Source: Kordiimonas sp.
GTDB lineage: Bacteria; Pseudomonadota; Alphaproteobacteria; Sphingomonadales; Kordiimonadaceae
Direction of reading: 5' to 3'
DNA: 64,000 nt
Assembly (NCBI RefSeq): GCF_048264555.1
Contig: NZ_JBLXCX010000008.1
Coordinates: 16,414 to 80,413 of the forward strand
Positions within the stretch are counted from its first letter, which is position 1. Each line of letters opens with the position of its first letter. Both the position numbers and the translations under genes were made by a program. Positions 1 to 64,000 of this stretch are shown here, one piece after another. The notes beneath the pieces were generated by a model. The model worked only from the letters and a program-made list of their open reading frames with translations. It searched no databases and had not been told where the DNA came from.

Positions 1-2
1 TG

Positions 3-2387
3 ACATATGACCAGTGGATTCCGGAAGGGGACCGTGTGGTACGGCTGCATAGCGCCTTCTATGCGCCCGGACGTCCGCCGTTTTTAACCGTACGGTCCGC
101 CGGACGCATGATGGAAGCGATGAAAAACTACGCTTCCGCCGAGGTGGAAGACGGTGTCAGACTCGTGGTTGAGGGCACATCTATCCTTCAGGACGACCGG
201 GCCTTTGATGAAACCGTTTATTTTGCCGACGGGTCTTTCTTCAATGTTTTCCCGCTGCCATTTGCTGATGGTGATGCGAGCCGCGCCTTCTCAAAACCGA
301 TGGATCTGGTTATCAGTGAAGATGTCGCAATTCGCTATTTTGGCCGCACGGACGTAGTCGGTGAAACGCTTACATCCTGCTGTCTGGATAGCACGCCGAT
401 CACCCTTCAGGTGACGGGTGTGATCAAGAACGTGCCGGAAAATAGCCACTTTGACATCGACTTTCTGGTCTATATGGACCCTGCGATGTTCGACCCATAC
501 CCGAATATCCTCAACACCTGGACAAGCGTGAACACCTACACCTATTTCAAACTTCGTGAGGGGGCGACCGCTGCAGACCTTAAAGAGCGTCTCTACTATT
601 GGCTCGATAACGAAAGCCCCTTTGTTGAGATGGGTCGCGCACAAGGAATGGAGGGCAAACCAAGTGGGTTTATCCGCCCGAACGTAATGCCACTGCATGA
701 TCTGCACCTGCATGCCAGAAAAGACGCTGGCAACATGGGTGATTTGAACGCCATGGGTGATGTGCAAAGTGTTTATGCCTTCGCAATCGTGGCCATTCTT
801 ATCCTTGTGATCGCATCCATCAATTTCATGAACCTTGCAACCGCACGCGGCATTCGCCGGGCTCGCGAAGTGGCGCTCAGGAAAGTGATGGGCGCCTCAC
901 GGTTGCAGGTTGCCGGTCAGTTTCTTGGTGAAGCTGTTGCAGTTGCCTGTATTGCCCTTCTGGTCGCGCTCGTAGGCGTTGAGACGGCACTTCCGGTTTA
1001 TAATGATGCGATCAACCGCACGCTTGAGTTTGATCTCACGGGCGACCTGCCCCTGTTTGCTGCTCTTGTAGGGGTGGCTGTGGTCGTTGGTCTGCTTTCG
1101 GGCAGCTATCCTGCGGCTTATCTGTCGCACTTCCGGCCTGCAAAAATCCTGAAGTCCAACAAGTCGTCTGACAGTGCGGGCGCCAGCAAGTTTCGAACAA
1201 TACTCGTTGTGTTTCAGTTTGCGATTTCAATCGGCTTGATTGTCTGCACGGCGGTGATCTATGGCCAGACCCAATACGCACGTAACATGGATGTGGGCTA
1301 CAGCTACGAAAGCAAGCTTGAACTTCTGGGTATGCGCCGCGCTGGTGTTGCTGAGCAGCGGGATGCGATTGCTGACGCTCTGCGTCAGATGCCGGGTGTT
1401 GAAAGTGTTGTTTATTCAAGCGAGGCGCCAAGCCAGGACAATGAAAACAATACCGGCTTTCAACTGCTCTCAAATGAAGATGAGGGCACGGGTGGTGACG
1501 AGGTTGTCATCAACTATCACTCAATGGGGTATGATTTCTTTGAAGCCTATGACGTAAAGCCGCTGGCTGGCCGTACGTTTGACCGCGCGTTTGGTACCGA
1601 CGAGACGGTTGCGATCCCCGAGGAAGAAAACCGTATGGGAGCTTCAAGTGTGGTGATTAATGAAACCGCGATGCGGGCGCTTGGCCTTCGCTCACCTGAA
1701 GAAGCTGTTGGCCGTGTACTTCGCGCTGACGTGTGGCAGGCGGGCCAGTATGACCTCACCATCATCGGGGTTACGCCGGATATCTATTTCCGGTCACTCA
1801 AGTTTGGTGTGCGCCCAACCGTGTACTTCAACCAACCTGACCGCTTCAATGTGGCAACGATCACCTTCAACACCAATGATATCCCAGCACTTCTGAACAA
1901 TGTGGAGAAGGTCTGGAGTGAGTTTGCGCCGCTTGTGCCGATGCGCCGCGAGTTTCTGGTGGACATGCTGGATGCCCAGTATCAAGCCGAGGACGCGCAG
2001 GCCACAATGTTTGCGGCCTTCTCAGTGCTGGCGGTGATTGTGGCCTGCCTTGGGCTCTATGGCCTGGCGTCTTTCACGGCCGAACAGCGTACGAAAGAGA
2101 TCGGCATCCGCAAGGTGTTGGGGGCTACGGTGCGAGATATTGTGCAGCTACTTGTCTGGCAGTTTTCTCGTCCCGTCCTGATTGCGAACATCATCGCATG
2201 GCCGCTTGCGTGGTATGTGATGTCCGGTTGGCTTGAAGGGTTCCAATACCGTCTGGACAGCAGCTTTATCTGGGTGCTGGCCCTTGCGGCGGGGGCGATC
2301 GCACTTCTTGTCTCGTGGCTGACGGTGGCGTCTCGCGCCATCAAGGTGGCGCAGTCAAACCCTATCCACGCTCTTCGCTACGAATAG
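3..2387 (+). CDS. MacB/FtsX-family ABC transporter permease, 5'-truncated by the window edge
   Basis: Frame is open from base 3 (TYDQWIPEGDRVVRLH). It has two periplasmic+FtsX halves, with INFMNLATARGIRRAREVALRKVMGA and EQRTKEIGIRKVLGA motifs. Confidence 0.9.
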   Translation, partial: TYDQWIPEGDRVVRLHSAFYAPGRPPFLTVRSAGRMMEAMKNYASAEVEDGVRLVVEGTSILQDDRAFDETVYFADGSFFNVFPLPFADGDASRAFSKPMDLVISEDVAIRYFGRTDVVGETLTSCCLDSTPITLQVTGVIKNVPENSHFDIDFLVYMDPAMFDPYPNILNTWTSVNTYTYFKLREGATAADLKERLYYWLDNESPFVEMGRAQGMEGKPSGFIRPNVMPLHDLHLHARKDAGNMGDLNAMGDVQSVYAFAIVAILILVIASINFMNLATARGIRRAREVALRKVMGASRLQVAGQFLGEAVAVACIALLVALVGVETALPVYNDAINRTLEFDLTGDLPLFAALVGVAVVVGLLSGSYPAAYLSHFRPAKILKSNKSSDSAGASKFRTILVVFQFAISIGLIVCTAVIYGQTQYARNMDVGYSYESKLELLGMRRAGVAEQRDAIADALRQMPGVESVVYSSEAPSQDNENNTGFQLLSNEDEGTGGDEVVINYHSMGYDFFEAYDVKPLAGRTFDRAFGTDETVAIPEEENRMGASSVVINETAMRALGLRSPEEAVGRVLRADVWQAGQYDLTIIGVTPDIYFRSLKFGVRPTVYFNQPDRFNVATITFNTNDIPALLNNVEKVWSEFAPLVPMRREFLVDMLDAQYQAEDAQATMFAAFSVLAVIVACLGLYGLASFTAEQRTKEIGIRKVLGATVRDIVQLLVWQFSRPVLIANIIAWPLAWYVMSGWLEGFQYRLDSSFIWVLALAAGAIALLVSWLTVASRAIKVAQSNPIHALRYE

Positions 2388-2396
2388 GAGGACACG

Positions 2397-4832
2397 GTGT
2401 TGCTCACCCATCTGAAACTAAGCATCCGGCATATCGTCAAACAGAGGTTGTTTTCGCTCATCAATATTGTGGGGCTCGCCGTTGGGCTCGCGAGCTGTGT
2501 TGCGATCCTTCTTTTTGTGCGTGACGAGATGTCCTATGACAGCTTCTGGCCAGAGGGTGAGCAAATCCATCACATTACGTGGCACAGCACGCCGGAAGGG
2601 CGGGGTGAGCTCTATCTTGGTGCAACACCCGGCCCAATCGGCCCTTTGCTTGCCAGTGATTTCGGGGCGGATATGGAGGCGGTAACCCGCGTCACCAATT
2701 CGTCAGAAGCCATTATTCGTGACGGACAGGGCTTGCCCGCCACAGCATATTTTGTGGACGCGAACTTCTTTGATGTGTTCCAGCCACGGTTCTTAGCGGG
2801 TGCCAGAGAGACGGCGCTTCAGGATGTCTCCGGCCTCGTGATCACGGAGAGTGCGGCCCAAAAGTTCTTTGGGGAACGCGATGTGCTTGGCAAGGAAATT
2901 CACTTCGGCTCTGGTCGTAGCTTTATCGTCTCCGGCGTGATTGAGGACCTGCCGCCAAATACCCAGTTCAGTTATGAAGTGATCGTGCCGCTCCTGGATA
3001 CAGACTTTGTTGAGGACGGCCATGTCCTGACAGAGAGCTGGGACAACATCGGCTTCATGACATTTGCGAAGCTCAGGAAGGGTGTGGCAGCCACGCGGTT
3101 CGATACCCTGTTTGGGCCGTTTCTTGACCGTTATGCCCCGGATTGGGGGCCGGATTTTGTGGCCTCAAAACGCTGGCAGATGGAGCTGGTGCCCGTTGCG
3201 GACATGCATATGTATGGCCCGGCGCGGGCGGTATACAAGCCCAAGGGGGATATCAATACGGTGTATGCCTTTGTGGCCATTGCTCTCCTGATTCTTGTGA
3301 TTGCCTGCCTGAATTTCATGAATTTGGCCACTGCGCGCTCTGCGGCGCGGGCACGTGAGGTGGCTGTGAGGAAAGTATTGGGAGCGGGCCGGGCAGACAT
3401 CATCAGACAGTTCCTTGTGGAAACGGCTGTGATGGTAGGCCTGTCGGTTATCCTCGCGCTCACAATCCTTGAGCTGGTCCTGCCGTATCTCAATGAGGTT
3501 TTGGCCAAAGTGCTGCGGCTTGATTATGCGGGGGACCCGCTATCGCTTGCGGCTCTTGCCGGGCTTGCACTGATCACTGTGATTGGGGCTGGTCTTCACC
3601 CGGCCTTGGCCACATCACGTTATCTGCCCGCGCGGGTTCTGCGGGCGGGGCGGTCTGAACCCGCAGGGTCCGTGCGTCTGCGCATGGCGCTTGTGGTTAT
3701 CCAGTTCGCGATTTCCATCTTCCTTATCACCGCAACAACCATCGTCTATCGCCAGCTTGGTCATATGCAGTCTATCGACCGGGGCTTTGATGCGGAGAAT
3801 GTTCTCTGGGTCAGCAAGATGAGCGATGCTGCTGTCGCACCCATGCAGGAAGCGTTTAAAAAACGGTTGCTGGACCATCCAGATGTGGTGAGCGCAGCCT
3901 ATAGCTGGACGCTGCCAGGATACAGCGGCCGCAGCTATAACGGTGTATCAGGTGTTGACGGCAAGGAAGTATCACCAACGGTGATCACCACCCGTTATGT
4001 GGATGAAGATTATTTCGCAACCTATGGCACTGGTGTAACCGACGGGCGTTCGTTCTCAAGGGCCTATGGCACAGACCCCATGCGTGAGCGGGGGGAGGCC
4101 GACTGGCACGATGGTGCAGGCCTCGTGAACCGGGCCGCGCTGGACTATCTGGGGCTAGGGACTGCCGCAGAAGCTGTGGGGAAAACCATCCAGCTCGATA
4201 CCATCACCGTTACGATTATTGGCGTGGTGGAAAACACACTGGTTGATCATGTGGCCTCCGGGTCGGAACCCATGCTGTATGTCAATGATCCGGGTTCCTA
4301 TGCTCGCCTTGGTGTGCGCTACCGCGGTGGTGATGTAGCCATCAAGGATGTAGTTGAGGGTATCTGGCGTGAGATGTTCCCGCTTGTGCCGCCCCGCATG
4401 GGCTTTCTGGACGAAACACTGGAAGCACAGTTTGCCGCAGACCGGGAGCGGGGTTTCATTTTTGCAGTTTTCTCCGGCCTCGCCATATTGATCAGCCTTC
4501 TGGGGCTCTATGGGCTCGCAAGTTTCTCAACGGCGCAACGTGCCAAGGAAATCAGCGTACGCAAAGTGCTGGGTGCCCGTGTCAGGGACATCGTGTCCCT
4601 GCTCGTGTGGCAGTTCTCGAAACCCGTGTTGTTCGCGAGCCTTATTGCGTGGCCGCTCGCTGTCTATTTCATGCAAAGCTGGTTGATGCGTTTCCCAAGC
4701 CAGGTGGGTTTTGACGCGCTCACGTTCCTCGCACCAAGCATTGGTGCCCTGGTTCTGGCGTGGCTTGCCGTTGGGGGGCACGCAGCCGTTGTAGCATCCA
4801 GTAACCCTATCGCGGCCTTGAAAGAAGAATAG
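2397..4832 (+). CDS. MacB/FtsX-family ABC transporter permease (tandem paralog)
   Basis: GGAGG RBS and GTG start; NFMNLATARSAARAREVAVRKVLGA and QRAKEISVRKVLGA motifs; 811 aa. Confidence 0.9.
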   Translation: MLLTHLKLSIRHIVKQRLFSLINIVGLAVGLASCVAILLFVRDEMSYDSFWPEGEQIHHITWHSTPEGRGELYLGATPGPIGPLLASDFGADMEAVTRVTNSSEAIIRDGQGLPATAYFVDANFFDVFQPRFLAGARETALQDVSGLVITESAAQKFFGERDVLGKEIHFGSGRSFIVSGVIEDLPPNTQFSYEVIVPLLDTDFVEDGHVLTESWDNIGFMTFAKLRKGVAATRFDTLFGPFLDRYAPDWGPDFVASKRWQMELVPVADMHMYGPARAVYKPKGDINTVYAFVAIALLILVIACLNFMNLATARSAARAREVAVRKVLGAGRADIIRQFLVETAVMVGLSVILALTILELVLPYLNEVLAKVLRLDYAGDPLSLAALAGLALITVIGAGLHPALATSRYLPARVLRAGRSEPAGSVRLRMALVVIQFAISIFLITATTIVYRQLGHMQSIDRGFDAENVLWVSKMSDAAVAPMQEAFKKRLLDHPDVVSAAYSWTLPGYSGRSYNGVSGVDGKEVSPTVITTRYVDEDYFATYGTGVTDGRSFSRAYGTDPMRERGEADWHDGAGLVNRAALDYLGLGTAAEAVGKTIQLDTITVTIIGVVENTLVDHVASGSEPMLYVNDPGSYARLGVRYRGGDVAIKDVVEGIWREMFPLVPPRMGFLDETLEAQFAADRERGFIFAVFSGLAILISLLGLYGLASFSTAQRAKEISVRKVLGARVRDIVSLLVWQFSKPVLFASLIAWPLAVYFMQSWLMRFPSQVGFDALTFLAPSIGALVLAWLAVGGHAAVVASSNPIAALKEE

Positions 4833-4878
4833 GCCAACAAATCTCTCGCGTCGGGAGGCAACTCCCGGGCAACAACTC

Positions 4879-4904
4879 AAAGGGGGCATTTGCCCCCTTT
4901 CTTT
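4879..4904 (+). terminator. Intrinsic terminator
   Basis: AAAGGGGGCA-TT-TGCCCCCTTT hairpin followed by CTTTT, downstream of the permease pair. Confidence 0.7.
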
Positions 4905-5079
4905 TATCTGATGCACGTCTGTGTTGTATCGGTGATCTCTCAATTTTAGTTAACATTTTAGCCATTCCTTGACGAAAAGCTTAGGAATGCGTGAGATACT
5001 GCCAATATCAGGCCAGTATAGTTGCAGTAGAACCTTCAGGCACCAGAAGGCTATTTCATTGAGTACAACGGACATCACC

Positions 5080-6069
5080 ATGCTGATTGATACTGTAAAA
5101 CTGGAAAAAATGGCGCTCGCGAAGCGGGTGGGCCAATTTCTTGTTGCGGAACAGGTGCAGGAAGAACGCGCAACGGTAGAGAATGTTGCGCGTGTTCTGG
5201 CGCAGGATGTCAGCGCGCAGGTGCGTGAGGTGTTGGCTTATGAACTGCGTAAATGCAAAGTGCTTGCGACTGATCTGGCCGAAAAGATCGCCCATGATGT
5301 AGAGAGCGTCTCAGGCGCTTTCCTTGGCGAGACCATGGTGTTTACCGATAAGGAATGGCTTAAGCTTATCCCCGGCCTCAAGGAGCCCAGCCTTGTGGTT
5401 GTGGCGCGCCGGAAGGACCTCAGTGATTCTGTGCAAGCCAAACTGGCGACCGTGGGTCAGGAGCCGACGGTAACGTCGCTTGTGCGGAACGACAACCTCA
5501 CCCTCGCTGAAGTGGCCTGTGATAAGGTGGTGGACCGGTTTGGTGATAATCGCCGCATGATGGACCACCTTGGCGCCCGCGCTGACCTGCCGCTCAAGGT
5601 TGTTGAACGCATTATCAACAATGTATCCGATCATTGCCGCGAAATGCTGATCGAGCATTATGCCGTTGATCAGGGCATCGCTTCAAAGATGGCGGAAGAC
5701 AGCAAGATTGAAGTTCTGTGGACGCAGCTCAAAAACGCGAGCCCGACCCAAATTCATGCTTTTGTTACCGACCTCAGGAACGACCGCCGCCTCAATTACC
5801 TTCTGGTGATCGAGATTACTGGGCGTGGTTGCCCAAGTTTTATGGAAAGCTCGCTGGCGCTGGAGGCAGGGCTGCCGCTTGGTCGTATTCGCGAAATACT
5901 CTCGCTTGAGGACCCGGCCGCGTTTGTGCGCTTGATGCAAATGGCGAATGTGAGCAAATCCATGGCGCCGCGTTTCCTGCAGCTCGCGAAAAAATTCTAC
6001 AGCAAAACCAGCAATGTGACACCAATCAAGAAGGACGAAGACAGCGCCCAAAAGGATGCCGTCGCCTGA
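5080..6069 (+). CDS. DUF2336-family protein
   Basis: Helical repeats typical of DUF2336 (VREVLAYELRKC, LAHDVESVS, VARRKDLS, LVRNDN). ATG 5080 preferred over the track TTG at 4969. Confidence 0.75.
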   Translation: MLIDTVKLEKMALAKRVGQFLVAEQVQEERATVENVARVLAQDVSAQVREVLAYELRKCKVLATDLAEKIAHDVESVSGAFLGETMVFTDKEWLKLIPGLKEPSLVVVARRKDLSDSVQAKLATVGQEPTVTSLVRNDNLTLAEVACDKVVDRFGDNRRMMDHLGARADLPLKVVERIINNVSDHCREMLIEHYAVDQGIASKMAEDSKIEVLWTQLKNASPTQIHAFVTDLRNDRRLNYLLVIEITGRGCPSFMESSLALEAGLPLGRIREILSLEDPAAFVRLMQMANVSKSMAPRFLQLAKKFYSKTSNVTPIKKDEDSAQKDAVA

Positions 6070-6092
6070 TACTGCTTGGTGTCATTCTCCTT

Positions 6093-6126
6093 TACCCTGC
6101 AAGCATGTTTTGCGGGGTATTTTTTT
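6093..6126 (+). terminator. Intrinsic terminator
   Basis: TACCCTGCAA / TTGCGGGGTA stem followed by a T run. Confidence 0.65.
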
Positions 6127-6294
6127 GTGAGCTGGCAACAGTGTGAAGCTCTGTTTGTACTGGTTGGAATGCACCCCAAAACCACGAGCAATTAATGAAA
6201 ATTTTACGGATTAATTGATTAAATAATAAGACTTGGGTGCCAGAATATCCGCTGCCATAGAAAATGGTGTGGGAATTATATTGGAGTCGAAAAA

Positions 6295-7269
6295 GTGATG
6301 AGTTTGGCCCTTGGCAACCTGGTCAACGCGGATCGCCTAGAAAAGGTGGTGTTGGCGCAGCGTGTTTCGCGTTTCCTGAGTTCAGAGGGAAGAAATACGG
6401 AAGAAGTAGAGGCCGCGACAAATATTGCGCGGGCGCTGGCGCAGGACCTTAGCGTTCAGGTGCGTGAGACCCTGGCGTTTGAACTTCGTCTTTGTCGGCA
6501 TTTGCCGCAAGATTTGGCCGCGCGCATCGCAAGCGATGTGGAAAGCGTCTCTGGTGCTTTTGTGGAAACTACATTTGCCCTGAGCGATAGCCAGTGGGCA
6601 GGCCTGATCCCTCATCTTGAAGAGCATGCGCATATTCGGCTCGCGCGCCGCAGCGATATTGGCGAGCAGACAGCGCTTGCGCTTGTCGCCAGCGGCTCCG
6701 GTAAAACCGTCACCTATGTGATGAAGAACATCAATATCAAGATCACGGGCGAGATTTGTGACAAGACGCTGCAGCGCTTCTCAATAGAGCAGGGCGTGAT
6801 GGATGCGATGGCGCACCGTGAAGACCTGCCCATCGCGGTGGCGGAGCGAATAATCGCCCTCGTGTCCGAGCAGTGTCGTCAGGTTCTTTTGAGCAATTAT
6901 GCCCTGCCAGACCAGGTGGTGGGAGAGCTGCTCTTTAAAACCCAGAATGAAACACTGTGGCGACAGATTGCGCAGGCTGGGCCAGCCCAGGTGCATGGGT
7001 ATGTGGTGGATTTGAAGAAGCAGGGCCGTTTGTCTGAAATGCTGACGCTGGAGATGGTTGAGCGGGGTAGTTTTCAGTTCCTTGGTAGCGCACTGGCGAT
7101 AGAAGCTGGTGTAACGCTGGGCGAGGTGCGGGCCGTGCTTGAACAAGGTGAGTTGCGTGCGCTTCTGGCACTCATCCAAAAAGCGGGGTATGGCAAAACA
7201 TCTGCCCAACGTATATTTCGCATACTCAAAGAAAATGACATTGCAATAAACCGTACCGGTAGCCACTGA
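6295..7269 (+). CDS. DUF2336-family protein (tandem paralog)
   Basis: Aligns by eye with the upstream gene (LEKVVLAQRV, ARALAQDLSVQVRETLAFELR, DVESVSGAF). Confidence 0.75.
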   Translation: MMSLALGNLVNADRLEKVVLAQRVSRFLSSEGRNTEEVEAATNIARALAQDLSVQVRETLAFELRLCRHLPQDLAARIASDVESVSGAFVETTFALSDSQWAGLIPHLEEHAHIRLARRSDIGEQTALALVASGSGKTVTYVMKNINIKITGEICDKTLQRFSIEQGVMDAMAHREDLPIAVAERIIALVSEQCRQVLLSNYALPDQVVGELLFKTQNETLWRQIAQAGPAQVHGYVVDLKKQGRLSEMLTLEMVERGSFQFLGSALAIEAGVTLGEVRAVLEQGELRALLALIQKAGYGKTSAQRIFRILKENDIAINRTGSH

Positions 7270-7301
7270 AAGGCACTGGTCTATCGCGCTCTCAGGTGGG
7301 T

Positions 7302-7937
7302 CTAACGATCCACCTGTTTTAGTATGGCGGCATGGTCACTTTTATTCGCGAGTATGCGTATTGGGATGAGTATGAGCCCCGCCGCTATAACACCCGCGAT
7401 GGTACTGACAAGCCATCCATCTGCCGCGAAAAACTCTCCGGTCCGGCTCACCACAATCATGATAACTGTGCACCACACTGCGCCGCCAAGGCCCGCGACG
7501 GTGATAAAACGCGTGGGCGACAGGTGCAGGTAGCCAAACACCAGATAGACTATGCTGCGCGTGCCCGGGATAACGCGTGACAGCAATAAAACACTCGTCT
7601 GTTTTGGCGTGATCCAGGCCTCAAGTTTGGCCATGCCCTTCGCGGGTAGCCACCGGGCAGCCCATGGCAGTTCCTTGGTCATATAGCCAAATAGATAAAC
7701 AGCGCAGTCACCCGCCAGGATGGCTGTGGTCAGCGCTGCGGTCGTGGCAATGCCGCCAAGAAGCCCAGCACCGACCATAATGCCAGCTGCGATCACGGCG
7801 GCGGTGTCAAAAAACAGCGATAGCGCCATCAGCGCCAGCGTAAGCTGTAGGGGCTCAGCCGCGAAAGACTGTAACCACATCATGAAGTCTTCAATGAGCA
7901 TTTGGCCTAACGCTTCCTCAGGTGTGATGTTACGCAT
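7302..7937 (-). CDS. DedA/VTT-family membrane protein
   Basis: Hydrophobic; GDCAVYLFG and SRVIPGTR motifs. The start may be ATG 7901. Confidence 0.8.
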   Translation of the reverse strand: MRNITPEEALGQMLIEDFMMWLQSFAAEPLQLTLALMALSLFFDTAAVIAAGIMVGAGLLGGIATTAALTTAILAGDCAVYLFGYMTKELPWAARWLPAKGMAKLEAWITPKQTSVLLLSRVIPGTRSIVYLVFGYLHLSPTRFITVAGLGGAVWCTVIMIVVSRTGEFFAADGWLVSTIAGVIAAGLILIPIRILANKSDHAAILKQVDR

Positions 7938-8029
7938 ACCCTAGTGGGCGTTGACGGTCTTGTCATCTTGCGGTCATCATCATTTATGTATAAAAGAATC
8001 CATAATTCTGGAAATAAGGAATTTTAAGC

Positions 8030-8527
8030 GTGACCCAATCCCCTTACAGAGTATTGATCTTGTGTACCGGAAATTCGGCGCGGTCAGTGCTTGCGGAAGC
8101 AATCCTGAACCGGCGCGGTGCGGGTCGCTTTGAGGCTTTTAGTGCCGGTAGTAAGCCCGCAGGTAAGGTGAACCCTTATGCCTTGAAGCTCCTCGCGAGC
8201 AAGGGATACGACACCGCCGGTTTTCGCTCAAAAAGCTGGGATGAGTTTGCAGGGGCCGGTGCACCCGAAATGGATCTGGTTATCACGGTATGCTCAAACG
8301 CCGCCGGGGAGACATGCCCTATCTGGTCAGGTGCGCCGGTGCAGATACACTCAGGCTACCGTGACCCTGCAGCAGCTACCGGAACAGATGAAGAGATACT
8401 CGCCGTTTTCAGTGAAGTTTATGATGAGATTGACCAGTTTATGCAGGTGCTCGTCGCCACAGACACCACTGCAATTTCGCCGCAGGAACTTAAGGCCCGT
8501 TTGATGGCGGCGGCAAACAATGACTGA
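8030..8527 (+). CDS. arsC: Arsenate reductase, LMW-PTPase fold
   Basis: ILCTGNSARS P-loop, DLVITVC and CP motifs; overlaps the aquaglyceroporin gene. Confidence 0.85.
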   Translation: MTQSPYRVLILCTGNSARSVLAEAILNRRGAGRFEAFSAGSKPAGKVNPYALKLLASKGYDTAGFRSKSWDEFAGAGAPEMDLVITVCSNAAGETCPIWSGAPVQIHSGYRDPAAATGTDEEILAVFSEVYDEIDQFMQVLVATDTTAISPQELKARLMAAANND

Positions 8528-9206
8528 TCGGGAGGGCACGGTGGCAATGCACCAAAAACTGTTGGCGGAACTTGTGGGCACCATCATGCTGCTCGCAACC
8601 GTGGTGGGTTCCGGCATCATGGGGGAAACACTCGCGGCGGGTAATGCAGCTGTTGCACTCTGGGGGAACACGGCGGCAACAGGGGCTATCCTGATTGTGC
8701 TGATCCTTGCTTTTGGCCCCATCTCCGGCGCGCATTTCAACCCGGCGGTTACCCTTGTATTCCTCGCGAAAGGTGAGGTCTCAAGGCAGCAGGCAGCGGC
8801 CTATATTGGGGTGCAGATCATTGGTGCGGTGCTGGGGGTTGTGCTCGCGCATGCCATGTTTGACCAAGCACTTATCCAAACCTCCCTTCATATCCGCACC
8901 GGTACAGGCCAGTGGATCAGCGAGGCGGTTGCCACCTTCGGGCTATTGCTCGCGATCCTTGGCACACTGCGCGCGCGCCCTGATGCAGTGCCCTATGCTG
9001 TGGGGCTTTATATCACAGCAGGTTACTGGTTTACGGCCAGCACGAGCTTCGCAAATCCCGCGGTGACAATCGCACGGTCCATGACCAATACCTTCTCTGG
9101 CATCGCCCCCTCGGATGTATGGCCCTTTATTGCGATGCAATTCATTGGTGCTTTTATCGCTCTTTTCTTGTTCAAGGCGCTCGGGAAGCGTAATCTGGCC
9201 TCCTAG
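8520..9206 (+). CDS. MIP-family aquaglyceroporin (AqpS-like arsenite channel)
   Basis: Two NPA motifs (GAHFNPAVT, SFANPAVT); coupled to arsC. Confidence 0.85.
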   Translation: MTDREGTVAMHQKLLAELVGTIMLLATVVGSGIMGETLAAGNAAVALWGNTAATGAILIVLILAFGPISGAHFNPAVTLVFLAKGEVSRQQAAAYIGVQIIGAVLGVVLAHAMFDQALIQTSLHIRTGTGQWISEAVATFGLLLAILGTLRARPDAVPYAVGLYITAGYWFTASTSFANPAVTIARSMTNTFSGIAPSDVWPFIAMQFIGAFIALFLFKALGKRNLAS

Positions 9207-9229
9207 TCCAATCTGGCAAGAGGTTATAT

Positions 9230-9760
9230 ATGAAGGACTTGAAGTCCTATATCCGCACGGTTCCTGATTTCCCGAAAGAGGGTATTCAGTTCCGGGATGT
9301 CACAACACTTCTGGGGAACCCGGCATCTTTTCGGCATGCGGTTGATGCCATTGTCGCGGCATTCAAGAATGACAAGGTCCAGAAAGTCGCAGCGATTGAA
9401 GCGCGTGGGTTTGTGCTTGGGGGTGCCATTGCACACCGGTTGGGCGCAGGCTTTATTCCCATCCGCAAGGAAGGCAAGTTGCCTGAGCAAACCATCGCGG
9501 AAAGCTATTCACTTGAATATGGCGAGGCCACACTTGAGATGCATCTTGACGCCCTTGCGCCAGGCGACCGTATCCTTGTGGTTGATGACCTGATCGCCAC
9601 GGGTGGCACGGTAGACGCAGCGCTTGCGCTTATCGACCGGCAGGGTGGCGACGTAGTTGGTTGCGCCTTTGTGGTGGACCTGCCAGACCTTGGCGGTAGC
9701 ACAAAGCTCAAGGCCCGCTGTGAACGGGTTGTGAGCCTGTGCAGCTTCGACGGTGACTGA
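9230..9760 (+). CDS. apt: Adenine phosphoribosyltransferase
   Basis: IRTVPDFPKEGIQFRD, EARGF and VVDDLIATGGT motifs. Confidence 0.95.
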   Translation: MKDLKSYIRTVPDFPKEGIQFRDVTTLLGNPASFRHAVDAIVAAFKNDKVQKVAAIEARGFVLGGAIAHRLGAGFIPIRKEGKLPEQTIAESYSLEYGEATLEMHLDALAPGDRILVVDDLIATGGTVDAALALIDRQGGDVVGCAFVVDLPDLGGSTKLKARCERVVSLCSFDGD

Positions 9761-9770
9761 GAGAAAAGAT

Positions 9771-9795
9771 GCCGCATGGACTATATCCATGCGGC
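9771..9795. terminator. Hairpin between convergent genes
   Basis: Perfect 10-bp stem GCCGCATGGA-CTATA-TCCATGCGGC. Confidence 0.65.
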
Positions 9796-9816
9796 TTATC
9801 GTTATGCCCCGGTTTT

Positions 9817-10191
9817 TTATGTTTCAGTGTTCTTAAACACAATCACCGCAAACAGGATCATCGCCACCAGAACAACGATCGATGATATGCCCGCCAGCGG
9901 TTCTATTCCGGGAAATCCTGCAAACATTGAATAAAGCGCCACCACCATACCGATGAGGCCAAGGTGTGCCAGCCATTTGTGTGCCACCATCAGTTTGCTC
10001 ACTTCAATGTCACCAAAACCCCGGTAGATGACACCATAAAGCGCCATAGATACCCAACCCAGCAACATAAGGTGAGCGTGGGTGGGCATCTGGCTATGGT
10101 CGTGTGATGAAGCCATATGGATGCCCATCACCATACCGAGCACAGCATATATCACCGCCGCCCGAAGGAAGTGTCCAGACAGTTTAGTCAT
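9817..10191 (-). CDS. Small 4-TM membrane protein with HAH motif (heme-copper oxidase subunit I-like segment)
   Basis: GMVMGIHM...PTHAHLMLLGWVSMALYG; four hydrophobic helices. Confidence 0.65.
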   Translation of the reverse strand: MTKLSGHFLRAAVIYAVLGMVMGIHMASSHDHSQMPTHAHLMLLGWVSMALYGVIYRGFGDIEVSKLMVAHKWLAHLGLIGMVVALYSMFAGFPGIEPLAGISSIVVLVAMILFAVIVFKNTET

Positions 10192-10292
10192 GATAGATTT
10201 TCTCCAAAAATACTGAACCGGCCCCTATGCTCCGCACATGGTTCAGCGTCAATCGGCAGAAAAACTATAACAGTTCCATCGTTTTTGTATAG

Positions 10293-11417
10293 CTAGAGCT
10301 CGTCGATCATCTGCGCGAGCGTATCAATGCACGCACGACCCAAATGGCGGCAGCGCTCAGGCGACCAGCCATATTCAAGGTCCGGCAGGTCGTCATTATC
10401 CTTGAACGGCATCTCCAGCGTCATGGCGAGGCAACCAAAGGTCTCCGCCATATAGTTCGTGCACATGGAGAGGTTGGCCGTGCCGGGCTCATCGGTATCA
10501 TAGCCATGTTCCTGCTGGAAATCGGGCGAGATAACGCACAGCAAATCCTGATACATGGCGAGAAGCTTGCTCTGCTTTTCCGTGAGGGACGGAATACCTT
10601 CAAAGCCAGCGATAAAGTTATAGGGCAGGTTTTCATCACCGTGTACATCAAGGTGGAAGTCCACACCGGTCTCGTGCATCTTCTCGCGCACGAGGTAAAC
10701 CTCTGGGCTGCGCTCCATCGTCGCACAATTCCACTCACGGTTCAGGTTGGCGCCAGCAGCGTTTGTGCGCAGGTTGCCGCGGCGTGAGCCGTCCGGGTTC
10801 ATGTTTGGCACAATGTAGAAATGCGCTTTATCGAGCAGCGCACGGGCAACCGGGTTGTCTTCATCCAGAAGATAATCCAGCGCACCTTCCATCCACCACT
10901 CGGCCATGGTCTCGCCGGGGTGCTGGCGGGCAGCCATCCATATCTTCTTGCGGCCTTCCGGGCCGAAGCCGACCTCAACGAGGTCCATGTCCTGTCCATC
11001 AAGGGTATGGCCAAGCACGCTCGTGCGCACAAGCGGTGAGCCGGAAACCTCAGCAATCAGGTCGGCGTGACGATCCATAGAGTAGGGCGCGAAATACGCG
11101 AAATAGAGGCTGTCCTGCTCAGGTTCCACGTTCCATGAGAGCTTCTGGCCGTCAAAGCTTGTATCAATCCGGAACCAGCTTTCCCGGTCGTAGGATGCGC
11201 AAACCTTGTAGTTTTCCCAGCCCGGCACATAAGCGGAGCCGCCTGCGTTCTCAATCGTTAGTTTGCACGGCGTGTCTGCAACACCAGAGAGGCGGAAATG
11301 AAACCACTGGTAAAAATCGGAATTGCTGTCTTTACGAATATTCAGGCGAATGTCTGATGGATCGTCGCCTTTGATCACTTCGATATTGCCGCTATCGAAC
11401 TGGCTGGTGATAAGCAT
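10293..11417 (-). CDS. M14-family zinc carboxypeptidase (cytosolic type)
   Basis: ARQHPGE, PNMNPDG, NLNREW and LDVHGDE motifs. ATG 11417 preferred over 11462. Confidence 0.9.
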   Translation of the reverse strand: MLITSQFDSGNIEVIKGDDPSDIRLNIRKDSNSDFYQWFHFRLSGVADTPCKLTIENAGGSAYVPGWENYKVCASYDRESWFRIDTSFDGQKLSWNVEPEQDSLYFAYFAPYSMDRHADLIAEVSGSPLVRTSVLGHTLDGQDMDLVEVGFGPEGRKKIWMAARQHPGETMAEWWMEGALDYLLDEDNPVARALLDKAHFYIVPNMNPDGSRRGNLRTNAAGANLNREWNCATMERSPEVYLVREKMHETGVDFHLDVHGDENLPYNFIAGFEGIPSLTEKQSKLLAMYQDLLCVISPDFQQEHGYDTDEPGTANLSMCTNYMAETFGCLAMTLEMPFKDNDDLPDLEYGWSPERCRHLGRACIDTLAQMIDEL

Positions 11418-11591
11418 GACCTTCTCGCTCCCTCGTGCGTGTGTGGTGCTTTTTCGTGACATGTTTGCCTACAGCGTGGCCACTCTATGGTCAATGCCAA
11501 TTGGCGGCCATGGCGGCTTTCTCTTAAAGGGTCAGCCTTTATGACGCTTTATTCCCATGACAAGACAGTCTCATTTTGGTAGTATAACTTC

Positions 11592-11682
11592 ACTGACGCA
11601 CAGGCGTGAGCGGACTACCCCCGCTATCTAACGGGGGAAATTTGGGGCGTCCCACCGGGCATGGGGGACGCCTCTATTTTTT
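11592..11682 (+). ncRNA. Candidate ~90-nt small RNA
   Basis: ATGACA-N17-TAGTAT at 11557-11585, no usable ORF, and a GGCGTCCC/GGGACGCC stem followed by a T run ending ~11682. Confidence 0.35.
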
Positions 11683-11731
11683 GTGCCAATCCCGCCCAAT
11701 GCAAAAAGGCAGCAAAAACCGCCTCTTGCTA

Positions 11732-11760
11732 TTGACAGCCCGGCACCTCGCCAGTATGTT
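11732..11760 (+). promoter_or_regulatory. Sigma70-type promoter upstream of rpmJ
   Basis: TTGACA-N17-TATGTT. Confidence 0.6.
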
Positions 11761-11877
11761 CCGCCGCCAATGGATTCGAGGAATGACGGATTCGTCGTTC
11801 CCACCCTTGTGTGCCATGGCGCCGGCTGGCGTGGCAGGGGAAAAGTATTTTAGAGCCGGTTTGTAGTGAGACGAGCC

Positions 11878-12003
11878 ATGAAAATTCGTAACAGCTTGAA
11901 GTCTTTGAAAAGCCGTCACCGCGATTGCCGTGTGATTCGCCGCAAAGGCCGGATCTACGTGATCAACAAGACGCAACGTCGCTTTAAAGCACGCCAAGGT
12001 TAA
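11878..12003 (+). CDS. rpmJ: 50S ribosomal protein L36, type B (zinc-free)
   Basis: [41 protein letters not shown]; too short for the ORF track. Confidence 0.97.
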
Positions 12004-12060
12004 GCCTCAAGCTAAGCTTAGAGCTCAGGCTCGTCAGCATAGCCTCAAGGTTATTGATTC

Positions 12061-12092
12061 AGCCGCGCACTCTCCGGTAGAGTTGCGCGGCT
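12061..12092 (+). terminator. Hairpin after rpmJ
   Basis: AGCCGCGCACTCT...AGAGTTGCGCGGCT stem. Confidence 0.6.
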
Positions 12093-12110
12093 TAGTCGTA
12101 TGGGGGATAC

Positions 12111-12725
12111 ATGACGCACGCAGGCAAATCGGTACTATTTGATATCGGCAACGTGTTTGTTGAGTGGGACCCACGGTTCCTCTACCGAGAGCTTATCCAT
12201 GATGCAGCAGAGCTTGAACGTTTCCTCTCCGAGGTGGTGACCCTTGAGTGGCACACGGAGCATGACCGTGGTCGTCCGTTTGCGGAAGGTGTGCGTATCC
12301 TCTCAGCCCGGTTCCCTGAGTATGAAGACCTTATTCAGGCGTTTGACGAACGCTGGGGTGATACCATCGGCCCATTGATAGGCGGCACGGTGAGTGTGCT
12401 GGAACGTTTGAGCGAGCAGGGTATGCCGTGTTTTGGGCTTACAAATTTCTCGGCCGAGAAATGGCCGCTGTTTTGCCGTGACTATGCGTTCACAGACCTC
12501 TTTGGCGGTGTAGTGGTCTCTGGCGCGGAAGGGCTTGTGAAACCCGACCCGCGTATCTTCCAGCTAGCGATCGACCGCTTCGGGCTGGAGCCTGAACACA
12601 CGGTCTATATTGATGACCGGCTTGAGAATGTGCAGGCGGCTGAACACATAGGTATGATCGGGCATCACTTCACGGGCGCAGACAAGCTGGAAGCCAATCT
12701 GCGCGCCAAAGGTTTTCTTTATTGA
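12111..12725 (+). CDS. HAD-family phosphatase/hydrolase
   Basis: VLFDIGNV, LTNFS, KPDPRIF and YIDD motifs. Confidence 0.9.
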   Translation: MTHAGKSVLFDIGNVFVEWDPRFLYRELIHDAAELERFLSEVVTLEWHTEHDRGRPFAEGVRILSARFPEYEDLIQAFDERWGDTIGPLIGGTVSVLERLSEQGMPCFGLTNFSAEKWPLFCRDYAFTDLFGGVVVSGAEGLVKPDPRIFQLAIDRFGLEPEHTVYIDDRLENVQAAEHIGMIGHHFTGADKLEANLRAKGFLY

Positions 12726-12730
12726 TAAGG

Positions 12731-12754
12731 GCGAGCTAAGCTAGTTTAGCTCGC
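12731..12754. terminator. Hairpin between the convergent HAD gene and pyk
   Basis: GCGAGCTAA-GCTAGT-TTAGCTCGC. Confidence 0.55.
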
Positions 12755-14192
12755 TGCCGCTGATCCACGCGATGTGAAGCACGTTGGTGGCGCCCGGTGT
12801 GCCAAAGGGCACGCCAGCGGTGACAACGATACGGTCACCCGCCTTCACCACACCCGTCCTCAGCGCCATGCGCTTCGCTTTGCCGACCATTTCTTCAAAG
12901 CTGCCAACATCTTTGGTTTTAACCGTGCGCATGCCCCACACAATGGCAAGGCGGCGTGCAACAGCAAGGCGCGGCGTAAGCGTGAGGATTTCCGCCTCAG
13001 GCCGTTCGCGGGCGGCCCTCAGCGCTGTGGCGCCCGAAGTTGTGAAGGTCACAATTGCTTTTGCCCCCACGGTGCGTGCCACCTGCCGCGCGGCAGCGGT
13101 GATGGCGTCTTCGGTGGTGGAGTTTGGATTTGTGCGGTCGTCGCTACCGCTCATGCGGTAGTTAGGCTCATGCTCAACGCGGATGGCCACACGGTCCATC
13201 ACCTGCACGGCCTCAATCGGGTAATCTCCCACGGCTGATTCGGCCGAGAGCATCACAGCGTCCGCGCCGTCCAGCACCGCTGTTGCCACGTCGGATACCT
13301 CCGCGCGGGTTGGCACGGGGGATTTGATCATCGATTCGAGCATCTGCGTTGCCACAACAACAGGCTTGCCCGCCTGCCGTGCAGCCCGCACGATCTGTTT
13401 CTGGATGCCGGGCACATTCTCAACCGGCTCCTCCACACCCAGGTCGCCACGGGCAACCATCACACCGTCCGCCAGCTCGATAATCTCATCAAGCGCGGTC
13501 ACGGCTGCGGGCTTCTCAATCTTGGCCATCACGGCGGCTTTTTTGCCGACCAGCTTTTTGGCTTCCGCCACATCTGCGCCGCGCTGCACAAACGAAAGGG
13601 CGATCCAGTCCACGCCGCACTGAAGCGCGAAGGAGAGATCCTTGCGGTCTTTTGGGGTGAGGGCCGCGAGCGGCAACACGGCGTTTGGTACGTTCACGCC
13701 CTTGCGGTCTGAAAGCACACCGCCCACAATCACGCGGCAGTTGGCCTTGTTGGCTTCAACCGTTTCCACTTCAAGGCGGATCTTGCCGTCATCCAGCAGG
13801 ATATGGGTGCCAACTTCAAGCGCGTCAAAAATCTCTTTGTGCGGCAGGTAAACCCGCTGGTTGTCGCCCGGCTGGTCAACAAGGTCGAGCTTGAAGGCCT
13901 GTCCCTGTTTCAGTTCGGTTTTGCCGTCTTCAAAAAGGCCGATACGCAGTTTTGGGCCCTGAAGGTCAGCAAGGATTGCGATAGGACGGCCACACTCACG
14001 CTCAACCGCGCGGATCGTGTGCACCAGCGCTTCTTTATCCTTGTGCTCGCCGTGGCTCATGTTGAGGCGGAAAACATCCACACCGGCGATGAACAGCTCT
14101 TTGATGCGTTCATAGCTGGAACTCGCCGGCCCGAGGGTCGCAACAATACGGGTTTTCCGGCGGCGCGCTGCGGAAAGAGTTTCGGACGTCAA
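12741..14192 (-). CDS. pyk: Pyruvate kinase
   Basis: KTRIVATLGPAS, RLNMSHG, DLQGPKLR, MVARGDLGVE and ATQMLESM motifs. Confidence 0.97.
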   Translation of the reverse strand: MTSETLSAARRRKTRIVATLGPASSSYERIKELFIAGVDVFRLNMSHGEHKDKEALVHTIRAVERECGRPIAILADLQGPKLRIGLFEDGKTELKQGQAFKLDLVDQPGDNQRVYLPHKEIFDALEVGTHILLDDGKIRLEVETVEANKANCRVIVGGVLSDRKGVNVPNAVLPLAALTPKDRKDLSFALQCGVDWIALSFVQRGADVAEAKKLVGKKAAVMAKIEKPAAVTALDEIIELADGVMVARGDLGVEEPVENVPGIQKQIVRAARQAGKPVVVATQMLESMIKSPVPTRAEVSDVATAVLDGADAVMLSAESAVGDYPIEAVQVMDRVAIRVEHEPNYRMSGSDDRTNPNSTTEDAITAAARQVARTVGAKAIVTFTTSGATALRAARERPEAEILTLTPRLAVARRLAIVWGMRTVKTKDVGSFEEMVGKAKRMALRTGVVKAGDRIVVTAGVPFGTPGATNVLHIAWISGSELN

Positions 14193-14349
14193 GATTGCCT
14201 CCCTGAGCAGTATGGAGCGAGCACGATGAAATGTTGACTTGGTTGGTCAGATCATTAGGTTTCAGGGCACATGCTGCGTGATCGCTCACGTCACGTCCAG
14301 CATTTTTCGCTTTGAAACCAAAGCTTCACGTGCGTGCCCGGTGTACCCT

Positions 14350-15132
14350 ATGAATGATTCCGCTGTCCAGAGCCAAATCTTGAAACCAAAAATCCTGAAC
14401 GCGGATGCGCTTGGCGGCGTGATTGTGCTGTGTGACCACGCAACCAATTTTATCCCCGCCGACTATGCCGACCTTGGGCTTGAAAGGGCTGACCTTGAGA
14501 AGCACATCGCATGGGATATTGGCGCGGCGGAGGTTACCCGCAAGATATGTGATATGATGGGGGTTGCTGGTGTGCTCGCGCCGGTTTCGCGCCTGCTCAT
14601 TGATTGCAACCGGGAGCCGGACCATAAAACGCTGGTGCCGCCAGCAAGCGACGGCATTACCATCCCCGCAAACCGTGACCTGAGCGCTCGCGCGGTCGCC
14701 GCCCGGAAGGACGCCTATTACACACCGTTTCATGAGGCGTGCGCCGCGCTAGTCAGCGCCCATCTGAAGGCCGGGAAAGTACCGCTTGTGGTCGGCATGC
14801 ACAGTTTTACACCGGAGATGAGCGGTAAGGCTCGCCCGTGGCATGCGGGTTTCCTTTGGAACAAGGACCCCCGCCTCGCGCAAGCCATGATCGGCATGCT
14901 GGAGCGAGAGACAGACCTGACGGTCGGCGATAACCTGCCGTATTCAGGCCGTGATCTTTATTATACCATGCAGCGCCACGGGGCGGACCATGGCTTGCCG
15001 CAAACAACGATTGAAGTGCGCCAGGACCTGCTTGCGACCGATGCGATGACCACCGAATGGGCGGCGCTTCTCGCTGACATTCTGGATGAATGCATGCACC
15101 GCGAGGACGTGGCCAGCATCCGTCACTATTAG
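14350..15132 (+). CDS. N-formylglutamate amidohydrolase family protein
   Basis: CDHATN, HIAWDIGA, SRLLIDCNR and HSFTP motifs; ATG 14350 preferred. Confidence 0.9.
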   Translation: MNDSAVQSQILKPKILNADALGGVIVLCDHATNFIPADYADLGLERADLEKHIAWDIGAAEVTRKICDMMGVAGVLAPVSRLLIDCNREPDHKTLVPPASDGITIPANRDLSARAVAARKDAYYTPFHEACAALVSAHLKAGKVPLVVGMHSFTPEMSGKARPWHAGFLWNKDPRLAQAMIGMLERETDLTVGDNLPYSGRDLYYTMQRHGADHGLPQTTIEVRQDLLATDAMTTEWAALLADILDECMHREDVASIRHY

Positions 15133-15144
15133 AAGGAGAATAAA

Positions 15145-15456
15145 ATGAGCGATACGACAGACGAGAAACTGGAAGCAGCTGTGTTCCGCAGGCTGGTGCA
15201 GCATTTCCGTGAACGCAGCGACGTACAGAATATCGACCTGATGGGCTATGGCGGGTTTTGCCGCAACTGCCTTTCTGATTGGTACAAGGAAGCCGCGGAA
15301 GAAATGGGCGTGGAGATCAGCAAAGACGAGGCGCGTGAGCGCATCTACGGCATGCCCTATGACGAATATAAAGAGAAACACCAAATGCCCGCGACGGATG
15401 AGCAGTTGCGGCGCATGGAAATCAGCGTCGCCAAAAACAAGCTGGCGCGCAGCTAA
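15145..15456 (+). CDS. DUF1244-family protein
   Basis: VQNIDLMGYGGFCRNCLSDWY and RIYGMPY motifs. Confidence 0.85.
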   Translation: MSDTTDEKLEAAVFRRLVQHFRERSDVQNIDLMGYGGFCRNCLSDWYKEAAEEMGVEISKDEARERIYGMPYDEYKEKHQMPATDEQLRRMEISVAKNKLARS

Positions 15457-15485
15457 TCAGGCCTGAGCATCAGACAGCCTGCGCG

Positions 15486-16214
15486 TCACACAATCAGGTC
15501 CTGGGTGTTGAACTGTTTATGTGAAAATACCGTGTTTAAAATGCGCTCTTCCGTTTGGCTGAGAAGGTCATACATAACCCGCTTGATCCGGGCCGGGTCT
15601 TCGCTTTGCAGCACGTTGATGCTCATCTCCGTCTGTTCTCTGGAATAGAAGAATGAGTTGGTGACCTTGATGTAGAGCCAGTATATGCGCATGGCGGTAA
15701 GCTCAAGCTGGCGCGCCCAATCCAGCATCTGCGGGTATCCCGCCTGCTCACACAACATCTCATTAAGCTGTTTGTTCAGCTTCAGGACTTCGAGCGCCGC
15801 AGCATCGTCCTTGGGTGGCAGCATGCCGTGGATACGCTCATTCAGCGCATGAAGGGCAGGGTAGTTCACCTTTGGTGCCGCAAGCGCGAATATCTCTGGC
15901 AGCAGTATCTTCCTGAGTGTGAAACTTTGTTTGATCTCGAGAAGTGTCAGCGGCGCGACGACGGTGATCCGCGGCGAAACGGACACCAGAAAATGCCGTG
16001 CGATAAGGCGCTCGATCAGGTTTCTTGAAATAGCCCGGCTGATGCCGAACTTCTCGGTAAAGATATTCTCTGACACTTTCTGGCTCGGCGCGAGCTTCTG
16101 GGTGACGATAGCATCCATCACCAGCTCATATGCTGCCTCGGTATCCGATTGCTGCGACGGATCCCTGTTTGCCTCCGGCCCCGCAATAGCCATCTGGCTC
16201 CCCCCTTTAGTCAT
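15486..16214 (-). CDS. GntR-family transcriptional regulator (FCD type)
   Basis: N-terminal wHTH (LAPSQKVSE...FGISRAISR); divergent from the TonB receptor. Confidence 0.8.
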   Translation of the reverse strand: MTKGGSQMAIAGPEANRDPSQQSDTEAAYELVMDAIVTQKLAPSQKVSENIFTEKFGISRAISRNLIERLIARHFLVSVSPRITVVAPLTLLEIKQSFTLRKILLPEIFALAAPKVNYPALHALNERIHGMLPPKDDAAALEVLKLNKQLNEMLCEQAGYPQMLDWARQLELTAMRIYWLYIKVTNSFFYSREQTEMSINVLQSEDPARIKRVMYDLLSQTEERILNTVFSHKQFNTQDLIV

Positions 16215-16307
16215 TGTAGTCCCCTCCTAGACCACTAGAGCAACGTACCGCTTCGCAAAACCCAAAAATATTTTCCATGGCATTTTTCAAATTTTAACTG
16301 AGTTAAT

Positions 16308-16350
16308 ATTGCTATAATGATTTACAAGGCAGCTTTATTGATATAACAAT
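16308..16350. promoter_or_regulatory. Two related 14-bp sites, possible GntR operators
   Basis: ATTGCTATAATGAT (16308-16321) and ATTGATATAACAAT (16337-16350) in the divergent promoter. Confidence 0.3.
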
Positions 16351-16424
16351 TCAGCCAAAAAATAAAATAAAGCTGAAAAAAGGGACAACGATACCGTATA
16401 AACAATCAGATATCGGAGGGAATA

Positions 16425-19190
16425 ATGGTGAAGCATTATTTGAAGGGAGGAGCCATTTTTGGGGCTGTTTCAAGCCTGGCTCTTATAAGTGCGTTGCCCG
16501 CGACGGCGCAAGAAAATGTATCGGAAGCGGCGGCACCAGAGTTTGAAGAAATTGTTGTTAGTTCGTCCCGCATTAAAAAATCGGGCTTTGAAGCACCGAC
16601 ACCTGTTACGGTGCTCGGGTCTGAGGATATGCAGGCGCGGGGAGCCACCAATGTGGCGGATATTGTCAATGAGTTGCCTGGCTTTACCGGCACCGTTACC
16701 CCCACGGCTACTGTGTTGAACTCACGCGGCAGTGCGACCAATGTGCTCGACCTTCGCGGTTTGGGCGGAAACCGTAACCTAGTTCTGGTCAACGGCCGCC
16801 GTCACGTGCCTACAGATGAATTTGGTGTGGTTGATATCAATATCGTGCCGACGCTTGCGGTTAGCCGCATTGAAGTGGTGACCGGTGGTGCGTCCGCCGC
16901 ATGGGGGTCTGACGCGATCTCCGGCGTTGTGGATATTGTCTATGACAACCAGCTTGAGGGCTTGAAGGTAGAAGCCCAGTACGGCGTCTCTGAAGAGGGT
17001 GATAACGAGAACTATCGCCTGTCGATGGCCTTTGGGGCCGATGTGGCGGATGGCCGAGGTCACGTGCTTATCGCTGCCGACTATAACGACAATAGCGGTA
17101 TCCCGGATTCTCGTGCCCGCGACTGGTCTGCTGAGCACTGGGGCATCATCGCCAACCCTGATGATACGGGCCCGAATGACGGTATTCCTGCCAGCATGTT
17201 CGCGTCTGACGTGAAACTGTTTTTGGCGTCACCAAACGGTGTAACGCTGCCGAACGGCACCGCACTCGGAAACCTTGAGTTCCTGCCAAATGGCACTGCT
17301 GTGCCGCGTGAGCTTGGCGATGTTATCGGCGGCGTGTTCATGACCGGCGGCAGCGGTACCTACCATGGGGATAATACGGCCCTCTATATTCCGCTTGAGC
17401 GCAAGAACATCCTCGCGGCTTTCAATTATGAGCTTACAGAAGACATCAACTTCTATTTTGAAGGCAGTGCGGGGCAGTCTGCGTCTGAGGGGGCGCTGAT
17501 CGACTCGTTCATCTTCGGGCAGACCATTCGCTCAGGCAACCCCTACCTGCCCGCAAGTGTGCAGGCAGAGATGGATGCATCTGGCGTTGATACGCTCAGC
17601 CTTTACCGCACCAATGCCGAGTTTGGCCCAATCACGTCTGTGAGCAAGACGCAGAATTTCCGTCTGGTGACCGGTTTTGATGGTGCTTTCTCAAACGACT
17701 GGACGTGGGATGTATACTATCAGTATGGCCGGGTTGATTTCTCGAACCAGCAAACCAACAACCTGATCCCCGGTAACTTGAGTTTGGCGGCGGATGTGGT
17801 GACCGACCCCACCACCGGCGCGCCCATTTGTGCATCCGCGCTCAGCGGCCAAAACCCGAACTGTGTGCCCATCAATCTTTTTGGTTCCGGCTCGCCTAGC
17901 CAGGCTGCGATTGATTATGTAACGGGTACTAGCATCTCGGACACTCGGCTTCGGCAGGATGTCGTGGCCGCCACAGTGAATGGTGATGTGTTTGAAGGAT
18001 GGGCTGGCCCCGTCTCGACCGCTTTCGGTGTTGAATACCGGAAAGAATCTCTCAAGCGTGAGGTTGATGACCTTTCGGAGCAGGCACAGTTCCTGATCAC
18101 CAACGCGCAGCCGCTTGAAGGTAGCTATGATGTGAAAGAGGCATTTGGTGAGGTGCTTGTGCCTCTTCTGAATACAGATGCAGGACAGTCGCTTACCTTC
18201 AACGGTGCGCTCCGCTATACGGACTATAGCACGAGCGGCACGGTCCTGACCTGGAAGGCAGGGCTTACCTTCGACCCGTTTGAAGAATTGCGCCTGCGCG
18301 GCACAATCTCGCGGGATATCCGGGCGCCCAGCATTGGCGAGGTGTTCCTGAAAACCCTGTTGCTGTTTGAAAACATTGAAAACCCCTTCACCGGGAATGT
18401 TGATTTCACCCAGATCCTGAACACGGGGAACACAGACCTGCAGGAAGAACGCGCCCTCACCAAAACCTTTGGGCTCGTGTACTCACCAAACTGGCTTGAG
18501 GGCCTGCGCCTTTCTGTTGACTGGTATGACATCGGCATCAGCGATGCGATCCAGTCGATCTCCAGCCGTGCGATTGTTGAGGGGTGTTACGCGGGCGACA
18601 ATGACTTCTGTAGCCTTGTCTCCTTTCAGCCGGATAATACAATCGCGTCCATCACCAACAAACTCCTCAACCTCGGTACCTATGAGGTGCGTGGTGTGGA
18701 TTTTGAAGCCCAATATGCCCTGCCGCTCAGCAACGGCGCGGACCTGAGCTTCAAGCTTCTCGGTAGTTATGTTTATGAGAAGAACATCGCACCTGATGGC
18801 GCGAATGCAGAAAACTACGCCGGTGATGTTGGCGCGGCCAATGTCTTTGGTCTGCCTAAATGGAAGATGCGCGGCAATGTTTCCTACCAAACCGAGAAAT
18901 ACGGTTTCTTCACCAACGTCCGGTACGTGGGGGCAGGCAAATATAATGTCCTCTGGGGGCCTGAGCAGCTCTCGGATGAAGACAACAATATCGGCGCGGA
19001 AGTATATGTCGATATCTCGGGCCGCTATAAACTGCGGGACGAGTTGGAGCTATATGCCGGGATCAACAATCTCTTTGATAATGACCCGCCTGTGGCGCCG
19101 CTCGATTTCATTTCTCCGCAGGTGACCAACCCTGCACATTACGACATTGTTGGGCGTTCCTTCTATGTAGGGGTTAGGGCCCAGTTCTAA
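16425..19190 (+). CDS. TonB-dependent outer-membrane receptor
   Basis: Signal peptide, TonB box (EEIVVSSSRI), plug domain (LRGLGGNRNLVLVNGRR, RIEVVTGGASAAWGSDA) and C-terminal Phe. Confidence 0.95.
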   Translation: MVKHYLKGGAIFGAVSSLALISALPATAQENVSEAAAPEFEEIVVSSSRIKKSGFEAPTPVTVLGSEDMQARGATNVADIVNELPGFTGTVTPTATVLNSRGSATNVLDLRGLGGNRNLVLVNGRRHVPTDEFGVVDINIVPTLAVSRIEVVTGGASAAWGSDAISGVVDIVYDNQLEGLKVEAQYGVSEEGDNENYRLSMAFGADVADGRGHVLIAADYNDNSGIPDSRARDWSAEHWGIIANPDDTGPNDGIPASMFASDVKLFLASPNGVTLPNGTALGNLEFLPNGTAVPRELGDVIGGVFMTGGSGTYHGDNTALYIPLERKNILAAFNYELTEDINFYFEGSAGQSASEGALIDSFIFGQTIRSGNPYLPASVQAEMDASGVDTLSLYRTNAEFGPITSVSKTQNFRLVTGFDGAFSNDWTWDVYYQYGRVDFSNQQTNNLIPGNLSLAADVVTDPTTGAPICASALSGQNPNCVPINLFGSGSPSQAAIDYVTGTSISDTRLRQDVVAATVNGDVFEGWAGPVSTAFGVEYRKESLKREVDDLSEQAQFLITNAQPLEGSYDVKEAFGEVLVPLLNTDAGQSLTFNGALRYTDYSTSGTVLTWKAGLTFDPFEELRLRGTISRDIRAPSIGEVFLKTLLLFENIENPFTGNVDFTQILNTGNTDLQEERALTKTFGLVYSPNWLEGLRLSVDWYDIGISDAIQSISSRAIVEGCYAGDNDFCSLVSFQPDNTIASITNKLLNLGTYEVRGVDFEAQYALPLSNGADLSFKLLGSYVYEKNIAPDGANAENYAGDVGAANVFGLPKWKMRGNVSYQTEKYGFFTNVRYVGAGKYNVLWGPEQLSDEDNNIGAEVYVDISGRYKLRDELELYAGINNLFDNDPPVAPLDFISPQVTNPAHYDIVGRSFYVGVRAQF

Positions 19191-19217
19191 CGAGACTATT
19201 CGTCAGTGTTCGGCGAA

Positions 19218-19256
19218 GGAGGGTGCTTTCCGAGAGGAGGGCGCCCTCCATTTTTT
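19218..19256 (+). terminator. Intrinsic terminator
   Basis: GGAGGGTGC/GCGCCCTCC stem followed by ATTTTTT. Confidence 0.7.
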
Positions 19257-19405
19257 CCGGGCGGGTGATTTTCAGCCCATTATGCAATTGAACTCGGATA
19301 ACACCGCCGCTAGAGTGCGGCGCAAGCGAGTGAACAGGATGTGAGCGGCCACAGGTCGCCGCCTCACAGCGTCACTAGGACGACAGGATGTCAGGGAGTT
19401 TATAG

Positions 19406-19549
19406 ATGGTACAGGTACAGGCTGGTGGTGTTGCTGGTGAACAGCTTCGTTCTTTCATTGAACGCATTGAGCGCTTGGAAGAAGAGAAAAAGGGCATCGC
19501 CGAGGACATCAAGGAAGTTTATGCGGGTGCGAAAGCGGTTGGCAAATAA
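19406..19549 (+). pseudogene. gapR: Truncated GapR (DUF2312/UPF0335): 46 conserved codons, then AAA TAA
   Basis: [47 protein letters not shown]-stop with a GGAG RBS. Homology to the downstream copy ends abruptly at 19543. Missed by the ORF track. Confidence 0.9.
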
Positions 19550-19551
19550 TA

Positions 19552-19665
19552 TACAGTTTAAACTGTACCATTTCTTGTTTTTCAAAGAGTTAGATTGACA
19601 CAATTGTGTCAGCCATTGTGTCAAAAAAAATGTGACCTGCGAAACTGCGCTCATTTTAATGAGCG
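19552..19665. repeat. Cluster of perfect palindromes and direct repeats (att/arm-like)
   Basis: TACAGTTTAAACTGTA (19552-19567); TGACACAATTGTGTCA (19596-19611); ATTGTGTCA direct repeat (19603-19611, 19615-19623); CGCTCATT-TT-AATGAGCG (19648-19665). Confidence 0.85.
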
Positions 19666-19681
19666 GAGTTGAGGAGGTAAA

Positions 19682-19729
19682 ATGCAGCTACAAGCTGGCA
19701 AAACAGATCGATATGAAGGTGTGGAATAA
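19682..19729 (+). CDS. Candidate 15-aa leader ORF ([15 protein letters not shown]) coupled to gapR
   Basis: GAGGAGG Shine-Dalgarno at 19671-19677; its TAA overlaps the gapR ATG (TAATG). Confidence 0.45.
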
Positions 19730-20019
19730 TGGTTCAAGTACAGGCAGGTGGTGTCGCAGGTGAGCAGCTTCGTTCTTTTGTAGAGCGTATTGAGCGTTTG
19801 GAAGAAGAGAAGAAGGGTATTGCTGAGGATATCAAAGAGGTCTACGCGGGCGCAAAGGCCGTAGGCTTCGATGTTAAGATTCTAAGACAGGTAATTAGGG
19901 TTCGCAAGATGGACCAAGCTGACCGCCAGGAGCAAGAAGCTCTTCTGGATGTGTATCTACACGCGATCGAAGGAGGTCAACGGATTAGGGCTACTGATGA
20001 GGTAATGGCTGAGGAATAG
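19729..20019 (+). CDS. gapR: Full-length GapR (DUF2312) nucleoid-associated protein, second copy
   Basis: [16 protein letters not shown]...[17 protein letters not shown]...EQEALLDVY, the DUF2312 signature; uses rare codons (CTA, AGA, AGG). Confidence 0.9.
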
Positions 20020-20209
20020 TCTCCGATTTGTTGGAAGCAGTGACATGCTTCGCCACTACTTCCATTTATAATCGGAGCGCTGGGGTGGCCCTTTTCGCGT
20101 TTTAATGGATTGCAACAGGGTCTGGGCATGTCCATACGCTGTTGTATATTGATCTTTACATAAGTTCGTTTGCGGACCCAGAAAATCTGGCCTGAGCATA
20201 TGGCTTATT

Positions 20210-20311
20210 CAAGTCCTCCAGAAACTCCGAATCAGGCTCGAATCCGCTCACGAGGAGCCCGGCGCGTGCACGGGTGCAGGCGACAAAAAGAACATGTCGC
20301 TCCGTCTCATA
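20210..20311 (-). pseudogene. Remnant of a UvrD/SF1 helicase C-terminus
   Basis: YETERHVLFVACTRARAGLLVSGFEPDSEFLEDL resembles helicase motif VI (ERxLLYVAxTRAR); upstream sequence shows no recognisable helicase homology. Confidence 0.7.
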
Positions 20312-20512
20312 GTCAGCCCTCGAATACCAGCACACAAATAATGTGAGGGACAATGCCACGTTCAGCGTCCTGATGCAGCGCAACGCTGACCAGAAGATAT
20401 GAGGGTGTTTGTTAGTCTGACGTGCTCCCCAATGTGATCTCACTCAGATTGAGAGGTCCTCCCCTTTTGAACTTGCCCCCATAAGACAGAACTGAGAGTA
20501 AAATCAACGAGT

Positions 20513-20953
20513 TCAAAAAGCGGCGTCCAGAAGCTCCTGCAATTGGCTCTTGTGCTTAGGAGGGATCATGTCGGCGAGGCTGTAGTGGTCCAGCGTTTCG
20601 AAAAAGCTCTCCAGCGCTTCGGCAAGCACCCTCTTTAGCTGGCAGGCCGGAGTGATGATACAAACATTATCTTGTCCGAAGCATTCAACAAGTGGTGAGC
20701 CTTGCTCTATATCCCGCACTAGCTCACCGATATTGATCTCCTTCGGTGCAGATGCCAGCCTGATACCACCGTTCTTGCCCCGTGTGGCCTCAATATACCC
20801 TTTTGCGCTCAGTTGCTGCACGATCTTCATCAGGTGATTTTTGGAGATGTCATAACTTTCCGCAATGTCCCGAATTGTGGCCAGTTTGTCATCGTTGGCT
20901 GCGAGATACATCAGGACACGAAGGGAATAGTCTGTATAGCGGGTGATATGCAT
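20513..20953 (-). CDS. nsrR: Rrf2-family NO-sensing repressor NsrR
   Basis: TDYSLRVLMYLA, RGKNGGIRL and three Fe-S Cys (VECF...VCIITPAC). Confidence 0.9.
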   Translation of the reverse strand: MHITRYTDYSLRVLMYLAANDDKLATIRDIAESYDISKNHLMKIVQQLSAKGYIEATRGKNGGIRLASAPKEINIGELVRDIEQGSPLVECFGQDNVCIITPACQLKRVLAEALESFFETLDHYSLADMIPPKHKSQLQELLDAAF

Positions 20954-20956
20954 AGT

Positions 20957-21370
20957 TCAGGCACTTTCGGGTTTTGACGAGCTGCTTGTTGGCAATCTGT
21001 ACAGATAAACCGAAACAGAAAAGAACAAGGCAGCCAACAGCGTGAGCAGGGGCCATGGCGTGGCCAGATACCAGAGAACAACCCAATTGACCGTCAGCAT
21101 AGCCCAAGCCAGTCGTTTGGCCGCGATGGGTAGGCTGTGCTCCCGTTGCCAGCGCCGGATCGCGGCTCCGTGCCGGGGGTGCGCGACAAGCCATTGCGCG
21201 AACCGCGAGTCCGCTTGTGTCGCTCCCCAGAAGCCTAGTAGCAGAAAAGGTGTTGTAGGTAAAAGCGGCAGGAAAGCGCCCGTGATGCCAAGAGCGAAAC
21301 TCCCAAATGCCAGCAGGCGGTAGAAGCCTCGGCGGTGGTGCGACCAAATGTATCGAATCGTACTTTTCAT
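20957..21370 (-). CDS. YbaN/DUF454 inner-membrane protein
   Basis: GAFLPLLPTTPFLLL and WLVAHPRHG motifs. Confidence 0.9.
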   Translation of the reverse strand: MKSTIRYIWSHHRRGFYRLLAFGSFALGITGAFLPLLPTTPFLLLGFWGATQADSRFAQWLVAHPRHGAAIRRWQREHSLPIAAKRLAWAMLTVNWVVLWYLATPWPLLTLLAALFFSVSVYLYRLPTSSSSKPESA

Positions 21371-21391
21371 CGTCTATCCTCTTGACTTTTT

Positions 21392-21440
21392 AATATGCAT
21401 ATATTTTACATCTTTTAAAGATGTATGTTAAATACATTTT
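21392..21440. promoter_or_regulatory. Two tandem NsrR boxes in the divergent promoter
   Basis: AATATGCATATATTTTACATCTT (21392-21414) and AAGATGTATGTTAAATACATTTT (21418-21440) match the 11-1-11 NsrR consensus AAGATGYAT-N5-ATRCATCTT. Confidence 0.8.
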
Positions 21441-21507
21441 ATAAAGCGAGACACATCACCAATTACTGCGCCCTTGGCTTCGGACATGAAGGGTAAAGGA
21501 GAAGAAA

Positions 21508-22182
21508 ATGACACTGCTGGATACATCGCTGGCACAGTTGGCTCAGGAGCTCCCTGGCGCTACAGCGATATTCAACCATTATAACCTTAGTTTCTGCTGT
21601 GGTGGCAAACACACACTCAGGGAAGCGGCATCAAAGGCATCACTTGACTGTCACGCGCTTGAGGCGGAGTTGTTGCGACTGAGGCCGGAGACAGAGCAGG
21701 ACCATGACTGGACGCAGGCGGAGGATGCCGAGATCATCGCATACCTGCTGAAGCGTTTCCATGAGGTCCATCGCGTGCAGCTTGTGGAGCTGAAGCGGCT
21801 CGCGCACCGGGTAGAAAGTGTGCATGGCGACCGGGAGGAGTGCCCGCATGGCTTGACCGAACACCTGCACCGCATGGCAATGGAACTTGAGCAGCATATG
21901 CAGAAGGAGGAAAGCATTCTCTTTCCTTTGCTGGCTGGTGGGCAGGGTATGATGGCCGGCGGGCCGATACAGGTCATGCTAATGGAGCACGAGGGGCATC
22001 GGGAGGAAGTCGCGCGTATGGATGCGCTGACCGACAACCTGACGTTACCACGCGGTGCCTGCAACACCTGGCGCGCGCTCTACAGTGGTCTTGAAGCCTT
22101 CAAGGCTGATCTTGACGCACATATTCACCTAGAAAACGACGTTTTGTTCGCACGCTATCAGGGAGGGCCCAACCATGGCTAG
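21508..22182 (+). CDS. ytfE: Iron-sulfur cluster repair di-iron protein YtfE/RIC
   Basis: LSFCCGGKHTL, HMQKEESILFP and HIHLENDVLF motifs. Confidence 0.95.
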   Translation: MTLLDTSLAQLAQELPGATAIFNHYNLSFCCGGKHTLREAASKASLDCHALEAELLRLRPETEQDHDWTQAEDAEIIAYLLKRFHEVHRVQLVELKRLAHRVESVHGDREECPHGLTEHLHRMAMELEQHMQKEESILFPLLAGGQGMMAGGPIQVMLMEHEGHREEVARMDALTDNLTLPRGACNTWRALYSGLEAFKADLDAHIHLENDVLFARYQGGPNHG

Positions 22183-24553
22183 ATATTACAGACTCTGGTG
22201 GATACTTATAGCCACTCTTGCCATTACGTTTGGCATCCTGGGGTACTTCGGCAGGGAAGTATACCGAGAGGCACCCCCCATTCCAGGTCTTGTGGTGACG
22301 GAAGATGGCACACCGCTTATGAGCAAGGATAGTATCCTTGATGGCCAAACGGCGTGGCAGTCTGTTGGCGGTATGCAACTTGGCTCCATCTGGGGGCACG
22401 GTGCGTACCAAGCGCCGGACTGGACGGCTGATTGGTTGCACCGTGAGTTGATGGCCTGGCTTGAGCTCGCTGCACAGGATATCTATGGCAAGCCTTATGA
22501 AACTCTGTCGGGTGCGCAGCAGAACAATCTTCAGTATGAGTTGAAACAGGCCTACCGCAGCAACACTTATGATGCCGCAGGCGACATGCTCGTCCTCACT
22601 CAGCGCCGCCAGCGGGCGATCGAACGGACCGCGAACTATTATGACCGGCTGTTTGGTGGTTCGCCCGAACTGCAGCCTACCCGCGAAAGTTATGCTATGA
22701 AGGAGCTCACGCTTCCTGACGCAGACCGCCGTGCAAGGTTGACAGAATTTTTCTTCTGGACCGCATGGGCTGCGTCAACCGAGCGTACGCCGGACGGCGC
22801 AACCTATACTAACAACTGGCCGCACGAACCCTTGGTCGGAAATGTGCCAACGGCGGAGAATGTCGTGTGGTCCATTGTGAGCGTGGTGCTGCTGATCGCT
22901 GGTGTGGGTGGGCTCATCTGGGCTTGGTCCTTCATGCGTGGACAGGATGAAGAGGAGCCTGCGGCCCCTGCCAAAGACCCGCTGACCAGCTTCCGGCTTA
23001 CACCATCGCAACGGGCGCTAGGCAAATATCTCTTTGTTGTCGTGGCGTTGTTTGTCTTTCAGGTTTTCCTGGGAGGGTTTACAGCTCACTATACTGTGGA
23101 AGGGCAAGGATTCTATGGCATTGAGACATCAAAATGGTTCCCCTATACCCTTGTGCGCACTTGGCACATCCAATCTGCTCTGTTCTGGATCGCAACCGGT
23201 TTTCTTGCCGCCGGCCTCTTCCTTGCGCCCATTATCAATGGCGGCAAGGACCCAAAATACCAGAAACTTGGCGTGGATATTCTCTTCTGGGCTCTCATCG
23301 CAGTGGTCGCAGGGTCCTTTATTGGCAACTATCTCGCTATCGCGCAGGTGATGCCGCCGGAATGGAACTTCTGGCTCGGCCATCAGGGCTATGAATACGT
23401 CGACCTTGGACGTCTATGGCAGATCGGCAAGTTCACCGGGGTGGTGCTGTGGCTTGTGCTGATGATGCGTGCCATCGTACCAGCATTAATGCAGCCGGGT
23501 GACAAACACCTGCTGGCGCTCTTTACCGCGTCAGTTGTTGCTATCGGTTTCTTTTACGGTGCTGGCTTTTTCTATGGTGAGCGTACCCATATTTCAGTGA
23601 TGGAATACTGGCGCTGGTGGATAGTGCACTTGTGGGTCGAAGGCTTTTTCGAGGTCTTTGCCACGGCAGCACTCGCTTTCATCTTCAGCAGCATGGGGCT
23701 TGTCTCCAAACGTCTGGCCACGATTGCGGCGTTGGCATCTGCATCGCTCTTTCTCTTGGGCGGTGTACCGGGCACTTTCCACCACCTCTATTTTTCCGGC
23801 ACCACAACACCGGTAATGGCAGTGGGGGCCACTTTCAGTGCACTTGAAGTGGTGCCGCTCATCGTGCTCGGGCACGAGGCCTGGGAACATTGGAAACTTC
23901 GGAACCGTGCGCCCTGGATGGACCAGCTCAAGTGGCCGCTTATGTTCTTTGTCGCTGTGGCTTTCTGGAATATGCTCGGGGCTGGCGTCCTCGGTTTTTC
24001 AATCAATCCGCCGATTGCGCTGTATTACATCCAAGGTCTCAATACCACGGCCACGCACGCACATGCCGCTCTCTTTGGTGTGTACGGCTTCCTTGCGCTT
24101 GGTTTCGCCATTCTGGTGCTGCGTTATATCCGGCCGGCAATGGTTTTTGACGAGAAACTGATGAAAACTGCCTTCTACGGCCTTAATGGTGGGCTTGTGC
24201 TCATGCTGTTCACCAGCCTTTTGCCCGTTGGTATCATCCAGTTTGTCGCCAGTGCATCGGAAGGCCTTTGGTACGCCCGTAGCGAGAGCTTCATGCAGAG
24301 CAATCTGCTCGAAACTTTGCGTTGGGTACGCACCATTGGAGATGTGGTGTTTATCATCGGGGCACTCGCCGTGGCGTGGCAGGTGATCAAGGGCCTCCTC
24401 GACCGTAGTGAACAGCGCCCGCTTGAGAACCAGCCAATACAGCCGGGCATTCATGATAAAATGCCAGCGAGAGCGGCAGTGGGTAGTCAACTGGCTATGA
24501 ATGAGGCCCAGCCGGACAGCATCTGCTGCGGTTCTTGTGGAGGTTCTCATTGA
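22175..24553 (+). CDS. norB: Quinol-dependent nitric oxide reductase (qNor/NorZ)
   Basis: GSIWGHGAYQAPDWTADWLHRE, WWIVHLWVEGFFEVF, GTFHHLYF and HAHAALFGVYG motifs. Confidence 0.95.
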   Translation: MARYYRLWWILIATLAITFGILGYFGREVYREAPPIPGLVVTEDGTPLMSKDSILDGQTAWQSVGGMQLGSIWGHGAYQAPDWTADWLHRELMAWLELAAQDIYGKPYETLSGAQQNNLQYELKQAYRSNTYDAAGDMLVLTQRRQRAIERTANYYDRLFGGSPELQPTRESYAMKELTLPDADRRARLTEFFFWTAWAASTERTPDGATYTNNWPHEPLVGNVPTAENVVWSIVSVVLLIAGVGGLIWAWSFMRGQDEEEPAAPAKDPLTSFRLTPSQRALGKYLFVVVALFVFQVFLGGFTAHYTVEGQGFYGIETSKWFPYTLVRTWHIQSALFWIATGFLAAGLFLAPIINGGKDPKYQKLGVDILFWALIAVVAGSFIGNYLAIAQVMPPEWNFWLGHQGYEYVDLGRLWQIGKFTGVVLWLVLMMRAIVPALMQPGDKHLLALFTASVVAIGFFYGAGFFYGERTHISVMEYWRWWIVHLWVEGFFEVFATAALAFIFSSMGLVSKRLATIAALASASLFLLGGVPGTFHHLYFSGTTTPVMAVGATFSALEVVPLIVLGHEAWEHWKLRNRAPWMDQLKWPLMFFVAVAFWNMLGAGVLGFSINPPIALYYIQGLNTTATHAHAALFGVYGFLALGFAILVLRYIRPAMVFDEKLMKTAFYGLNGGLVLMLFTSLLPVGIIQFVASASEGLWYARSESFMQSNLLETLRWVRTIGDVVFIIGALAVAWQVIKGLLDRSEQRPLENQPIQPGIHDKMPARAAVGSQLAMNEAQPDSICCGSCGGSH

Positions 24554-24563
24554 TGAACCCATC

Positions 24564-24599
24564 CTGCCCGGGGTGTCTGTATGCCCCGGGCAGATTGTT
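24564..24599 (+). terminator. Intrinsic terminator after norB
   Basis: CTGCCCGGGG/CCCCGGGCAG 10-bp stem followed by ATTGTTT. Confidence 0.65.
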
Positions 24600-24607
24600 T
24601 CCAAGAA

Positions 24608-24621
24608 TTGATCCTGCTCAA
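24608..24621 (+). promoter_or_regulatory. FNR-type box
   Basis: TTGAT-CCTG-CTCAA, one mismatch, ~60 bp before ATG 24677. Confidence 0.6.
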
Positions 24622-24676
24622 GCGCCTTTTTCGCTGGCTGTGGTTGTATAGCTGTGCATGGAAGGGAGAATATCCG

Positions 24677-25024
24677 ATGGTAGAGCAATCAGATAGTGGC
24701 AAACCTCTGAATGACCTCGAACGCTATATAGAGATATGTAACGAAGCCTTGGCGCGCAGCTGCGACCAGTTTCCATATAACCGTATATGGCAGGCTGCCA
24801 GCGAAGCGCAGGCTGGCAGGGGCGTTGAATTGGTGTTGGTTGATGAAATGCCGGTTTCAACATGTGAAGTGACTGTTTATAAGGACCATATAGAGCGAGG
24901 ACATGAGGTTGGCGATGCGCCTGTACTGCGCCTGAACAAGAGCTATCTTGAAGATGTGGTCAGCAACCCACAAAAATATATCGACAACCCTACCTTGATA
25001 GATTGGGGTTGGTTGTTCAGGTAG
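24677..25024 (+). CDS. Hypothetical 115-aa protein
   Basis: GGGAG RBS before ATG 24677; C-terminal YLEDVVSNPQKYIDNPTLIDWGWL. Confidence 0.75.
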   Translation: MVEQSDSGKPLNDLERYIEICNEALARSCDQFPYNRIWQAASEAQAGRGVELVLVDEMPVSTCEVTVYKDHIERGHEVGDAPVLRLNKSYLEDVVSNPQKYIDNPTLIDWGWLFR

Positions 25025-25060
25025 CTGGCCATCTGTCGTGAGGATGGATGGCACCATGTG

Positions 25061-26890
25061 TCATGATGCCAGTTTCGTGTTTTTTTCGGCACGTGCCAAC
25101 GGCGAAGACTGTTCTGCCTGCTGTAAATCGGCGTCGTTGGACCAGGCTTTGATATGATGTATGAACTCATTGCTCAGCCGTTCCCTAATTTCCTCTTCTG
25201 CCCAGAAGGGGTTCATGAAGACGCAACGCAACAACACCAGATGGTCATCATCAATTGATCCTCCGTACCCGACTACATGACGCTGGATAACCTTGTGATG
25301 TGAGCTCATGGAAAGAGTTGTCTTTGAGACTGAAAAGTCCGGGCAATCGACAAATTTTTGAAATACAGTGCTGGTCAGCCTGTTAGCTTCACGCAGTGAT
25401 TTTGCCTTGGTGGTTAGAGAGAAACACATGATATTTGTTTCGACTGGGGTGAGGATATGCGCTGTAGGGATGGCTTTCTCGATCTTCTGTTTCACTGCCC
25501 GGCAGGCGTGGATCGTCTGTTCGATCACGGCACCAAGCCCCTTCGGGTTGAAGCCGAGCGTTTTTCCAGTCAGCCATGTGGCAGCAGCACCGGCTGCTGA
25601 GCGCGAGCCCTCAAGCGTCGTAGACCATTTGTCTGGCATTTCCTGTTGGCGTTCGAGGTATGGGGCCTTGAATCCAGAGACGGAATAGGCTTCGTGGTCG
25701 CGGGTGACGATGGCGCCGCAGGCATAGGGCACATAGCCAAGTTTGTGCGGATCTATGGTGACCGAATGCACCTCGGAAATCGAGTTGAGTGCGGCGCTGT
25801 TAGAAACGCTCAGCACCTGTGAACTTGCACCGCCCCGAAGGAGGGTGCATAGGAAACCACCATAAGCCGCATCCACATGATGCCAAATATCCCAGCCTCG
25901 GCGATCTTTCTGGGCATTCAGGATGCCTTGCACCTGGTCTATCGGGTCAATTTCGCCGGTCTCAGTGGTGCCGGCTACGCTCACGACCATGATGATTGGC
26001 CGTTTGGAGCGCTCGGCAACTTCGATTAGCTTTTGCAGAGCGGCAACGTCCATCTTGCCCATGCCGTCGAGGGGAACAGGCCAGAAGGCCTCCTCACCAA
26101 GACCAAAAATATTTACCGCCTTGGTCCAGGAAAAATGCTTGTTCTCTGGCACCAGCAGTACTGGGCCACGATAAGGTATACCGAAAGCGCGGGTCATGCG
26201 TTCGCCAAAGAGGTAGGGGTTGCTTGCCACTGCGCTGCAGCGCTTTAGGGAGTCAATTGGGACACTGTGCTTACAGAGCAACTGGCCAAAGCGTTTCCAG
26301 CCCATATGGGCGGCATCAAACAGGTCAAGTGTTAAACCACGATTTTCCGCGAGGTAAAGCGCCAGGCTCAGCCAGTGATCTTGGCGGAAGCGCGCGCGCC
26401 ATACAGCCTCGAAATTAGCAACCGTGCCGCCCCCGGTTATATGGCCTGTGGCCCGGGCTGGGTTGAACCCCAGCATTTTTGCCAGCATAGCAATAACTTC
26501 TACCTCGACCTTTGAGCCGATGTTGGAGGCGTCACGACTTGTGTTATTGGGGTTGTGCAGCAGCATGGCAAAGTGGCCAAGTAAGGACGGGAGCGTCAGC
26601 TCCGAGACCATATGGCCGATATAACGCGGTGGAAATTTAGGGACTTCTGCCTTCAGCATCTCGTTGAGTTCCTCAAGGCCCTGACTAATGCGTTCCCTCG
26701 CTCTGAGGTAGCCCGGTGACCGTCGATCCTCGGGGCTGGATACACTTGGGTCATTGGTGAAAAGCTGTTTTCGCCAATGGAACCAGTGGTCAAGAGTAGC
26801 TTGGAACTCTGCTCTGACCCAAGCTTCGTTTTCTGCCTTGGGGCCGAGGAAGTAGGCCTGATATGCATTCGAGTGCGCACTGGTTTCCAT
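25061..26890 (-). CDS. Group II PLP-dependent decarboxylase (tyrosine-decarboxylase-like)
   Basis: FLGPKAEN, GHITGGGTVANFEAVW, KHFSWTKA, HVDAAYGG and IDPHKLGYVPY (PLP lysine). AGGAG RBS before ATG 26890. Confidence 0.88.
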   Translation of the reverse strand: METSAHSNAYQAYFLGPKAENEAWVRAEFQATLDHWFHWRKQLFTNDPSVSSPEDRRSPGYLRARERISQGLEELNEMLKAEVPKFPPRYIGHMVSELTLPSLLGHFAMLLHNPNNTSRDASNIGSKVEVEVIAMLAKMLGFNPARATGHITGGGTVANFEAVWRARFRQDHWLSLALYLAENRGLTLDLFDAAHMGWKRFGQLLCKHSVPIDSLKRCSAVASNPYLFGERMTRAFGIPYRGPVLLVPENKHFSWTKAVNIFGLGEEAFWPVPLDGMGKMDVAALQKLIEVAERSKRPIIMVVSVAGTTETGEIDPIDQVQGILNAQKDRRGWDIWHHVDAAYGGFLCTLLRGGASSQVLSVSNSAALNSISEVHSVTIDPHKLGYVPYACGAIVTRDHEAYSVSGFKAPYLERQQEMPDKWSTTLEGSRSAAGAAATWLTGKTLGFNPKGLGAVIEQTIHACRAVKQKIEKAIPTAHILTPVETNIMCFSLTTKAKSLREANRLTSTVFQKFVDCPDFSVSKTTLSMSSHHKVIQRHVVGYGGSIDDDHLVLLRCVFMNPFWAEEEIRERLSNEFIHHIKAWSNDADLQQAEQSSPLARAEKNTKLAS

Positions 26891-26894
26891 AAGC

Positions 26895-28172
26895 CTAACT
26901 CCTGTCACATATGGCTGAGGTGAAGGGAATGCAGTCCACCAACTCGCCTTTGGCTACCGCATCCACCCCCTCGGGGATAACAATCCAGGCATCGCTGCGT
27001 CCAAATGGCGCGGTTTGGAAAGACTGTTGCCTTGCGTCGGCGGTCACGTGTAGTTGTCCTGTCTCATTTGTGGTGAGCTTGCCCATGAGGAACGTAGTCT
27101 TAGCTGAAGCGCCGCGGACCTCATTGGTCAGCCGAGCTGCCAGCGACCGTTCATGTGCGACACCAGAAAGCAAGTGAGCGAAAGGCTTCACAAAGGCTCC
27201 GAGTGCCAGCGCAGTCGAGATCGGGTTGCCAGGCAGACCGAAGAAATATTTACCGCCGGGCAAAGTTGCAAAAAGGATCGGTTTTGCCGGTTTTATCCGC
27301 ACTCGGTGCACGTGGATGCGGGCACCAAAATCTTCCAGTACCGGTTTTACAAAATCATACTGCCCTGCCGACACACCACCGGTGGACAAGATGATGTTGG
27401 CATCCCCTTCAAGTGCGGTTTCAAGTGCTGCCGCGAAATCTTGCGGGGTGTCACGCACAGTAGTGGCGTTGGTAAACTCGACGCCCATGTCCTCACACAC
27501 TGATTGCCCATAAAGTGCGGTAGCATTGTAGATATGCCCGGGCGCAAGCGGTTTGGTGAAGTCATCACTGATTTCTTGCCCGGTGCTTATCCAGCATGCC
27601 TTCGGTCTTTCGAATACCATCACCGATGCAGCGCCACTTGCGCACAGCATGGGCAGGTGTGCGGCCTTGATTCGGGTCCCAGCCTCGAGAAGTAAATCGT
27701 TTGTCGCTATGTCCTGCCCCACAAGGCGGACATGCCTGCCTTTCGGGTATGGGCTTGTGAAGGTCAGGTTTTCGTGATCCCAGCTTGCGGCTTCGACCGG
27801 CATCACGGTGTCCGCGCCGTCAGGCATGGGTGCGCCCGTCATGATCTTTGCTGCCCGCCCGGACACAAGATGGGAGAGACCTGCCGTATCCCCCGCAATG
27901 CTGGCGCCCACGACTAGGAGAGACACAGGCGCATCCTCCGACGCCGCAGCTACGTCTGCGGAGGCAAAGGCGAAGCCGTCCATCGCGCTATTCTCAAAAC
28001 TGGGTACCGCGATCGATGCGTGGATATCAGTAGCCAACACTTTCCCTAGGGCTGCGGAGAGAGGCACCAGGTGCGGTGCTAAAACCTCGGCCGTATCACA
28101 GATAGCCGCAAGGCTGTCTGTGTAGGATTGCATAACCAGTGTATCGGAGCGGATGGGGGCTTGCGCATTCAT
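26895..28172 (-). CDS. moeA: Molybdopterin molybdenumtransferase
   Basis: SAMDGFA, IMTGAPMPDGADTV, STGGVSAG and FGLPGNP motifs; ATGA coupling with mobA. Confidence 0.95.
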   Translation of the reverse strand: MNAQAPIRSDTLVMQSYTDSLAAICDTAEVLAPHLVPLSAALGKVLATDIHASIAVPSFENSAMDGFAFASADVAAASEDAPVSLLVVGASIAGDTAGLSHLVSGRAAKIMTGAPMPDGADTVMPVEAASWDHENLTFTSPYPKGRHVRLVGQDIATNDLLLEAGTRIKAAHLPMLCASGAASVMVFERPKACWISTGQEISDDFTKPLAPGHIYNATALYGQSVCEDMGVEFTNATTVRDTPQDFAAALETALEGDANIILSTGGVSAGQYDFVKPVLEDFGARIHVHRVRIKPAKPILFATLPGGKYFFGLPGNPISTALALGAFVKPFAHLLSGVAHERSLAARLTNEVRGASAKTTFLMGKLTTNETGQLHVTADARQQSFQTAPFGRSDAWIVIPEGVDAVAKGELVDCIPFTSAICDRS

Positions 28173-28726
28173 TGGCAGCACCTTTCGTTTGCGTGAGCGG
28201 GATGGCTGTAAGGGAGATCACCCAGATGATTGAGGTTACGGAAAGCACGGTCCGCGAAGGCCGGTACAGTCAGGAGCGTTGCTTTGTTTGCGCTGAGCAG
28301 ATCACGTAAGCGCGGACCGCTACCTGAAACTATTTCACCCCCGATGGCGGTGAAGGGGAAAACGTAACCATCATACCTTGTCCAATGAGTAACTGATGCA
28401 AGCGGTGCGAGCAGGGCCGGGCTCAGATAGGGCATATCGATAGGTACGACAACATGCCGCTGTCCGGCGCCGGCAGCACGCAGATAGCTCAGAAGGGCGG
28501 GGACCGGCCCAGCAAAAGGCGTTTCATCGGCCACGCCATCTTCAACATCCGGTTTGCCGAGTATGACAACGCGGTCTACACCAGCCTTGAAGAGCAGAGC
28601 GCGCATATGATCGAGCAGCGTGCTGTTGCCCCAGGGTAATGTGGCTTTGTCGTGACCCATACGGCGTGATGCGCCGCCCGCCAGAATGACGCCTAAACAG
28701 CCGCTGTGTGGAAGAGAGCTCAGCAT
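28169..28726 (-). CDS. mobA: Molybdenum cofactor guanylyltransferase
   Basis: VILAGGASRRMGHDKA, GPVPA, DMPYL and NLN motifs. Confidence 0.85.
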   Translation of the reverse strand: MLSSLPHSGCLGVILAGGASRRMGHDKATLPWGNSTLLDHMRALLFKAGVDRVVILGKPDVEDGVADETPFAGPVPALLSYLRAAGAGQRHVVVPIDMPYLSPALLAPLASVTHWTRYDGYVFPFTAIGGEIVSGSGPRLRDLLSANKATLLTVPAFADRAFRNLNHLGDLPYSHPAHANERCCQ

Positions 28727-28728
28727 AA

Positions 28729-29706
28729 TTAGCCTCCGATGGCGGAAAGGTTGCGGGTCATTCCAGCATTACCGAAAGCAAGTTGATGGTTGGCATCCTT
28801 GCTACGCACGGCAGAGATGAGCCTTTCCCGTAGCTCCTCAAATTGTTCGTCAGACTGCAGATAGTCGCGTAGAGGAATGCCAAAGTTTCCAAATAAACAC
28901 AGGTGTAGATTGCCCTGACTCGAGAAGCGCAACCGATTACAACTTTTGCAGAAATCTTTGGAATAGGGCGCGATAAGGCCGATCCTCCCAGCGTGGTTGG
29001 TGTGCATGAATTCATTGGCCGGGCCGCTATCCGCCGCTTTGATGGTTGGGGCCCAGCCGAGTATTTTCAACCGATCAGCGATCACGTCGGTGGAAATATG
29101 GTGGTTACGGAAAAAAGCCGCATGATCGCCAGTTTCCATCAACTCGATGAAGCGGATGGAGACAGGAAGGGTTTTTGTGAGCGTTATAAAGTCCGCCACT
29201 TCGTGATCATTGATATCCTTCATATAAACCACGTTAATCTTCACATCGCTGAATCCCGCCTCTAGCGCCCGATGGATTCCGTGAAGCACTTCATGGCAAC
29301 GGTCGTGGCCAGTGATGCGTCTGAATGCTTCCCGGTTCAGGCTGTCGAGGCTCACGTTGATGGCGTTGAGCCCAAGTCCATGCCAGCGTTCCACGCGTTC
29401 GTGTAGCCTGTAGCCGTTGGTGGTAAGGGCGAGTTTCTTCAGCCCGCCCACCGTGCTGATGTCGGCGACGATATCGTCGAAATCCGGCCGGATGGTTGGT
29501 TCGCCGCCGGTTAGCCTGATTTTCCTAAGTCCAAGTGAAACAAAAGCCCTGGCGGCGCGACGCAATTCGTCCCTACTCAGGGGTGGCGGGGAACCACATT
29601 TCTTGAAACCTTCCGGCAGACAGTAGCTACAGCGAAAATTGCAGGCGTCTGTCACCGACAGGCGCAGATACTGGAATGTGCGATCGAAACCGTCCGTCAG
29701 GTGCAC
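28729..29706 (-). CDS. moaA: GTP 3',8-cyclase
   Basis: YLRLSVTDACNFRCSYC, RLTGGEP and FCKSCNRLR...LCL motifs; AGGAG RBS before GTG 29706. Confidence 0.95.
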   Translation of the reverse strand: MHLTDGFDRTFQYLRLSVTDACNFRCSYCLPEGFKKCGSPPPLSRDELRRAARAFVSLGLRKIRLTGGEPTIRPDFDDIVADISTVGGLKKLALTTNGYRLHERVERWHGLGLNAINVSLDSLNREAFRRITGHDRCHEVLHGIHRALEAGFSDVKINVVYMKDINDHEVADFITLTKTLPVSIRFIELMETGDHAAFFRNHHISTDVIADRLKILGWAPTIKAADSGPANEFMHTNHAGRIGLIAPYSKDFCKSCNRLRFSSQGNLHLCLFGNFGIPLRDYLQSDEQFEELRERLISAVRSKDANHQLAFGNAGMTRNLSAIGG

Positions 29707-29711
29707 AGCAG

Positions 29712-29845
29712 ATCTCCTTTCCAATCACGAGAGGCTTGGCAGTTTCCCTATCAAACCCGGCGGCGTTGTGCCGCGGCCCCGGTGCCATATTCTGAGTAAG
29801 GGGAGCCCGAACGTAGGCACCGAGGCTTCGGAGTTGAGCACTCGA
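29712..29845 (-). ncRNA. Moco (molybdenum cofactor) riboswitch
   Basis: Minus strand reads ACTCCGAAGC...CCTACG...TATGG...GGAAAC...GCCTCTCGTGATTGGAAAGGAG, the conserved elements of the Moco RNA motif, ending on the moaA RBS. Confidence 0.75.
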
Positions 29846-29880
29846 GATCTGTTTGTTAGCGCGATAGAGGACGGGGAGGT

Positions 29881-29894
29881 TTGATGCAGATCAA
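29881..29894 (-). promoter_or_regulatory. FNR-type box for the moaA operon
   Basis: Perfect TTGAT-GCAG-ATCAA. A -41.5 centring predicts a start near 29846, the riboswitch 5' end. Confidence 0.85.
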
Positions 29895-29896
29895 GT

Positions 29897-31507
29897 TTAG
29901 TTGCGAAATGAGATATCGCTTAGTTCGGGACGAGGGCATTCTTCGGTGCTGGCGCGTACGCACTGGATGGCAAGTTCCACATCACAAAATTCACATAGAG
30001 AGAAAGGATCCGGAGCTATCACATGGTCACTAGAGACTTCGAAGCCATCCTGCTTGAACTTTTGCAGAGTTCTTGAAAAGGTTTCAGGGCGCATGTCCAG
30101 ATAGGAGGCTATGATCGACTTTTCATAAGGAAGATATATTGTGCCGTCGGGCGTGCGCTGGTTGAGTGCAAGCCTAAGCAAAAACCAGCCAACCCGTTCC
30201 TGGGCGGTTTTGAGGCGAGAAAGCTCCAGCTGCTGCACCAAGCGCTGTGAACGCAATGAAACGGTATTAAGCATGCTGACAGCGAGTTGTGGACTGGATT
30301 GTATGCGCTGGCGGATAACGGGTGCGGGGATGGAGAGTAGCAATGCGTTTTCAACAACTTGAGCGCTTACGGGAGTAGGTACATCGAGGAAAACAGCGGC
30401 CTCTAGTAGTGTTTCTCCGCTCCCTAGCATCTGGAGGATTGCTTCCTCGCCGGTCTCCAGTCCGTTGTAGACCTTCACCCAGCCTTGTAAAACGACATAG
30501 AGCCGTGTGGCAGGCTCGTCTCGTAAGAACAATAGCTTGTCTTTTTCATATTCGCGGATCTGAGCGAAGGATAAAAGTTCGTCCAACTCGTGGTCATCGA
30601 TTGCAGCGAGCATGGGTAGCGACTTAAGAAACGGCCGATACTGTGTAATCTGGGCTACTGCTCCTTTTTGCCGCGTCGCAGGCGCGGGCGAATTTGCTGG
30701 TTTGGCGGCAGTTTGCACTAGGCCCTCTACCAGCTTTTGCTCTGCCTCTCTCAGTCCATCGATCATGCGGGACAGGAGCTCAAACCATGCTTCGCCTGTA
30801 TATTTTTCGATTTCACCGAGTGGTGCGCCATCTTCCAGAAGGGTGTTCACTTCGGCTAGGGCATCAAAATCGCCTGCTTCGACATGTTCCTCTACAATCT
30901 GGATCTGGTCAGCAGAGGCAAGCGCTTTAAATGTCTCGAAATAGGCTTTCTGCTCGGCGATGAGAGCGACGAAACGGTCGCAAAATTCCTGATTCCGGAA
31001 TGAATAGGTGTGGAAGCCGCGCGCTCCTAGTGCCCGTTCCATGCCGAGGCGCTCTTTCCATTGCAGGAAGTTGGAATAGGCTGAAACAAGTTTCGAGTCG
31101 TAGCCTTCCTGTCGCTGTGCCAGTTCGATCATTATGTCGATTGTGGGCACGGTGAAGGAGAATGTATAGGTGTTCAGCGCCTGAGTGTAGCGGTAAGCCA
31201 GCAGGCGTATTTTATCTCGCGTTTGGTCGATTTGCTCAAATTTGTTGATTAGGGGCATCAGACGGTCGGACCAAAAACCGTTGGGCAACCCCTTTTTTGC
31301 TTCGTCGCGTGCAAGGAAGGTGCGCAGCTCAGCCACAGCGTCGTTCACCCGGCCATTTTGGGTGTCGTATTGACGCGCAAAGATTTTACCAAGGCTGTCG
31401 AGGAAAAGGCCAGCACAGCCGCGCTCGCGCTGAAGCTGATGAACAGTCTCGCCCAGCTTGTTCAGCAGGCTTCCTGCCAGGTCAGTTTTCTCTGTCACTA
31501 TGCTCAA
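29897..31507 (-). CDS. NIT-domain (nitrate/nitrite sensing) + Crp/Fnr transcriptional regulator fusion
   Basis: N-terminal VHQLQRERG and WKERLGMERA (NIT), cNMP-binding domain (VVLQGWVKVY...GETLLEAAVF), HTH IASYLDMRPETFSRTL, and Cys-rich tail. Confidence 0.85.
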   Translation of the reverse strand: MSIVTEKTDLAGSLLNKLGETVHQLQRERGCAGLFLDSLGKIFARQYDTQNGRVNDAVAELRTFLARDEAKKGLPNGFWSDRLMPLINKFEQIDQTRDKIRLLAYRYTQALNTYTFSFTVPTIDIMIELAQRQEGYDSKLVSAYSNFLQWKERLGMERALGARGFHTYSFRNQEFCDRFVALIAEQKAYFETFKALASADQIQIVEEHVEAGDFDALAEVNTLLEDGAPLGEIEKYTGEAWFELLSRMIDGLREAEQKLVEGLVQTAAKPANSPAPATRQKGAVAQITQYRPFLKSLPMLAAIDDHELDELLSFAQIREYEKDKLLFLRDEPATRLYVVLQGWVKVYNGLETGEEAILQMLGSGETLLEAAVFLDVPTPVSAQVVENALLLSIPAPVIRQRIQSSPQLAVSMLNTVSLRSQRLVQQLELSRLKTAQERVGWFLLRLALNQRTPDGTIYLPYEKSIIASYLDMRPETFSRTLQKFKQDGFEVSSDHVIAPDPFSLCEFCDVELAIQCVRASTEECPRPELSDISFRN

Positions 31508-31662
31508 GCTTCAAGCGTCCCGGGCGCATTTCCACAAATGCCAAGCGTGCCATTCGTAAGTGTTCCAACCATAAAAGTAGTGCGCAATTTTGTCTACACA
31601 ATGCCATCGGCGACGTCCTTCCCATATGAGAAACACCACCATGCCGAAGAAAACGGTGGTGC

Positions 31663-31676
31663 TTGATATGGATCAA
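31663..31676 (+). promoter_or_regulatory. FNR-type box for the narK-nar operon
   Basis: Perfect TTGAT-ATGG-ATCAA. Confidence 0.85.
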
Positions 31677-31742
31677 TCACGAATTTCCGTAAGCCGTCAC
31701 AATGTCCTCCATAACCGGATAACCCCATGTCAGGAGGACAAG

Positions 31743-33053
31743 GTGAACGGCACTATGACAACACCACTGGAAAAGCGTCGCGCACTAACCGCGAGCACGC
31801 TGGCTTTTACCGTTTGTTTCGCTGTTTGGACAATTTTTTCCATTATTGGTGTCAAGATTAAGGCTGACTTGGGCCTGAGCGACACCCAGTTCGGTGTGCT
31901 TGTGGCGACGCCGGTGCTAACAGGATCGCTTAGTCGGCTTTTCCTCGGCATCTGGACCGACCAATATGGTGGCCGCATGGTCTATGTTCTGCAAATGCTG
32001 GCTACAGCGCTTGCTGCCTATCTTCTGACCCTGGTGACGACATACGAAATGTTCCTCGTTGCGGCCCTCGGGGTTGGTCTGGCGGGTGGCAGCTTCGCGG
32101 TCGGGGTGGCTTACGTCTCGCGCTGGTATCCGAAAGAGCAACAGGGTACTGCGCTCGGCATCTTCGGTATGGGCAACGTCGGCGCTGCCGTCACCAACTT
32201 CGCAGCGCCGCTCCTTTTAGTCGTGCTCGGGGGTGCGTGGCAAAGTGTGGCACAGGTTTATGCAGTCACACTCGCGGTAACTGCTGTGCTGTTCTTCATT
32301 TTTACCAAAGATGATCCTGTTCATGCTTCGAACAAGCTGACAGGTGCTAAACACCCCTCTTTCGTCGAGCAGCTCGAGCCACTCAAGAACCTGCAGGTTT
32401 GGCGCTTCTCGCTATATTACTTCTTTGTGTTCGGGGCCTATGTCGCGCTCGCACTTTGGCTCCCTCGCTACTATGTCGGTGCTTACGGACTCGAGTTGGC
32501 AACCGCTGGCATGCTTGCTGCCGCGTACGCGTTGCCTGGCTCAATCTTCCGGGCGTTTGGTGGTTGGCTGTCCGATAAGTACGGCGCCCGCGCGGTCATG
32601 TACTGGACGTTCATTGCCAGTGTTGCTTGCACCTTCATAATGTCATATCCGGCCACAGATTATACCGTCGCGGGCATCACAGGACCCATTAACTTCAACA
32701 TTACTATTCCGCTTGAAGTGTTTGTGGGACTGACAATCATTCTTGGCTTCTTCATGTCGCTCGGTAAAGCCGCTGTCTACAAGCACATCCCCGTCTATTA
32801 TCCGGATCATGTGGGTTCAGTCGGTGGCATGGTGGGACTGATAGGTGGCCTTGGCGGCTTCTTCCTGCCGATCACCTTTGGCATGATGAATGATTTTATT
32901 GGTGTATGGACCAGTTGCTTCATGCTGCTGACTATCCTTGTTGCCATTGCCCTGACATGGATGCACTTCGCCATCCGTCGGCTTGATAAGAAACGCATTC
33001 CCGAGCTTCGCGGCCCCCGCAATCTGCCGGAACTTGAAGGGCTCAAGGGCTGA
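31743..33053 (+). CDS. narK: NarK1-type nitrate transporter (MFS)
   Basis: AFTVCFAVWTIFSIIG and GIFGMGNVGAA motifs; AGGAGG RBS before GTG 31743. Confidence 0.9.
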   Translation: MNGTMTTPLEKRRALTASTLAFTVCFAVWTIFSIIGVKIKADLGLSDTQFGVLVATPVLTGSLSRLFLGIWTDQYGGRMVYVLQMLATALAAYLLTLVTTYEMFLVAALGVGLAGGSFAVGVAYVSRWYPKEQQGTALGIFGMGNVGAAVTNFAAPLLLVVLGGAWQSVAQVYAVTLAVTAVLFFIFTKDDPVHASNKLTGAKHPSFVEQLEPLKNLQVWRFSLYYFFVFGAYVALALWLPRYYVGAYGLELATAGMLAAAYALPGSIFRAFGGWLSDKYGARAVMYWTFIASVACTFIMSYPATDYTVAGITGPINFNITIPLEVFVGLTIILGFFMSLGKAAVYKHIPVYYPDHVGSVGGMVGLIGGLGGFFLPITFGMMNDFIGVWTSCFMLLTILVAIALTWMHFAIRRLDKKRIPELRGPRNLPELEGLKG

Positions 33054-33092
33054 GGCCCTTGTCTCCCTCTCGGTCCGACAAGGAGAAGAACT

Positions 33093-34736
33093 ATGTTTGA
33101 AAAGAAACAGAATATGGAATTGCAGGTCAAAGGCCGCGATCTCTATGGCTGGAACCCTGATGACGACGCTCAGTGGGCGTCAGTGGGCCAGAAGATAGCC
33201 AGCCGAAACCTGTGGATCTCGATCCCGTCGCTCTTGTGCGGCTTCGCGGTCTGGCTTTATTGGGGCATCATTACGGTGCAGATGCTGAACCTTGGGTTTC
33301 ATTTCTCGCGTGATGAACTGTTCTCTCTTACAGCTATCGCCGGGCTTTCCGGTGCCACCCTGCGCATTCCGAGTTCGTTTTTTATCCGTCTGGCGGGAGG
33401 GCGGTACACCATCTTTTTAACCACCACCTTGCTTATCGTTCCGGCCGCAGCTGCAGGGTTTCTTCTTCAAGATGTGAATACACCATTGTGGCAGTTTCAA
33501 CTGGTGGCCTTGCTGTCTGGCTTAGGTGGCGGCAACTTCGCGTCTTCGATGTCAAATATTAGTTTCTTCTATCCGCGTAAGATACAGGGGTATGCGCTAG
33601 GTATGAATGCGGGCCTCGGCAATTTCGGTGTCACGACGATGCAGATATTGGTGCCGCTGGTGATGACCTTTGCACTATTCGGCGGCGATAGCATGACGTT
33701 GCAGGCCATGTCCGGCACGTTGATTGGCAAAATACCTGCCGGTACAGAGACCTATATCTTCAACGCCGGTTGGGTTTGGTTGCTGCTTTTGATCCCTCTG
33801 GCTTTTGCCACCTGGTTTGGCATGAACACTATCCGGGACGAGCATGTTTCGCCAGATACTGACAGTGCGGTTTCAGCTTTTAGCAAAATTTGCGGATTGT
33901 TGTTAATCGGCTTTGCCACGGCGGCTTTTGGGTTGTGGTTAATGCTGCCGGCTAGCTTTGGCGGCTCCGGTTGGGAAGTGTCGAAATTCATCGTGTTACC
34001 GCTGGTGATTGCGTTGACAGTCTTTGCCATGAAACTAATTCCCGGCAGAATCCAGACAAATCTGGCACGTCAGTTTAAGATTTTTGGTAACAAGCATACT
34101 TGGTCGATGTCGCTCATCTATACGATGACCTTTGGTTCTTTTATTGGCTTTTCAGCCGCGCTGCCATTGGCGATTAAGGTGGTGTTTGGATATCAGCATC
34201 TCCTGGTAGAAGGGGTAATGACCCACACGACGCCGAACCCCAGTGGGCCCAGTGCACTGATGTATGCGTGGATGGGGCCCTTTATCGGCGCATTAGTTCG
34301 GCCTGTCGGCGGCATGTTGGCTGATCGTTGGGGCGGGGCACGTGTAACGCAAATCATTAGCGTGATCATGGCTGGGGCCGCACTGGGTGTCGCTTACTAT
34401 ATGAAAGCAGCCTACGGTTCGGCCACACCGGAAGATTATTTCTGGCCATTCCTGGTCCTGTTCATCGTGCTGTTTGCCGCCACAGGTGTTGGCAATGGCT
34501 CCACCTTCCGAACTATCGCCATGGTTTTTGATAAGGAACAGACCGGCCCTGTTTTGGGTTGGACGTCGGCGGTTGCTGCCTATGGAGCGTTCTTCATTCC
34601 GCAGGTGTTTGGTGAACAAATCAAAGCCACGACCCCAGAATTCGCACTGTACGGTTTCACCATTTTCTATGGCGTTTGCATCTTGACCAACTGGTGGTTC
34701 TACCTGCGCAAAAACGCCTACGTGCAGAATCCATAA
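33093..34736 (+). CDS. narK: NarK2-type nitrate/nitrite antiporter (MFS)
   Basis: WNPDDDAQW...IASRNLWISI, GGGNFASSM and GVGNGSTF motifs. Confidence 0.9.
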   Translation: MFEKKQNMELQVKGRDLYGWNPDDDAQWASVGQKIASRNLWISIPSLLCGFAVWLYWGIITVQMLNLGFHFSRDELFSLTAIAGLSGATLRIPSSFFIRLAGGRYTIFLTTTLLIVPAAAAGFLLQDVNTPLWQFQLVALLSGLGGGNFASSMSNISFFYPRKIQGYALGMNAGLGNFGVTTMQILVPLVMTFALFGGDSMTLQAMSGTLIGKIPAGTETYIFNAGWVWLLLLIPLAFATWFGMNTIRDEHVSPDTDSAVSAFSKICGLLLIGFATAAFGLWLMLPASFGGSGWEVSKFIVLPLVIALTVFAMKLIPGRIQTNLARQFKIFGNKHTWSMSLIYTMTFGSFIGFSAALPLAIKVVFGYQHLLVEGVMTHTTPNPSGPSALMYAWMGPFIGALVRPVGGMLADRWGGARVTQIISVIMAGAALGVAYYMKAAYGSATPEDYFWPFLVLFIVLFAATGVGNGSTFRTIAMVFDKEQTGPVLGWTSAVAAYGAFFIPQVFGEQIKATTPEFALYGFTIFYGVCILTNWWFYLRKNAYVQNP

Positions 34737-34762
34737 TCGAAAAGAGGATCTGGAGAAACATC

Positions 34763-37700
34763 ATGAGCAACTTTATCGACAGGCTCTCTTATTTTAGCAA
34801 GTCTCCCGAAACATTTTCGGACGGCCATGGCATCACCACCGATGAGGATCGCTCATGGGAGAAAGCCTATCGAGGCCGCTGGTCCCACGACAAAGTGGTG
34901 CGGTCCACTCACGGCGTCAACTGCACGGGCTCTTGCAGCTGGAAAATCTATGTCAAGAACGGCCTTGTGACTTGGGAAACCCAGCAAACGGATTACCCAA
35001 AAACACGGCCCGACCTGCCTAACCACGAACCACGTGGATGCGCCCGGGGAGCGAGCTATAGCTGGTATCTTTATAGCGCGGCACGGCTGAAATACCCGAT
35101 GGTGCGCGGCCGTCTCATCGAGCTATGGCGTAAGGCAAAGGCCGAACTTGGCGACCCGGTTGATGCCTGGGGTAGCATTGTATCCGATCCGAAGAAGGCA
35201 CGTGAGTACAAGAAGGTGCGCGGCCTTGGTGGTTTTGTGCGCGCAAGCTGGGACGAAGTGAACGAGCTGATCGCCGCCTCCAATGTCTACACAGCGAAGG
35301 AACACGGGCCGGACCGGATTGTGGGTTTCTCACCCATACCAGCCATGTCCATGGTTTCCTATGCTGCGGGCAGCCGTTACCTGTCGCTCATTGGCGGAGT
35401 GTGCATGTCCTTTTATGACTGGTACTGCGATCTGCCGCCGTCATCGCCACAAACATGGGGCGAGCAAACGGATGTGCCTGAAAGCGCGGACTGGTACAAT
35501 TCGGGTTATATCATTGCCTGGGGTTCGAACGTGCCACAAACACGTACGCCGGATGCGCACTTCTTCACTGAGGTACGTTACAAGGGCACCAAGACCGTTT
35601 CCGTCACGCCTGACTATTCCGAAGTAGCGAAGCTGACAGACATTTGGCTCAACCCACGTCAAGGCACGGATAGCGCCATGGCTATGGCCATGGGCCATGT
35701 GGTGTTGAAGGAGTTCCACACGGCTGGCAAGTCGGAGTATTTTGACGACTATTGCCGCATGTATACCGATATGCCGTTCCTCATACGTCTTGACGAGAAA
35801 GATGGCAAATTGGTGCCGGGCCGCCTACTGCGTGCGTCCGATATGAAAAACGCTCTTGGCGAAGCCAAAAACGCCGAATGGAAGGCTGTCATCCTTGATG
35901 GCAATACGGGCGACGTGTGTGTGCCAAATGGCACTATCGGTTCACGCTGGGACGAAAGCCGCAAGTGGAACCTTGAGTTAAAGAATGTGGCGGACGGCAG
36001 TGATGTCTGGCCGAAAGTTACCCTCGTTGAGAGCAGCGACACAGTCGAGGCTGTGGCGTTCCCGTATTTCGGTAATATCGTCAACGACCAGCCTATCTTC
36101 AAACATACCGACCACGGTAGCGTGCTTGAGCGCAATGTACCTATCAAGACGATTGAGACTAAGGACGGCCCAGTGAAGGTGGCGACGGTTTTTGACCTGA
36201 TGGTTGCGAACTATGGTGTGGACCGTGGTCTGGGTGGTGACAATGTAGCCGCAAGCTATGACGACGATGTACCCTATACTCCGGCATGGCAGGAAAAAAT
36301 CACTGGCGTAGACCGTCGCAAGGTCATTCAAGTTGCTCGCGAGTTTGCCACCAATGCGGACCAGACGCGGGGTCGCTCAATGGTGATCCTCGGCGCCGCC
36401 GTCAATCACTGGTACCACATGGACATGATCTATCGGGGTATCATGAACCTCTTGATCATGTGCGGCTGTGTGGGCAAGTCGGGAGGTGGTTGGGCCCACT
36501 ATGTGGGGCAGGAAAAGCTGCGTCCGCAGACGGGCTGGCAACCATTAGCCTTCGGGCTGGATTGGTCGCGTCCGCCTCGGCACATGAACTCCACGAGCTT
36601 CTTCTACAACCACTCAAACCAGTGGCGGTATGAAAAGCTTGACGTGGATGAAATCCTCTCCCCGCTTGCGGATAAGGAGAAGTGGAAGAATACCACACTC
36701 CTGGACTGCAATGTTCAATCCGAACGCATGGGCTGGTTGCCTTCTGCACCCCAACTCAATGACAACCCGTTAAGGGTCGCCAGAGCTGCGGAAAAGGCAG
36801 GAGTAAAAGCTGCCGACTATGTAGTAGACAAATTGAAGTCAGGCGAGCTGGCCTTTGCCTGTGAAGATCCGGATGATCCGAAAAACTTCCCACGCAATAT
36901 GTTTATCTGGCGTTCGAATATCCTGGGTTCGTCAGGTAAGGGGCATGAATATATGCTCAAGCATCTGCTTGGCACCCAGCATGGCCTTCTTGGTAAGGAT
37001 ATGGGGGAAACCGGCGGCTTAAGGCCGAGCGAGGTCGTGTGGCATGACGAAGCACCCGAAGGCAAACTCGATCTGGTGGTCACGCTCGACTTCCGTATGT
37101 CTACCACATGCGTGTATTCGGATATCGTTCTGCCCTCTGCCACTTGGTATGAGAAGAACGACCTCAACACGTCTGACATGCATCCCTTCATCCACCCGCT
37201 GACTCGCGCAGTAGACCCAGCATGGGAAAGCCGCAGTGACTGGGACATATACCGAGGTCTGGCTGAGAAATTCTCGGAGGTTTGTGTCGGTCACCTTGGT
37301 GTTGAGAAGGATGTGGTCACCTTGCCAATCTTGCACGATACGCCGGGCGAAATGGCCCAGCCACTTGGTGTCACTGACTGGAAGAAGGGTGAATGTGAGC
37401 CCATCCCAGGTAAGACCATGCCTTCCATCATTGAAGTAGAGCGGGACTACCCCAACACCTACAAGCGTTTCATCGCGCTCGGCCCGCTCATGAGCAAGGT
37501 CGGCAACGGCGGCAAGGGCATTGCCTGGAACACGGAAGAGGAAGTGGAGCTTCTCGGCCGATTGAACGGTGTGCATGACGAGACCGGTGCCAATGAAGGC
37601 ATGCCTATGATCGTGACGGACGTGAATGCGACCGAGGTTGTGCTTTCGCTCGCGCCAGAAACCAATGGCCAAGTGGCGGTCAAGTCTTGGGCAGCGCTCG

Positions 37701-38509
37701 GCAAGATCACCGGCAGAGAGCATACCCATCTCGCTAAGTCGAAGGCAGAGGAGAAAATCCGCTTCCACGACATTAAGGCTCAGCCGCGCAAGATTATTTC
37801 TTCGCCTACTTGGTCGGGCCTCGAGGATGAACATGTTAGCTATAACGCTGGCTATACCAACGTGCATGAGCTTATTCCATGGCGCACACTCACTGGCCGC
37901 CAGCAGTTCTATCAGGATCACGAATGGATGCGTGACTTTGGGGAGGGCTTCTGTGTTTACAAGGCACCTGTGAACACCAAAACTATCGCTCCGGTCATCG
38001 ATAAATTTGGTGATGGTCAGAAACAGGTGGCGCTTAATTGGATTACTCCACACCAGAAATGGGGCATCCACTCAACCTATTCCGATAACCTGCTGATGCT
38101 GACCCTTAATCGGGGTGGTCCCGTCGTGTGGATGTCGGAGATCGACGCTCGCAAGATTGATGTAAAGGATAATGACTGGATCGAGCTCTATAACTCGAAC
38201 GGCGCAATCATGGCCCGGGCGGTGGTAAGCCAGCGTGTGCCGGAAGGCATGACAATGATGTATCACGCGCAAGAAAAGATCATCAACACCCCGATATCAA
38301 AAACAACTGGAGGTCGCGGCGGTATCCACAACTCCGTTACACGGGCTGTGGTGAAGCCAACGCATATGATCGGTGGATATGCTCAGCTTTCCTATGGCTT
38401 TAATTACTACGGAACCGTGGGATCAAACCGGGATGAATTTGTGGTGGTCCGCAAGGCCGAAAATGTTGAGTGGGGCGAGGAACTCGCGACCACGACGGCA
38501 GCCGAATAG
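34763..38509 (+). CDS. narG: Respiratory nitrate reductase alpha subunit
   Basis: RSTHGVNCTGSCSWKIYVK, SFYDWYCDLPPSSPQTWGEQTD and TPHQKWGIHSTY motifs; GGAG RBS before ATG 34763. Confidence 0.98.
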   Translation: MSNFIDRLSYFSKSPETFSDGHGITTDEDRSWEKAYRGRWSHDKVVRSTHGVNCTGSCSWKIYVKNGLVTWETQQTDYPKTRPDLPNHEPRGCARGASYSWYLYSAARLKYPMVRGRLIELWRKAKAELGDPVDAWGSIVSDPKKAREYKKVRGLGGFVRASWDEVNELIAASNVYTAKEHGPDRIVGFSPIPAMSMVSYAAGSRYLSLIGGVCMSFYDWYCDLPPSSPQTWGEQTDVPESADWYNSGYIIAWGSNVPQTRTPDAHFFTEVRYKGTKTVSVTPDYSEVAKLTDIWLNPRQGTDSAMAMAMGHVVLKEFHTAGKSEYFDDYCRMYTDMPFLIRLDEKDGKLVPGRLLRASDMKNALGEAKNAEWKAVILDGNTGDVCVPNGTIGSRWDESRKWNLELKNVADGSDVWPKVTLVESSDTVEAVAFPYFGNIVNDQPIFKHTDHGSVLERNVPIKTIETKDGPVKVATVFDLMVANYGVDRGLGGDNVAASYDDDVPYTPAWQEKITGVDRRKVIQVAREFATNADQTRGRSMVILGAAVNHWYHMDMIYRGIMNLLIMCGCVGKSGGGWAHYVGQEKLRPQTGWQPLAFGLDWSRPPRHMNSTSFFYNHSNQWRYEKLDVDEILSPLADKEKWKNTTLLDCNVQSERMGWLPSAPQLNDNPLRVARAAEKAGVKAADYVVDKLKSGELAFACEDPDDPKNFPRNMFIWRSNILGSSGKGHEYMLKHLLGTQHGLLGKDMGETGGLRPSEVVWHDEAPEGKLDLVVTLDFRMSTTCVYSDIVLPSATWYEKNDLNTSDMHPFIHPLTRAVDPAWESRSDWDIYRGLAEKFSEVCVGHLGVEKDVVTLPILHDTPGEMAQPLGVTDWKKGECEPIPGKTMPSIIEVERDYPNTYKRFIALGPLMSKVGNGGKGIAWNTEEEVELLGRLNGVHDETGANEGMPMIVTDVNATEVVLSLAPETNGQVAVKSWAALGKITGREHTHLAKSKAEEKIRFHDIKAQPRKIISSPTWSGLEDEHVSYNAGYTNVHELIPWRTLTGRQQFYQDHEWMRDFGEGFCVYKAPVNTKTIAPVIDKFGDGQKQVALNWITPHQKWGIHSTYSDNLLMLTLNRGGPVVWMSEIDARKIDVKDNDWIELYNSNGAIMARAVVSQRVPEGMTMMYHAQEKIINTPISKTTGGRGGIHNSVTRAVVKPTHMIGGYAQLSYGFNYYGTVGSNRDEFVVVRKAENVEWGEELATTTAAE

Positions 38510-38520
38510 GAGTAGATGAG

Positions 38521-40077
38521 ATGAAAATTCGTGCACAAATCGGCATGGTGCTCAATCTCGATAAATGCATCGGTTGTCACACATGCTCTGTTACTTGCAA
38601 GAACGTTTGGACCAGCCGTGAGGGTGTTGAATACGCATGGTTCAACAATGTGGAGACCAAACCAGGTGTTGGTTACCCGCGCGACTGGGAAAACCAAGAC
38701 CAGTGGAACGGTGGCTGGGAACGCAAGTCAGGTGGTAAAATCCAGCCAAAAATGGGCGGTAAGATCCGCCTGCTGGCAAAAATTTTCGCCAACCCGGATT
38801 TGCCGGAGATAGATGACTATTACGAGCCCTTCACCTTCGATTATGACCACCTGCAAAACAGCCCCGAGGTGAAGACGCCACCAACGGCGCGGGCACACTC
38901 GGTCATTACCGGCCAAAAAATGGAAAAGCCGGAATGGGGGCCGAACTGGGAAGAAATCCTTGGTGGCGAGTTCGAGAAACGCAGCAAGGACTATAACTTC
39001 AAGGAGGTCGAGAAGGACATATACGGCCAGTTCGAAAACACCTTCATGATGTATCTGCCGAGGCTCTGTGAACACTGCCTTAACCCAACCTGTGTGGCGG
39101 CTTGCCCATCAGGTGCCATTTACAAGCGGGAGGAGGACGGCATTGTGCTCATCGACCAGGACAAATGTCGTGGCTGGCGCATGTGCGTCTCGGGCTGTCC
39201 GTACAAGAAAATCTATTTCAACTGGCAGTCCGGCAAGTCGGAGAAATGCACCTTCTGTTTCCCGCGCATTGAGAATGGCGAGCCGACCGTATGCTCGGAA
39301 ACCTGCGTGGGCCGCATCCGTTATCTCGGTGTGTTACTTTATGATGCTGAGCGCATCCAGGAAGCTGCCGCAACCGAGGACCCGGAAGATCTATACAAGG
39401 CCCAGTGCGACATCTTCCTCGACCCGCACGATCCAAAAGTGATTGAGCAGGCCCGCAAAGATGGTGTGCCGGATAGTTGGCTCGACGCTGCTAAACGTTC
39501 GCCTGTTTACAAGATGGCGATCGACTGGAAGGTAGCCTTCCCGTTGCATCCGGAATATCGCACTTTGCCTATGGTCTGGTATATCCCGCCATTATCGCCG
39601 ATTCAGAGCGCCTATGCAGAAGGCAAGGTTGCCGGTGACGACATCATGCCAGATGTGAAAAGCCTGCGCATACCTGTCAAGTATCTCGCTAATATGCTGA
39701 CTGGAGGTCGGGAAGAGCCAGTGGTGCATGCGCTTGAGCGCATGCTGGCCATGCGGAGCTTCATGCGGGGCAAAACCATCGCAGGGTCTGGAGATAAAGC
39801 GGTCCTGGACCGTGTTGGTCTTGATGAACGCATGGTGGCGGACATGTACAAGATCATGGCTCTTGCCGACTATGACGACCGCTTCGTCATTCCTACTAAT
39901 CACCGTGAATATGCGGGCAAAACCCCGTTCGACAACGATATTGCGTTCGAGAGCCGGTCTGCCTGTGGCTTCAGCTTTGGCAACGGTTGTTCTAGCGGTT
40001 CGGCGCGTTCAGGCGGCCTGTTTGGCGGCCCGACCCACAAAAACACTATGAGCGGCAATGTTGGGAGGCAAAAATGA
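38521..40077 (+). CDS. narH: Respiratory nitrate reductase beta subunit
   Basis: LNLDKCIGCHTCSVTCKNVW, CEHCLNPTCVAACP and CRGWRMCVSGCPYKK motifs. Confidence 0.98.
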   Translation: MKIRAQIGMVLNLDKCIGCHTCSVTCKNVWTSREGVEYAWFNNVETKPGVGYPRDWENQDQWNGGWERKSGGKIQPKMGGKIRLLAKIFANPDLPEIDDYYEPFTFDYDHLQNSPEVKTPPTARAHSVITGQKMEKPEWGPNWEEILGGEFEKRSKDYNFKEVEKDIYGQFENTFMMYLPRLCEHCLNPTCVAACPSGAIYKREEDGIVLIDQDKCRGWRMCVSGCPYKKIYFNWQSGKSEKCTFCFPRIENGEPTVCSETCVGRIRYLGVLLYDAERIQEAAATEDPEDLYKAQCDIFLDPHDPKVIEQARKDGVPDSWLDAAKRSPVYKMAIDWKVAFPLHPEYRTLPMVWYIPPLSPIQSAYAEGKVAGDDIMPDVKSLRIPVKYLANMLTGGREEPVVHALERMLAMRSFMRGKTIAGSGDKAVLDRVGLDERMVADMYKIMALADYDDRFVIPTNHREYAGKTPFDNDIAFESRSACGFSFGNGCSSGSARSGGLFGGPTHKNTMSGNVGRQK

Positions 40078-40751
40078 ATACGATCAAACTTCTAGGGATG
40101 CTTCTTTCCTACCCGAGTGTGGAGTTGCAACAGCACGCGGGTGAGATCAGGGAAGCCATTGCAGGTGACGGACTTTTGCCCGCCAAGCTGCACAAGCCGC
40201 TATTCGCCTTAATCGACGATCTGGGTCGACGCAATCTGCTGCGCCTGCAGGAGGAATATGTCGCAACTTTTGACCGCTCACGTGTGCATTCACTTTACCT
40301 GTTTGAGCATGTGCACGGTGAAAGCCGGGACCGTGGTCAGGCCATGGTTGATCTCATGGGGCTGTATAAAACTGCCGGAATCAAGCTCGCGCAACGTGAA
40401 CTGCCAGATTATCTACCAGTGTTTCTTGAATTCCTGTCTCTCCGTCCATTTGATGAGGCGCAGGATTATCTTGGCGAGGTTGCCCACATACTTGAGGCGA
40501 TTGGGGCAAAACTGAAACTGCGTAAGAACCCGTACCAGCATGTGTTCAGGGCACTTGTGGCCCTGACGAATGTCAAAATCGACCCAAAATTTGTTGAACA
40601 GGCAGTTGAGGATGCCCGCCGTGAGGATACGAGCCTCGCTGCGCTTGACAAAGAGTGGGAAGAAACACCGGCCTTCGACGGCATTGGTGCGGATTGCTCG
40701 GTATGCCCGCAAGGCACACCGGCCAAACCCCGCCAAACCGCAACGCATTAG
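40074..40751 (+). CDS. narJ: Nitrate reductase maturation chaperone
   Basis: SLYLFEHVHGESRDRGQAMVDL and ELPDYLPVFLEFL motifs. Confidence 0.95.
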   Translation: MNTIKLLGMLLSYPSVELQQHAGEIREAIAGDGLLPAKLHKPLFALIDDLGRRNLLRLQEEYVATFDRSRVHSLYLFEHVHGESRDRGQAMVDLMGLYKTAGIKLAQRELPDYLPVFLEFLSLRPFDEAQDYLGEVAHILEAIGAKLKLRKNPYQHVFRALVALTNVKIDPKFVEQAVEDARREDTSLAALDKEWEETPAFDGIGADCSVCPQGTPAKPRQTATH

Positions 40752-40765
40752 AATAGGAGCGGGAT

Positions 40766-41449
40766 ATGAGCAATTATCTCAACGATTTTTTCTTCGGAAT
40801 CTATCCCTACCTCGCCATCGTTATTATGGTAATGGGGTCGATCCTCAGGTACGATCAAGACCCCTATAGCTGGAAAGCGGGCTCAAGCCAATTGTTGCGC
40901 TCGCGAGGCATGCGCGCTGGTAGCAACCTTTTCCATGTTGGCATCATTTTACTCTTCTTCGGTCATTTTGTTGGCCTTCTGACGCCGGAGCCGGTGTACC
41001 ACGCCGTCATGACAGCGGCCACCAAACAGACGCTTGCCATGGTGGCGGGTGGTATTTTTGGTACGCTCTGCTTCGTTGGCATGACCATACTGATCATCCG
41101 CCGACTGACGGACCCGCGCATCCGCGCCACCAGCCGTCCGGCGGATATCATGATTCTTCTCGTGCTGTATGTTCAGCTGATACTCGGCCTCGCGACCATT
41201 CCTTTCTCTGCCCAGCATGCCGACGGCAGTTCGATGATCGCACTTGCTAACTGGGCGCAGCATATTGCCACCTTCCGCACGGGCGCTGCCGACTTTGTGC
41301 TGCATGAACCATTGGTGTTCAAACTGCATATCGTGTTGGGGCTTACCATCTTTGTATTGTTTCCATTCACGCGGCTGGTGCACGTCTTGTCGGCTCCGAT
41401 CAAGTATCTGTTTCGGTCCGGCTACCAGATCGTACGCAGGAGGAGTTGA
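40766..41449 (+). CDS. narI: Respiratory nitrate reductase gamma subunit (cytochrome b)
   Basis: YPYLA...RYD.DPYSWKAGSSQ, FHVGI...GH and FPFTRLVHVLS motifs. Confidence 0.97.
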   Translation: MSNYLNDFFFGIYPYLAIVIMVMGSILRYDQDPYSWKAGSSQLLRSRGMRAGSNLFHVGIILLFFGHFVGLLTPEPVYHAVMTAATKQTLAMVAGGIFGTLCFVGMTILIIRRLTDPRIRATSRPADIMILLVLYVQLILGLATIPFSAQHADGSSMIALANWAQHIATFRTGAADFVLHEPLVFKLHIVLGLTIFVLFPFTRLVHVLSAPIKYLFRSGYQIVRRRS

Positions 41450-41451
41450 TC

Positions 41452-41904
41452 ATGCCAATCTATGTGAACAAAACGGAAATCAGCGACGATGCTGTATTTA
41501 AAGAAATGCAGTATCACCCGTCAGCCACCCGGGAAGCCGCTCGCGATGAAGCAGCCAAGGCACTATTGGTGAGGGAGCTGTTGCGTCAGGAAGCGGTCGA
41601 AAAAGGCTTGCTGAAGGATAATGCTGAGGCGGATCTGGTCGATGAGGCAGCGCTGGAGCTTATCGAGCAAGAGGTCTCAAGCCCAGAGGCGGACGAGGCT
41701 GCCTGCCGCCGCTATTATGACCACAATATAGAACGCTTCCGCGCGGCTGAAGGGGCAATGTTACCGCTGCCGTTCGAGCAGGTTGAGGGGCGTATCCGCG
41801 AATATCTGCATACAAGGAGTATCCGTCATGGAATTCAGTCTTACATTCTGGACCTCGCTCGAAAAGCAAAGATTGCGGGATTTGATCTTGCAGCTTCGCT
41901 ATAG
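41452..41904 (+). CDS. nar-associated PpiC/NifM-like protein lacking the rotamase domain
   Basis: N-terminal (EMQYHP...RELLRQEA...EAACRRYY..N.ERF) and C-terminal (LPFEQV...YILDL) flanks of nar-linked PPIases joined directly. Confidence 0.65.
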   Translation: MPIYVNKTEISDDAVFKEMQYHPSATREAARDEAAKALLVRELLRQEAVEKGLLKDNAEADLVDEAALELIEQEVSSPEADEAACRRYYDHNIERFRAAEGAMLPLPFEQVEGRIREYLHTRSIRHGIQSYILDLARKAKIAGFDLAASL

Positions 41905-41934
41905 GCTGGTGCGATACGGCTTAGGGTCAGCAAG

Positions 41935-42588
41935 ATGGACGCATATGAAAAACTGATCGACGGCTACCGCTCTTTTCGCGGCCAGTATCTCGACAAGCAG
42001 TATGAAGCTTATCGGGAATGGGCGGCTCAGGGCCAAAGCCCAAAAAGCTTGATCATTGGTTGCAGTGATAGCCGGGTGAACCCTGTTATCCTGACTCATG
42101 CTGGGCTAGGCGAGATTTTCGTCGTCAACAATGTTGCCAACATCGTACCACCCTATGAAAAAGGACGCTCGCACCATAAATCCTTGGGCGCCGCCATCCA
42201 GTTCGCCGTCAATCACCTTCGGGTAGAGCATATTATCGTTATGGGCCATAGCGGCTGTGGAGGTATCGCAGCGCTGATGGCTGACGATCCGATGGCACGT
42301 CATGATGCTGGCGAGGATGATTATATTGCCGACTGGGTTTCGATTCTCACGCCGGCGAAGGAGGCCGTGGTGGAGAACTGCGGCGGCTGCAAGGGCGAGG
42401 AGTGCTTTCGGCTTGCCGAAATGGAAGGCGTTCTTGTCTCGATCCGGCACTTAGCTGGGTATCCATGGGTGCGCAGTGCGGTGAGGGCCGGGCGTCTGAC
42501 CTTGCATGCTTGGTATTTCCATATCGATAGCGGAGAATTGCTTTCTTATAGACCTGAGGAGGGGCGTTTTAGTCGGCTTGTTTCCTGA
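41935..42588 (+). CDS. Beta-class carbonic anhydrase
   Basis: IGCSDSRV and VMGHSGCGG zinc ligands. Confidence 0.93.
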   Translation: MDAYEKLIDGYRSFRGQYLDKQYEAYREWAAQGQSPKSLIIGCSDSRVNPVILTHAGLGEIFVVNNVANIVPPYEKGRSHHKSLGAAIQFAVNHLRVEHIIVMGHSGCGGIAALMADDPMARHDAGEDDYIADWVSILTPAKEAVVENCGGCKGEECFRLAEMEGVLVSIRHLAGYPWVRSAVRAGRLTLHAWYFHIDSGELLSYRPEEGRFSRLVS

Positions 42589-42631
42589 GAAAGGTGGAAA
42601 AATACATGTATTCTTCATATTTTTCATCGAC

Positions 42632-42645
42632 TTGACTTGGATCAG
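42632..42645 (+). promoter_or_regulatory. Degenerate FNR-type box
   Basis: TTGAC-TTGG-ATCAG, ~60 bp before the porin start. Confidence 0.45.
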
Positions 42646-42705
42646 TCCAGGGCTTGGGAGAAGGCCCTAAAACGAGGAAGTTCGGTGGTTTAAAGGAGAC
42701 AAGCC

Positions 42706-43929
42706 ATGAAAAAGACCTCCCTGTTAATGGCTGCGTTGGCCAGTTCCGCGCTGAATAGCAGCCTCCCCCTCCACGCTGAAGAACTTGAGGACCTTTTCAC
42801 CAAAGGCGACGCGGGACTGGAGTTCCGTTACCGCCTTGAGCTGGTGGATCAGGATGGCCTCGCGAAAAACGCGACGGCATCCACGCTCCTGACCAAAATC
42901 TGGTACTCGACTGCCAATGTGCATGGCTTCAGCGGTTACCTTGAAGCCACCAATGTCACCTCGGTCGGCAAGCAGCACTATAACAGCGCGGTCAATGGCA
43001 ACACCGCCTATCCCGTGGTGGCCGACCCTGAAGTGACCGAGCTCAACCAGGCATACGCGCAGTATAAAAACGACTTCGCGACGGTGAAAGTGGGCCGACA
43101 GGGTATGAACCTTGATGACCAGCGTTTCATTGGCACCGTTGGCTGGCGGCAGAATGACCAGACTTATGACGCAGCAACTGCGATCTTGACACCGGCCAAG
43201 GACCTCACGGCCATATACGGCTATGTTTGGAACGTGAACCGCATTTTCGGCAAGGGTCACCCCCTTGGTGACCTTGGTACCAATACGCATCTTTTTAATG
43301 TTACCTATTCCGGTTTTAGTTTCGGCAAACTGACGGCCTATTCCTACCTACTGAAGTTCAATGACATACCGGCGCTCGGGCTTTCAAGCGCTACCCATGG
43401 CGTGCGGTTTACCGGTCAGACGGACGTAGGTGGGGGCGTGAAGGTGGGGTACCAGGCCGAATATGCGCGTCAGACCGACCACAAGGACAACCCGGACGAT
43501 TTCGCCGCCGACCTTTGGCATCTGGGTGCTGATGTTTCTATCTCCGGCGTGAAGTTTGGCCTTGATTATGAGGTTCTGGGATCGGATAGCGGCGTTGCAT
43601 TCCAAACCCCACTTGCCACACTCCACAAGTTCAACGGCTGGGCAGATAAATTCCTCAGCACACCGCGGCAGGGCTTGCAGGATATCTATGCCTCGCTTGC
43701 CTATACCGTGCCGGGCGACGGTGCGCTCTCGGACCTCAAGCTACTGGCCGTCTACCATGACTTTCGGTCAGATGTTGGGCACGTGTCCTACGGCAACGAA
43801 TGGAATTTTCAGGCCAGCAAGAAGTTGAACAAATACCTGAATCTGGTGGTTAAGGCCGCGCATTATAACGCCGACGCCTTTGCCACCGATACGACCAAGT
43901 TCTGGATCATGCTGGGCGCAAAATTCTAG
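42706..43929 (+). CDS. Alginate-export-family outer-membrane beta-barrel (porin)
   Basis: Signal peptide, RYRLELVDQ, GRQ..NLDDQRFIG.VGWRQNDQTYD, TPLATLHKFNGWADKF and terminal Phe. Confidence 0.85.
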   Translation: MKKTSLLMAALASSALNSSLPLHAEELEDLFTKGDAGLEFRYRLELVDQDGLAKNATASTLLTKIWYSTANVHGFSGYLEATNVTSVGKQHYNSAVNGNTAYPVVADPEVTELNQAYAQYKNDFATVKVGRQGMNLDDQRFIGTVGWRQNDQTYDAATAILTPAKDLTAIYGYVWNVNRIFGKGHPLGDLGTNTHLFNVTYSGFSFGKLTAYSYLLKFNDIPALGLSSATHGVRFTGQTDVGGGVKVGYQAEYARQTDHKDNPDDFAADLWHLGADVSISGVKFGLDYEVLGSDSGVAFQTPLATLHKFNGWADKFLSTPRQGLQDIYASLAYTVPGDGALSDLKLLAVYHDFRSDVGHVSYGNEWNFQASKKLNKYLNLVVKAAHYNADAFATDTTKFWIMLGAKF

Positions 43930-44044
43930 CACAAGAGTTCCCTCAGGGGTCCGGGTGCGACCATGTTGCATCTGGGCTCCACCCTAGGGATTGTGATAGA
44001 ACTTTATGAGTGTTTTTGAATGGCAGGGGATACGGTAGAAAGGC

Positions 44045-45232
44045 TTGAAAGTGGCAAGACAACAGTATCATGGTCCAGCGTTCCTGAGCCACGGCTTCAG
44101 GCTATTTTTCCTGATGGCAGGTCTAACCGGTTTCCTCTTGGTACCCGGCTGGCTCTATCTGTTTTTCCACGGCGGGACGTTGCCGTCCGGCATGGTTTCG
44201 CTCGATTGGCATATCCATGAGATGATTTTCGGTTATCTGGCCGCAGTCATCGCAGGTTTTCTGCTGACAGCCATTCCCAACTGGACCGGGCGGCTGCCGA
44301 TCTCGGGTGCTCCGCTTGCATGCCTTGTGTTGCTCTGGTTTTTCGGTCGCGTACTCATGCTCGCCCCGGTGCCTGATCTCGTGCGTGCCGGTGGTGATAG
44401 CCTGTTTCTCATTATCATGACTTTTGTCGCTGCGCGGGAAGTGAAGGCGGGCAAGAACTGGCGTAATGCGCCTGTTTGCCTGCTTGTAGGCTTGTTTGCA
44501 CTTGGGAACATTACCTTCCATGTTGAGCGTCTTGGCATGCTTGACAGTGACGTGGCGGTGCGGGCTGCGCTCTCGGTTATCTCCGTCCTGATCGCGCTTA
44601 TAGGTGGGCGTATCGTGCCCAGTTTCACCACAAACTGGCTGATAAAGTCAGGAGCGGCAGCACGACCGGTCCCATTCAACAGTTTCGACAAGGCGGTGCT
44701 GGCGCTGACCGTGCTCGCGCTCGCCTTTTGGAGCATGGCGCCTGAAGGCACGCCCACAGGTGTGATGCTTATCCTCGCAGGTGCCTTGCAGTTTGTGCGC
44801 CTGGCACGCTGGCAAGGTTGGGTGCCTTGGCGCAACGCGCTCGTGCTTGTATTGCATGTGGCGTATCTGTGGCTACCTGTCGGGCTGGTGCTCCTGGGGT
44901 TTGCCGCAGCCTTACCAGAGGTCGTGCCGATGCCCTCTGCCGGTATCCATGCGTTGACAGCGGGGCTGATGGGCATGATGACCGTAGCGGTCATGAGTCG
45001 AGCCACTCTTGGGCATACCGGACGCGAGCTTGCCGCTGGTGCGGTCGGCTGCTGGCTGTATGTGATCTTGTTTACAGCCGCGTTGCTGCGTGTCGTGGCG
45101 TCCCTGATACCAGAATTTTATGCCAGTGGTGTCATGATGTCGGGTGTGCTGTGGTCGCTCGCCTTCCTCATTTTCGTGGTACATTATGGTGCTATGATGC
45201 TGACCCCGCGGTTGGTGATAAAAGGGACATGA
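44045..45232 (+). CDS. nnrS: NnrS family membrane protein
   Basis: GFRLFFL, WHIHEMIFGY..AVIAGFLLTAIPNWTG, GGRIVPSFT and RATLGHTGR motifs. Confidence 0.93.
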   Translation: MKVARQQYHGPAFLSHGFRLFFLMAGLTGFLLVPGWLYLFFHGGTLPSGMVSLDWHIHEMIFGYLAAVIAGFLLTAIPNWTGRLPISGAPLACLVLLWFFGRVLMLAPVPDLVRAGGDSLFLIIMTFVAAREVKAGKNWRNAPVCLLVGLFALGNITFHVERLGMLDSDVAVRAALSVISVLIALIGGRIVPSFTTNWLIKSGAAARPVPFNSFDKAVLALTVLALAFWSMAPEGTPTGVMLILAGALQFVRLARWQGWVPWRNALVLVLHVAYLWLPVGLVLLGFAAALPEVVPMPSAGIHALTAGLMGMMTVAVMSRATLGHTGRELAAGAVGCWLYVILFTAALLRVVASLIPEFYASGVMMSGVLWSLAFLIFVVHYGAMMLTPRLVIKGT

Positions 45233-45245
45233 AAATCACCATCAG

Positions 45246-45259
45246 TTGATCCAGATCAA
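45246..45259 (+). promoter_or_regulatory. FNR-type box
   Basis: Perfect TTGAT-CCAG-ATCAA, ~65 bp before ATG 45325. Confidence 0.85.
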
Positions 45260-45324
45260 TCCTGCTTTTCCTTTGCCTCCTATGGTTTGCGACAATCATT
45301 CAGATACGCAGACGAGGGAGAAGG

Positions 45325-46344
45325 ATGGAGGCTGTACCACAAGGAAGCAGCGTTGCAGTTACTGGCGCCGGGGGCTTTATCGGCAAACACGTGCTGCAGG
45401 CGCTTCTAGAGCGAGGCTACCGGCCGGTTGCCATCCTGCGTCCATCTGCAAGGCTGACACCAGAGCTTGACCGGGTCGTCGTGCGTCATGCCGACGTGAC
45501 CAACCTGCGCGCGCTTGCTGAAGCGACTGAGGGCGCAGATGCTATTATTCATCTTGCGGGCCTTGTGTCCACGAGTGCCCGGGATAGGGGCGACCTTATT
45601 CGCGTGAATGTGGCGGGAGCGAAGAACGCGCTCCAAGTTACCCGGCGGGGCGGTGTGAAACGACTTGTTTTCATGTCTACTACCTCGGCGGTTGGGGCAC
45701 TTCAGGAGAACACGCCCGAACTTGCGCTTAATGAAAATTCGCCCTTCAATATCCATGAGACGGGGGTGGATTATATCACCGCAAAACGGGTGGCGCACAA
45801 GTTAGCACTCAGCGACCGGGCTGCTGGGTTGCCGGTCACGGTCTTGAGCCCGTCCTTTGTGGTTGGCCCTGGCGATAGTTTGCGCAACAGCACACAGCTA
45901 ATCGACCTTGTGGCGCGAGGACAACTGCCTGTTGTGCCCCATGGTGGCATCAACCCGATTGATGTGCGAGATGTGGCGAATGCGGTGGTTGCTACGCTCG
46001 GGCATCATGATCCGGCAGAGCATTATATCCTCGCAGGAAGGCAAAATATCAACCTTTCCAAGTTTGTGGAGCAAGTGGCCAGCGTGACAGGTGCCAGCGC
46101 CCCGCGCTGGCGTTTACCCTTTGCACTGACACTTGCTGCCGCTCGTGCTGCAGAAACCATCTTTCCTCACACTGGCGTGACGGCGTCGGCCGTTCGTCTC
46201 TCACGCTATTACTGGTATTTCGACAACTGCCGGGCTTGTCGTGATCTGGGACTAGCGCCCCGACCGTTTGGTCAAAGCATAGTCGACACGCTGAATTGGC
46301 TGGTTTCTGGCCGTCATGCCGGTTCATCTAGCCGCGCCGCGTAG
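45325..46344 (+). CDS. Extended SDR / NAD-dependent epimerase-dehydratase (HpnA/DFR-like)
   Basis: VTGAGGFIG, IHLAG, STTSAVG, YxxxK (YITAK), VVGPGD and DVRDVA motifs. Confidence 0.88.
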   Translation: MEAVPQGSSVAVTGAGGFIGKHVLQALLERGYRPVAILRPSARLTPELDRVVVRHADVTNLRALAEATEGADAIIHLAGLVSTSARDRGDLIRVNVAGAKNALQVTRRGGVKRLVFMSTTSAVGALQENTPELALNENSPFNIHETGVDYITAKRVAHKLALSDRAAGLPVTVLSPSFVVGPGDSLRNSTQLIDLVARGQLPVVPHGGINPIDVRDVANAVVATLGHHDPAEHYILAGRQNINLSKFVEQVASVTGASAPRWRLPFALTLAAARAAETIFPHTGVTASAVRLSRYYWYFDNCRACRDLGLAPRPFGQSIVDTLNWLVSGRHAGSSSRAA

Positions 46345-46351
46345 GAGAGAG

Positions 46352-47773
46352 ATGATGAAGATATTGCTCGTAAATCCGCCATGCGGCACTCGCACCATAG
46401 GGCTTAAGAATATTGCCAAAATCGAACCGCTGAACCTTGAGTTGCTCGGCGCTGTGGTCGGCACGCGGTACGAGGTGCGTCTTGTGGACATGGAGGTCGC
46501 GCCGAGTGATCTTATGCCCACCTTGCGGGAGTTTATCCCTGACGTTGTCGGCGTCACCTCGGAGGTGGTGCACGTAGACAGCGCTAAGCGGGTGTTGGCG
46601 CTTTGCCGTCTCGCGGCGCCACACTGTGTCACGGTAGTGGGTGGGCATCACCCCACCGTCTGGCCGCAGGATTTCCTTGATCCTGTTATTGACCTCGTGG
46701 TGCGTGGCGAGGGCACGGAAAGCTTTGCTGAGATATGTGATACGGTTGCAGAAGGTGGGCGCGATTTCAGGCATATTGCCGGTCTGATGATCCGTCAGGG
46801 TGAACAACTTGTGCCCACGCGCCCGCGTGGGCTGCCCCGCACGCTTGACCATCAGCCGATGCCGGACCGTAAGCTTACGAGCCGCTACAGGAATAAATAT
46901 TATTACCTGTGGGAGCGCCGGGTGGCTGCCGTACGCAGTTCGGTGGGCTGCAGTTTCCCCTGTGTCTTCTGTTCGTGCCGGGTCTATTCCCACGGTGGTT
47001 TTATCCCGCGTTCGCCCGAACTACTGCTTGAAGAGATATTCGGGCTTGAAGAAGAATTTATCTATCTCTGCGACGATCATGCCTTCCATGACCCGGCGCG
47101 GATGTGGGAGCTTGGCGAAAAGCTGTTGAAGAGCGGCGTGAACAAACGCTATTTCACCTATGCGCGGGTCGACTCTATCGTCGAGAATCGTGATTTGTTT
47201 GAACTGTGGGCGAAGGTGGGCCTGCAACTTGTAATGTCAGGCCTTGAATCCCTTGACTATGAGGCGTTGAAGCGCACCGGTAAAAGGGTCGAAAAGGGAC
47301 GGGATGAGGAAGCGCTTGCCATCCTTGCCGATCTTGGTATCGGCATGAGCGCAGGGTTCCTTGTTGAACCGCATTTCGAAGCCGCCGATTTCCAGGCCAT
47401 TGATGACTATGTGCGCGACCACCCAGCCATAATACTGACCGAGTTCACGCCGCTGACGCCGCTCCCAGGCACTCCGCTATACCGCAAGGTGCAAAAGGAC
47501 ATCGTCTCGCCCGACAGGCAGCTCTATGACCTGCAACATTTCCTACTACCGACTGAAACGCCCCAAAAAAGACTCTATGCGCTTATGCGTAAAGCCTATT
47601 CAAGGGTAATTCGTCGCGCAGTTATGCGCATGGGACTGTGGAGGCCGAAAAACTGGTCGTGGCATTACATCCGCATGTTCCGGGGCCTGATACGCAACTA
47701 CAAGGCGCTTGGAGAGGCGCATACCCATTGCCCGGCACCTGAGATCACGTCTGAACACAGGGATGCCGCATGA
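46352..47773 (+). CDS. Cobalamin-binding radical SAM protein (class B, HpnR-like)
   Basis: N-terminal B12 domain (EPLNLELL, VVGGHHPT, VVRGEGT), CxxxCxxC (CSFPCVFC), TPLPGTPLY and YDLQHFLLPT. Confidence 0.88.
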   Translation: MMKILLVNPPCGTRTIGLKNIAKIEPLNLELLGAVVGTRYEVRLVDMEVAPSDLMPTLREFIPDVVGVTSEVVHVDSAKRVLALCRLAAPHCVTVVGGHHPTVWPQDFLDPVIDLVVRGEGTESFAEICDTVAEGGRDFRHIAGLMIRQGEQLVPTRPRGLPRTLDHQPMPDRKLTSRYRNKYYYLWERRVAAVRSSVGCSFPCVFCSCRVYSHGGFIPRSPELLLEEIFGLEEEFIYLCDDHAFHDPARMWELGEKLLKSGVNKRYFTYARVDSIVENRDLFELWAKVGLQLVMSGLESLDYEALKRTGKRVEKGRDEEALAILADLGIGMSAGFLVEPHFEAADFQAIDDYVRDHPAIILTEFTPLTPLPGTPLYRKVQKDIVSPDRQLYDLQHFLLPTETPQKRLYALMRKAYSRVIRRAVMRMGLWRPKNWSWHYIRMFRGLIRNYKALGEAHTHCPAPEITSEHRDAA

Positions 47774-48564
47774 CAAAGACGATTGGTAACCAAGAGCCTG
47801 ACATCACCTATCTCGGCTGGTCCGGTTTCCGAATAACTGGGCCAGAGGACAGCGATATCTATATCGATCCACCGAAGGGGACCGTCTTCAAGGATGTGCC
47901 TGCGGTGATTTTCATCACCCATGGCCATCCAGAGCATTTGGGTGGCGTGTTGGACCTGCTGCGGCGCGAACGCGCGAGTAGCACGACCATTGTTGCTTCC
48001 AGCGTGATGTGCCGCTATCTACGGCGTCAGAATGTCGACCCCGGTGTCCGATTCGAACAGGTCACGGCCGGCAGTACTTTTGCCGACGAGACAGGCGTGT
48101 GGGCTGAGGTGTTCGCTTGGCGTCATATGCCACTGCTGCCACCGGGTATCATACCTGCCTGCCGCCATATCTGGCGTCTCCTGCGCGGTTGGCGCAAGAC
48201 AACCAGTATCATTCGCATGATGCTAATGGGGCCGTGCCGTGCAGGCGAGATGTTGGGTTTTGTACTGACAGTCGGCGACGGTATGCCAGTGATTGCCTTT
48301 GGTGAGGGTCTGCACCGCCATACCAGGCCCGGCGAACTGGGCGGCGTTATTGGAGAGCGTATGGAAGCCGTTCTTCTAGTTGCAGTGGAGCCCGAAGATG
48401 TTGGCACACTACCGAGCCTTCTTGATGGAAGTGCGGTACGTTCTATCGCGCTCTATGAGCCGCACGGCCGCTGGCGTGACGACTTTGGCATGCCGCACGC
48501 CGACCTGCAGGCGCTTGCGAAGGAACTTAGGCAGGGGGGCAAGCAGGTTTGTTGCGTACCTTGA
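47770..48564 (+). CDS. Metallo-beta-lactamase-fold hydrolase (UlaG-like)
   Basis: ITYLGWSGFRI, IYIDP and ITHGHPEHLGG (variant HxHxDH); ATGA-coupled to the radical SAM gene. Confidence 0.8.
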   Translation: MTKTIGNQEPDITYLGWSGFRITGPEDSDIYIDPPKGTVFKDVPAVIFITHGHPEHLGGVLDLLRRERASSTTIVASSVMCRYLRRQNVDPGVRFEQVTAGSTFADETGVWAEVFAWRHMPLLPPGIIPACRHIWRLLRGWRKTTSIIRMMLMGPCRAGEMLGFVLTVGDGMPVIAFGEGLHRHTRPGELGGVIGERMEAVLLVAVEPEDVGTLPSLLDGSAVRSIALYEPHGRWRDDFGMPHADLQALAKELRQGGKQVCCVP

Positions 48565-48572
48565 TAGCTCGG

Positions 48573-49484
48573 TTATTCTATGGCACCACGCTGAGTGTGG
48601 CCGGGCTGACCGTGGAAAAAACCATTCGAGAACTGGACGTCGGGCAATAGTTCGTCGAGGAGAGCACAGGCTTTTTCCCCTGAAATCCATTCCGCTGCTC
48701 GGGCGCGAAAAATGTTGGCTACCTGAGCCATGTTGCCAGTGTGTGGGGACAAGCGGAAATCCCTGATACCCATTTGCATCAGCACCGGCAGTTCGTCCAG
48801 CAGGCTGATATATTTGTAGGACAGTGTCTGTAGCCCATTGATGGCGAGAAAGGCCTGACCGTCAAGTGTATCGAGTGTTAGCCCGTCCGGGTCGTTTTCG
48901 CAGACATATCGGCAGCCAGACTTCGTCAGGTGGTTCGCGCGTGCATGGAAGCAGCGCGCGGAGATGGCAAGTGGCGCGCGGCCAAAAACCTGCACTTCAA
49001 GATCGCCTTTGGCAGTGGTCGCCAGTGCCGCCAGCGTCGACTTTGGTAGCTCGGCATTGAGTGAGGTGCGGGTCGCTCCACCATGTTCGAAATGAGCCAG
49101 CGTTTCAGGGTTGTAGATGTTGATGGAGGGACCAAGTGCGTGAGGGCGGTCTTTGAGCAGGCTAATAGTCGACATGTCGTTGGCCTCGATCAGATATTCT
49201 TCGGCGAGCGTCAGGGTTTCCTCCACGCTCGCCATGTCTTTGCCGTCCATCACCAGTTGAAGGCCCGAGAGAATCACCTGTTTGCCCGCCGATCTCAGCC
49301 GGTGGATGATTTCTTCATAATGCACTAGGTGGAAAGGTCGGCGTTTTGCGCAGACAACTTCGCCGAGATAGACGATGTCGATATCAGCCTCATCGGCAAT
49401 ACGAAAATAAAAATCCCTGAATGTATCGACCGGCCAGTTGAAAAGCAGTGGCCCGAGGGACAGTCTGAAAGTTTCTACAGCCAT
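48573..49484 (-). CDS. ubiV: O2-independent ubiquinone biosynthesis protein UbiV (U32 family)
   Basis: LSLGPLLFNW, YLGEVVCAKR, LAISARCFHAR and C.YVC motifs. Confidence 0.92.
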   Translation of the reverse strand: MAVETFRLSLGPLLFNWPVDTFRDFYFRIADEADIDIVYLGEVVCAKRRPFHLVHYEEIIHRLRSAGKQVILSGLQLVMDGKDMASVEETLTLAEEYLIEANDMSTISLLKDRPHALGPSINIYNPETLAHFEHGGATRTSLNAELPKSTLAALATTAKGDLEVQVFGRAPLAISARCFHARANHLTKSGCRYVCENDPDGLTLDTLDGQAFLAINGLQTLSYKYISLLDELPVLMQMGIRDFRLSPHTGNMAQVANIFRARAAEWISGEKACALLDELLPDVQFSNGFFHGQPGHTQRGAIE

Positions 49485-50458
49485 TTTTTCCCGTAAGCTC
49501 CCGTAGTGGTGATGTTGCCCTCCGAGATGGTGGCAAGGTTGGCGCTCGGCGCACTTGTGCCGATGGTGTCGATGGCGCTGCGAAAGCCCGACACCACCTG
49601 CCGCACATAGGCCTTGCTACGTTGTCTTCCTTCGATCTTGAGGGCGCGGACACCCGCCTTCACAAGGCTTGGCAGGATAGAACGAATATCAAGGCTCGTG
49701 GGCTCTTCGAAGATGTAGCCGTGTGCACCCGATACCTGGAACCGTCCCTTGCAAAGAGTGGGGTAACCTGCCTGTTCGTTGTCATTGAAGCGGTTGATGG
49801 TAAAGCCGCCAAGTCGGCTGGTCAGACCGTCCTTTTCGCGTACATAGTCTACATGGCTCGCGGGCGAACAAACGCCATTCCGATTGGGAGACTGTCCGGT
49901 CGCGTAGGAAGAAAGTGTGCAACGTCCCTCAGCCATCGGGCACATGCCGCCAAAGGCGAAAACTTCCGTCTCGACATTGATCTGTTGATTGAGTTTGGCG
50001 ATCTCTGGTACCGTCAGGACGCGCGGCAGCACCACCCGGCGCACGTCGAATGTTTCTGAGTAATAATTAATTGCCGCAGCGTTCGAGGCTGATGCCTGCA
50101 CAGAAAGGTGTAGCCGTAGGTCCGGGTATTGCTCCCGTGCGTAGGCCAGAAGACCGATATCTGCGAGGATGATGGCGTCCACACCAAGTTCGCTGGCGTA
50201 TGCTATGGCGCGATGCCAAGGGGTTGGGTCGATCGCGTCCGCATAGGTGTTTACCGCCAGTAGCACCTTCCGTCCCGCCTTGTGTGCATATGCTATAGCC
50301 CCTTCAAGCTCCGCGACCGAAAAGTTCAACCCTGGGAAGTTGCGGGCATTGGTCTCATCCCGGAAACCGAGGTAGACAGCATCTGCCCCGGCTTCGACTG
50401 CGGCGCGAAGCGCAGCCGGGGTGCCAGCGGGACACACAAGTTCAAGTGCTGTGGTCAT
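49475..50458 (-). CDS. ubiU: O2-independent ubiquinone biosynthesis protein UbiU (U32 family)
   Basis: ELVCPAG, TNARNFPGLNF, CPMAEGRCTLSSY, GVCSP, PTLCKGRF and KIEGRQRS motifs. Confidence 0.95.
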   Translation of the reverse strand: MTTALELVCPAGTPAALRAAVEAGADAVYLGFRDETNARNFPGLNFSVAELEGAIAYAHKAGRKVLLAVNTYADAIDPTPWHRAIAYASELGVDAIILADIGLLAYAREQYPDLRLHLSVQASASNAAAINYYSETFDVRRVVLPRVLTVPEIAKLNQQINVETEVFAFGGMCPMAEGRCTLSSYATGQSPNRNGVCSPASHVDYVREKDGLTSRLGGFTINRFNDNEQAGYPTLCKGRFQVSGAHGYIFEEPTSLDIRSILPSLVKAGVRALKIEGRQRSKAYVRQVVSGFRSAIDTIGTSAPSANLATISEGNITTTGAYGKKWL

Positions 50459-51177
50459 AAAGGGGCTTTCTCTGTATGCGTAGCGTTGGTGACGGTCGAT
50501 TTCTTATGGCGGGTCTGAGCTATTCTGACCTGCCTGCGCAGAGAGGCAAGGTCGTCGCTCAACTGGCGAACCTTCGTGTTCAATGCCGCCACTTGCATCA
50601 TCGGGCGGGCCTGAAACCAGTTCTGTAGCTGTTGGCTATGACATAGCAAGGTACTATGTACCGAACTGCCGAGCTGTATCGTGCGCCGCACTATCGGTTC
50701 TGCGGGCCCTAGGAAAGAAAGTAGCTCGGCACGGAAGTCGATTTCCACGCTATCTATGGCGTTCCTGAGCATTAGCAGCGCTTCCGTATCCCCCGTAACC
50801 TGGATGTTGCGTGCAAAAAACAGCGCGTCGCCGTCGCTCTTTCCCTCAAGGAGCGCGATGAGCGCACTAATCGGTGCCTCAATCGATACGTGGGCACGTG
50901 CTAGGTGGGAGGCTGGCGCGGTTTTTACCCTGAAGCCTCCGGGATTGGCGATTACCATGAAGGCGATGCCGACATCCGTCGCGGCAATTCTGTATAGGGT
51001 ACCTGGGGTGAGATGGAGGCGGGAAAAGGCGTCTGGATGGCTAGAGATGATGCGGTCAACCACAGCCTGTAGCGCAAGGTCTAGCGGTGTGGCAGGTAGG
51101 GCGGCCAGCACCCGCCCTGCAAACAGGCCGATATTTCTTGGCATCTCGCCTAGTATCGGGCTCTGAGATTTCCTCAT
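50455..51177 (-). CDS. ubiT: SCP2-domain accessory factor UbiT, with coiled-coil extension
   Basis: LIALLEGKSDGDALFFARNIQVTGDTEALLMLRNAID; first gene of the ubiT-U-V operon. Confidence 0.85.
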   Translation of the reverse strand: MRKSQSPILGEMPRNIGLFAGRVLAALPATPLDLALQAVVDRIISSHPDAFSRLHLTPGTLYRIAATDVGIAFMVIANPGGFRVKTAPASHLARAHVSIEAPISALIALLEGKSDGDALFFARNIQVTGDTEALLMLRNAIDSVEIDFRAELLSFLGPAEPIVRRTIQLGSSVHSTLLCHSQQLQNWFQARPMMQVAALNTKVRQLSDDLASLRRQVRIAQTRHKKSTVTNATHTEKAPL

Positions 51178-51232
51178 AACATTTCCCCGTGTGGTTGCCT
51201 AACCGAGCTTACACAGGATCCATGACCGGCAT

Positions 51233-51246
51233 TTGATACAAGTCAA
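51233..51246 (-). promoter_or_regulatory. FNR-type box for ubiTUV
   Basis: TTGAC-TTGT-ATCAA on the minus strand, ~60 bp before ubiT. Confidence 0.75.
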
Positions 51247-51370
51247 ATGGCTTTGGGATTAGAGGGAGAGGAGAGGTTATGAGTAGTAGTTGTGAGGATG
51301 CTTACACGTATATAGCAGGCTACGGGCAACTTAGTAGCTGCCTATCCAGAGCATCTATGTGTAACTGGAA

Positions 51371-52066
51371 CTAGCTTCGTTTTCCACGTGCCTTAAGCCA
51401 GTCCTTCAAGGCTTCAGCGTCAGAAGTTTGGTGTGGTTCTTCACCATGCAAGCCGGGAGGGGCGACCCAGCCAGGGTGTACGCCTTCCATGTTCGGCAGT
51501 TCATGAGCGATGCCTTTGTGACAGTCGATGCAGGTCGCTTGCTTAGAGAGAAGGTAGCGGGTGTGAATTTCAGCAGCTCGCGCCGTTTGTCGCGATAGGT
51601 CCATTGCCACAGACGAGTGGCAGTTCCGGCACTCGAGGCTGTCATTCGCCTTTAAACGAGCCCACTCACGCTGGGCCAATTCAAGGCGCTTGTCTAAGAA
51701 TTTTCGGCGGGTGCTGATGGTGCCAAAAATTTTGCCCCAAACCTCCTTTGAAGCCTGCATCTTGCGGGCAATTTTGTCGGTCCAGTTGTGGGGGACGTGG
51801 CAGTCCGGGCAGGATGCTCGTACACCGGACCGGTTGGAGAAATGCACGGTCCGGGTCAATTCTTCGTAGACGTTCGTTTCCATCTCGTGGCACGATATGC
51901 AGAACTCTTCGGTGTTAGTCACTTCAAGCGCAGTGTTGAATGCGCCCCAGAAAATAACCCCTCCAAGAAAGCCGCCGAGCGTGAGAAAGCCGAGGCTCAA
52001 CGTTGCTGCCGGTGTGTTGACAAACCGCCAAGTCCGGCGAATGGCGGTTTTGATCGCGTCCAGCAC
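51371..52066 (-). CDS. napC: Tetraheme quinol dehydrogenase NapC
   Basis: Four CxxCH motifs (CISCH, CPDCH, CRNCH, CIDCH). Confidence 0.96.
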
Positions 52067-52564
52067 CTAGTTTTCTCCCGAATGTTCGACGCCCATTTCA
52101 CTCATGTCCTTGAATGTATTACCGATAAGTGGCGGGGTATCAGCCTGAGGGACATGGCAGGCGGTGCAAAAGTAGCGTCGCGGTGACACATCAGCCAGCA
52201 TTTGGCCCTCTCGATTCATATAGTGAGTGACACTGATCATTGGTGCATTAGAGCCCTGTGTAAACTCCCGTTTGTGGCAGGACATGCAGCGATTGGCATT
52301 CACCGAAAGCTGATAGCCTTCGATTGAATGCGGAATAATTGGTGGCTGTTCTGGATAGGCGCGCATCTTGCGCACATCGTCGATCACCCAACGCGGGATG
52401 GGCTCGGCTGGCACATTCTCCATCAGGGACTTGGCGCCCGTCAGGTCTGGTACCGCTGTTATCTGGGCCATTGCGGCGGTGCCGAGGGCTACAAGTACGG
52501 CAAACACCGTGATGCCGCGTTTGCGCCAACGCATTAGATGACGGCTTCTATTCTGACTGCGCAT
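52067..52564 (-). CDS. napB: Diheme cytochrome c NapB
   Basis: [14 protein letters not shown] and [14 protein letters not shown] motifs. Confidence 0.96.
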
Positions 52565-55038
52565 TTCTTGAAATCCGTTTGTTTTGAGATGGGGTCGGTG
52601 GCGTCGAGGGTTACCTTATTGATAAGTTGGCTCGCGTCGAACCATGGAACAAAAATTACGCCGCGTGGCATGCGGTTGCGGCCCTTGGTTTCGATCCGAC
52701 TCCGGATCTCGCCACGGCGGGAGATGACGCGGACCTCCATGCCTTGATTTAGGCCCCGTCGGCGGGCGTCGTCCGCATTCATGAAACACACTGCGCCGGG
52801 GAACGCCCGGTAGAGTTCGGGCACGCGCATGGTCATGGAGCCAGAGTGCCAATGTTCGAGCACGCGGCCTGTTACTAGCCACAAGTCGTATTCTTCATCC
52901 GGCGATTCGGCTGGGGGTTCGTATGGTACAGCCAGTATGACTGCCTTGCCGTCAGGGCGACCATAGAATTTCACACCTTCACCAGATTGTACGTAGGGAT
53001 CATATCCCTCGCGGTAACGCCAGCGAGTTTCCTGTCCGTCTACTACTGGCCAACGAAGACCGCGCTCCTTATGGTAACGATCATAAGGAGCAAGGTCGTG
53101 TCCATGGCCGCGACCGAACTCGGCATATTCCTCAAAGAGGCCCTTCTGGATATAGAAGCCAAAATCCTGTGCCTCGTTATTTGCATAGTCTGGGTCGGTC
53201 TCGCTCAAAGGGAAACGATTAACCTTGCCATTCTGAAAAAGAACTTCAAACAGCGTACGTCCGCGATAGTCCGGATTAGACGTAAGGATTTCCTCGGGCC
53301 ATACCTCGTCAGTCTTGAAGCGCTTTGAAAATTCGGCCAACTGCCACAAGTCGGAACGTGCTTCGCCTTTCGCCTGCACCAATTGGTGCCAGACATGGGT
53401 GCGACGTTCGGCATTGCCGTAAGCGCCTTCCTTCTCCACCCACATTGCAGCCGGTAAAATTACATCCGCCGCCATCGTTGTAACGGTGGGATAGGCGTCT
53501 GAAACGACGATGAAGTTATCGGGGTTGCGGTAGCCCGGGTAAGTCTCCTGGCTGTTATTGGGTGCAGCTTGTAGGTTATTGTTAACCTGAACCCAGTAGA
53601 AATTGAGCTTGCCATCCTTGAGCATGCGGTCCTGTTGCACGGCGTGATAGCCGGGCTTTTCAGGCAACAACCCTTCGGGCAGGCGCCATATTTCCTCAGC
53701 ATGGTGACGATGCTTGGGGTTGGTCACTACCATATCAGCAGGCAGCCGGTGAGCGAAGGTGCCTACTTCACGCGCGGTTCCGCAGGCTGAGGGCTGGCCG
53801 GTCAAGGAAAAGGGGCTGTTGCCGGGCTCCGATATCTTACCGGTCAGTAGGTGGATATTATAAACCATATGATTGGCCCACACGCCACGTACATGCTGGT
53901 TGAACCCCATGGTCCAAAGCGACATCACTTTGGTATCAGGATTGGCGTAAAGCTCCGCCAGCTCTACGAGGAAATCAGGATCAGCCCCGGAAATTTCAGC
54001 TGCTTTTTCGAGTGTATAGTCCGCGACAAAAGTCTTGAACTCCTCGAAATCTATTGGCTCCATCCGTCCAGCATCTGCCGCGCCGCTAGCCTTCATTTGC
54101 AGTTCATGCTCGTCTCTCAAGCCATAGCCGATGTCGGTTATGCCGCGCATGAAGGTAGTGTGCGCGCTCACGAATTTCTCGTTCACCTTACCAGTTTGTA
54201 TAATGTGGTTTGCGATATAGTTCAGGATGGCAAGGTCACTGCCGGGCTTGAAAATGATCGGGATATCAGCAAGGTCCATCGACCGATGGGTGTATGTAGA
54301 TAGAACCGCGCAACGCACGTGTGGATGGCCAAGCCGGCGATCCGCAACCCTGGTCCAGAGAATAGGATGCATCTCCGCCATGTTTGAGCCCCACAGCACG
54401 AAAGCATCCGCGTGCTCGAAGTCATCGTAGCAACCCATCGGTTCGTCCATGCCGAAAGTGCGCATAAATGCGGTAGCAGCGGATGCCATACAATGGCGCG
54501 CGTTGGGGTCCAAGTTGTTGGAACGGAAACCAGCACGCATAAGTTTGGAGGCAGCGTAGCCCTCAAAAATAGTCCACTGACCGGAGCCGAACATACCGAT
54601 GGCGGTCGGTCCCTTTTCACGCAGTGTCTGCTTGCATTTTTCGGCCATGACGTCGAAAGCCTCATCCCAAGTGACTGGCTCGAACTCGCCCTGTTTGTCG
54701 TAAACACCGCCGCGCTTCCGCATCAGCGGTGTGGTCAACCGGTCGCGGCCATACATGATCTTGGATAGGAAGTATCCCTTGATGCAATTCAGCCCCCGGT
54801 TCACCTCTGCTTGCATGTCACCGTGGGTGGCGACAACCTGCCCCTCTTTGACACCGACCATCACGCCACAGCCCGTACCGCAAAACCGACATGGCGCTTT
54901 TGACCATTTGATGCCGAGGGCACTAACACCACCTGGCACCGGTTGTGCGCTAACTGGTAGTGTTATGCCTGCGGCTGCGGCGGCCACGGCCGCCGCCTGT
55001 GCTTTGAGGACGTCACGCCGGGTCAGTTCGGCAGTCAT
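52534..55038 (-). CDS. napA: Periplasmic nitrate reductase catalytic subunit
   Basis: Tat signal [15 protein letters not shown] and NARHCMASA motifs. Confidence 0.98.
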
Positions 55039-55295
55039 AATTGGTTCTCCTCGAGTTGCTCGACGTGTTCAAAAACCATGTTTGCTGTGATGACGCCGGG
55101 AATTAGCGCGATCGAGGCAAGCCGATCCCCGAGATCGCGGGTGCTGCGGCCTTCCATCACAAGAACGATACGCCCTCCTTCGTGTGCATGAACCTCTGTC
55201 TCGGCAAAATCCGTGATCGCTTTGATTACGGGCTCCACGCGGTCTGGCCGCGCAAGTACGACAGCACTCGAGATGTGATGCAAGGCCTCAGGCAT
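55035..55295 (-). CDS. napD: NapD chaperone
   Basis: HISSAVV...[13 protein letters not shown]; ATG 55295 overlaps the napF end. Confidence 0.9.
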
Positions 55296-55596
55296 TGAAA
55301 GTCTCTTTCTGTGTCGGCGGAATGGTAATGGCGGCGACCGGACAAACTGGCACGCAGTCACCGCAGTGGGTGCAAAGGGTATTCGATAACTCGGGAATGC
55401 TCACGCCGCCGGGCCGCAAGCGGAACTTGATGGCATCCTCGGCACAGTGATCTCGACACGCCATACATGTAATACCTGTGCGAGCCAAGCAATTGTCCGC
55501 GATCTCGATTTGCCGCGAGTGTGTGTCAGCTTTCTGGCTTGATTCGCGCCAGCGGCCACGCAAAAAATGTCGGCGATCTAGAGCATCATCCTGCAT
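55288..55596 (-). CDS. napF: Short NapF ferredoxin
   Basis: RRHFLRG, C...CMACRDHC and CTHCGDCVPVCP (two clusters). Confidence 0.88.
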   Translation of the reverse strand: MQDDALDRRHFLRGRWRESSQKADTHSRQIEIADNCLARTGITCMACRDHCAEDAIKFRLRPGGVSIPELSNTLCTHCGDCVPVCPVAAITIPPTQKETFNA

Positions 55597-55599
55597 GAC

Positions 55600-55794
55600 C
55601 TAACCACCCGGTGGGCCCGGCGGGCCGAACACTATTTGCCACATCCACACAAGAAATCCGAAGCCTCCGACAACTGCGACCGATAGGACCGGCCAGATGC
55701 CGAATGCCAGCGCAAGGAATGCCAGCAATTCTATCCGTTTGCGGGTTCCAGCGGTTTGGGAGGTATCGATCTTTGTATCTGTATTTTTAGGCAT
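55600..55794 (-). CDS. napE: NapE membrane protein
   Basis: ELLAFLALAFGIWPVLSVAVVGGFGFLVWMWQIVFGPPGPP. Confidence 0.93.
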   Translation of the reverse strand: MPKNTDTKIDTSQTAGTRKRIELLAFLALAFGIWPVLSVAVVGGFGFLVWMWQIVFGPPGPPGG

Positions 55795-56018
55795 GTGTCT
55801 CTCTTGAAAAGGAAGTACACACTCAGAACTTACGCGATACAGTAATATGCAGAAGCTAGCACACCGTTCGGCATGTCTCAACTTCTGGTAATCACGCTCT
55901 TACAAGAACCCCGGCCTTTGTTGTTCTGAAGGGAATCTCTTCACTAATATTGGCGGACGCACTGAATTGCGGGTTCTCGCACCTTGTGGGACTATGACGT
56001 TGATGCGGGTGCCACAAC

Positions 56019-59000
56019 TTATTTCCCCATTCGGCGCTGGAACTCCGCCCTTGCTTTGGGTTCACAGTCTTTTCGCTGCTCGTCATTCGCAGCCCAACTG
56101 CAATAGCGGCGCACAAAATCATCCAGATTGTTGGCCTGATGCAGGTTGCTAGCAACAGCCACTCCCTGCTTGCCCATGGCCAGACATTCTGCGGCTTGCA
56201 CCTGAGCACCCTGCGCGCGAAGGTCGTTACACATCTGCGCGAAGATATCGATCTGCTTGTCATTGAGCGTCACTCGTGACGCTGCCTTGTCAAGCCGCTC
56301 CTGATCAATGTCGTAGGACCGGTCAAAACCGCTGCTGCCGGTCTGCTGCCTGGACTGACCATACTGGTTGTACTGCTGGCGTTTGGCGTTGCCTTCGTCA
56401 AGGCTGTCAACCCAGTTCACCACGTTGCCGCTCCCGCGTGAGCGTTGCTGTTCGGCTTGCTGGGCCAGTTGCTGGTTGCTGATACCATAGGCGCCGATGC
56501 CGGACTGGTTCATTAGTTGCGCAGCTGTCGGGCGGTTCTTATATCGCTGGTTCATGTCGCTCACGAGATTGTCGAACTTCTGGTTGTTGGCGGCGATTTG
56601 CGCGTCAACCCGTGCATCATAGGCCTGCATCGACTGCATGGTGCTGGCGATGCCGCCCGCCAGAGCCTGCATGCTGGCCTGGAACTGGGCGCGCTCCTGT
56701 TCCTTGCGGCGCTCTTCCTCGGCGCGCGCCTGTGCGGCTTCAGCGAACTGTTGCTGCATCATACCTTCATTCTGGGCCTTCTCGTATTCCGCCATCTGCT
56801 TGAGCCGCTGGCGGATAGCATATTCCTCTTCTGGGCTGCGGTCGTTCTGAACCACCCGGATAGGCGCATCGGTCCCACCAGCATCAGCGTCGTAGGCCCA
56901 TGGATCATCCGCAGGAACTGGTTTTTCCCTTTCATCCGGCTCATCCACTGCTTTCTCGGCTTCCGCCAGCAGCGCCCCGCCCGGGCGGAAAGCAATATCC
57001 TGAAACGGCGCGCGGCCTGCGTCCATATTGGACCGGACTTGCGCATAGACATCGCCGAATTTCGCCCCCTCCGGCAACTGAACCTTTCCTTGCTGCACAT
57101 TGTCGATCAACACGCGCCTTATAGCGGCATCCCGCTCTTGCGCACCAGATGCAGCGTCCTGTCCGGCAAAGAAGGTGGTACGCATTTGCGCCTCAACCAT
57201 GTCATTGATGGTGCGCCCATCCTTCGATACCGGCAATTTTCCCAGAAGCTCGCCAGTCATCCAGCCCATATCGAAAGCACCTGAAAGCTGGCCATATCCG
57301 GGTATCAGCTTCTCCATCACCTTGTCCTTGGCGTGATTATACAGCTCTTCCCCAACCATATCTTTGGTGTTTTCCCATGCCTTCGCATAGTTACCGTCAT
57401 AAAGTTCCTTGCCGATCTTGTCGGTAACCTCACGGGCTTTTTGCAGCTTGTCCCAATAGTCCATGCCCTTCATGCCCGTACCAAACACCTTGTCCGCGCC
57501 GCGGTTCAGGCGCGTGCGAGCGGTCGTCCCCCCGTCCGTGCCAGAGAAGTCATGATCGCTGCTCATGGAGGCAGGGCCAACTGCCACATTGTCGTTCGCC
57601 GCCGACGGCTTCATGAAGTCGGGATCGAGCCCTTCTTTGCCCGGCACCTGCTCGTTCGCCAGTACCGCGCTATCGCTGACGGCAACGCCAAGCGCCGCGT
57701 TGGCGTCAATCGTTGCCTGATGCCGCATGAAGCTGTCCTGCACCTGCCGGGTCTTCTCCGCCGCGTCAGCTTCAAGTGCTTCCCTTCTGGCAGACAGTTC
57801 CTGTATCCGCGCCTCCCGGTCGACCGAAAGTTCGTCACCATCACCGGCTGCGCGGATAGCATCTATCTCGCTGGCCAGAGCGCGGCTGTCCGCCTTCGCT
57901 TTTTCGGCCTCCACGATCATAGCTGCGCGCTCCTGCACTGCCTCCGTGTCCATTTGCCGGACAATGGTATCCGTCACCTCATTTTGCACATTAATAAGAG
58001 CCTTGAGCTTCTCATCGCTGTTGATGCCAAGGCTCGACGGATCATGTCGGCGCTTCATGCGCCGCATCATGGCTTCATACTCCGCCCCCGACATGTCTTT
58101 GGTTTCCTCGTGCCTGTCGAGCGCTTGCCGGACCGGGTGGGCCGGATCATCCATATCAGGCGGCAATTTACCTTTCCATTTGTCGAGCAGCTTGCGGTTG
58201 GACTTCACGTAGCGCTGCCAGGCATCCGCGTTGGCGCCTTCGACCCCCGCGAGTGTCGGGTTCTCCAGAGCCCGCATCTCAGCCGCCTTATTGAGCTGGT
58301 CCTGTCCAAACACGGCATTCTTGCCTGGCTGTCCATCTGCCATACTCTGGCTGGTGAAGGTTTCCTTGTTGGTCGCCATAGCCCGCAGCTTGTCCTTGTA
58401 AAGCTGTGACCCCGGCGGCGCTTTCTCAAGCTCCATATCGCGGTTGAGCGTCATGTTGAGCGCTTCGATATCGACAGTGCTGCCCCCGTTCTTGTCAGCG
58501 GTTTCAAAACCTAGGGTGCGAGCGATCTCAGCAACCCTGTCCGCTTCCTGACTGGTCGCCGAATAGTCATGGTCTGATGCCCAGCCCGAGTTTTCACGGC
58601 TGTTTGCATCTGTACCGTCTGACGATGAGATACCGTCTTTGTTCAAGGGATCGGCTGCTGCCTTGACAATTTCTTCCACCAAGGGCCTTCGCTGCTTTTC
58701 CACAAGTTTTCTGCTTTCAAAGATATAGCTGACTTCAGCCCGGTAAAGCTGCTCCGCCCTGACATGGTCTGGCAAGCTCTTGTCTGCGCGAAGGTCCGCT
58801 TTACGCTGGTCGCGCACTTGTTTCAGTTCCTCGTTTTTACTGGCAGCTTCCCTATATTCCTTGTACCTGTCCCAAAGCCTTTCCTGCACCTCTGGCGGCA
58901 GTGAGGCAAATACCTCGCTTGTTATTGTTGTTGACGGCTCCGCCTGTTGGGCGGCGACCGAAAGCGGTAGCGCCGCCGCCCACAGGGTTAAGGCGAACAG

Positions 59001-59027
59001 CGATAAAAGTCGGGTAAGTTTTTTCAT
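56019..59027 (-). CDS. Large secreted hypothetical protein (1002 aa, coiled-coil rich)
   Basis: Sec signal peptide ending VAA; long uninterrupted ORF with RBS; no family recognised. Confidence 0.8.
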   Translation of the reverse strand: MKKLTRLLSLFALTLWAAALPLSVAAQQAEPSTTITSEVFASLPPEVQERLWDRYKEYREAASKNEELKQVRDQRKADLRADKSLPDHVRAEQLYRAEVSYIFESRKLVEKQRRPLVEEIVKAAADPLNKDGISSSDGTDANSRENSGWASDHDYSATSQEADRVAEIARTLGFETADKNGGSTVDIEALNMTLNRDMELEKAPPGSQLYKDKLRAMATNKETFTSQSMADGQPGKNAVFGQDQLNKAAEMRALENPTLAGVEGANADAWQRYVKSNRKLLDKWKGKLPPDMDDPAHPVRQALDRHEETKDMSGAEYEAMMRRMKRRHDPSSLGINSDEKLKALINVQNEVTDTIVRQMDTEAVQERAAMIVEAEKAKADSRALASEIDAIRAAGDGDELSVDREARIQELSARREALEADAAEKTRQVQDSFMRHQATIDANAALGVAVSDSAVLANEQVPGKEGLDPDFMKPSAANDNVAVGPASMSSDHDFSGTDGGTTARTRLNRGADKVFGTGMKGMDYWDKLQKAREVTDKIGKELYDGNYAKAWENTKDMVGEELYNHAKDKVMEKLIPGYGQLSGAFDMGWMTGELLGKLPVSKDGRTINDMVEAQMRTTFFAGQDAASGAQERDAAIRRVLIDNVQQGKVQLPEGAKFGDVYAQVRSNMDAGRAPFQDIAFRPGGALLAEAEKAVDEPDEREKPVPADDPWAYDADAGGTDAPIRVVQNDRSPEEEYAIRQRLKQMAEYEKAQNEGMMQQQFAEAAQARAEEERRKEQERAQFQASMQALAGGIASTMQSMQAYDARVDAQIAANNQKFDNLVSDMNQRYKNRPTAAQLMNQSGIGAYGISNQQLAQQAEQQRSRGSGNVVNWVDSLDEGNAKRQQYNQYGQSRQQTGSSGFDRSYDIDQERLDKAASRVTLNDKQIDIFAQMCNDLRAQGAQVQAAECLAMGKQGVAVASNLHQANNLDDFVRRYCSWAANDEQRKDCEPKARAEFQRRMGK

Positions 59028-59105
59028 CTGTCTCTGCTCCTTCCCCTTATCGGGCCCATTGTCGGGTCAGCTATGCACACTCGACCTTCAACGCCGAGTG
59101 GGGCC

Positions 59106-59900
59106 TTAAGGGAGTGCATCTTCATCATCAACGGGACCAGCTTCTTGCCAGTGCGCCATCAGCTTGCGCACCGTGGTTTTCAGCTCATCATCCGCATCCG
59201 GGTGCAGCATCACACCCGCAAGACTGGCGATCGATGCATCATGGTCACCAATGCTGCGCTCCAACATCGCTTTCGCAACCGAAACTGCAGGAAGGTTTGG
59301 CGACAGGCTTTTTATCCGGGTAAAAAATTGAATGCCGCGATGGGGCAGCCCGGCACCGATATAGCTGTAGACCATACGGTCGAGCACCGTATCGACTGCA
59401 AAGGACATGTTGACGAGGAATAGAAGCTCTTCATTCTCGACCGCTTTTTCCCATTGCCCGTCATCAATAAAAAGATCAATCAGCGACAGGCGTGCGGCAA
59501 TGTCTGTCGGCTCAAGTGCTAACAGACGCGTATATGATGCGATAGCCTCATCCTGAAACTCAGGCGTGTCCCGCATATCATAGGCCATGGCAGCGGAAAG
59601 CCGCCACACCTCAGGACTATCCGGCGCTATCTCGCGCGCACTAGCGAGATACCCAAGTGACTGCCGCAGGGCATCTGCGTCGCCCGCGTCCCGATATTGG
59701 TTATAGAACTGGAGCGCATATTTATGCTTCACCATCGCAAGCGCGATCCGGTTGAGATCGGACCCGTCCGCCGCGAAAGCTGCCGCAGCTGCTCTTTCAT
59801 CCGGGAAACCATTACCCGACTGCGCATAAGATGGCTGCGCGCCAAGAAGCAGTATGCCCAGAAGCGCGCCACCAAGACTTCGTTTCAATTTTTCAATCAT
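59106..59900 (-). CDS. Secreted TPR-like protein
   Basis: GGAGG RBS before ATG 59900; signal peptide ending SYA; helical repeats (LASAREIAPDSPEVW, AIASYTRLLALEPTD). Confidence 0.75.
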   Translation of the reverse strand: MIEKLKRSLGGALLGILLLGAQPSYAQSGNGFPDERAAAAAFAADGSDLNRIALAMVKHKYALQFYNQYRDAGDADALRQSLGYLASAREIAPDSPEVWRLSAAMAYDMRDTPEFQDEAIASYTRLLALEPTDIAARLSLIDLFIDDGQWEKAVENEELLFLVNMSFAVDTVLDRMVYSYIGAGLPHRGIQFFTRIKSLSPNLPAVSVAKAMLERSIGDHDASIASLAGVMLHPDADDELKTTVRKLMAHWQEAGPVDDEDALP

Positions 59901-59940
59901 CCCCATGGCCTCCCCCATGTCGGCATCCGGGTTCAGTGGT

Positions 59941-60525
59941 CTATTTGCTCCTGAACGGAATGCGGTACTCCAGAAACGCGAAACGCTTGAGATTCTGTAG
60001 ACGCACAAAAAGCTCCGCCTTCTTGTCCAGCTTACCTTCCCGCACAAACACAACGCCCTGTACTGTCGCGCCGGGCTCAACAATGATGTTCTGGAGTGAC
60101 TTGGTGGCGAGCGCGGACCGCAGAATTGCCATACGCATATGGTCCTTGTTGCCACCCCCACCGGGGTCAATATCTCTTACCACCTCGTTGAGATCATCTT
60201 TTGCGAGCGGCTTTTTTTCGCCAGCATTAAAGACTTCAAAATCACTCAGATGCAGGCGGAATGGACTGTTGTTGGTGATTGCTACATCGAGTGTGGCATA
60301 GTCACCAATCTTGTCACCGAACAAACGGCGTTGTTCCTTTTTACCGAAAACCTCAACGCCCACCTCAATGCCTCGTTGATCTTCCTTGAAGGTGTATGAG
60401 AAAGCCTCCCGAAACCGGAGCTGTTGCGTCTCTGCGCTGAGGAAAGGATCATCGTCAGCGTGAAGTGTACCACAGAGCACAGCGGTTGAGAGGGCTGCGC
60501 CAATGATATGTCTTGCTGCAGTCAT
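59941..60525 (-). CDS. Secreted hypothetical protein, possibly Ig-like beta sandwich
   Basis: Signal peptide ending LHA; LDVAITNNS and VEPGATVQGVVF; ATGA-coupled to the upstream gene. Confidence 0.75.
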   Translation of the reverse strand: MTAARHIIGAALSTAVLCGTLHADDDPFLSAETQQLRFREAFSYTFKEDQRGIEVGVEVFGKKEQRRLFGDKIGDYATLDVAITNNSPFRLHLSDFEVFNAGEKKPLAKDDLNEVVRDIDPGGGGNKDHMRMAILRSALATKSLQNIIVEPGATVQGVVFVREGKLDKKAELFVRLQNLKRFAFLEYRIPFRSK

Positions 60526-61238
60526 CGTGCTATCTCCAGTCCTGTCGCCATGATGAGCTGTTTCATGTCGGTAAAGCCTGCCTTAAGTGCTTCAATAGCA
60601 TTGCCGGTATATTCATAGGGTGCTACCTCGCCAGAGCTATTGAGGCTACCGTGTTCGCGTCGGATTTGTTCCGCCCACAAAATGATGCCTGAACGAGGCT
60701 CGATTAGCTGACCGACGAAGCTGAAATGTACGTTCAGTTGGAAGTCTGGGCTCTTCTTGTCGTTCATCATTTTCTTGCGCAGCAGGTTAAAATGCACCAG
60801 ATCAGCCGTCATCAGGAGGTCAACTCCATTGTCTGCCGCGATCTTCGCTAGCGCTTCGGGTGAACTGATGTCACCTGACGGCACAGAAAGGCGCCGCACA
60901 TTGCGGAACAGGTTGCTGGCTTTCAGTTCATAGTAGAGTGTGTCGCCAATTGCGTCGGGCAGGGTTTCGATGAAAAAGGCGTCACTGCCACCATAGAATT
61001 TCATCACGCGTTTGTCGGTCATCGGCAACACGCCGAGGGTGACATTGTACTTGGGTTGATTGTAGGCTGCCTCGGGACGATAGGAAATGCTGAGGCGGTT
61101 TTTCTCCTTCGGAGGCTTGATCTTTTCTACATCATCGGCAAAAGCCGTATTTGAAAAGCGACCACCATCCATGGACCAGGCGCCAAGCGCGCACATAGTA
61201 ACACCAACGGCGATTGCCGTTCGTAACAAAAGTCTCAT
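60522..61238 (-). CDS. Secreted protein, CsgG/TolB-N/LpoB-like alpha/beta fold (tentative)
   Basis: Signal peptide; LGVLPMTD...ELKASNLF...GVDLLMTADL...GQLIEPRSGIILW pattern. Confidence 0.6.
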   Translation of the reverse strand: MRLLLRTAIAVGVTMCALGAWSMDGGRFSNTAFADDVEKIKPPKEKNRLSISYRPEAAYNQPKYNVTLGVLPMTDKRVMKFYGGSDAFFIETLPDAIGDTLYYELKASNLFRNVRRLSVPSGDISSPEALAKIAADNGVDLLMTADLVHFNLLRKKMMNDKKSPDFQLNVHFSFVGQLIEPRSGIILWAEQIRREHGSLNSSGEVAPYEYTGNAIEALKAGFTDMKQLIMATGLEIAR

Positions 61239-61651
61239 GCGTACATCCCCCATACTTGATGCGACTTATATCGGAAAGTATGAAGGCTACCGCAGTAAAC
61301 TGCAAGGTTTCTAGCTACGGAAGATGGTTTATTTCTCGGGGGATTTGATCCAGTTAATAGGTCTATCTCCCGTTATGTGGTGACCGGCATCAGCCCTAAC
61401 GCGCGGAAATGAACTCAGCCCTACGACCAAGTGCATATGGGCTAATTACGAAGCCCACTTTGGATAGAAAGCGACCCGATAAAAGGGACCCCGTACCGAA
61501 AGGCGGCACCGTTGGTATATGAATACTGCCTCTTGATCACATTTGTTTCGTTTCTTGCGCCGGTGCTGCTTATGCTCTGATAACCGGACTGAGTCATGAG
61601 CCGGGCTTTGAAATCGTGAAATAAGCGGTCACGTATAAGCGCTCATCGTAA

Positions 61652-63046
61652 TCAAGTTTTCAGAGGTTCAGGCTGCACGGATGTCAAGTTCACCTGAACC
61701 GAAAAGCCATGTGCCGTGTTGGCAAAGGCCAAATCGCCACCATGGGCCTTTACCACAACATCCACGAGACTAAGGCCAAGGCCCAGCCCGGGCACTTCCG
61801 GGTGCCCGACGCGGTAGAACCTCTCAAGAACCTTAGCGCGCTGATCAGCTGGAATACCGGCTCCTTCATTCTCGACTGTAAAACAGGCATGATCGCCTTC
61901 CAGCCGCAGTTGAACCATAATTACAGATTGGGGCGGCGCGAATTTAACCGCGTTATCCAGAAGGTTGGACATCATCTGGAACAGCAGATTGGGGTCGCCT
62001 CTTGTAAAAGCATCCCCTGCATTCTGACAATTGATGGTCAGCGCTTTTGCCTCTGCCTCTGGCGCGTAAAGTTCAACCACATCGGCCACAAGGCGGCCAA
62101 GATCAACATTTTCCCTGTTGATGTTATGGCGGCCGGTTTCAATGCGGGCGATGCGGAGAAGCGCTTCAAATACCGCTTTCAGCCTTTCCGACTCCGTTAT
62201 GGCGCGAGCGGCATGCTCTGGCGTCAGTTCACCACTGTCCGCCTTCGCTGCCAGATCCTCAAGTTCAGCATGAAGGCGAGTGAGCGGCAGGCGCAACTCA
62301 TGGGCAACACTATCGGAAACCCGGCTAATTGCCTCAACCGACCTTTCGATACGGTCAAGCATCTCATTAAGGGTTACAGAGAGTTTATCAAAATCATCGG
62401 CTGATCCTGTCGTGGGCACACGCCTCGACAGGTCACCCTTTATAACCTGCTGCGCAGCGGTATTAATGGCATCAATTCGCCTGCCAACGGCAAGGCTCAT
62501 GAAAATGCCACCTGCACTTCCCAGCAGGACAGAGATAACCGCGGCAGCCACCAACACCTCAATAAGCCGCTCTTCCCTGTCTCCTATATCCTCAATATCC
62601 CGCCCCACGATCAGGCGCGAACTATCTGCAAATACCTGTTCGAGCGAGAGGGCCTGATAGTCCACTTCATCACCCTCAACGTAGCGGTCGGCCTCTATTT
62701 CAAAGAAACTGAAATGAGGTTGGCTGGGCCAACTTGGCAGGTTGCTGCTGACCACTTCACCATCTGGCGCGATAAAGACATGAAATGCTTTCCGGGGGGC
62801 TGGGTCCTGCGCCCGCACCTCCAGCGCCCGCACAAGTGCCTCCTGGCCTTCCAGTTTATAGATATCTGAGAGCTGGTCACGTTCGGCCCTTACTGTTACC
62901 GCAGTTTCTTCCCGCGGCTCAGCCACCAGCGCCCAATAGGTTATGCCGGTCAAAACACTGACCGACACCATAAACATGACGACATAAAGCATAACCAGCC
63001 GGAATGCGAAACTATAACGCAGATAGGTCAGGAAAGCGGGTTGCAC
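61652..63046 (-). CDS. HAMP-domain sensor histidine kinase
   Basis: VAHELRLPL H-box, NLLDNAVKF, GAGIP and GLGLGLSLV motifs. Confidence 0.95.
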   Translation of the reverse strand: MQPAFLTYLRYSFAFRLVMLYVVMFMVSVSVLTGITYWALVAEPREETAVTVRAERDQLSDIYKLEGQEALVRALEVRAQDPAPRKAFHVFIAPDGEVVSSNLPSWPSQPHFSFFEIEADRYVEGDEVDYQALSLEQVFADSSRLIVGRDIEDIGDREERLIEVLVAAAVISVLLGSAGGIFMSLAVGRRIDAINTAAQQVIKGDLSRRVPTTGSADDFDKLSVTLNEMLDRIERSVEAISRVSDSVAHELRLPLTRLHAELEDLAAKADSGELTPEHAARAITESERLKAVFEALLRIARIETGRHNINRENVDLGRLVADVVELYAPEAEAKALTINCQNAGDAFTRGDPNLLFQMMSNLLDNAVKFAPPQSVIMVQLRLEGDHACFTVENEGAGIPADQRAKVLERFYRVGHPEVPGLGLGLSLVDVVVKAHGGDLAFANTAHGFSVQVNLTSVQPEPLKT

Positions 63047-63056
63047 GGGTCACTCC

Positions 63057-63734
63057 TCAAGCCGACGGCCTAATCATATAGCCGGTTCCCCGAACTGTGT
63101 GGATAAGTTGGGCGTTAAAACCCTTATCCACCTTCTGTCGCAATCGGCTGACATGCTGGTCAATAATATTGGTCTGAGGATCAAAATGATATTCCCATAC
63201 TTTTTCAAGAAGCATGGAGCGGGTTACCACCCTGCCGAGGTTGCGCATGAGATACTCAAGAATACGAAACTCTCGCGCTGTCAGCTCAATACGCTGGCCA
63301 GCACGGCTGACCTCATGGGCCAGCAGGTCAAGCTCCAGATCCATAACGGAGAGTATGGTTTTCTCCGGTTTGGTTGGCCCTCTGCGCGCAAGAACTTCGA
63401 CGCGCGCCAGCAATTCCGAAAAAGAAAAGGGTTTGGCAAGATAGTCATCTGCTCCCGCCCTCAAGCCTTTCACCTTTTCATCCACTTCGCCAAGGGCACT
63501 GAGAAGTAGAACCGGTGTATGATCTTCAGCTGCGCGCATGGTCTGTAAAATGGTCAGGCCATCTACTGTCGGCAGCATCCGGTCAAGGATGATCACATCA
63601 AAACTTTCTGCCGCCGATATATAGAGTGCCTGTTTTCCGTCGTTCACACACTCAACAGTATGGCCTGCCTGACGCAGGCCACCCGCTACATGCTCCGACA
63701 CACGTTTATCGTCTTCCACCAGCAATATCTGCAC
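63057..63734 (-). CDS. OmpR-family response regulator
   Basis: ILLVEDD, LDRMLP, GADDYLAKPF and IHTVRGTGY motifs; GTG 63734 preferred. Confidence 0.95.
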   Translation of the reverse strand: MQILLVEDDKRVSEHVAGGLRQAGHTVECVNDGKQALYISAAESFDVIILDRMLPTVDGLTILQTMRAAEDHTPVLLLSALGEVDEKVKGLRAGADDYLAKPFSFSELLARVEVLARRGPTKPEKTILSVMDLELDLLAHEVSRAGQRIELTAREFRILEYLMRNLGRVVTRSMLLEKVWEYHFDPQTNIIDQHVSRLRQKVDKGFNAQLIHTVRGTGYMIRPSA

Positions 63735-63761
63735 AGGAAATCCCGCTCTCACTATTGTGGG

Positions 63762-63998
63762 TTATCTGGCTGCGCGAGCCCCGGTGACTGCATCAACCAA
63801 AAGTTCCGTTGGTCCGGCCTGGGTCATGATCTCAACCTCATACTGAGGCTGATCATCGGCAATGTCAAAACGCATATACTGGACGTCGCCGCCGGTTTCC
63901 TGCTGAAGTCGGCGCATGTGCGGTAACACTGATGGCACGTTGCGAGCCACCTTCAACCGCTTGCCCGCCGCCACATCGATCCACAGGTTGGAAAGGAA
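63762..63998 (-). CDS. PepSY-domain protein, 5'-truncated by the window edge
   Basis: YEVEI...ELLVDAVTG motif; frame is open to the window end; usual PepSY-RR-HK arrangement. Confidence 0.7.
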   Translation of the reverse strand, partial: FLSNLWIDVAAGKRLKVARNVPSVLPHMRRLQQETGGDVQYMRFDIADDQPQYEVEIMTQAGPTELLVDAVTGARAAR

Positions 63999-64000
63999 GG

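Follow-up and report, generated by a model that had tools for sequence, protein, structure and literature searches.

The locus analyzed here raises the question why an amino-acid decarboxylase should be encoded at the end of a Moco operon. In the window (the whole 64,000-nt stretch of Kordiimonas sp. DNA that was analyzed, NZ_JBLXCX010000008.1:16414-80413), a Moco riboswitch with a perfect FNR box ahead of it is followed on the minus strand by four genes, identified with Pfam and NCBIfam models as moaA, a mobA-like gene, moeA and the gene for a 609-aa PLP decarboxylase. The moaA gene (GTP 3',8-cyclase, 28729-29706) scored 334 bits with TIGR02666 (cut-off 284) and carried the Pfam domains Radical_SAM and Mob_synth_C; it is listed as 28729-29724, but both the sequence and its alignment to the riboswitch point to GTG at 29706 as the likely start. 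The mobA-like gene (28169-28726) encodes an NTP transferase (NTP_transf_3, PF12804, 83.6 bits), on which MobA models reached 50-60 bits, under their cut-offs; it is not present between moaA and moeA in the operons of two sister species (L024 and L027). The moeA product (molybdopterin molybdotransferase, 26895-28181) contains MoeA_N, MoCF_biosynth and MoeA_C domains. Both moaA and moeA of the operon are the second copies in this genome, the other copy of each being located on contig 2.

The moeA stop codon is followed after 4 nt by the start of the decarboxylase gene (25061-26890), which possesses its own putative ribosome-binding site, as the earlier note had claimed. The junction reads AGGAG (26903-26899, within the last moeA codons and 8 nt before the ATG), T, TAG (26897-26895), GCTT and ATG (26890-26888), and the first methionine of the 609-aa form is invariant across 12 homologs. 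The corresponding junctions in the two sister species measure 17-18 nt. On the minus strand, no second TTG-N8-CAA box was present between the upstream box and the decarboxylase start. A scan of the same interval revealed no promoter-like or terminator-like site, although it relied on a crude sigma-70 consensus, which an internal moeA promoter could escape; within that scope, the separate promoter that the earlier note had counted against co-transcription was not seen. The only possible transcript end is a 10-bp stem-loop without a U-tail over the decarboxylase stop codon (25049-25071, minus strand; z = -2.9 for the fold of 24985-25075), a region in which the scan for terminators on this strand had no hit. 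At the sequence level, the operon thus appears as one transcription unit, with its genes on one strand, short junctions, a single upstream promoter and riboswitch, and no internal signals. Co-transcription of the decarboxylase with moeA, previously proposed as likely, would be the simplest reading because the junctions are short here and in the sister species, because internal FNR-type boxes and promoter-like sites were not detected, and because stand-alone orthologs, by contrast, have an FNR-type box of their own.

The riboswitch (RF01055, 29698-29845, minus strand; Rfam 72 bits, gathering score 36) is the sole copy in the genome. Its 3' P1 strand, AAAGGAG, doubles as the moaA ribosome-binding site, so that any control exerted on the fourth gene is indirect. 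The description of the operon as controlled by a Moco riboswitch and FNR was therefore right as to the presence of both elements, but it overstated the riboswitch control of the decarboxylase. The box (29881-29894) is a perfect FNR/Crp-type palindrome, TTGAT-N4-ATCAA, whose centre lies about 42 nt upstream of the first riboswitch base, i.e. with class II spacing; in both sister operons its centre is placed about 42.5 nt ahead of the riboswitch. Only 2 nt separate the box from the stop codon of the gene directly upstream (29897-31507, minus strand), which is divergent from narK1K2GHJI and encodes a one-component regulator with NIT, cNMP-binding and HTH_Crp domains. This regulator precedes moaA in the sister species as well, and it could be the protein that reads the FNR-type boxes. 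It is this domain fusion rather than a classical FNR.

The decarboxylase is a member of the group II PLP decarboxylases (PF00282, 121.6 bits, cut-off 27). Residues were scored by role, and none of them varied among the 31 alpha-clade rows scored: the PLP lysine K383 (in D-P-H-K), the stacking histidine H252, the aspartate to the pyridine nitrogen D340, the phosphate-binding G155-T156 (G-T/S), the partner-subunit serine S429 and the catalytic loop tyrosine Y411. In Lactobacillus brevis tyrosine decarboxylase (TyrDC) they correspond to K392, H241, D328, G158-S159, S440 and Y420, respectively. The full set of L. brevis TyrDC positions K240/H241, T298, D328, A330, D389, H391, K392, Y398, Y420 and S440 has equivalents in the Kordiimonas protein. 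The enzyme is predicted to be a catalytically competent cytoplasmic L-amino-acid decarboxylase. The closest solved structures were 6ebn, 5hsi and 7cwx (E 1e-51 to 1e-63), and in the tree the protein and its orthologs formed a separate and strongly supported clade, which is best read as a distinct clade within the TyrDC-like branch of the group II enzymes. The equivalog model of Enterococcus-type TyrDCs, TIGR03811, was rejected (224 bits, cut-off 905), in agreement with the separate clade in the tree.

Compared with the TyrDCs of L. brevis and Enterococcus faecalis (5hsi/5hsj, 7cwx), the protein has a similar length of about 600 aa and the same three-part architecture, it matches over residues 11-351 and 366-461 (E 1e-51 to 1e-61), and it keeps every PLP-binding and catalytic residue including the loop tyrosine. 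However, identity is only about 30%, and the pocket is changed (N100 to V/K, V/G296 to A, S586 to V). The catalytic loop shows a charge reversal (E to R414), and C391, H112 and W422 are specific to the clade; C391 comes two positions behind the counterpart of Y398, R414 and W422 belong to the catalytic loop, and all three are near active-site segments. In L. brevis TyrDC, tyrosine activity was kept only with small residues at position 586 (PMC4904194), so that the valine at the equivalent position argues weakly against tyrosine as the substrate. Since mostly hydrophobic residues line the pocket, an aromatic or hydrophobic substrate is probable, though not necessarily tyrosine. The top-scoring solved relative, PcncAAAD of Psilocybe cubensis (6ebn, E 3e-63), matches in its N-terminal, PLP and C-terminal segments; it differs in its fungal origin, in its length of 1013 aa, which includes an additional C-terminal part, in its genomic context, and in lacking C391.

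We then asked in which contexts the gene recurs. The order moaA-moeA-decarboxylase, preceded by a Moco riboswitch and, about 42 nt further upstream, by an FNR-type box, was found in the two further Kordiimonas genomes mentioned above. A different order was present in Brevundimonas, including B. denitrificans NBRC 110107, where the box is followed by the decarboxylase, moaD (after a gap of 1 nt), moaE, moaB, moaC and moeA, and then by ytfE, class II RNR and ubiTUV-like genes; no riboswitch was found upstream of the decarboxylase in these operons. The decarboxylase is thus operonic with moa genes in two differing gene orders, and the adjacency to Moco genes, whose recurrence the earlier note had proposed to check, is not unique to this genome. 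The gene is rare, being detected in 7 of 400 sampled Alphaproteobacteria, and it is often located away from moa genes. At one locus (L028) it stands last after two U32 (ubiU/ubiV-like) genes, next to narGHJI and nnrS. At three others (L033, L034 and L045) it follows norB, nnrS, in some cases the U32 pair, and DUF454. L112 presents the succession box, FAD_binding_3 gene, decarboxylase, box, nrdD-nrdG, box, nnrS, and in L116 the decarboxylase is divergent from a NIT-HAMP-MCP chemoreceptor gene. Further neighbours of orthologs include ytfE, hemN and nar. Among orthologs with at least 45% identity and at least 10 kb of flank, 19/26 had marker genes of Moco synthesis or anaerobiosis at most 10 kb away. 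A second, separate clade, from Lysobacterales and other Gammaproteobacteria, had U32-pair, norB, nar or moaA neighbours in 6/10 loci and FNR-type boxes in 3/9.

A TTG-N8-CAA box was detected 60-142 nt upstream in 17 of the 22 alpha-clade loci in which the decarboxylase heads its unit. With a background of 0.28 boxes per kb, this corresponds to a binomial P of about 2e-16, or 6e-7 when counted as 7/10 lineages, values that overstate the case since related genomes are non-independent. The remaining five loci (L032, L048, L110, L111 and L113) had no such box. Orthologs that are internal to operons and box-less followed anaerobic-type genes in all seven cases (moeA, a U32 gene, DUF454 after nnrS, or the FAD gene), and for L024, L027 and L112 the box was located upstream of the operon. 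Five Kordiimonas orthologs, all of them among the 17 loci with a box, lie outside anaerobic clusters, flanked by an XRE-cupin regulator together with kbl-tdh and, on the opposite side, by astA/DDAH; in each of them an FNR-type box is conserved at about -80, and narG is present in four of the five genomes. Judged by promoter-distance boxes conserved in orthologs, the clade would belong to an FNR/FixK/NnrR-type (Crp-family) anaerobic regulon.

The presence of narG was also associated with that of the decarboxylase gene, both within the family (9/10 genomes with the gene against 5/27 without it, P = 1.4e-4) and within the class (5/7 against 62/393, P = 1.8e-3, in 400 evenly drawn Alphaproteobacteria), although relatedness of the genomes makes these P values too favourable as well. 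The link to nitrate respiration suggested in the earlier note is therefore supported by neighbourhood, regulatory boxes and narG co-occurrence alike. Two genomes (G195 and G346) carry the gene with neither narG nor anaerobic neighbours; from these and the five box-less loci it follows that the tie to nitrate respiration is not obligate.

To account for these observations, we propose, with a probability of roughly 0.6, that the decarboxylase represents a TyrDC-like clade belonging to an FNR-type anaerobic/denitrification regulon and is expressed here by read-through. The clade would be a recurrent member of FNR/FixK/NnrR-type anaerobic regulons in nitrate- and NO-respiring Proteobacteria, recruited through its own TTG-N8-CAA box when it stands alone and otherwise through a box-bearing host operon. 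The Kordiimonas gene, lacking a promoter signal of its own, would be transcribed fourth in the moaA/mobA-like/moeA operon from the class II FNR-type promoter and would be induced anaerobically. The riboswitch would control moaA translation and might reach the decarboxylase only indirectly, by coupling, polarity or mRNA stability. We infer that the enzyme serves general anaerobic or nitrosative physiology rather than a step of Moco synthesis.

A direct role in Moco supply would instead imply a hidden step when NarG needs much bis-MGD, for example sulfur or precursor handling for MoaD/MoaE, or a small amine stabilising or maturing Moco. Such a role would suit the two independent operon fusions, in which the gene takes opposite ends (behind moeA as the final gene in Kordiimonas, but as the leading gene in Brevundimonas, where moaD follows after 1 nt), the fact that the Kordiimonas moaA operons are the only riboswitch-gated Moco unit of their genomes, and the invariance of the clade-specific C391, R414 and W422. 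Most orthologs, however, lie away from moa, either as neighbours of ubiUV-like, nor, nnrS, hemN or nrdDG genes or on their own behind an FNR-type box, and the rarity of the gene contrasts with Moco synthesis, which is widespread and complete in model organisms without such a decarboxylase. To our knowledge, the Moco pathway offers no chemical rationale for amino-acid alpha-decarboxylation. The action of the riboswitch at the moaA ribosome-binding site and its absence upstream of the decarboxylase in Brevundimonas also speak against this role, which we regard as improbable. More broadly, a role in cofactor metabolism, raised in the earlier note, stays a minority reading because the recurring partners represent the anaerobic island in its entirety (nar, nor, nnrS, ytfE, ubiTUV, hemN, RNR), not Moco specifically.

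The enzyme might also be a biodegradative decarboxylase that serves pH, nitrite or energy homeostasis, like E. coli CadA/AdiA or the TyrDC of lactic acid bacteria, consuming a cytoplasmic proton and, with an exchanger encoded elsewhere, contributing to proton-motive force or relieving nitrous-acid stress in anaerobiosis. Inducible biodegradative decarboxylases are typically under anaerobic (FNR-type) control, the nearest characterised relatives are biodegradative TyrDCs, and a beta-carbonic anhydrase is encoded in the nar operon (41935-42588). An anaerobically switched-on amino-acid decarboxylase, as the Kordiimonas enzyme would be, is likewise found in cadBA, adiAC, gadBC and tdcA-tyrP, but CadA and AdiA are enzymes of another fold group, and the defining antiporter partner of these systems was absent: no permease or antiporter adjoined any clade-A locus examined, whereas 7/8 classical TyrDC loci (Firmicutes, Archaea) had an AA_permease neighbour in the fetched flanks. 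In Kordiimonas, where the earlier note had likewise seen no adjoining amino-acid/amine antiporter, the neighbours are a 147-aa ORF without known function, a qNor-type norB and ytfE; the 64-kb window contained no AA_permease-cluster gene, and the control is of FNR type, unlike the acid/tyrosine induction and adjoining tyrP-type antiporter of TyrDC. Besides, most hosts are non-acidophilic Alphaproteobacteria from marine or freshwater habitats, and as NarG itself uses up cytoplasmic protons, their further consumption would bring no obvious benefit. Neither proton consumption nor a supply of CO2 to the carbonic anhydrase, both raised in the earlier note, gained support from the analysis. We consider this explanation slightly less probable still than a Moco role, and the same holds for that of a passenger gene with an unrelated housekeeping or catabolic role, carried by mobile anaerobic islands and placed in operons by accident of island compaction. 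The immediate partners do vary from genome to genome, and G195 and G346 carry the gene without narG or anaerobic neighbours, but the kbl-tdh-linked Kordiimonas orthologs keep their FNR-type box outside anaerobic clusters, mostly in genomes with narG, and the association is repeated in a second, distant clade.

We can only tentatively suggest that the TyrDC-like clade and the independently associated gammaproteobacterial clade fulfil an unrecognised accessory function of nitrate/NO respiration, the product being needed under anoxia. Possible uses would be supply or protection of partner cofactors (Moco, O2-independent ubiquinone) or the handling of a nitrosatively altered amino acid. It is pure speculation that the anionic phenolate of 3-nitrotyrosine would suit the clade-specific catalytic-loop arginine.

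Nitrate respiration and denitrification are among the best-studied bacterial energy systems, and their accessory sets (nnrS, ytfE/dnrN, hemN, ubiTUV, extra moa) are used for genome annotation and prediction of N2O/NO turnover. An amino-acid decarboxylase has so far been outside this picture, and our literature search found no paper reporting its linkage to Moco or nitrate respiration. Here it is tied to such islands by two independent Moco-operon fusions, by being appended to ubiU/ubiV-like genes, by adjacency to nor, nnrS and nrdDG, and by FNR-type boxes in many lineages. If functional, the link would indicate an unrecognised metabolic need of anoxic, NO-exposed cells, for an amine or for amino-acid removal, and a family whose only annotation is "PLP-dependent decarboxylase family protein" would gain a function. 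Should co-regulation be all there is, the gene would still provide a clean example of regulon membership kept by an own box or by insertion into a box-bearing operon. The hypothesis can be addressed in cultivable strains such as B. denitrificans NBRC 110107 or Kordiimonas species.

A related layout is presumably that of Pseudomonas aeruginosa, in which we take moaA1 to lie beside narK1K2GHJI and moeA1-moaB1-moaE-moaD-moaC beside ubiUVT, as anaerobically induced extra copies; we know of no decarboxylase in it. Similarly, second, anaerobic copies of moaA and moeA adjoin the Kordiimonas nar operon, ubiT/U/V-like genes are found in the same island (48573-51177), and cofactor-supply genes of several pathways are packed together under FNR-type control, whereas the gating by a Moco riboswitch is additional in Kordiimonas. 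As a separate observation, two independent fusions with different Moco genes exceed what a pure same-regulon model needs, leaving room for a Moco-specific role.

The decarboxylase (609 aa, 25061-26890, minus strand), which carries a group II PLP-decarboxylase domain (PF00282), is encoded by the last of four co-directional minus-strand genes that follow a Moco riboswitch at 29698-29845 (minus strand; Rfam, 72 bits against a gathering score of 36). The window comes from contig 8; a search of the whole genome (3.98 Mb) found no other copy of this riboswitch, and the closest homologs bear names that assign the window to Kordiimonas (Alphaproteobacteria). The four genes are moaA (likely start GTG 29706; TIGR02666, 334 bits, over the cut-off), an NTP_transf_3 gene of 185 codons (28169-28726), moeA with all three MoeA domains, and the decarboxylase gene. 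The NTP_transf_3 product resembles MobA weakly and scores far under the MobA equivalog cut-offs, and its assignment as MobA is uncertain. On re-reading of the sequence, the moeA-decarboxylase junction matched the earlier note exactly: AGGAG and T are followed by the moeA stop TAG (26897-26895), GCTT and the ATG at 26890. M1 is invariant when 12 homologs are aligned, in support of this start. GC content is even throughout the operon.

A perfect palindrome TTGAT-N4-ATCAA (29881-29894) begins 2 bases past the stop codon of the gene upstream. About 42 nt separate the palindrome's centre from the first base of the riboswitch, a distance that, judged from sequence, matches class II FNR promoter spacing. 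The upstream gene itself (29897-31507) encodes a fusion of NIT, cNMP-binding and HTH_Crp domains rather than a classical FNR. The 3' P1 strand of the riboswitch (AAAGGAG) is the moaA ribosome-binding site; the riboswitch would therefore act on moaA translation and reach the fourth gene only indirectly. Between the palindrome and the decarboxylase start we found no second box with the looser core TTG-N8-CAA, and a scan of the minus strand over this interval revealed no promoter-like or terminator-like site.

The operon is embedded in a nitrate/NO-respiration island. On one side lie narK1, narK2, narGHJI, genes for a beta-carbonic anhydrase and a porin-like protein, nnrS, an SDR / B12-radical-SAM / MBL module and ubiT/U/V-like genes; on the other side are a 147-aa ORF without assignment, a qNor-type norB and ytfE. 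The remaining operons of the island are also preceded by FNR-type boxes. The moaA and moeA of the island are second copies, one further copy of each being located on contig 2.

Orthologs with 55-73% identity were present in nine further genomes of the family (Kordiimonas and kin). In two of these (G002 and G007), the order is NIT-Crp regulator, box, riboswitch, moaA, moeA and decarboxylase, with moeA-decarboxylase junctions of 17-18 nt and a box-riboswitch spacing equal to that in the window. The mobA-like gene is missing there and was found only in the window's operon; in the sister operons L024 and L027, moaA is followed directly by moeA. In G019, the decarboxylase gene comes last after two Peptidase_U32 (ubiU/ubiV-like) genes adjoining narGHJI and nnrS, and in G035 it adjoins nar, with nnrS-moeA divergent. 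The other five genomes (loci L021, L022, L023, L025 and L026) contain a solitary decarboxylase gene between XRE-cupin regulator/kbl-tdh-like genes and astA/DDAH-like genes. In these five loci, the gene is divergent from that of an XRE-cupin (HTH_3 + Cupin_2) regulator, after which come kbl-like and tdh-like genes, and the intergenic region holds a conserved TTCACTATATTGAA motif adjoining the regulator gene. FNR-type and XRE-cupin regulators may jointly control these solitary orthologs.

A scan with one genome per species turned up 593 relatives, and 80 loci were fetched from these. The decarboxylase gene heads a tightly packed operon in Brevundimonas and other Caulobacterales (B. denitrificans NBRC 110107 among them), in the order decarboxylase, moaD (1 nt gap), moaE, moaB, moaC, moeA, followed by ytfE, a class II ribonucleotide reductase gene, ubiT/U/V-like genes and nnrS. 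No Moco riboswitch was detected ahead of these Brevundimonas operons; one was found before moaA only (L042, 20682-20820). According to the earlier note, an adjacency unique to this genome would have spoken against its reading; the linkage to Moco genes instead recurs in G002, G007 and Brevundimonas. Further Brevundimonas loci (L033, L034 and L045) show norB, nnrS, in some cases the U32 pair, DUF454 and then the decarboxylase. According to Pfam, a gene for a DUF454 (YbaN-like) membrane protein lies directly upstream of the decarboxylase in L034, within an apparent string of norB, nnrS, ubiTUV-like genes, DUF454 and decarboxylase; a similar upstream ORF occurs in L033 and L045. In Maricaulaceae, a nar-type porin gene or hemN is divergent from the decarboxylase gene.

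Among 400 evenly sampled Alphaproteobacteria, only seven orthologs occurred, namely two in Brevundimonas moa operons, L112, L116, two in a single genus with no recognisable neighbours, and one on a short contig. In L112 (G300, 7714-14798), a box precedes an FAD_binding_3 (UbiH-like fold) gene and the decarboxylase, a second box precedes nrdD-nrdG and a third nnrS, hemN being divergent. It is odd to find a flavin-monooxygenase-like gene after an FNR-type box. In L116 (G127, 11679-13541), the gene divergent from the decarboxylase encodes a NIT-HAMP-MCP chemoreceptor, that is, a nitrate/nitrite-sensing domain on a chemotaxis transducer, and a NUDIX gene lies downstream. Altogether, Moco or anaerobic marker genes were located at most 10 kb away in 19 of 26 orthologs with at least 45% identity and at least 10 kb of flank.

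We then compared the regulatory boxes of the orthologs. The strict box TTGAT-N4-ATCAA (at most one mismatch) yielded almost nothing upstream of orthologs outside Kordiimonas; this E. coli-type box was too narrow, and the looser Crp-family core TTG-N8-CAA was used for the orthologs. Of the 22 alpha-clade loci in which the decarboxylase heads its unit, 17 had such a core 60-142 nt ahead of the start codon. With a background of 0.28 per kb in the ortholog loci (0.23 per kb in the window), this corresponds to a binomial P of about 2e-16, or about 6e-7 on a conservative count by lineage (7 of 10). Most boxes read TTGAC/TTGAT...GTCAA/ATCAA, some being NnrR-like (TTGCG...CGCAA), and all five Kordiimonas loci of the unrelated kbl-tdh neighbourhood had one. 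The seven operon-internal orthologs without a box all follow moeA, a U32 gene, DUF454 or the FAD gene, and in L024, L027 and L112 the box is located upstream of the whole operon. So control appears to be kept either by an own box or by insertion into a box-bearing operon, and this is the main reason for reading the window's decarboxylase as co-transcribed with moaA.

In a maximum-likelihood tree of 92 homologs, three groups were relevant. Clade A, strongly supported, comprises sequences from Alphaproteobacteria, some Halieaceae and Bdellovibrionota and includes the window's decarboxylase. Within it, two separate sub-clades show the Moco-operon context, with the gene at opposite positions; this context therefore has at least two origins. 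Lysobacterales and other Gammaproteobacteria make up a second clade that is well separated, with U32-pair, norB, nar or moaA neighbours in 6 of 10 loci and FNR-type boxes in 3 of 9. The classical TyrDC clade (Enterococcus, Clostridium, Archaea) is separate again. An amino-acid permease gene was found within the fetched flanks of 7 of 8 classical TyrDC loci and in those of no clade-A locus.

Among proteins of solved structure, the best-matching relatives are PcncAAAD (6ebn) and the TyrDCs from L. brevis (5hsi) and E. faecalis (7cwx), with E-values of 1e-51 to 1e-63; ESM Atlas matches led to generic 'PLP decarboxylase' clusters only. Residues essential in L. brevis TyrDC (K240/H241, T298, D328, A330, D389, H391, K392, Y398, Y420 of the loop and S440; PMC4904194) all have invariant equivalents in the alignment of the decarboxylase family. 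With these kept, a true decarboxylase would be expected rather than an aldehyde synthase or a dead paralog. The protein is not an Enterococcus-type equivalog (TIGR03811, 224 bits versus a cut-off of 905), and its family differs from the L. brevis pocket at N100 (V/K), V/G296 (A) and S586 (V), the last being a position where tyrosine activity is kept only with small residues (PMC4904194). Clade A has its own invariant residues H112, C391, R414, W422, T425 and R430, the first four of which are replaced in other clades by Y, A, E/other and G, respectively. As placed by alignment to L. brevis TyrDC alone, C391 of the window's protein lies two residues past the substrate-contacting Y389, and R414, a charge reversal on the catalytic loop, three residues past Y411 of that loop. 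The substrate is probably a hydrophobic or aromatic amino acid, not necessarily tyrosine.

Presence of the decarboxylase was also compared with that of narG. Among 37 family genomes, narG was found in 9 of 10 with the decarboxylase versus 5 of 27 without (Fisher P 1.4e-4), and in the class sample in 5 of 7 versus 62 of 393 (P 1.8e-3), both values being upper bounds on significance, as related genomes are not independent. The tenth family genome with the decarboxylase, lacking narG, is 80% complete.

Several roles can be considered for the enzyme. A substitute for UbiD/UbiX in anaerobic ubiquinone synthesis comes to mind because some genomes place the gene after ubiU/ubiV-like genes and because some Alphaproteobacteria lack UbiD/UbiX and rely on the O2-dependent UbiN (PMC10626278). 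We rejected this candidate: UbiD (PF01977) is present in the source genome and 54 of 61 relatives, its distribution is not complementary to that of the decarboxylase, and PLP chemistry does not suit an aryl carboxylate. Anaerobic supply of beta-alanine by a PanP-like substitute for PanD was rejected as well, PanD (PF02261) being present in the source genome and most Kordiimonas with or without the decarboxylase, and the PanP model scoring 131 bits versus a cut-off of 606. A direct role in Moco synthesis would fit the two independent operon fusions, but the gene is rare, it occurs in many non-Moco contexts and its reaction has no chemical place in the pathway, which makes such a role unlikely. 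Acid resistance or generation of PMF by decarboxylation is decidedly improbable, as the antiporter that defines such systems is missing.

With both substitutes rejected, the antiporter missing and a direct Moco role disfavoured, we prefer, with a probability of about 0.6, an anaerobically induced, cytoplasmic amino-acid decarboxylase that would accompany nitrate/NO respiration and would here be expressed through read-through from the FNR-type moaA promoter. A literature search found no paper mentioning a linkage of this decarboxylase to Moco or denitrification operons; a study of Hyphomicrobium describes ubiXDTUV as co-regulated with denitrification and mentions no such decarboxylase. Fold and chemistry are already known. 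New are the clade, the way it is regulated and its lasting association with operons for denitrification and cofactor supply.

Some minor observations concern the island itself. The ubiT-like (SCP2), ubiU-like and ubiV-like (Peptidase_U32) genes form an operon at 48573-51177 (minus strand) with an FNR-like box upstream (51233-51246), and their ubiU/ubiV-like pair is the one that directly precedes the decarboxylase in the Kordiimonas U32-gene locus L028. The ORF at 24581-25024 (plus strand), convergent with the decarboxylase gene, matched nothing in Pfam or NCBIfam. Within this ORF as listed, an FNR-type box with one mismatch, TTGATCCTGCTCAA, occupies 24608-24621, and the true start of the ORF is therefore probably later; the ORF looks like a further member of the anaerobic regulon of the island. 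Finally, the listed start of the narG ORF lies about 60 nt inside the end of narK2 (34676-34736). Alignments with relatives begin at about residue 25-30 of the ORF, and narG therefore probably starts later.

Follow-up and report, generated by a model that had tools for sequence, protein, structure and literature searches.

A PLP decarboxylase of the TyrDC/ncAAAD type in a Kordiimonas nar-island moaA-mobA-moeA operon: a probable FNR/FixK low-oxygen regulon member

The group II PLP decarboxylase encoded beside the nitrate respiration genes of Kordiimonas sp. probably belongs to the low-oxygen regulon of FNR/FixK and accompanies nitrate respiration, rather than catalyzing a step of Moco biosynthesis. 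This assignment builds on the operon anatomy, the FNR boxes, the co-occurrence with narG, the protein fold and the intact set of PLP catalytic residues, all of which are directly seen in the sequences. The decarboxylase would be a stand-alone gene of this regulon in marine bacteria that respire nitrate and feed on peptides. In the Kordiimonas lineage of the window, its expression would rely on the FNR promoter of the moaA-mobA-moeA operon in the nar island, and in other lineages, it would be expressed under its own FNR box or within other FNR operons.

In the analyzed stretch of 64,000 nucleotides (here, the window), the operon is read on the minus strand. Its FNR/FixK-type box, TTGATGCAGATCAA (positions 29881-29894, minus-strand reading), has no mismatches to the consensus and is centered at 29887.5; with the box consensus and the -41.5 spacing taken from PMC7713065, arithmetic from the box center predicts a class II transcription start at approximately 29846, the 5′ end of the riboswitch. 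This Moco riboswitch aptamer (RF01055, 29698-29845, minus strand; Rfam score of 72 bits, E value of 2e-15, against a gathering score of 36) contains, in the 3′ side of P1, the ribosome-binding site (RBS) of moaA (AGGAG) and its GTG start codon (29706), and RF01055-type riboswitches are present in all 7 sister operons tested. The moaA gene (28729-29706, minus strand), coding for GTP 3′,8-cyclase (TIGR02666, 334 bits versus the cutoff of 284), is a second, nar-island copy; the housekeeping moaA is found at C2:900014. It is followed on the same strand by the genes for a MobA-like Moco guanylyltransferase (28169-28726; PF12804, E value of 2e-23, under the NCBIfam cutoffs) and the molybdopterin molybdotransferase MoeA (26895-28172; all three MoeA Pfam domains), the latter with an ATG at 28172 that overlaps the mobA end (ATGA). 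The last gene (25061-26890, minus strand; ATG at 26890) codes for the 609-aa decarboxylase of the TyrDC/ncAAAD type. At its junction with moeA, the sequence is GACAGGAG-TTAG-GCTT-ATG, with a gap of 4 nt after the moeA stop codon and AGGAG 8 nt ahead of the decarboxylase ATG. The first-pass annotation had described FNR control, the riboswitch and the closely spaced last gene with its own RBS; the box, the riboswitch and the gene junction are all confirmed.

Cotranscription of the decarboxylase from the FNR promoter, which had been proposed along with these features, appears likely from the 4-nt gap and the absence of promoter-like sites in moeA: a sigma70 scan and the FNR pattern revealed no internal site, such scans being weak in Alphaproteobacteria. 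Positions 24383 to 27763, and with them the moeA-decarboxylase junction, are covered by one contig of a metagenome run obtained independently (X1), so this junction is not an assembly artifact. A single metatranscriptome, in which DNA carry-over is possible, contains short contigs with a depth of 2 to 3 across the decarboxylase, moeA and moa genes; among those listed, none bridges the junction. A 10-bp hairpin (25049-25085, plus strand; RNAfold) spans the decarboxylase stop codon and has a T-rich tail on the plus strand; it was not picked up by the terminator scan and is a weak candidate for a terminator between the convergent genes.

Immediately upstream of the operon is the gene for a regulator that combines NIT and Crp/Fnr domains (29897-31507, minus strand; PF08376, PF00027, PF13545), a candidate nitrate-sensing reader of the FNR box, besides FnrL/FixK. 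The adjoining nar block (31590-44000, plus strand) consists of narK1, narK2, narGHJI, a PPIase-like gene and the genes for a beta-carbonic anhydrase and an alginate-export-type porin, with a further FNR box at 31663. A functional tie between the decarboxylase and the carbonic anhydrase, suggested earlier, was not upheld: just 3 loci have a carbonic anhydrase gene close to that of the enzyme, each time within a nar block. Downstream of the decarboxylase is a NO-stress block (20513-25024) that includes nsrR, DUF454, ytfE, qNor and the gene for a 115-aa hypothetical protein. This last gene is the immediate, convergent neighbor, so that, as noted at first pass, no amino acid/amine antiporter adjoins the decarboxylase in the window; among 49 loci, just 2 have an APC permease gene at a distance of up to 8 kb.

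The tight coupling to moeA, seen here and in two more species, and the 11 loci with moeA no more than 8 kb away could be taken to indicate a so far unrecognized role in Moco (or ubiquinone) metabolism. Such a role, also raised in the first-pass annotation, is very improbable. All 61 related genomes contain moaA and only 10 contain the decarboxylase, which leaves 51 moaA genomes without it. Among 15 informative nar-linked moa operons (the one in the window included), just 3 have the decarboxylase after moeA; of the 14 other than the window's, 12 lack it. Five genomes have kept the riboswitch-moaA-moeA operon or a nar-linked moaA and encode the decarboxylase elsewhere, and the gene can be found equally tight against ubiV, ubiM, nrdD/J and nnrS. 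PLP chemistry requires an amino acid substrate, and we know of none in the Moco pathway. A search for carriers without Moco genes does not discriminate, because all 5 Maricaulis genomes have moaA. A ubiquinone step was rejected, as just 7 of 10 carriers gave a match for ubiU and 4-hydroxybenzoate is not a possible PLP substrate. The moeA-decarboxylase adjacency is not unique to this genome: it recurs in two other species (3 in all), and a quick tree (SH-aLRT) suggests one inherited arrangement. Since the riboswitch covers the RBS of moaA, its control need not extend to the last gene of the operon.

An exact TTGAY-N4-RTCAA box is found within 250 nt upstream of the decarboxylase in 18 of 45 orthologue loci, compared with 0.024 expected from shuffled sequences and none in 240 control windows inside the decarboxylase gene. 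At the sequence level, the gene thus has the upstream box, conserved in orthologues, of an FNR/FixK regulon member. Another 14 of these loci adjoin hemN, nrdD/nrdJ, ubiM/ubiUV, nnrS or moa genes. The genome background is 19 FNR sites in 3.98 Mb, which mark hemN, ompW, usp, narK and ubiT. In the 49 loci and the window, the most common neighbor is nnrS (12 cases), followed by moeA and hemN (11 each), nrdD (10), nrdG (9), nrdJ (8) and ubiM (7). A role as a partner of NrdD was discarded, as NrdD was not found in the 61 Kordiimonadales-side genomes. Given that 13 of the 45 loci lack both a box and an anaerobic neighbor and that the gene order is highly variable, the decarboxylase might have entered the island by chance and be functionally unrelated to low oxygen. 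This is extremely improbable in view of the box enrichment, which extends over at least 4 lineages with differing flanks, and of the association with narG, which the gene tracks even at distances of at least 200 kb.

In Kordiimonadaceae, the decarboxylase is encoded in 9 of 14 narG-positive genomes versus 1 of 23 narG-negative ones (Fisher P = 1.4e-4, uncorrected for kinship). The link to nitrate respiration suspected from the window alone is therefore backed by the presence of narG in 9 of the 10 carriers in this family, and narG is likewise found in 9 of 10 Maricaulaceae and Robiginitomaculum carriers tested. Five narG-positive genomes do without the gene, which is accordingly dispensable. 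Cultured carriers include Kordiimonas lacus, K. lipolytica, K. marina, Hyphobacterium and Maricaulis.

Within the same regulon, the enzyme could instead protect the cell from nitrite, HNO2 or NO, either by consuming protons in the cytoplasm (paired with an exporter encoded elsewhere) or by removing nitrated aromatic amino acids, such as 3-nitrotyrosine. The genome encodes Nar and Nap, but searches of it revealed no NirK, NirS, full-length NirB or NrfA, so nitrite should accumulate. The prevalence of nnrS among the neighbors, the ytfE, qNor and nsrR genes adjoining the decarboxylase and a distant relative located between nirK and nnrS point the same way, as does the island-type nnrS (>52% identity), found in 9 of 13 family carriers tested versus 2 noncarriers. 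We nevertheless regard protection as unlikely: the boxes are of the FNR type, common to the hemN and nrd promoters, qNor is found in only 3 other carriers, and a literature search found no paper tying such an enzyme to nitrite stress. Besides, there is no linked antiporter, and the export of a neutral amine would be expected to cancel the proton gain. That the whole clade is a dedicated nitrite/NO-stress enzyme accompanying nitrate respiration is a rather improbable proposal, in which, for example, the enzyme with its altered T/S/V pocket may decarboxylate nitrated aromatic amino acids (3-nitrotyrosine) or the amine that it makes may buffer or scavenge nitrous acid. If true, the bacterial response to nitrosative stress would gain a new branch next to NnrS and YtfE.

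The protein belongs to the group II PLP decarboxylases (PF00282, 121.6 bits versus the cutoff of 27; E value of 4e-35) and scores only 224 bits against the TIGR03811 equivalog cutoff of 905. Its key residues are H93, M94, H252, D340, K383 (the PLP lysine), Y389 and Y411. The PLP lysine and the His/Asp PLP ligands (H252, D340, H382 and K383) are invariant in all 116 homologues, as are Y389 and Y411, which correspond to the catalytic Y398 and Y420 of TyrDC. The best structural matches, over the whole length, are ncAAAD (6EBN) and TyrDC (5HSJ/7CWY), with TM scores of 0.82 to 0.84, at only 25 to 27% identity to characterized enzymes. In the sequence alignment, the pocket differs from that of TyrDC, with T117/S118 in place of V122/A123 and V557 in place of S586. 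Homology makes an aromatic L-amino acid (Tyr, Phe, perhaps DOPA or Trp) the probable substrate, to be converted into an amine and CO2. The polar T117 and S118 of the pocket loop, found in 110 and 100 of the 116 sequences, respectively, might instead accommodate a nonaromatic substrate within the same regulon (Glu, Asp, His, Ser/Thr or a diamine precursor), with products such as GABA, beta-alanine or an amino alcohol. A DAACS/SDF symporter gene comes directly after that of one relative, and five Kordiimonas copies lie beside kbl-tdh. A nonaromatic substrate is improbable, because the whole-length fold fits only TyrDC/ncAAAD (GAD, PanP and DABA types reach TM scores of about 0.6) and the kbl-tdh position represents a single derived clade, with its own FNR box and the gene divergent from the regulator. 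At the kbl-tdh site of the window's genome, neither a gene remnant nor a box was found. A substitute for PanD was also rejected, since PanD is already encoded in the genome.

With an aromatic substrate, the leading, albeit tentative, option is that the decarboxylase may provide an oxygen-free, redox-neutral exit for Tyr and Phe. During nitrate-to-nitrite respiration, with the O2-dependent HppD route stopped, the lipophilic amine would leave the cell without a dedicated antiporter. The window's genome encodes HppD, and a search for copper amine oxidases in it gave none. Such a disposal role fits the usual neighbors HemN, NrdD/NrdJ and UbiUV, which replace O2-dependent steps by ones that need no O2. 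If so, peptide degraders that respire nitrate would release aromatic amines, through an antiporter-free route, into marine settings low in oxygen, and current models of the FNR regulon would miss one member. The analysis also removes a false lead, the decarboxylase as a new Moco enzyme, and delineates a clade of TyrDC/ncAAAD-like proteins (some 60 clusters at 50% identity, >430 bits), whose genes are retained under FNR boxes and accompany nitrate respiration in marine Alphaproteobacteria and Bdellovibrionota. The literature search found no characterized member of this clade.

The operon resembles the E. coli moaABCDE operon (PMC2408646), which likewise has an FNR box followed by a riboswitch over the moaA RBS. 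It differs in its moaA-mobA-moeA gene content, in being a second copy within a nar island and in the non-Moco gene appended in 3 species. The Fnr regulon of Sphingopyxis granuli TFA (PMC7713065) has the same box consensus and -41.5 spacing and shares the members nar, moeA, ubiTUV, nrdZ, hemN and nnrS; the word "decarboxylase" is absent from the main text of that paper. Among the enzymes, TyrDCs from Lactobacillus brevis (5HSI/5HSJ; PMC4904194) and Enterococcus faecalis (7CWX-7CX1) have the same ∼600-aa group II fold (TM scores of 0.82 to 0.83), and the equivalents of H98, M99, H241, K392, Y398, Y420 and M588 are invariant in the 116 homologues, whereas the identity is 26 to 27% and T, S and V replace V122, A123 and S586. 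TyrDC genes are accompanied by tyrS and a tyrosine/tyramine antiporter, neither of which adjoins the decarboxylase, so that the linked antiporter of the acid resistance system is missing here; TyrDC hosts are fermenting Firmicutes, in contrast to the respiring marine Alphaproteobacteria and Bdellovibrionota with their FNR boxes. The best profile match (E value of 5e-98; TM score of 0.84) is PcncAAAD from Psilocybe cubensis (6EBN; PMC13062060), which accepts Phe, Tyr, Trp and kynurenine. At 25% identity, the bacterial protein lacks its 300-aa C-terminal domain and has T/S in place of its hydrophobic pocket pair V131/A132, but both enzymes carry Val at the position equivalent to S586.

The source of the window is an alphaproteobacterium of the Kordiimonas group, and the closest named orthologues of its 609-aa group II PLP decarboxylase (PF00282; 25061-26890, minus strand) are those of K. 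lacus, K. lipolytica, and K. marina (67 to 72% identity). The gene is the last in a predicted minus-strand operon headed by a perfect FNR box (29881-29894) and a Moco riboswitch (29845-29698, 72 bits), followed by moaA (GTG at 29706) and by mobA and moeA, which are joined by an ATGA overlap. As described in the first-pass annotation, the decarboxylase starts 4 nt past the moeA stop with its own ribosome-binding site (RBS); the RBS reads AGGAG and lies 8 nt 5' of the start. No promoter was detected inside moeA, and an independent metagenome contig runs across the moeA-decarboxylase junction. The center of the FNR box lies 41.5 nt from position 29846; with this spacing, a class II promoter (PMC7713065) would place the transcription start at the 5' end of the riboswitch. 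Because the riboswitch extends over the moaA RBS, a layout for which translational control has been described in E. coli (PMC2408646), it need not control the fourth gene.

The operon is flanked on one side by a NIT-Crp regulator and narK-narGHJI and on the other by an nsrR-ytfE-qNor block. The regulator (29897-31507, minus strand) combines a NIT nitrate-sensing domain with a Crp/Fnr protein. Nearly all of the nar islands retrieved keep it between narK and the Moco genes (41 to 78% identity), and FNR boxes flank its gene on both sides (29881 and 31663). Three sequencing runs (X1, X5, and X11) depart from the window at 20475, immediately beyond nsrR; the island may have its left edge here, or an insert may vary between strains. 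A 115-aa hypothetical protein (24677-25024, plus strand; near-box at 24608) has a 54% paralogue on contig C1 beside hemN and a Crp/Fnr gene, under an FNR box; hints that it is SCP2-like (Atlas match of 0.89, SCP2 in 12% of members) serve as a lead only. Farther away, a perfect FNR box precedes genes for an NAD-dependent epimerase/3-beta-HSD-like protein, a B12-binding radical SAM protein, and a metallo-beta-lactamase-fold protein, inserted between nnrS and ubiV (45246-48564, plus strand). A stretch with reversed GC skew holds genes for a 1,002-aa secreted protein without a Pfam match and, next in order, for TPR and lipoprotein-like proteins (56019-61253, minus strand). Two tandem similar-looking ORFs of 366 and 324 aa (4969-7269, plus strand) presumably resemble DUF2336 proteins.

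The adjacency to moeA recurs in other genomes, but the role in Moco metabolism entertained in the first-pass annotation was rejected: moaA is present in all 61 related genomes versus 10 with a decarboxylase orthologue, and the operon position is not kept. Another 17 nar-linked moaA loci were retrieved, of which 14 were informative; two of these (in genomes G002 and G007) have the decarboxylase behind moeA, seven have unrelated genes at this position, and five have an operon without moeA. Five genomes (G001, G008, G019, G023, and G035) encode the decarboxylase elsewhere. In a quick tree, the three moeA-linked copies fall at the base of, or inside, one Kordiimonas clade, and five copies linked to kbl-tdh form a derived clade (SH-aLRT 99). 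The simplest reading is a single inherited moeA linkage and a later move. All 7 of the Kordiimonas moaA copies with nar linkage that were tested (among loci L080 to L096) retain the riboswitch, and Alphaproteobacteria are not listed in its description of 2008. Several nar-linked moa operons (G010, G022, and G024) have lost moeA or mobA.

The proposed link to nitrate respiration fared better. Among 37 Kordiimonadaceae genomes, the decarboxylase is encoded in 9 of 14 narG-positive versus 1 of 23 narG-negative ones, the latter carrier being an 80% complete genome; kinship inflates the p-value of this association. Likewise, narG is present in nine of 10 carriers from the Maricaulaceae and Robiginitomaculum. 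In a census of 49 GTDB loci and the window, the top neighbors were nnrS (12), moeA (11), hemN (11), nrdD (10), nrdG (9), nrdJ (8), and ubiM (7); distant relatives adjoin nirK and nnrS, or a Crp/Fnr gene. Exact matches to the published alphaproteobacterial consensus TTGAY-N4-RTCAA no more than 250 nt from the start were found at 18/45 loci, versus 0.024 expected from shuffles and 0/240 windows within the gene. Such boxes accompany each of the five Kordiimonas copies linked to kbl, as well as four copies from Maricaulis without an anaerobic neighbor. Anaerobic neighbors occur at 14 further loci, several with a box heading the operon; 13/45 loci have neither. The 3.98-Mb source genome contains 19 such motifs, marking hemN, ompW, usp genes, narK, and ubiT. 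In 10 Maricaulaceae loci (L041, L047, L056, L058, L059, L060, L062, L063, L068, and L071), nrdD-nrdG or nrdJ interchangeably follow the decarboxylase, and each has an FNR-like box of its own, which lies about 1.71 kb from the start of the decarboxylase gene.

The AlphaFold model (pLDDT 89.5) matches L. brevis TyrDC (LbTDC), E. faecalis TyrDC, and the fungal PcncAAAD end to end (TM 0.82 to 0.84, 25 to 27% identity), as do sequence and profile searches; TM scores against other group II enzymes are only about 0.6. Residues H93, M94, H252, D340, K383, Y389, Y411, and M559 (seven of them aligned to LbTDC H98, M99, H241, K392, Y398, Y420, and M588) are invariant in 116 homologues, so that the protein very likely has decarboxylase activity. 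It scores 224 bits against the 905 needed for the TyrDC family (TIGR03811). Its pocket departs from that of LbTDC: V122/A123 (V131/A132 of the PcncAAAD hydrophobic pocket [PMC13062060]) are replaced by T117/S118, and S586, a substrate contact in TyrDC (PMC4904194), by V557. The substrate is likely aromatic; tyrosine is not assured. With a score above 430 bits as the limit, the clade falls into about 60 clusters at 50% identity, and no paper on it was found.

FnrL/FixK, or the adjacent NIT-Crp protein, would turn the operon on in low oxygen, the Moa, Mob, and Moe proteins would supply NarG, and the fourth product would decarboxylate an aromatic amino acid. An oxygen-free Tyr/Phe exit with amine release fits because the source genome encodes PanD and the O2-dependent HppD, and no copper amine oxidase was detected in it; this role also matches the stand-in character of the usual neighbors. 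The main rival explanation is protection from nitrite or NO. The source genome encodes Nar, Nap, and qNor, but no NirK, NirS, full NirB, or NrfA was detected in it, so that nitrite should build up; it probably does, with qNor serving NO detoxification, and nnrS is the commonest neighbor. Against a pH-based form of such protection, no antiporter is linked to the decarboxylase, as noted at first pass, and efflux of a neutral amine would cancel the proton gain. The decarboxylase remains a directly testable candidate member of the regulon.

The riboswitch-FNR-moa module is an already known arrangement; the counted FNR-box enrichment and the co-occurrence with narG are new here. The decarboxylase is predicted to work like TyrDC and ncAAAD enzymes, and it differs from TyrDC in family score, in pocket residues, and in having no linked antiporter.

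What the first reader, a model, noticed from the sequence alone, without database searches (positions are those of the whole stretch)
29897..31507. One-component NIT-Crp/Fnr regulator with a C-terminal Cys cluster: possible nitrate-AND-anoxia sensor
Seen: a soluble NIT-like domain fused to a Crp/Fnr body. The recognition helix has ETFSR (FNR ExxSR type, which reads TTGAT-N4-ATCAA), and the tail CEFC-x7-C-x7-C has four Cys. Established: NIT normally appears in NasR (ANTAR), chemoreceptors and kinases; Bacillus Fnr binds its O2-labile Fe-S cluster through C-terminal Cys; Paracoccus NarR lacks NIT. Inference: a single protein may integrate nitrate and O2 signals, replacing NarXL plus FNR, and drive the six FNR-type boxes here (24608, 29881, 31663, 42632, 45246, 51233) as a portable regulon.
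Basis: partly seen in the sequence, partly recalled or inferred. Interest (0 to 1): 0.72.

Follow-up and report, generated by a model that had tools for sequence, protein, structure and literature searches.

The report
Nitrate-sensor domain fused to FNR-type regulator
This gene encodes an uncharacterised regulator that joins a nitrate/nitrite-sensing (NIT) domain to an FNR-type DNA-binding protein ending in four invariant cysteines. It almost always sits back-to-back with the respiratory nitrate reductase operon in marine Alphaproteobacteria, so it is a good candidate for a single protein that switches on nitrate respiration.

Summary
ORF 29897..31507 (-) encodes a soluble 536-aa protein with a NIT domain, a flexible linker, a Crp/Fnr beta-roll and a Crp-type HTH. 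An ETFSR recognition helix and a C-terminal L-C-x-[FY]-C-D-x6-C-x7-C-P tail are invariant in 116 homologues down to about 41% identity.

The family occurs in 156 species genomes, all Alphaproteobacteria by the titles of the 80 loci kept. In 63 of 66 loci with enough flank it lies divergent from narK-narGH. TTGAT-N4-ATCAA boxes are 14.5-fold enriched in that shared promoter. In the window, both flanking perfect boxes sit at class-II activator distance. One lies 42.5 nt before a Moco riboswitch leading moaA. The other lies 41.5 nt before the predicted narK start.

The Cys tail is not specific to NIT fusions. NIT-less relatives carry it next to nar, nrdDG and ccoNOQP, which are typical FNR targets. 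This supports an O2/NO-sensing metal site but does not prove one.

Best reading: a one-component nitrate sensor in the genomic position of Paracoccus NarR, probably with a second redox input. Not supported: "six" boxes (three perfect, two with one mismatch, one at chance level) and "portable". Replacement of host FNR was not tested. No literature on this architecture was found. It is a new variant of known kinds.

The parts
29897..31507 (-). NIT-Crp/Fnr regulator gene (536 aa; stop codon at 29897-29899; alternative GTG start at 31498)
30719..31447 (-). NIT domain (residues 21-263). Signature motifs HxLQxERG (23-30) and KExxGxERAxGxxGF (151-165). E28/R29 and E157/R158 align with NasR E49/R50 and E175/R176.
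30620..30718 (-). Pro/Ala/Gln-rich flexible linker (residues 264-296); pLDDT below 50 for 269-282
30296..30556 (-). Crp/Fnr beta-roll (cNMP_binding-like, residues 318-404). By my reading against E. coli CRP (from memory), the cAMP-contacting Arg-Ser is missing: the sequence reads PVSAQ.
29993..30199 (-). HTH_Crp_2 winged helix (residues 437-505); recognition helix ETFSR at 30071-30085
29933..29995 (-). C-terminal Cys tail C505-x2-C508-D509-x6-C516-x7-C524-P525; candidate metal (Fe-S) site
31663..31676 (.). Perfect FNR-type box TTGATATGGATCAA in the divergent regulator/narK promoter. Centre is 41.5 nt before a predicted narK start site at about 31711. A -10-like CACAAT lies at 31698-31703.
29881..29894 (.). 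Perfect FNR-type box (TTGATCTGCATCAA on the - strand), 2 nt after the regulator's stop codon. Centre is 42.5 nt before the 5' end of the Moco riboswitch.
29698..29845 (-). Moco riboswitch (RF01055, 72 bits) leading moaA
26895..29724 (-). moaA-mobA-moeA (molybdenum cofactor genes), downstream of the regulator on the same strand
31752..41449 (+). narK1-narK2-narGHJI, divergent from the regulator. The narK1 start at 31752 is taken from homologue alignment.
45246..45259 (.). Perfect FNR-type box 66 nt before the ATG of an epimerase / B12-radical-SAM / MBL operon (45325-48564)
51233..51246 (.). One-mismatch box TTGATACAAGTCAA, 56 nt before the ATG of ubiT-ubiU-ubiV (48573-51177, - strand)
24608..24621 (.). 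One-mismatch box TTGATCCTGCTCAA, just before a small ORF (about 24677-25024, +) with no Pfam family
42632..42645 (.). Two-mismatch site TTGACTTGGATCAG before the porin gene at 42706; not distinguishable from chance

Best explanation
The gene encodes a cytoplasmic one-component transcription activator of nitrate respiration.

Shown:
- It is a NIT sensor domain joined by a disordered linker to a Crp/Fnr dimerisation/beta-roll domain and an FNR-type HTH (E--SR helix).
- It ends in an invariant Cys4(+Asp, +Pro) tail.
- It occupies the genomic position that NarR holds in Paracoccus, divergent from narK-narGHJI with an FNR-type box in between. In the Kordiimonas and Emcibacter-type loci it is followed by a second box driving a Moco-riboswitch-moaA operon.

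Inferred:
- Nitrate or nitrite brought in by NarK binds the NIT pocket (E28/R29, E157/R158).
- This releases the Crp module from an inhibited state, as proposed for NasR.
- The dimer then binds TTGAT-N4-ATCAA centred near -41.5 and activates narK-narGHJI and moaA-mobA-moeA as a class-II activator.
- The C-terminal Cys4 site most likely holds an O2- and/or NO-labile Fe-S cluster that is needed for an active DNA-binding form. Full activation would then need nitrate AND low oxygen.

My confidence is about 0.7 for the nitrate-sensor/nar-activator part and about 0.45 for the Fe-S redox-sensor part. The 0.5 given below is a judgement that weights these parts; it is not the probability that all of them hold together, which I put at about 0.35 (see the novel case).
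For: Architecture and conservation:
- Domain hits and conserved residues.
- Both NIT signature motifs are kept, and the NasR pocket residues E175/R176 (PMC7496416) align with invariant or near-invariant E157/R158. The pseudo-symmetric E28/R29 align with NasR E49/R50.
- Soluble protein with a disordered linker.
- The C-terminal module has a Crp fold (Foldseek; PDB sequence hits 3FX3/3H3Z 3e-33, DNR 2e-23).

Distribution and synteny:
- 156 species genomes, all Alphaproteobacteria by the titles of the 80 loci kept, mostly marine isolates and MAGs.
- Divergent narK/narG in 63/66 loci; moaA follows in 28/69.

Boxes:
- 43 boxes in 30.7 kb of upstream windows (1.40 per kb) against 0.096 per kb elsewhere in the same loci.
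- Boxes precede narK1 in 28/49 loci and moaA in 20/30.
- In 26 of 78 loci a box lies within 300 nt after the stop codon; all but about five of these are Kordiimonas- or Emcibacter-type loci with moaA downstream.
- In the window, one box centre is 42.5 nt before the Moco riboswitch 5' end and the other 41.5 nt before a start site predicted from a -10-like CACAAT.

Comparators:
- P. denitrificans NarR has the same locus layout with a perfect box. NarR is described as the nitrate/nitrite-responsive replacement of NarXL in alpha-proteobacteria (PMC8139620).

Cys tail:
- Invariant, with Pro after the last Cys.
- Shared by genuine stand-alone relatives next to nar (P0153, P0140, P0154, P0175), nrdDG (P0173, P0273) and ccoNOQP (P0179).
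- There is precedent for a C-terminal Fe-S site in Bacillus Fnr (PMC3520743) and for an Fe-S Crp-family NO sensor, HcpR2 (PMC5701242).
Against: - There is no biochemical or expression evidence of any kind.
- Any FNR/FixK/Dnr-class paralogue in the host would recognise the same boxes.
- 33 of 74 loci have no box with one mismatch or fewer upstream.
- A Cys4 site with a CxxC knuckle could equally be structural Zn or a thiol switch.
- The spacing (2, 7, 7) differs from Bacillus Fnr, and representatives with a Bacillus-like tail group elsewhere in my rough tree.
- I could not obtain model coordinates to check that the four Cys converge.
- A weak sigma-70-like promoter for the regulator itself lies far from the box, so autoregulation is doubtful.
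- NIT ligand specificity outside NasR is largely untested.
Confidence: 0.5

Rival explanations
1. Nitrate-only sensor. The NIT domain is the single input, making the protein a NarR analogue with an explicit receptor. The Cys4 tail is a structural Zn site, or another non-sensing site, that stabilises the extension after the wing. Oxygen control of the same promoters comes from a separate FnrL/FixK-type protein elsewhere in the genome, as FnrP plus NarR do in Paracoccus.
For: - In Paracoccus, nar needs both FnrP (O2) and NarR (nitrate) (PMC8139620), and the NarR locus layout is the same.
- A CxxC followed by two spaced Cys is compatible with Zn.
- The boxes before ubiTUV and the radical-SAM operon look like a general anaerobic regulon, which would normally belong to a global FNR (E. 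coli ubiUVT and Fnr, PMC10470549).
Against: - NIT-less proteins with the same tail have no other recognisable sensor, yet sit beside nrdDG, ccoNOQP and nar. This suggests the tail itself, or the beta-roll, carries the anaerobic signal.
- The invariant Asp after the second Cys and Pro after the last are, to my knowledge, more typical of Fe-S ligand motifs.
- No other Crp/Fnr gene is found in this 64-kb respiratory region.
Confidence: 0.25
2. Nitrate plus NO/nitrosative sensor. The tail binds an Fe-S cluster whose physiological ligand is NO, as in HcpR2 or NsrR, rather than O2. The protein would then tune nitrate reduction to downstream NO accumulation.
For: - An Fe-S Crp-family regulator, HcpR2, is modelled as NO-responsive (PMC5701242).
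- The closest characterised solved relative of the Crp module is the NO-sensor-class DNR.
- nnrS, norB and ric genes are neighbours in the window and in some loci.
Against: - A dedicated NsrR (Rrf2) sits next to ric-norB in the window.
- Stand-alone tail-bearing relatives are beside nrdDG and ccoNOQP, which to my knowledge are O2-regulated rather than NO-regulated genes.
Confidence: 0.1
3. The FNR-type boxes belong to another regulator. The NIT-Crp protein binds a different, unrecognised site, or acts as a repressor or anti-activator, for example blocking nar or Moco expression when nitrate is absent.
For: - 33/74 loci lack a good box upstream.
- The box before moaA almost abuts, and in relatives overlaps, the regulator's stop codon. 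It could be conserved for moaA alone.
Against: - The E--SR helix is invariant. By established knowledge of FNR, FixK and Dnr, this helix reads TTGAT half-sites.
- Boxes are 14.5-fold enriched exactly in the shared promoter and sit at activator distance.
Confidence: 0.1
4. The Cys tail is a thiol-disulphide redox switch, as described for CprK and Lactobacillus FLP (from memory), not a metal site.
For: A CxxC motif is present and all four Cys are invariant.
Against: Two further invariant Cys at fixed 7-residue spacing, with a conserved Asp and Pro, fit a tetrahedral metal site better. The cytoplasm of a marine aerobe is reducing.
Confidence: 0.05

Closest known systems
NarR of Paracoccus denitrificans / P. 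pantotrophus (Crp/Fnr family, nitrate/nitrite-responsive activator of narKGHJI)
   Same: - A Crp/Fnr protein with an E--SR helix (ESLSR), encoded divergently from narK-narG with a perfect TTGAT-N4-ATCAA box in between.
- Described as the alpha-proteobacterial substitute for NarXL (PMC8139620).
   Different: - Only 26% identical over 215 aa.
- NarR is about 234 aa, with no NIT domain and no C-terminal Cys.
- To my knowledge, how NarR perceives nitrate is not established. Here an explicit nitrate-receptor domain is fused on.
NasR of Klebsiella oxytoca (NIT-ANTAR one-component nitrate/nitrite sensor, PDB 4AKK)
   Same: - A cytoplasmic NIT domain at the N-terminus, followed by a disordered linker and then the output domain.
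- Both signature motifs and the predicted pocket residues are conserved.
- It is a one-component design.
   Different: - The output is a Crp/Fnr DNA-binding module, not an ANTAR RNA-binding domain.
- The target is respiratory nar, not assimilatory nas.
- There is an additional Cys4 site.
Bacillus subtilis / B. cereus Fnr (C-terminal [4Fe-4S] Crp/Fnr O2 sensor)
   Same: The Cys cluster lies in an extension after the HTH rather than at the N-terminus. It regulates nitrate respiration genes (PMC3520743).
   Different: - Spacing is C-x2-C-x7-C-x7-C with four invariant Cys, against C-x4-C-x2-C-x3/4-C with three Cys plus Asp141 as ligands.
- This family is proteobacterial.
- Representatives with Bacillus-like tails fall in a different group of my rough tree.
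- Metal content here is unknown.
E. coli / Aliivibrio FNR and alpha-proteobacterial FnrL/FnrP/FixK
   Same: Same fold, the E--SR helix, the TTGAT-N4-ATCAA target, and class-II promoter geometry.
   Different: There is no N-terminal Cys-x2-Cys-x5-Cys motif; the N-terminus is replaced by a 260-aa NIT domain. NCBIfam scores are far below every equivalog cut-off (best is FtrB at 113 bits against a cut-off of 211).
SPOA0323 of Ruegeria pomeroyi (PDB 3FX3/3H3Z) and FtrB-like Crp/Fnr proteins
   Same: The closest solved sequence relatives of the Crp module (E=3e-33, 33% identity).
   Different: Stand-alone proteins with no Cys tail and, to my knowledge, of uncharacterised function.

Membership tests
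Crp/Fnr superfamily, FNR-type (E--SR) DNA-binding class | cNMP-binding-like beta-roll followed by a Crp-type winged HTH | tested here: met
   Pfam PF00027 (59.5 bits) and PF13545 (38.6 bits), both above cut-off. Foldseek top hits are all Crp/FNR structures.
Crp/Fnr superfamily, FNR-type (E--SR) DNA-binding class | Recognition helix E-x-x-S-R, which reads TTGAT half-sites | tested here: met
   ETFSR at residues 475-479; E475, T476, S478 and R479 are conserved in at least 95% of 116 homologues.
Crp/Fnr superfamily, FNR-type (E--SR) DNA-binding class | Direct binding to TTGAT-N4-ATCAA boxes | not testable with these tools
   Only co-location is available: 14.5-fold enrichment in the shared promoter and class-II spacing.
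Canonical FNR (E. coli type O2 sensor) | N-terminal Cys-x2-Cys-x5-Cys plus one central Cys ligating a [4Fe-4S] cluster | tested here: not met
   The N-terminus is a NIT domain. The only other Cys (C31, C176) are not conserved. The NCBIfam Fnr model scores 34.8 bits against a cut-off of 228.
NIT-domain sensors (NasR type) | NIT domain match with both helical-bundle signature motifs and the predicted ligand-pocket Glu-Arg pairs | tested here: met
   PF08376 at 124.5 bits against a cut-off of 24.9. It aligns to 4AKK at E=2e-12. E28/R29 and E157/R158 correspond to NasR E49/R50 and E175/R176; three are invariant and E157 is conserved in at least 95%.
NIT-domain sensors (NasR type) | Binds nitrate and/or nitrite | not testable with these tools
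   Needs ITC or thermal shift on residues 1-268.
NasR family proper (NIT-ANTAR) | C-terminal ANTAR RNA-binding output domain | tested here: not met
   No ANTAR hit; the output is cNMP_binding + HTH_Crp_2.
Bacillus-type Fnr (C-terminal Fe-S cluster) | Cys-rich extension after the HTH supplying three cluster ligands | tested here: inconclusive
   An invariant Cys4 extension is present, but with different spacing (2/7/7 against 4/2/3-4; PMC3520743). Representatives with Bacillus-like tails group separately in a rough NJ tree.
Bacillus-type Fnr (C-terminal Fe-S cluster) | Fourth ligand Asp from the sensory domain (D141), and an O2-labile [4Fe-4S] cluster | not tested
   I held no B. subtilis Fnr sequence to align. 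An invariant D509 lies next to C508, but its role is unknown. Metal content needs biochemistry.
NarR (Paracoccus) | Crp/Fnr gene divergent from narK-narGHJI with an FNR-type box in the shared promoter | tested here: met
   Window; 63/66 related loci; same layout at P. denitrificans narR.
NarR (Paracoccus) | Small (about 235 aa) stand-alone Crp/Fnr protein without a Cys cluster; orthology to NarR | tested here: not met
   536 aa with NIT and a Cys4 tail; 26% identity to NarR over the Crp module.

The most novel reading that the evidence does not exclude
One polypeptide is a two-input AND gate for nitrate respiration. A cytoplasmic NIT domain reads nitrate/nitrite. A previously undescribed proteobacterial C-terminal Cys4 Fe-S site reads O2. 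That site would be a third way of building an FNR-type oxygen sensor, after the E. coli N-terminal type and the Bacillus C-terminal type. The NIT-less members of the same clade would then be the O2 sensors that control nar, nrdDG and cbb3 oxidase genes in their hosts.
Probability: 0.35. Interest if true: 0.75.

Novelty: new variant of a known kind. Interest (0 to 1): 0.6.

Why it matters
How alpha-proteobacteria that lack NarXL perceive nitrate for nar control is, to my knowledge, unresolved. NarR is known genetically, but its signal perception is not.

This family places an explicit, well-understood nitrate-receptor domain on a NarR-positioned FNR-type activator. That makes the question directly testable with one soluble protein and two defined promoters.

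The invariant C-terminal Cys4 tail is shared with NIT-less relatives next to classic FNR targets. It may mark an unrecognised class of proteobacterial FNR-like redox sensors.

A compact one-protein nitrate (and possibly O2) switch with a known operator could also serve as a biosensor part. The family is widespread in marine sediment and hydrothermal MAGs that carry out nitrate reduction.

Tried and rejected
- **RNA evidence for start sites.** The look-up of sequencing runs returned runs marked 'DNA?' or unclassified, all held as assembled contigs, and none marked as RNA. There is therefore no start-site or expression information, and I did not lay reads.
- **'Portable' test.** tblastn against 72,556 plasmids found no full-length copy. 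The best partial hits are ordinary Crp/Fnr genes without the tail (Roseibium, Ruegeria) or Thermus Crp/Fnr genes beside GAF-domain regulators.
- **A 'split' homologue (L087).** It has a separate 255-aa NIT gene followed by a 236-aa Crp gene and first looked like Rosetta-stone evidence. The two frames join through a 1-nt shift at an A-run in the linker. I treat it as a frameshifted fusion, or a sequencing error, and not as evidence.
- **Literature.** Searches for NIT + Crp/Fnr found no description of this architecture. The original NarR paper (PMC95237) is not held. One search for the Bacillus Fnr residue numbers returned only noise.
- **Structure.** The AlphaFold model is confident (pLDDT 85.6; tail 85-97), but coordinates are not exposed. 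Cys-Cys distances and NIT/Crp contacts could not be measured. Foldseek only re-confirmed the Crp fold.
- **Promoter scan.** The sigma-70 consensus scan gave one weak site for the regulator gene, no better than shuffles.
Full report
**1. What is there**

ORF 29897..31507 on the minus strand encodes 536 aa from a TTG start. An identical 533-aa protein from a public assembly starts at the GTG three codons further in.

Pfam finds three domains, all well above their gathering scores:
- NIT, residues 21-263, E=1.2e-35
- cNMP_binding, residues 318-404, E=3.2e-16
- HTH_Crp_2, residues 437-505, E=1.1e-9

No NCBIfam equivalog is reached. The best is FtrB at 113 bits against a cut-off of 211, and the Fnr model scores 35 bits against 228.

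The protein has no hydrophobic segment. The NIT domain is therefore cytoplasmic, as in NasR, and not periplasmic as in chemoreceptors and kinases.

An AlphaFold model built on 67 sequences is confident (mean pLDDT 85.6). The exception is a Pro/Ala/Gln-rich linker, residues 269-282. Foldseek and PDB sequence searches place the C-terminal half firmly in the Crp/FNR fold. The closest are 3FX3/3H3Z of Ruegeria pomeroyi, then DNR, then Aliivibrio FNR. The N-terminal half matches only NasR (4AKK).

**2. Conservation**

A search of about 5.8 billion proteins gave 189 relatives. All 120 listed have the same domains, apart from one partial sequence (P0046) that ends before the HTH. None has more than a generic name.

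In 116 full-length homologues, down to about 41% identity, the following are invariant or nearly so:
- the recognition helix E475-T-x-S478-R479
- the tail L504-C505-x-[F/Y]-C508-D509-x6-C516-x7-C524-P525

The two other cysteines of the window protein are not conserved.

Both NIT signature motifs are invariant: H23-x-x-Q26-x-E28-R29-G30 and K151-E152-x-x-G155-x-E157-R158-A-x-G161-x-x-G164-F165. They align with NasR VHMLQCERG and KELAGQERALGALGF. After the 27-residue tag offset of the PDB chain, E157/R158 correspond to NasR E175/R176. Those residues were predicted to form the nitrate pocket (PMC7496416 citing Boudes 2012). E28/R29 correspond to the pseudo-symmetric E49/R50.

The beta-roll reads PVSAQ at the position I take to be the cAMP-contacting Arg-Ser of CRP. 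That comparison rests on my memory of the CRP sequence. If it is right, a cyclic nucleotide is not the ligand.

**3. Distribution and neighbourhood**

One scan of 185,579 species genomes found 156 with a relative. By the titles of the 80 loci kept, all are Alphaproteobacteria, most from marine isolates or MAGs. They include Kordiimonas, Pseudokordiimonas, Robiginitomaculum, Emcibacter, Henriciella, Parvularculaceae, and Hyphomicrobiales MAGs including Methyloligella and Rhodomicrobium. The window itself is Kordiimonas-like: 88% to a JGI protein and 67-70% to named Kordiimonas species.

Neighbourhood in the 80 fetched loci:
- The gene is divergent from narK/narG within 2.5 kb in 63 of the 66 loci with at least 3 kb of upstream flank.
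- moaA follows on the same strand within 1 kb in 28 of 69 loci.
- The few loci without nar still have Moco genes next door (L031 mobA, L054 moaA).

Gene order in the window:
- nsrR (Rrf2)
- ric-qnorB
- a PLP-decarboxylase
- moeA-mobA-moaA (- strand)
- the regulator (- strand)
- narK1-narK2-narGHJI
- a beta-carbonic anhydrase, a porin and nnrS
- an epimerase / B12-radical-SAM / MBL operon
- ubiV-ubiU-ubiT (- strand)
- napDABC (- strand)

No other Crp/Fnr gene was found among the ORFs scanned.

**4. The boxes**

TTGAT-N4-ATCAA occurs perfectly three times (29881, 31663, 45246) against 0.1 expected. Two further intergenic sites have one mismatch (24608, 51233). The site at 42632 has two mismatches, a class that is at chance frequency.

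The two boxes that flank the regulator gene are the best supported.
- **moaA box (29881-29894).** Rfam finds a Moco riboswitch at 29698..29845 (-), 72 bits, leading moaA. The centre of this box is 42.5 nt upstream of the riboswitch's first base. That is what a class-II FNR-type promoter would give if transcription starts at the riboswitch.
- **narK box (31663-31676).** It is followed by a -10-like CACAAT at 31698-31703. This predicts a start near 31711, 41.5 nt from the box centre and 41 nt before the narK1 ATG.

Both boxes are conserved across the family:
- 41 of 74 loci have a box with one mismatch or fewer within 400 nt upstream of the regulator gene.
- Density there is 1.40 per kb against 0.096 per kb in the rest of the same loci.
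- Boxes precede narK1 in 28/49 loci and moaA in 20/30.
- In most Kordiimonas-type loci the moaA box abuts or overlaps the regulator's stop codon, and in Emcibacter-type loci it lies within about 50 nt after it.

The 51233 box precedes ubiTUV, the O2-independent ubiquinone pathway. In E. coli this pathway is discussed together with Fnr (PMC10470549). The 45246 box precedes a radical-SAM operon. These look like a general anaerobic regulon.

**5. The Cys tail is wider than the fusion**

An exhaustive HMMER search with residues 290-536 against 1.84 billion representatives gave 12,064 hits. Among the best 148:
- 39 of 46 long proteins have a C-x2-C-x(4-10)-C-x(4-10)-C tail.
- 61 of 102 short proteins also have it.
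- Every long, tail-bearing representative has a NIT domain by my family HMM.

In a rough NJ tree of the Crp modules:
- The LCxFCD...C...C proteins form one contiguous group.
- NIT-bearing and NIT-less members are interleaved within it.
- That group is separate from the Cys-less SPOA0323-like group.
- It is also separate from a group with Bacillus-like CxxCx4-5C tails.

I looked up the loci of eight short members:
- Four genuine stand-alone proteins sit beside nar operons: P0153, P0154 and P0175 are divergent from narK, and P0140 lies just after narI.
- Two sit beside nrdD-nrdG (P0173, P0273).
- One is divergent from ccoNOQP-fixG (P0179).
- One (P0143, L087) is a NIT fusion broken by a frameshift in an A-run of the linker.

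To my knowledge nar, nrdDG and cbb3 oxidase are classic FNR/FixK targets. These short proteins have no other recognisable sensor. This is the best, though indirect, evidence that the tail or the module carrying it reports oxygen.

**6. Comparison with known systems**

P. denitrificans NarR was recovered from a chromosome-2 record (L093:5986-6687). It is divergent from narK-narG with a perfect TTGATCTGGATCAA in between. It is 26% identical to the window's Crp module (E=1e-22) and ends without any Cys.

The literature describes NarR as the nitrate/nitrite-responsive regulator that replaces NarXL in alpha-proteobacteria. It lacks an Fe-S cluster and works together with the O2 sensor FnrP (PMC8139620).

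Bacillus Fnr carries a C-terminal C-x4-C-x2-C-x3/4-C extension. Its last three Cys plus Asp141 bind an O2-labile [4Fe-4S] cluster (PMC3520743). Desulfovibrio HcpR2 is a Crp-family protein with an NO-sensitive Fe-S cluster (PMC5701242).

The present family works like NarR in position and probable target. It works like NasR in its sensor, and possibly like Bacillus Fnr in its tail. It fails a defining feature of each:
- no ANTAR domain
- no N-terminal FNR motif
- not a small Cys-less NarR
- different Cys spacing and tree position from Bacillus Fnr

**7. Mechanism proposed**

Shown: the architecture, the conservation, the synteny, and the box positions.

Inferred:
- Nitrate or nitrite imported by NarK binds the NIT pocket.
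- The flexible linker lets NIT release the Crp module from an inhibited state, by analogy with the autoinhibited NasR dimer (PMC7496416).
- The dimer binds the -41.5 boxes and recruits RNA polymerase to narK-narGHJI and to the riboswitch-moaA operon. Enzyme and cofactor supply would then be induced together.
- The Cys4/Asp/Pro tail holds a redox-labile Fe-S cluster that gates DNA binding.

I give about 0.7 to the nitrate-sensor/nar-activator part and about 0.45 to the Fe-S redox part.

The main rival is a nitrate-only sensor with a structural Zn site, with oxygen control by a separate FnrL/FixK acting at the same boxes. This is the Paracoccus FnrP + NarR logic.

**8. What is not supported**

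- 'Portable regulon': there is no plasmid copy, no tRNA, no integrase or transposase among the ORFs scanned, even composition, and gene order conserved in Kordiimonas.
- 'Replaces FNR': not tested.
- Assignment of the ubiT, 45246 and 24608 boxes to this protein rather than to a global FNR is open.

**9. Novelty**

The proteins are already in public databases under generic names. Searches of 8.3 million papers found no description of a NIT-Crp/Fnr regulator. In the searches I ran, I also found no description of this proteobacterial C-terminal Cys4 Crp/Fnr clade.

It combines known modules in a new arrangement, so I rate it a new variant of a known kind. Interest is moderate to high because it is directly testable and bears on the open question of nitrate sensing in alpha-proteobacteria.

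Noticed in passing
window 29698-29845 (-): A Moco riboswitch (RF01055, 72 bits) leads moaA-mobA-moeA. Its 5' end lies 42.5 nt downstream of the centre of the FNR-type box at 29881-29894. The Moco operon therefore appears to combine FNR-type activation with riboswitch feedback, the combination of FNR control and a Moco riboswitch that I recall for E. coli moaA (not read in the papers found).
   Followed up: yes
window 20513-20953 (-), 20957-21370 (-), 21508-24553 (+): An Rrf2-family regulator that looks like NsrR (Cys-x7-Cys-x5-Cys near residues 100-115) and a DUF454 gene lie divergent from ric (ScdA/hemerythrin) and qnorB. NO detoxification here probably has its own regulator, separate from the NIT-Crp protein.
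   Followed up: partly
window 48573-51177 (-), box 51233-51246: ubiT (SCP2), ubiU and ubiV (two U32 peptidase-family genes) make up the O2-independent ubiquinone pathway. A one-mismatch FNR-type box lies 56 nt before the ubiT ATG.
   Followed up: partly
window 45325-48564 (+), box 45246-45259: An operon of an NAD-dependent epimerase, a B12-binding radical-SAM enzyme and an MBL-fold protein lies behind a perfect FNR-type box. Its function is unknown; it is presumably an anaerobic pathway.
   Followed up: no
window 24677-25024 (+): A small ORF (about 115 aa, no Pfam family) lies directly downstream of the one-mismatch box at 24608, between norB and the convergent PLP-decarboxylase gene.
   Followed up: no
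window 41446-45232 and 51371-55400: Both nitrate reductases are present: narGHJI and napDABC. Between them lie an unassigned 152-aa ORF overlapping the narI stop, a beta-carbonic anhydrase, an Alginate_exp-family porin and nnrS.
   Followed up: no
L087:5138-6711: In an AT-rich MAG (GCA_965183855.1) the NIT and Crp halves are called as two genes. The reading frames join through a 1-nt shift at an A-run in the linker. This is either a sequencing error or a recent split.
   Followed up: partly
L084, L089, L091, L092 (nar); L086, L090 (nrdDG); L088 (ccoNOQP): Stand-alone Crp/Fnr proteins of 244-268 aa carry the same LCxFCD-x6-C-x7-C tail. They sit beside nar, anaerobic ribonucleotide reductase or cbb3 oxidase genes, and may form an unrecognised FNR-like sensor clade.
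   Followed up: partly
L024 and L069: One Robiginitomaculum MAG (NORP30) carries two paralogues on different contigs. Only one of them is next to nar.
   Followed up: no
window 56019-59027 (-), 4969-7269 (+), 19729-20019 (+): A 1002-aa ORF has no Pfam family. There are two tandem DUF2336 genes. A GapR-like nucleoid protein is also present, which I take as consistent with an alphaproteobacterial origin.
   Followed up: no
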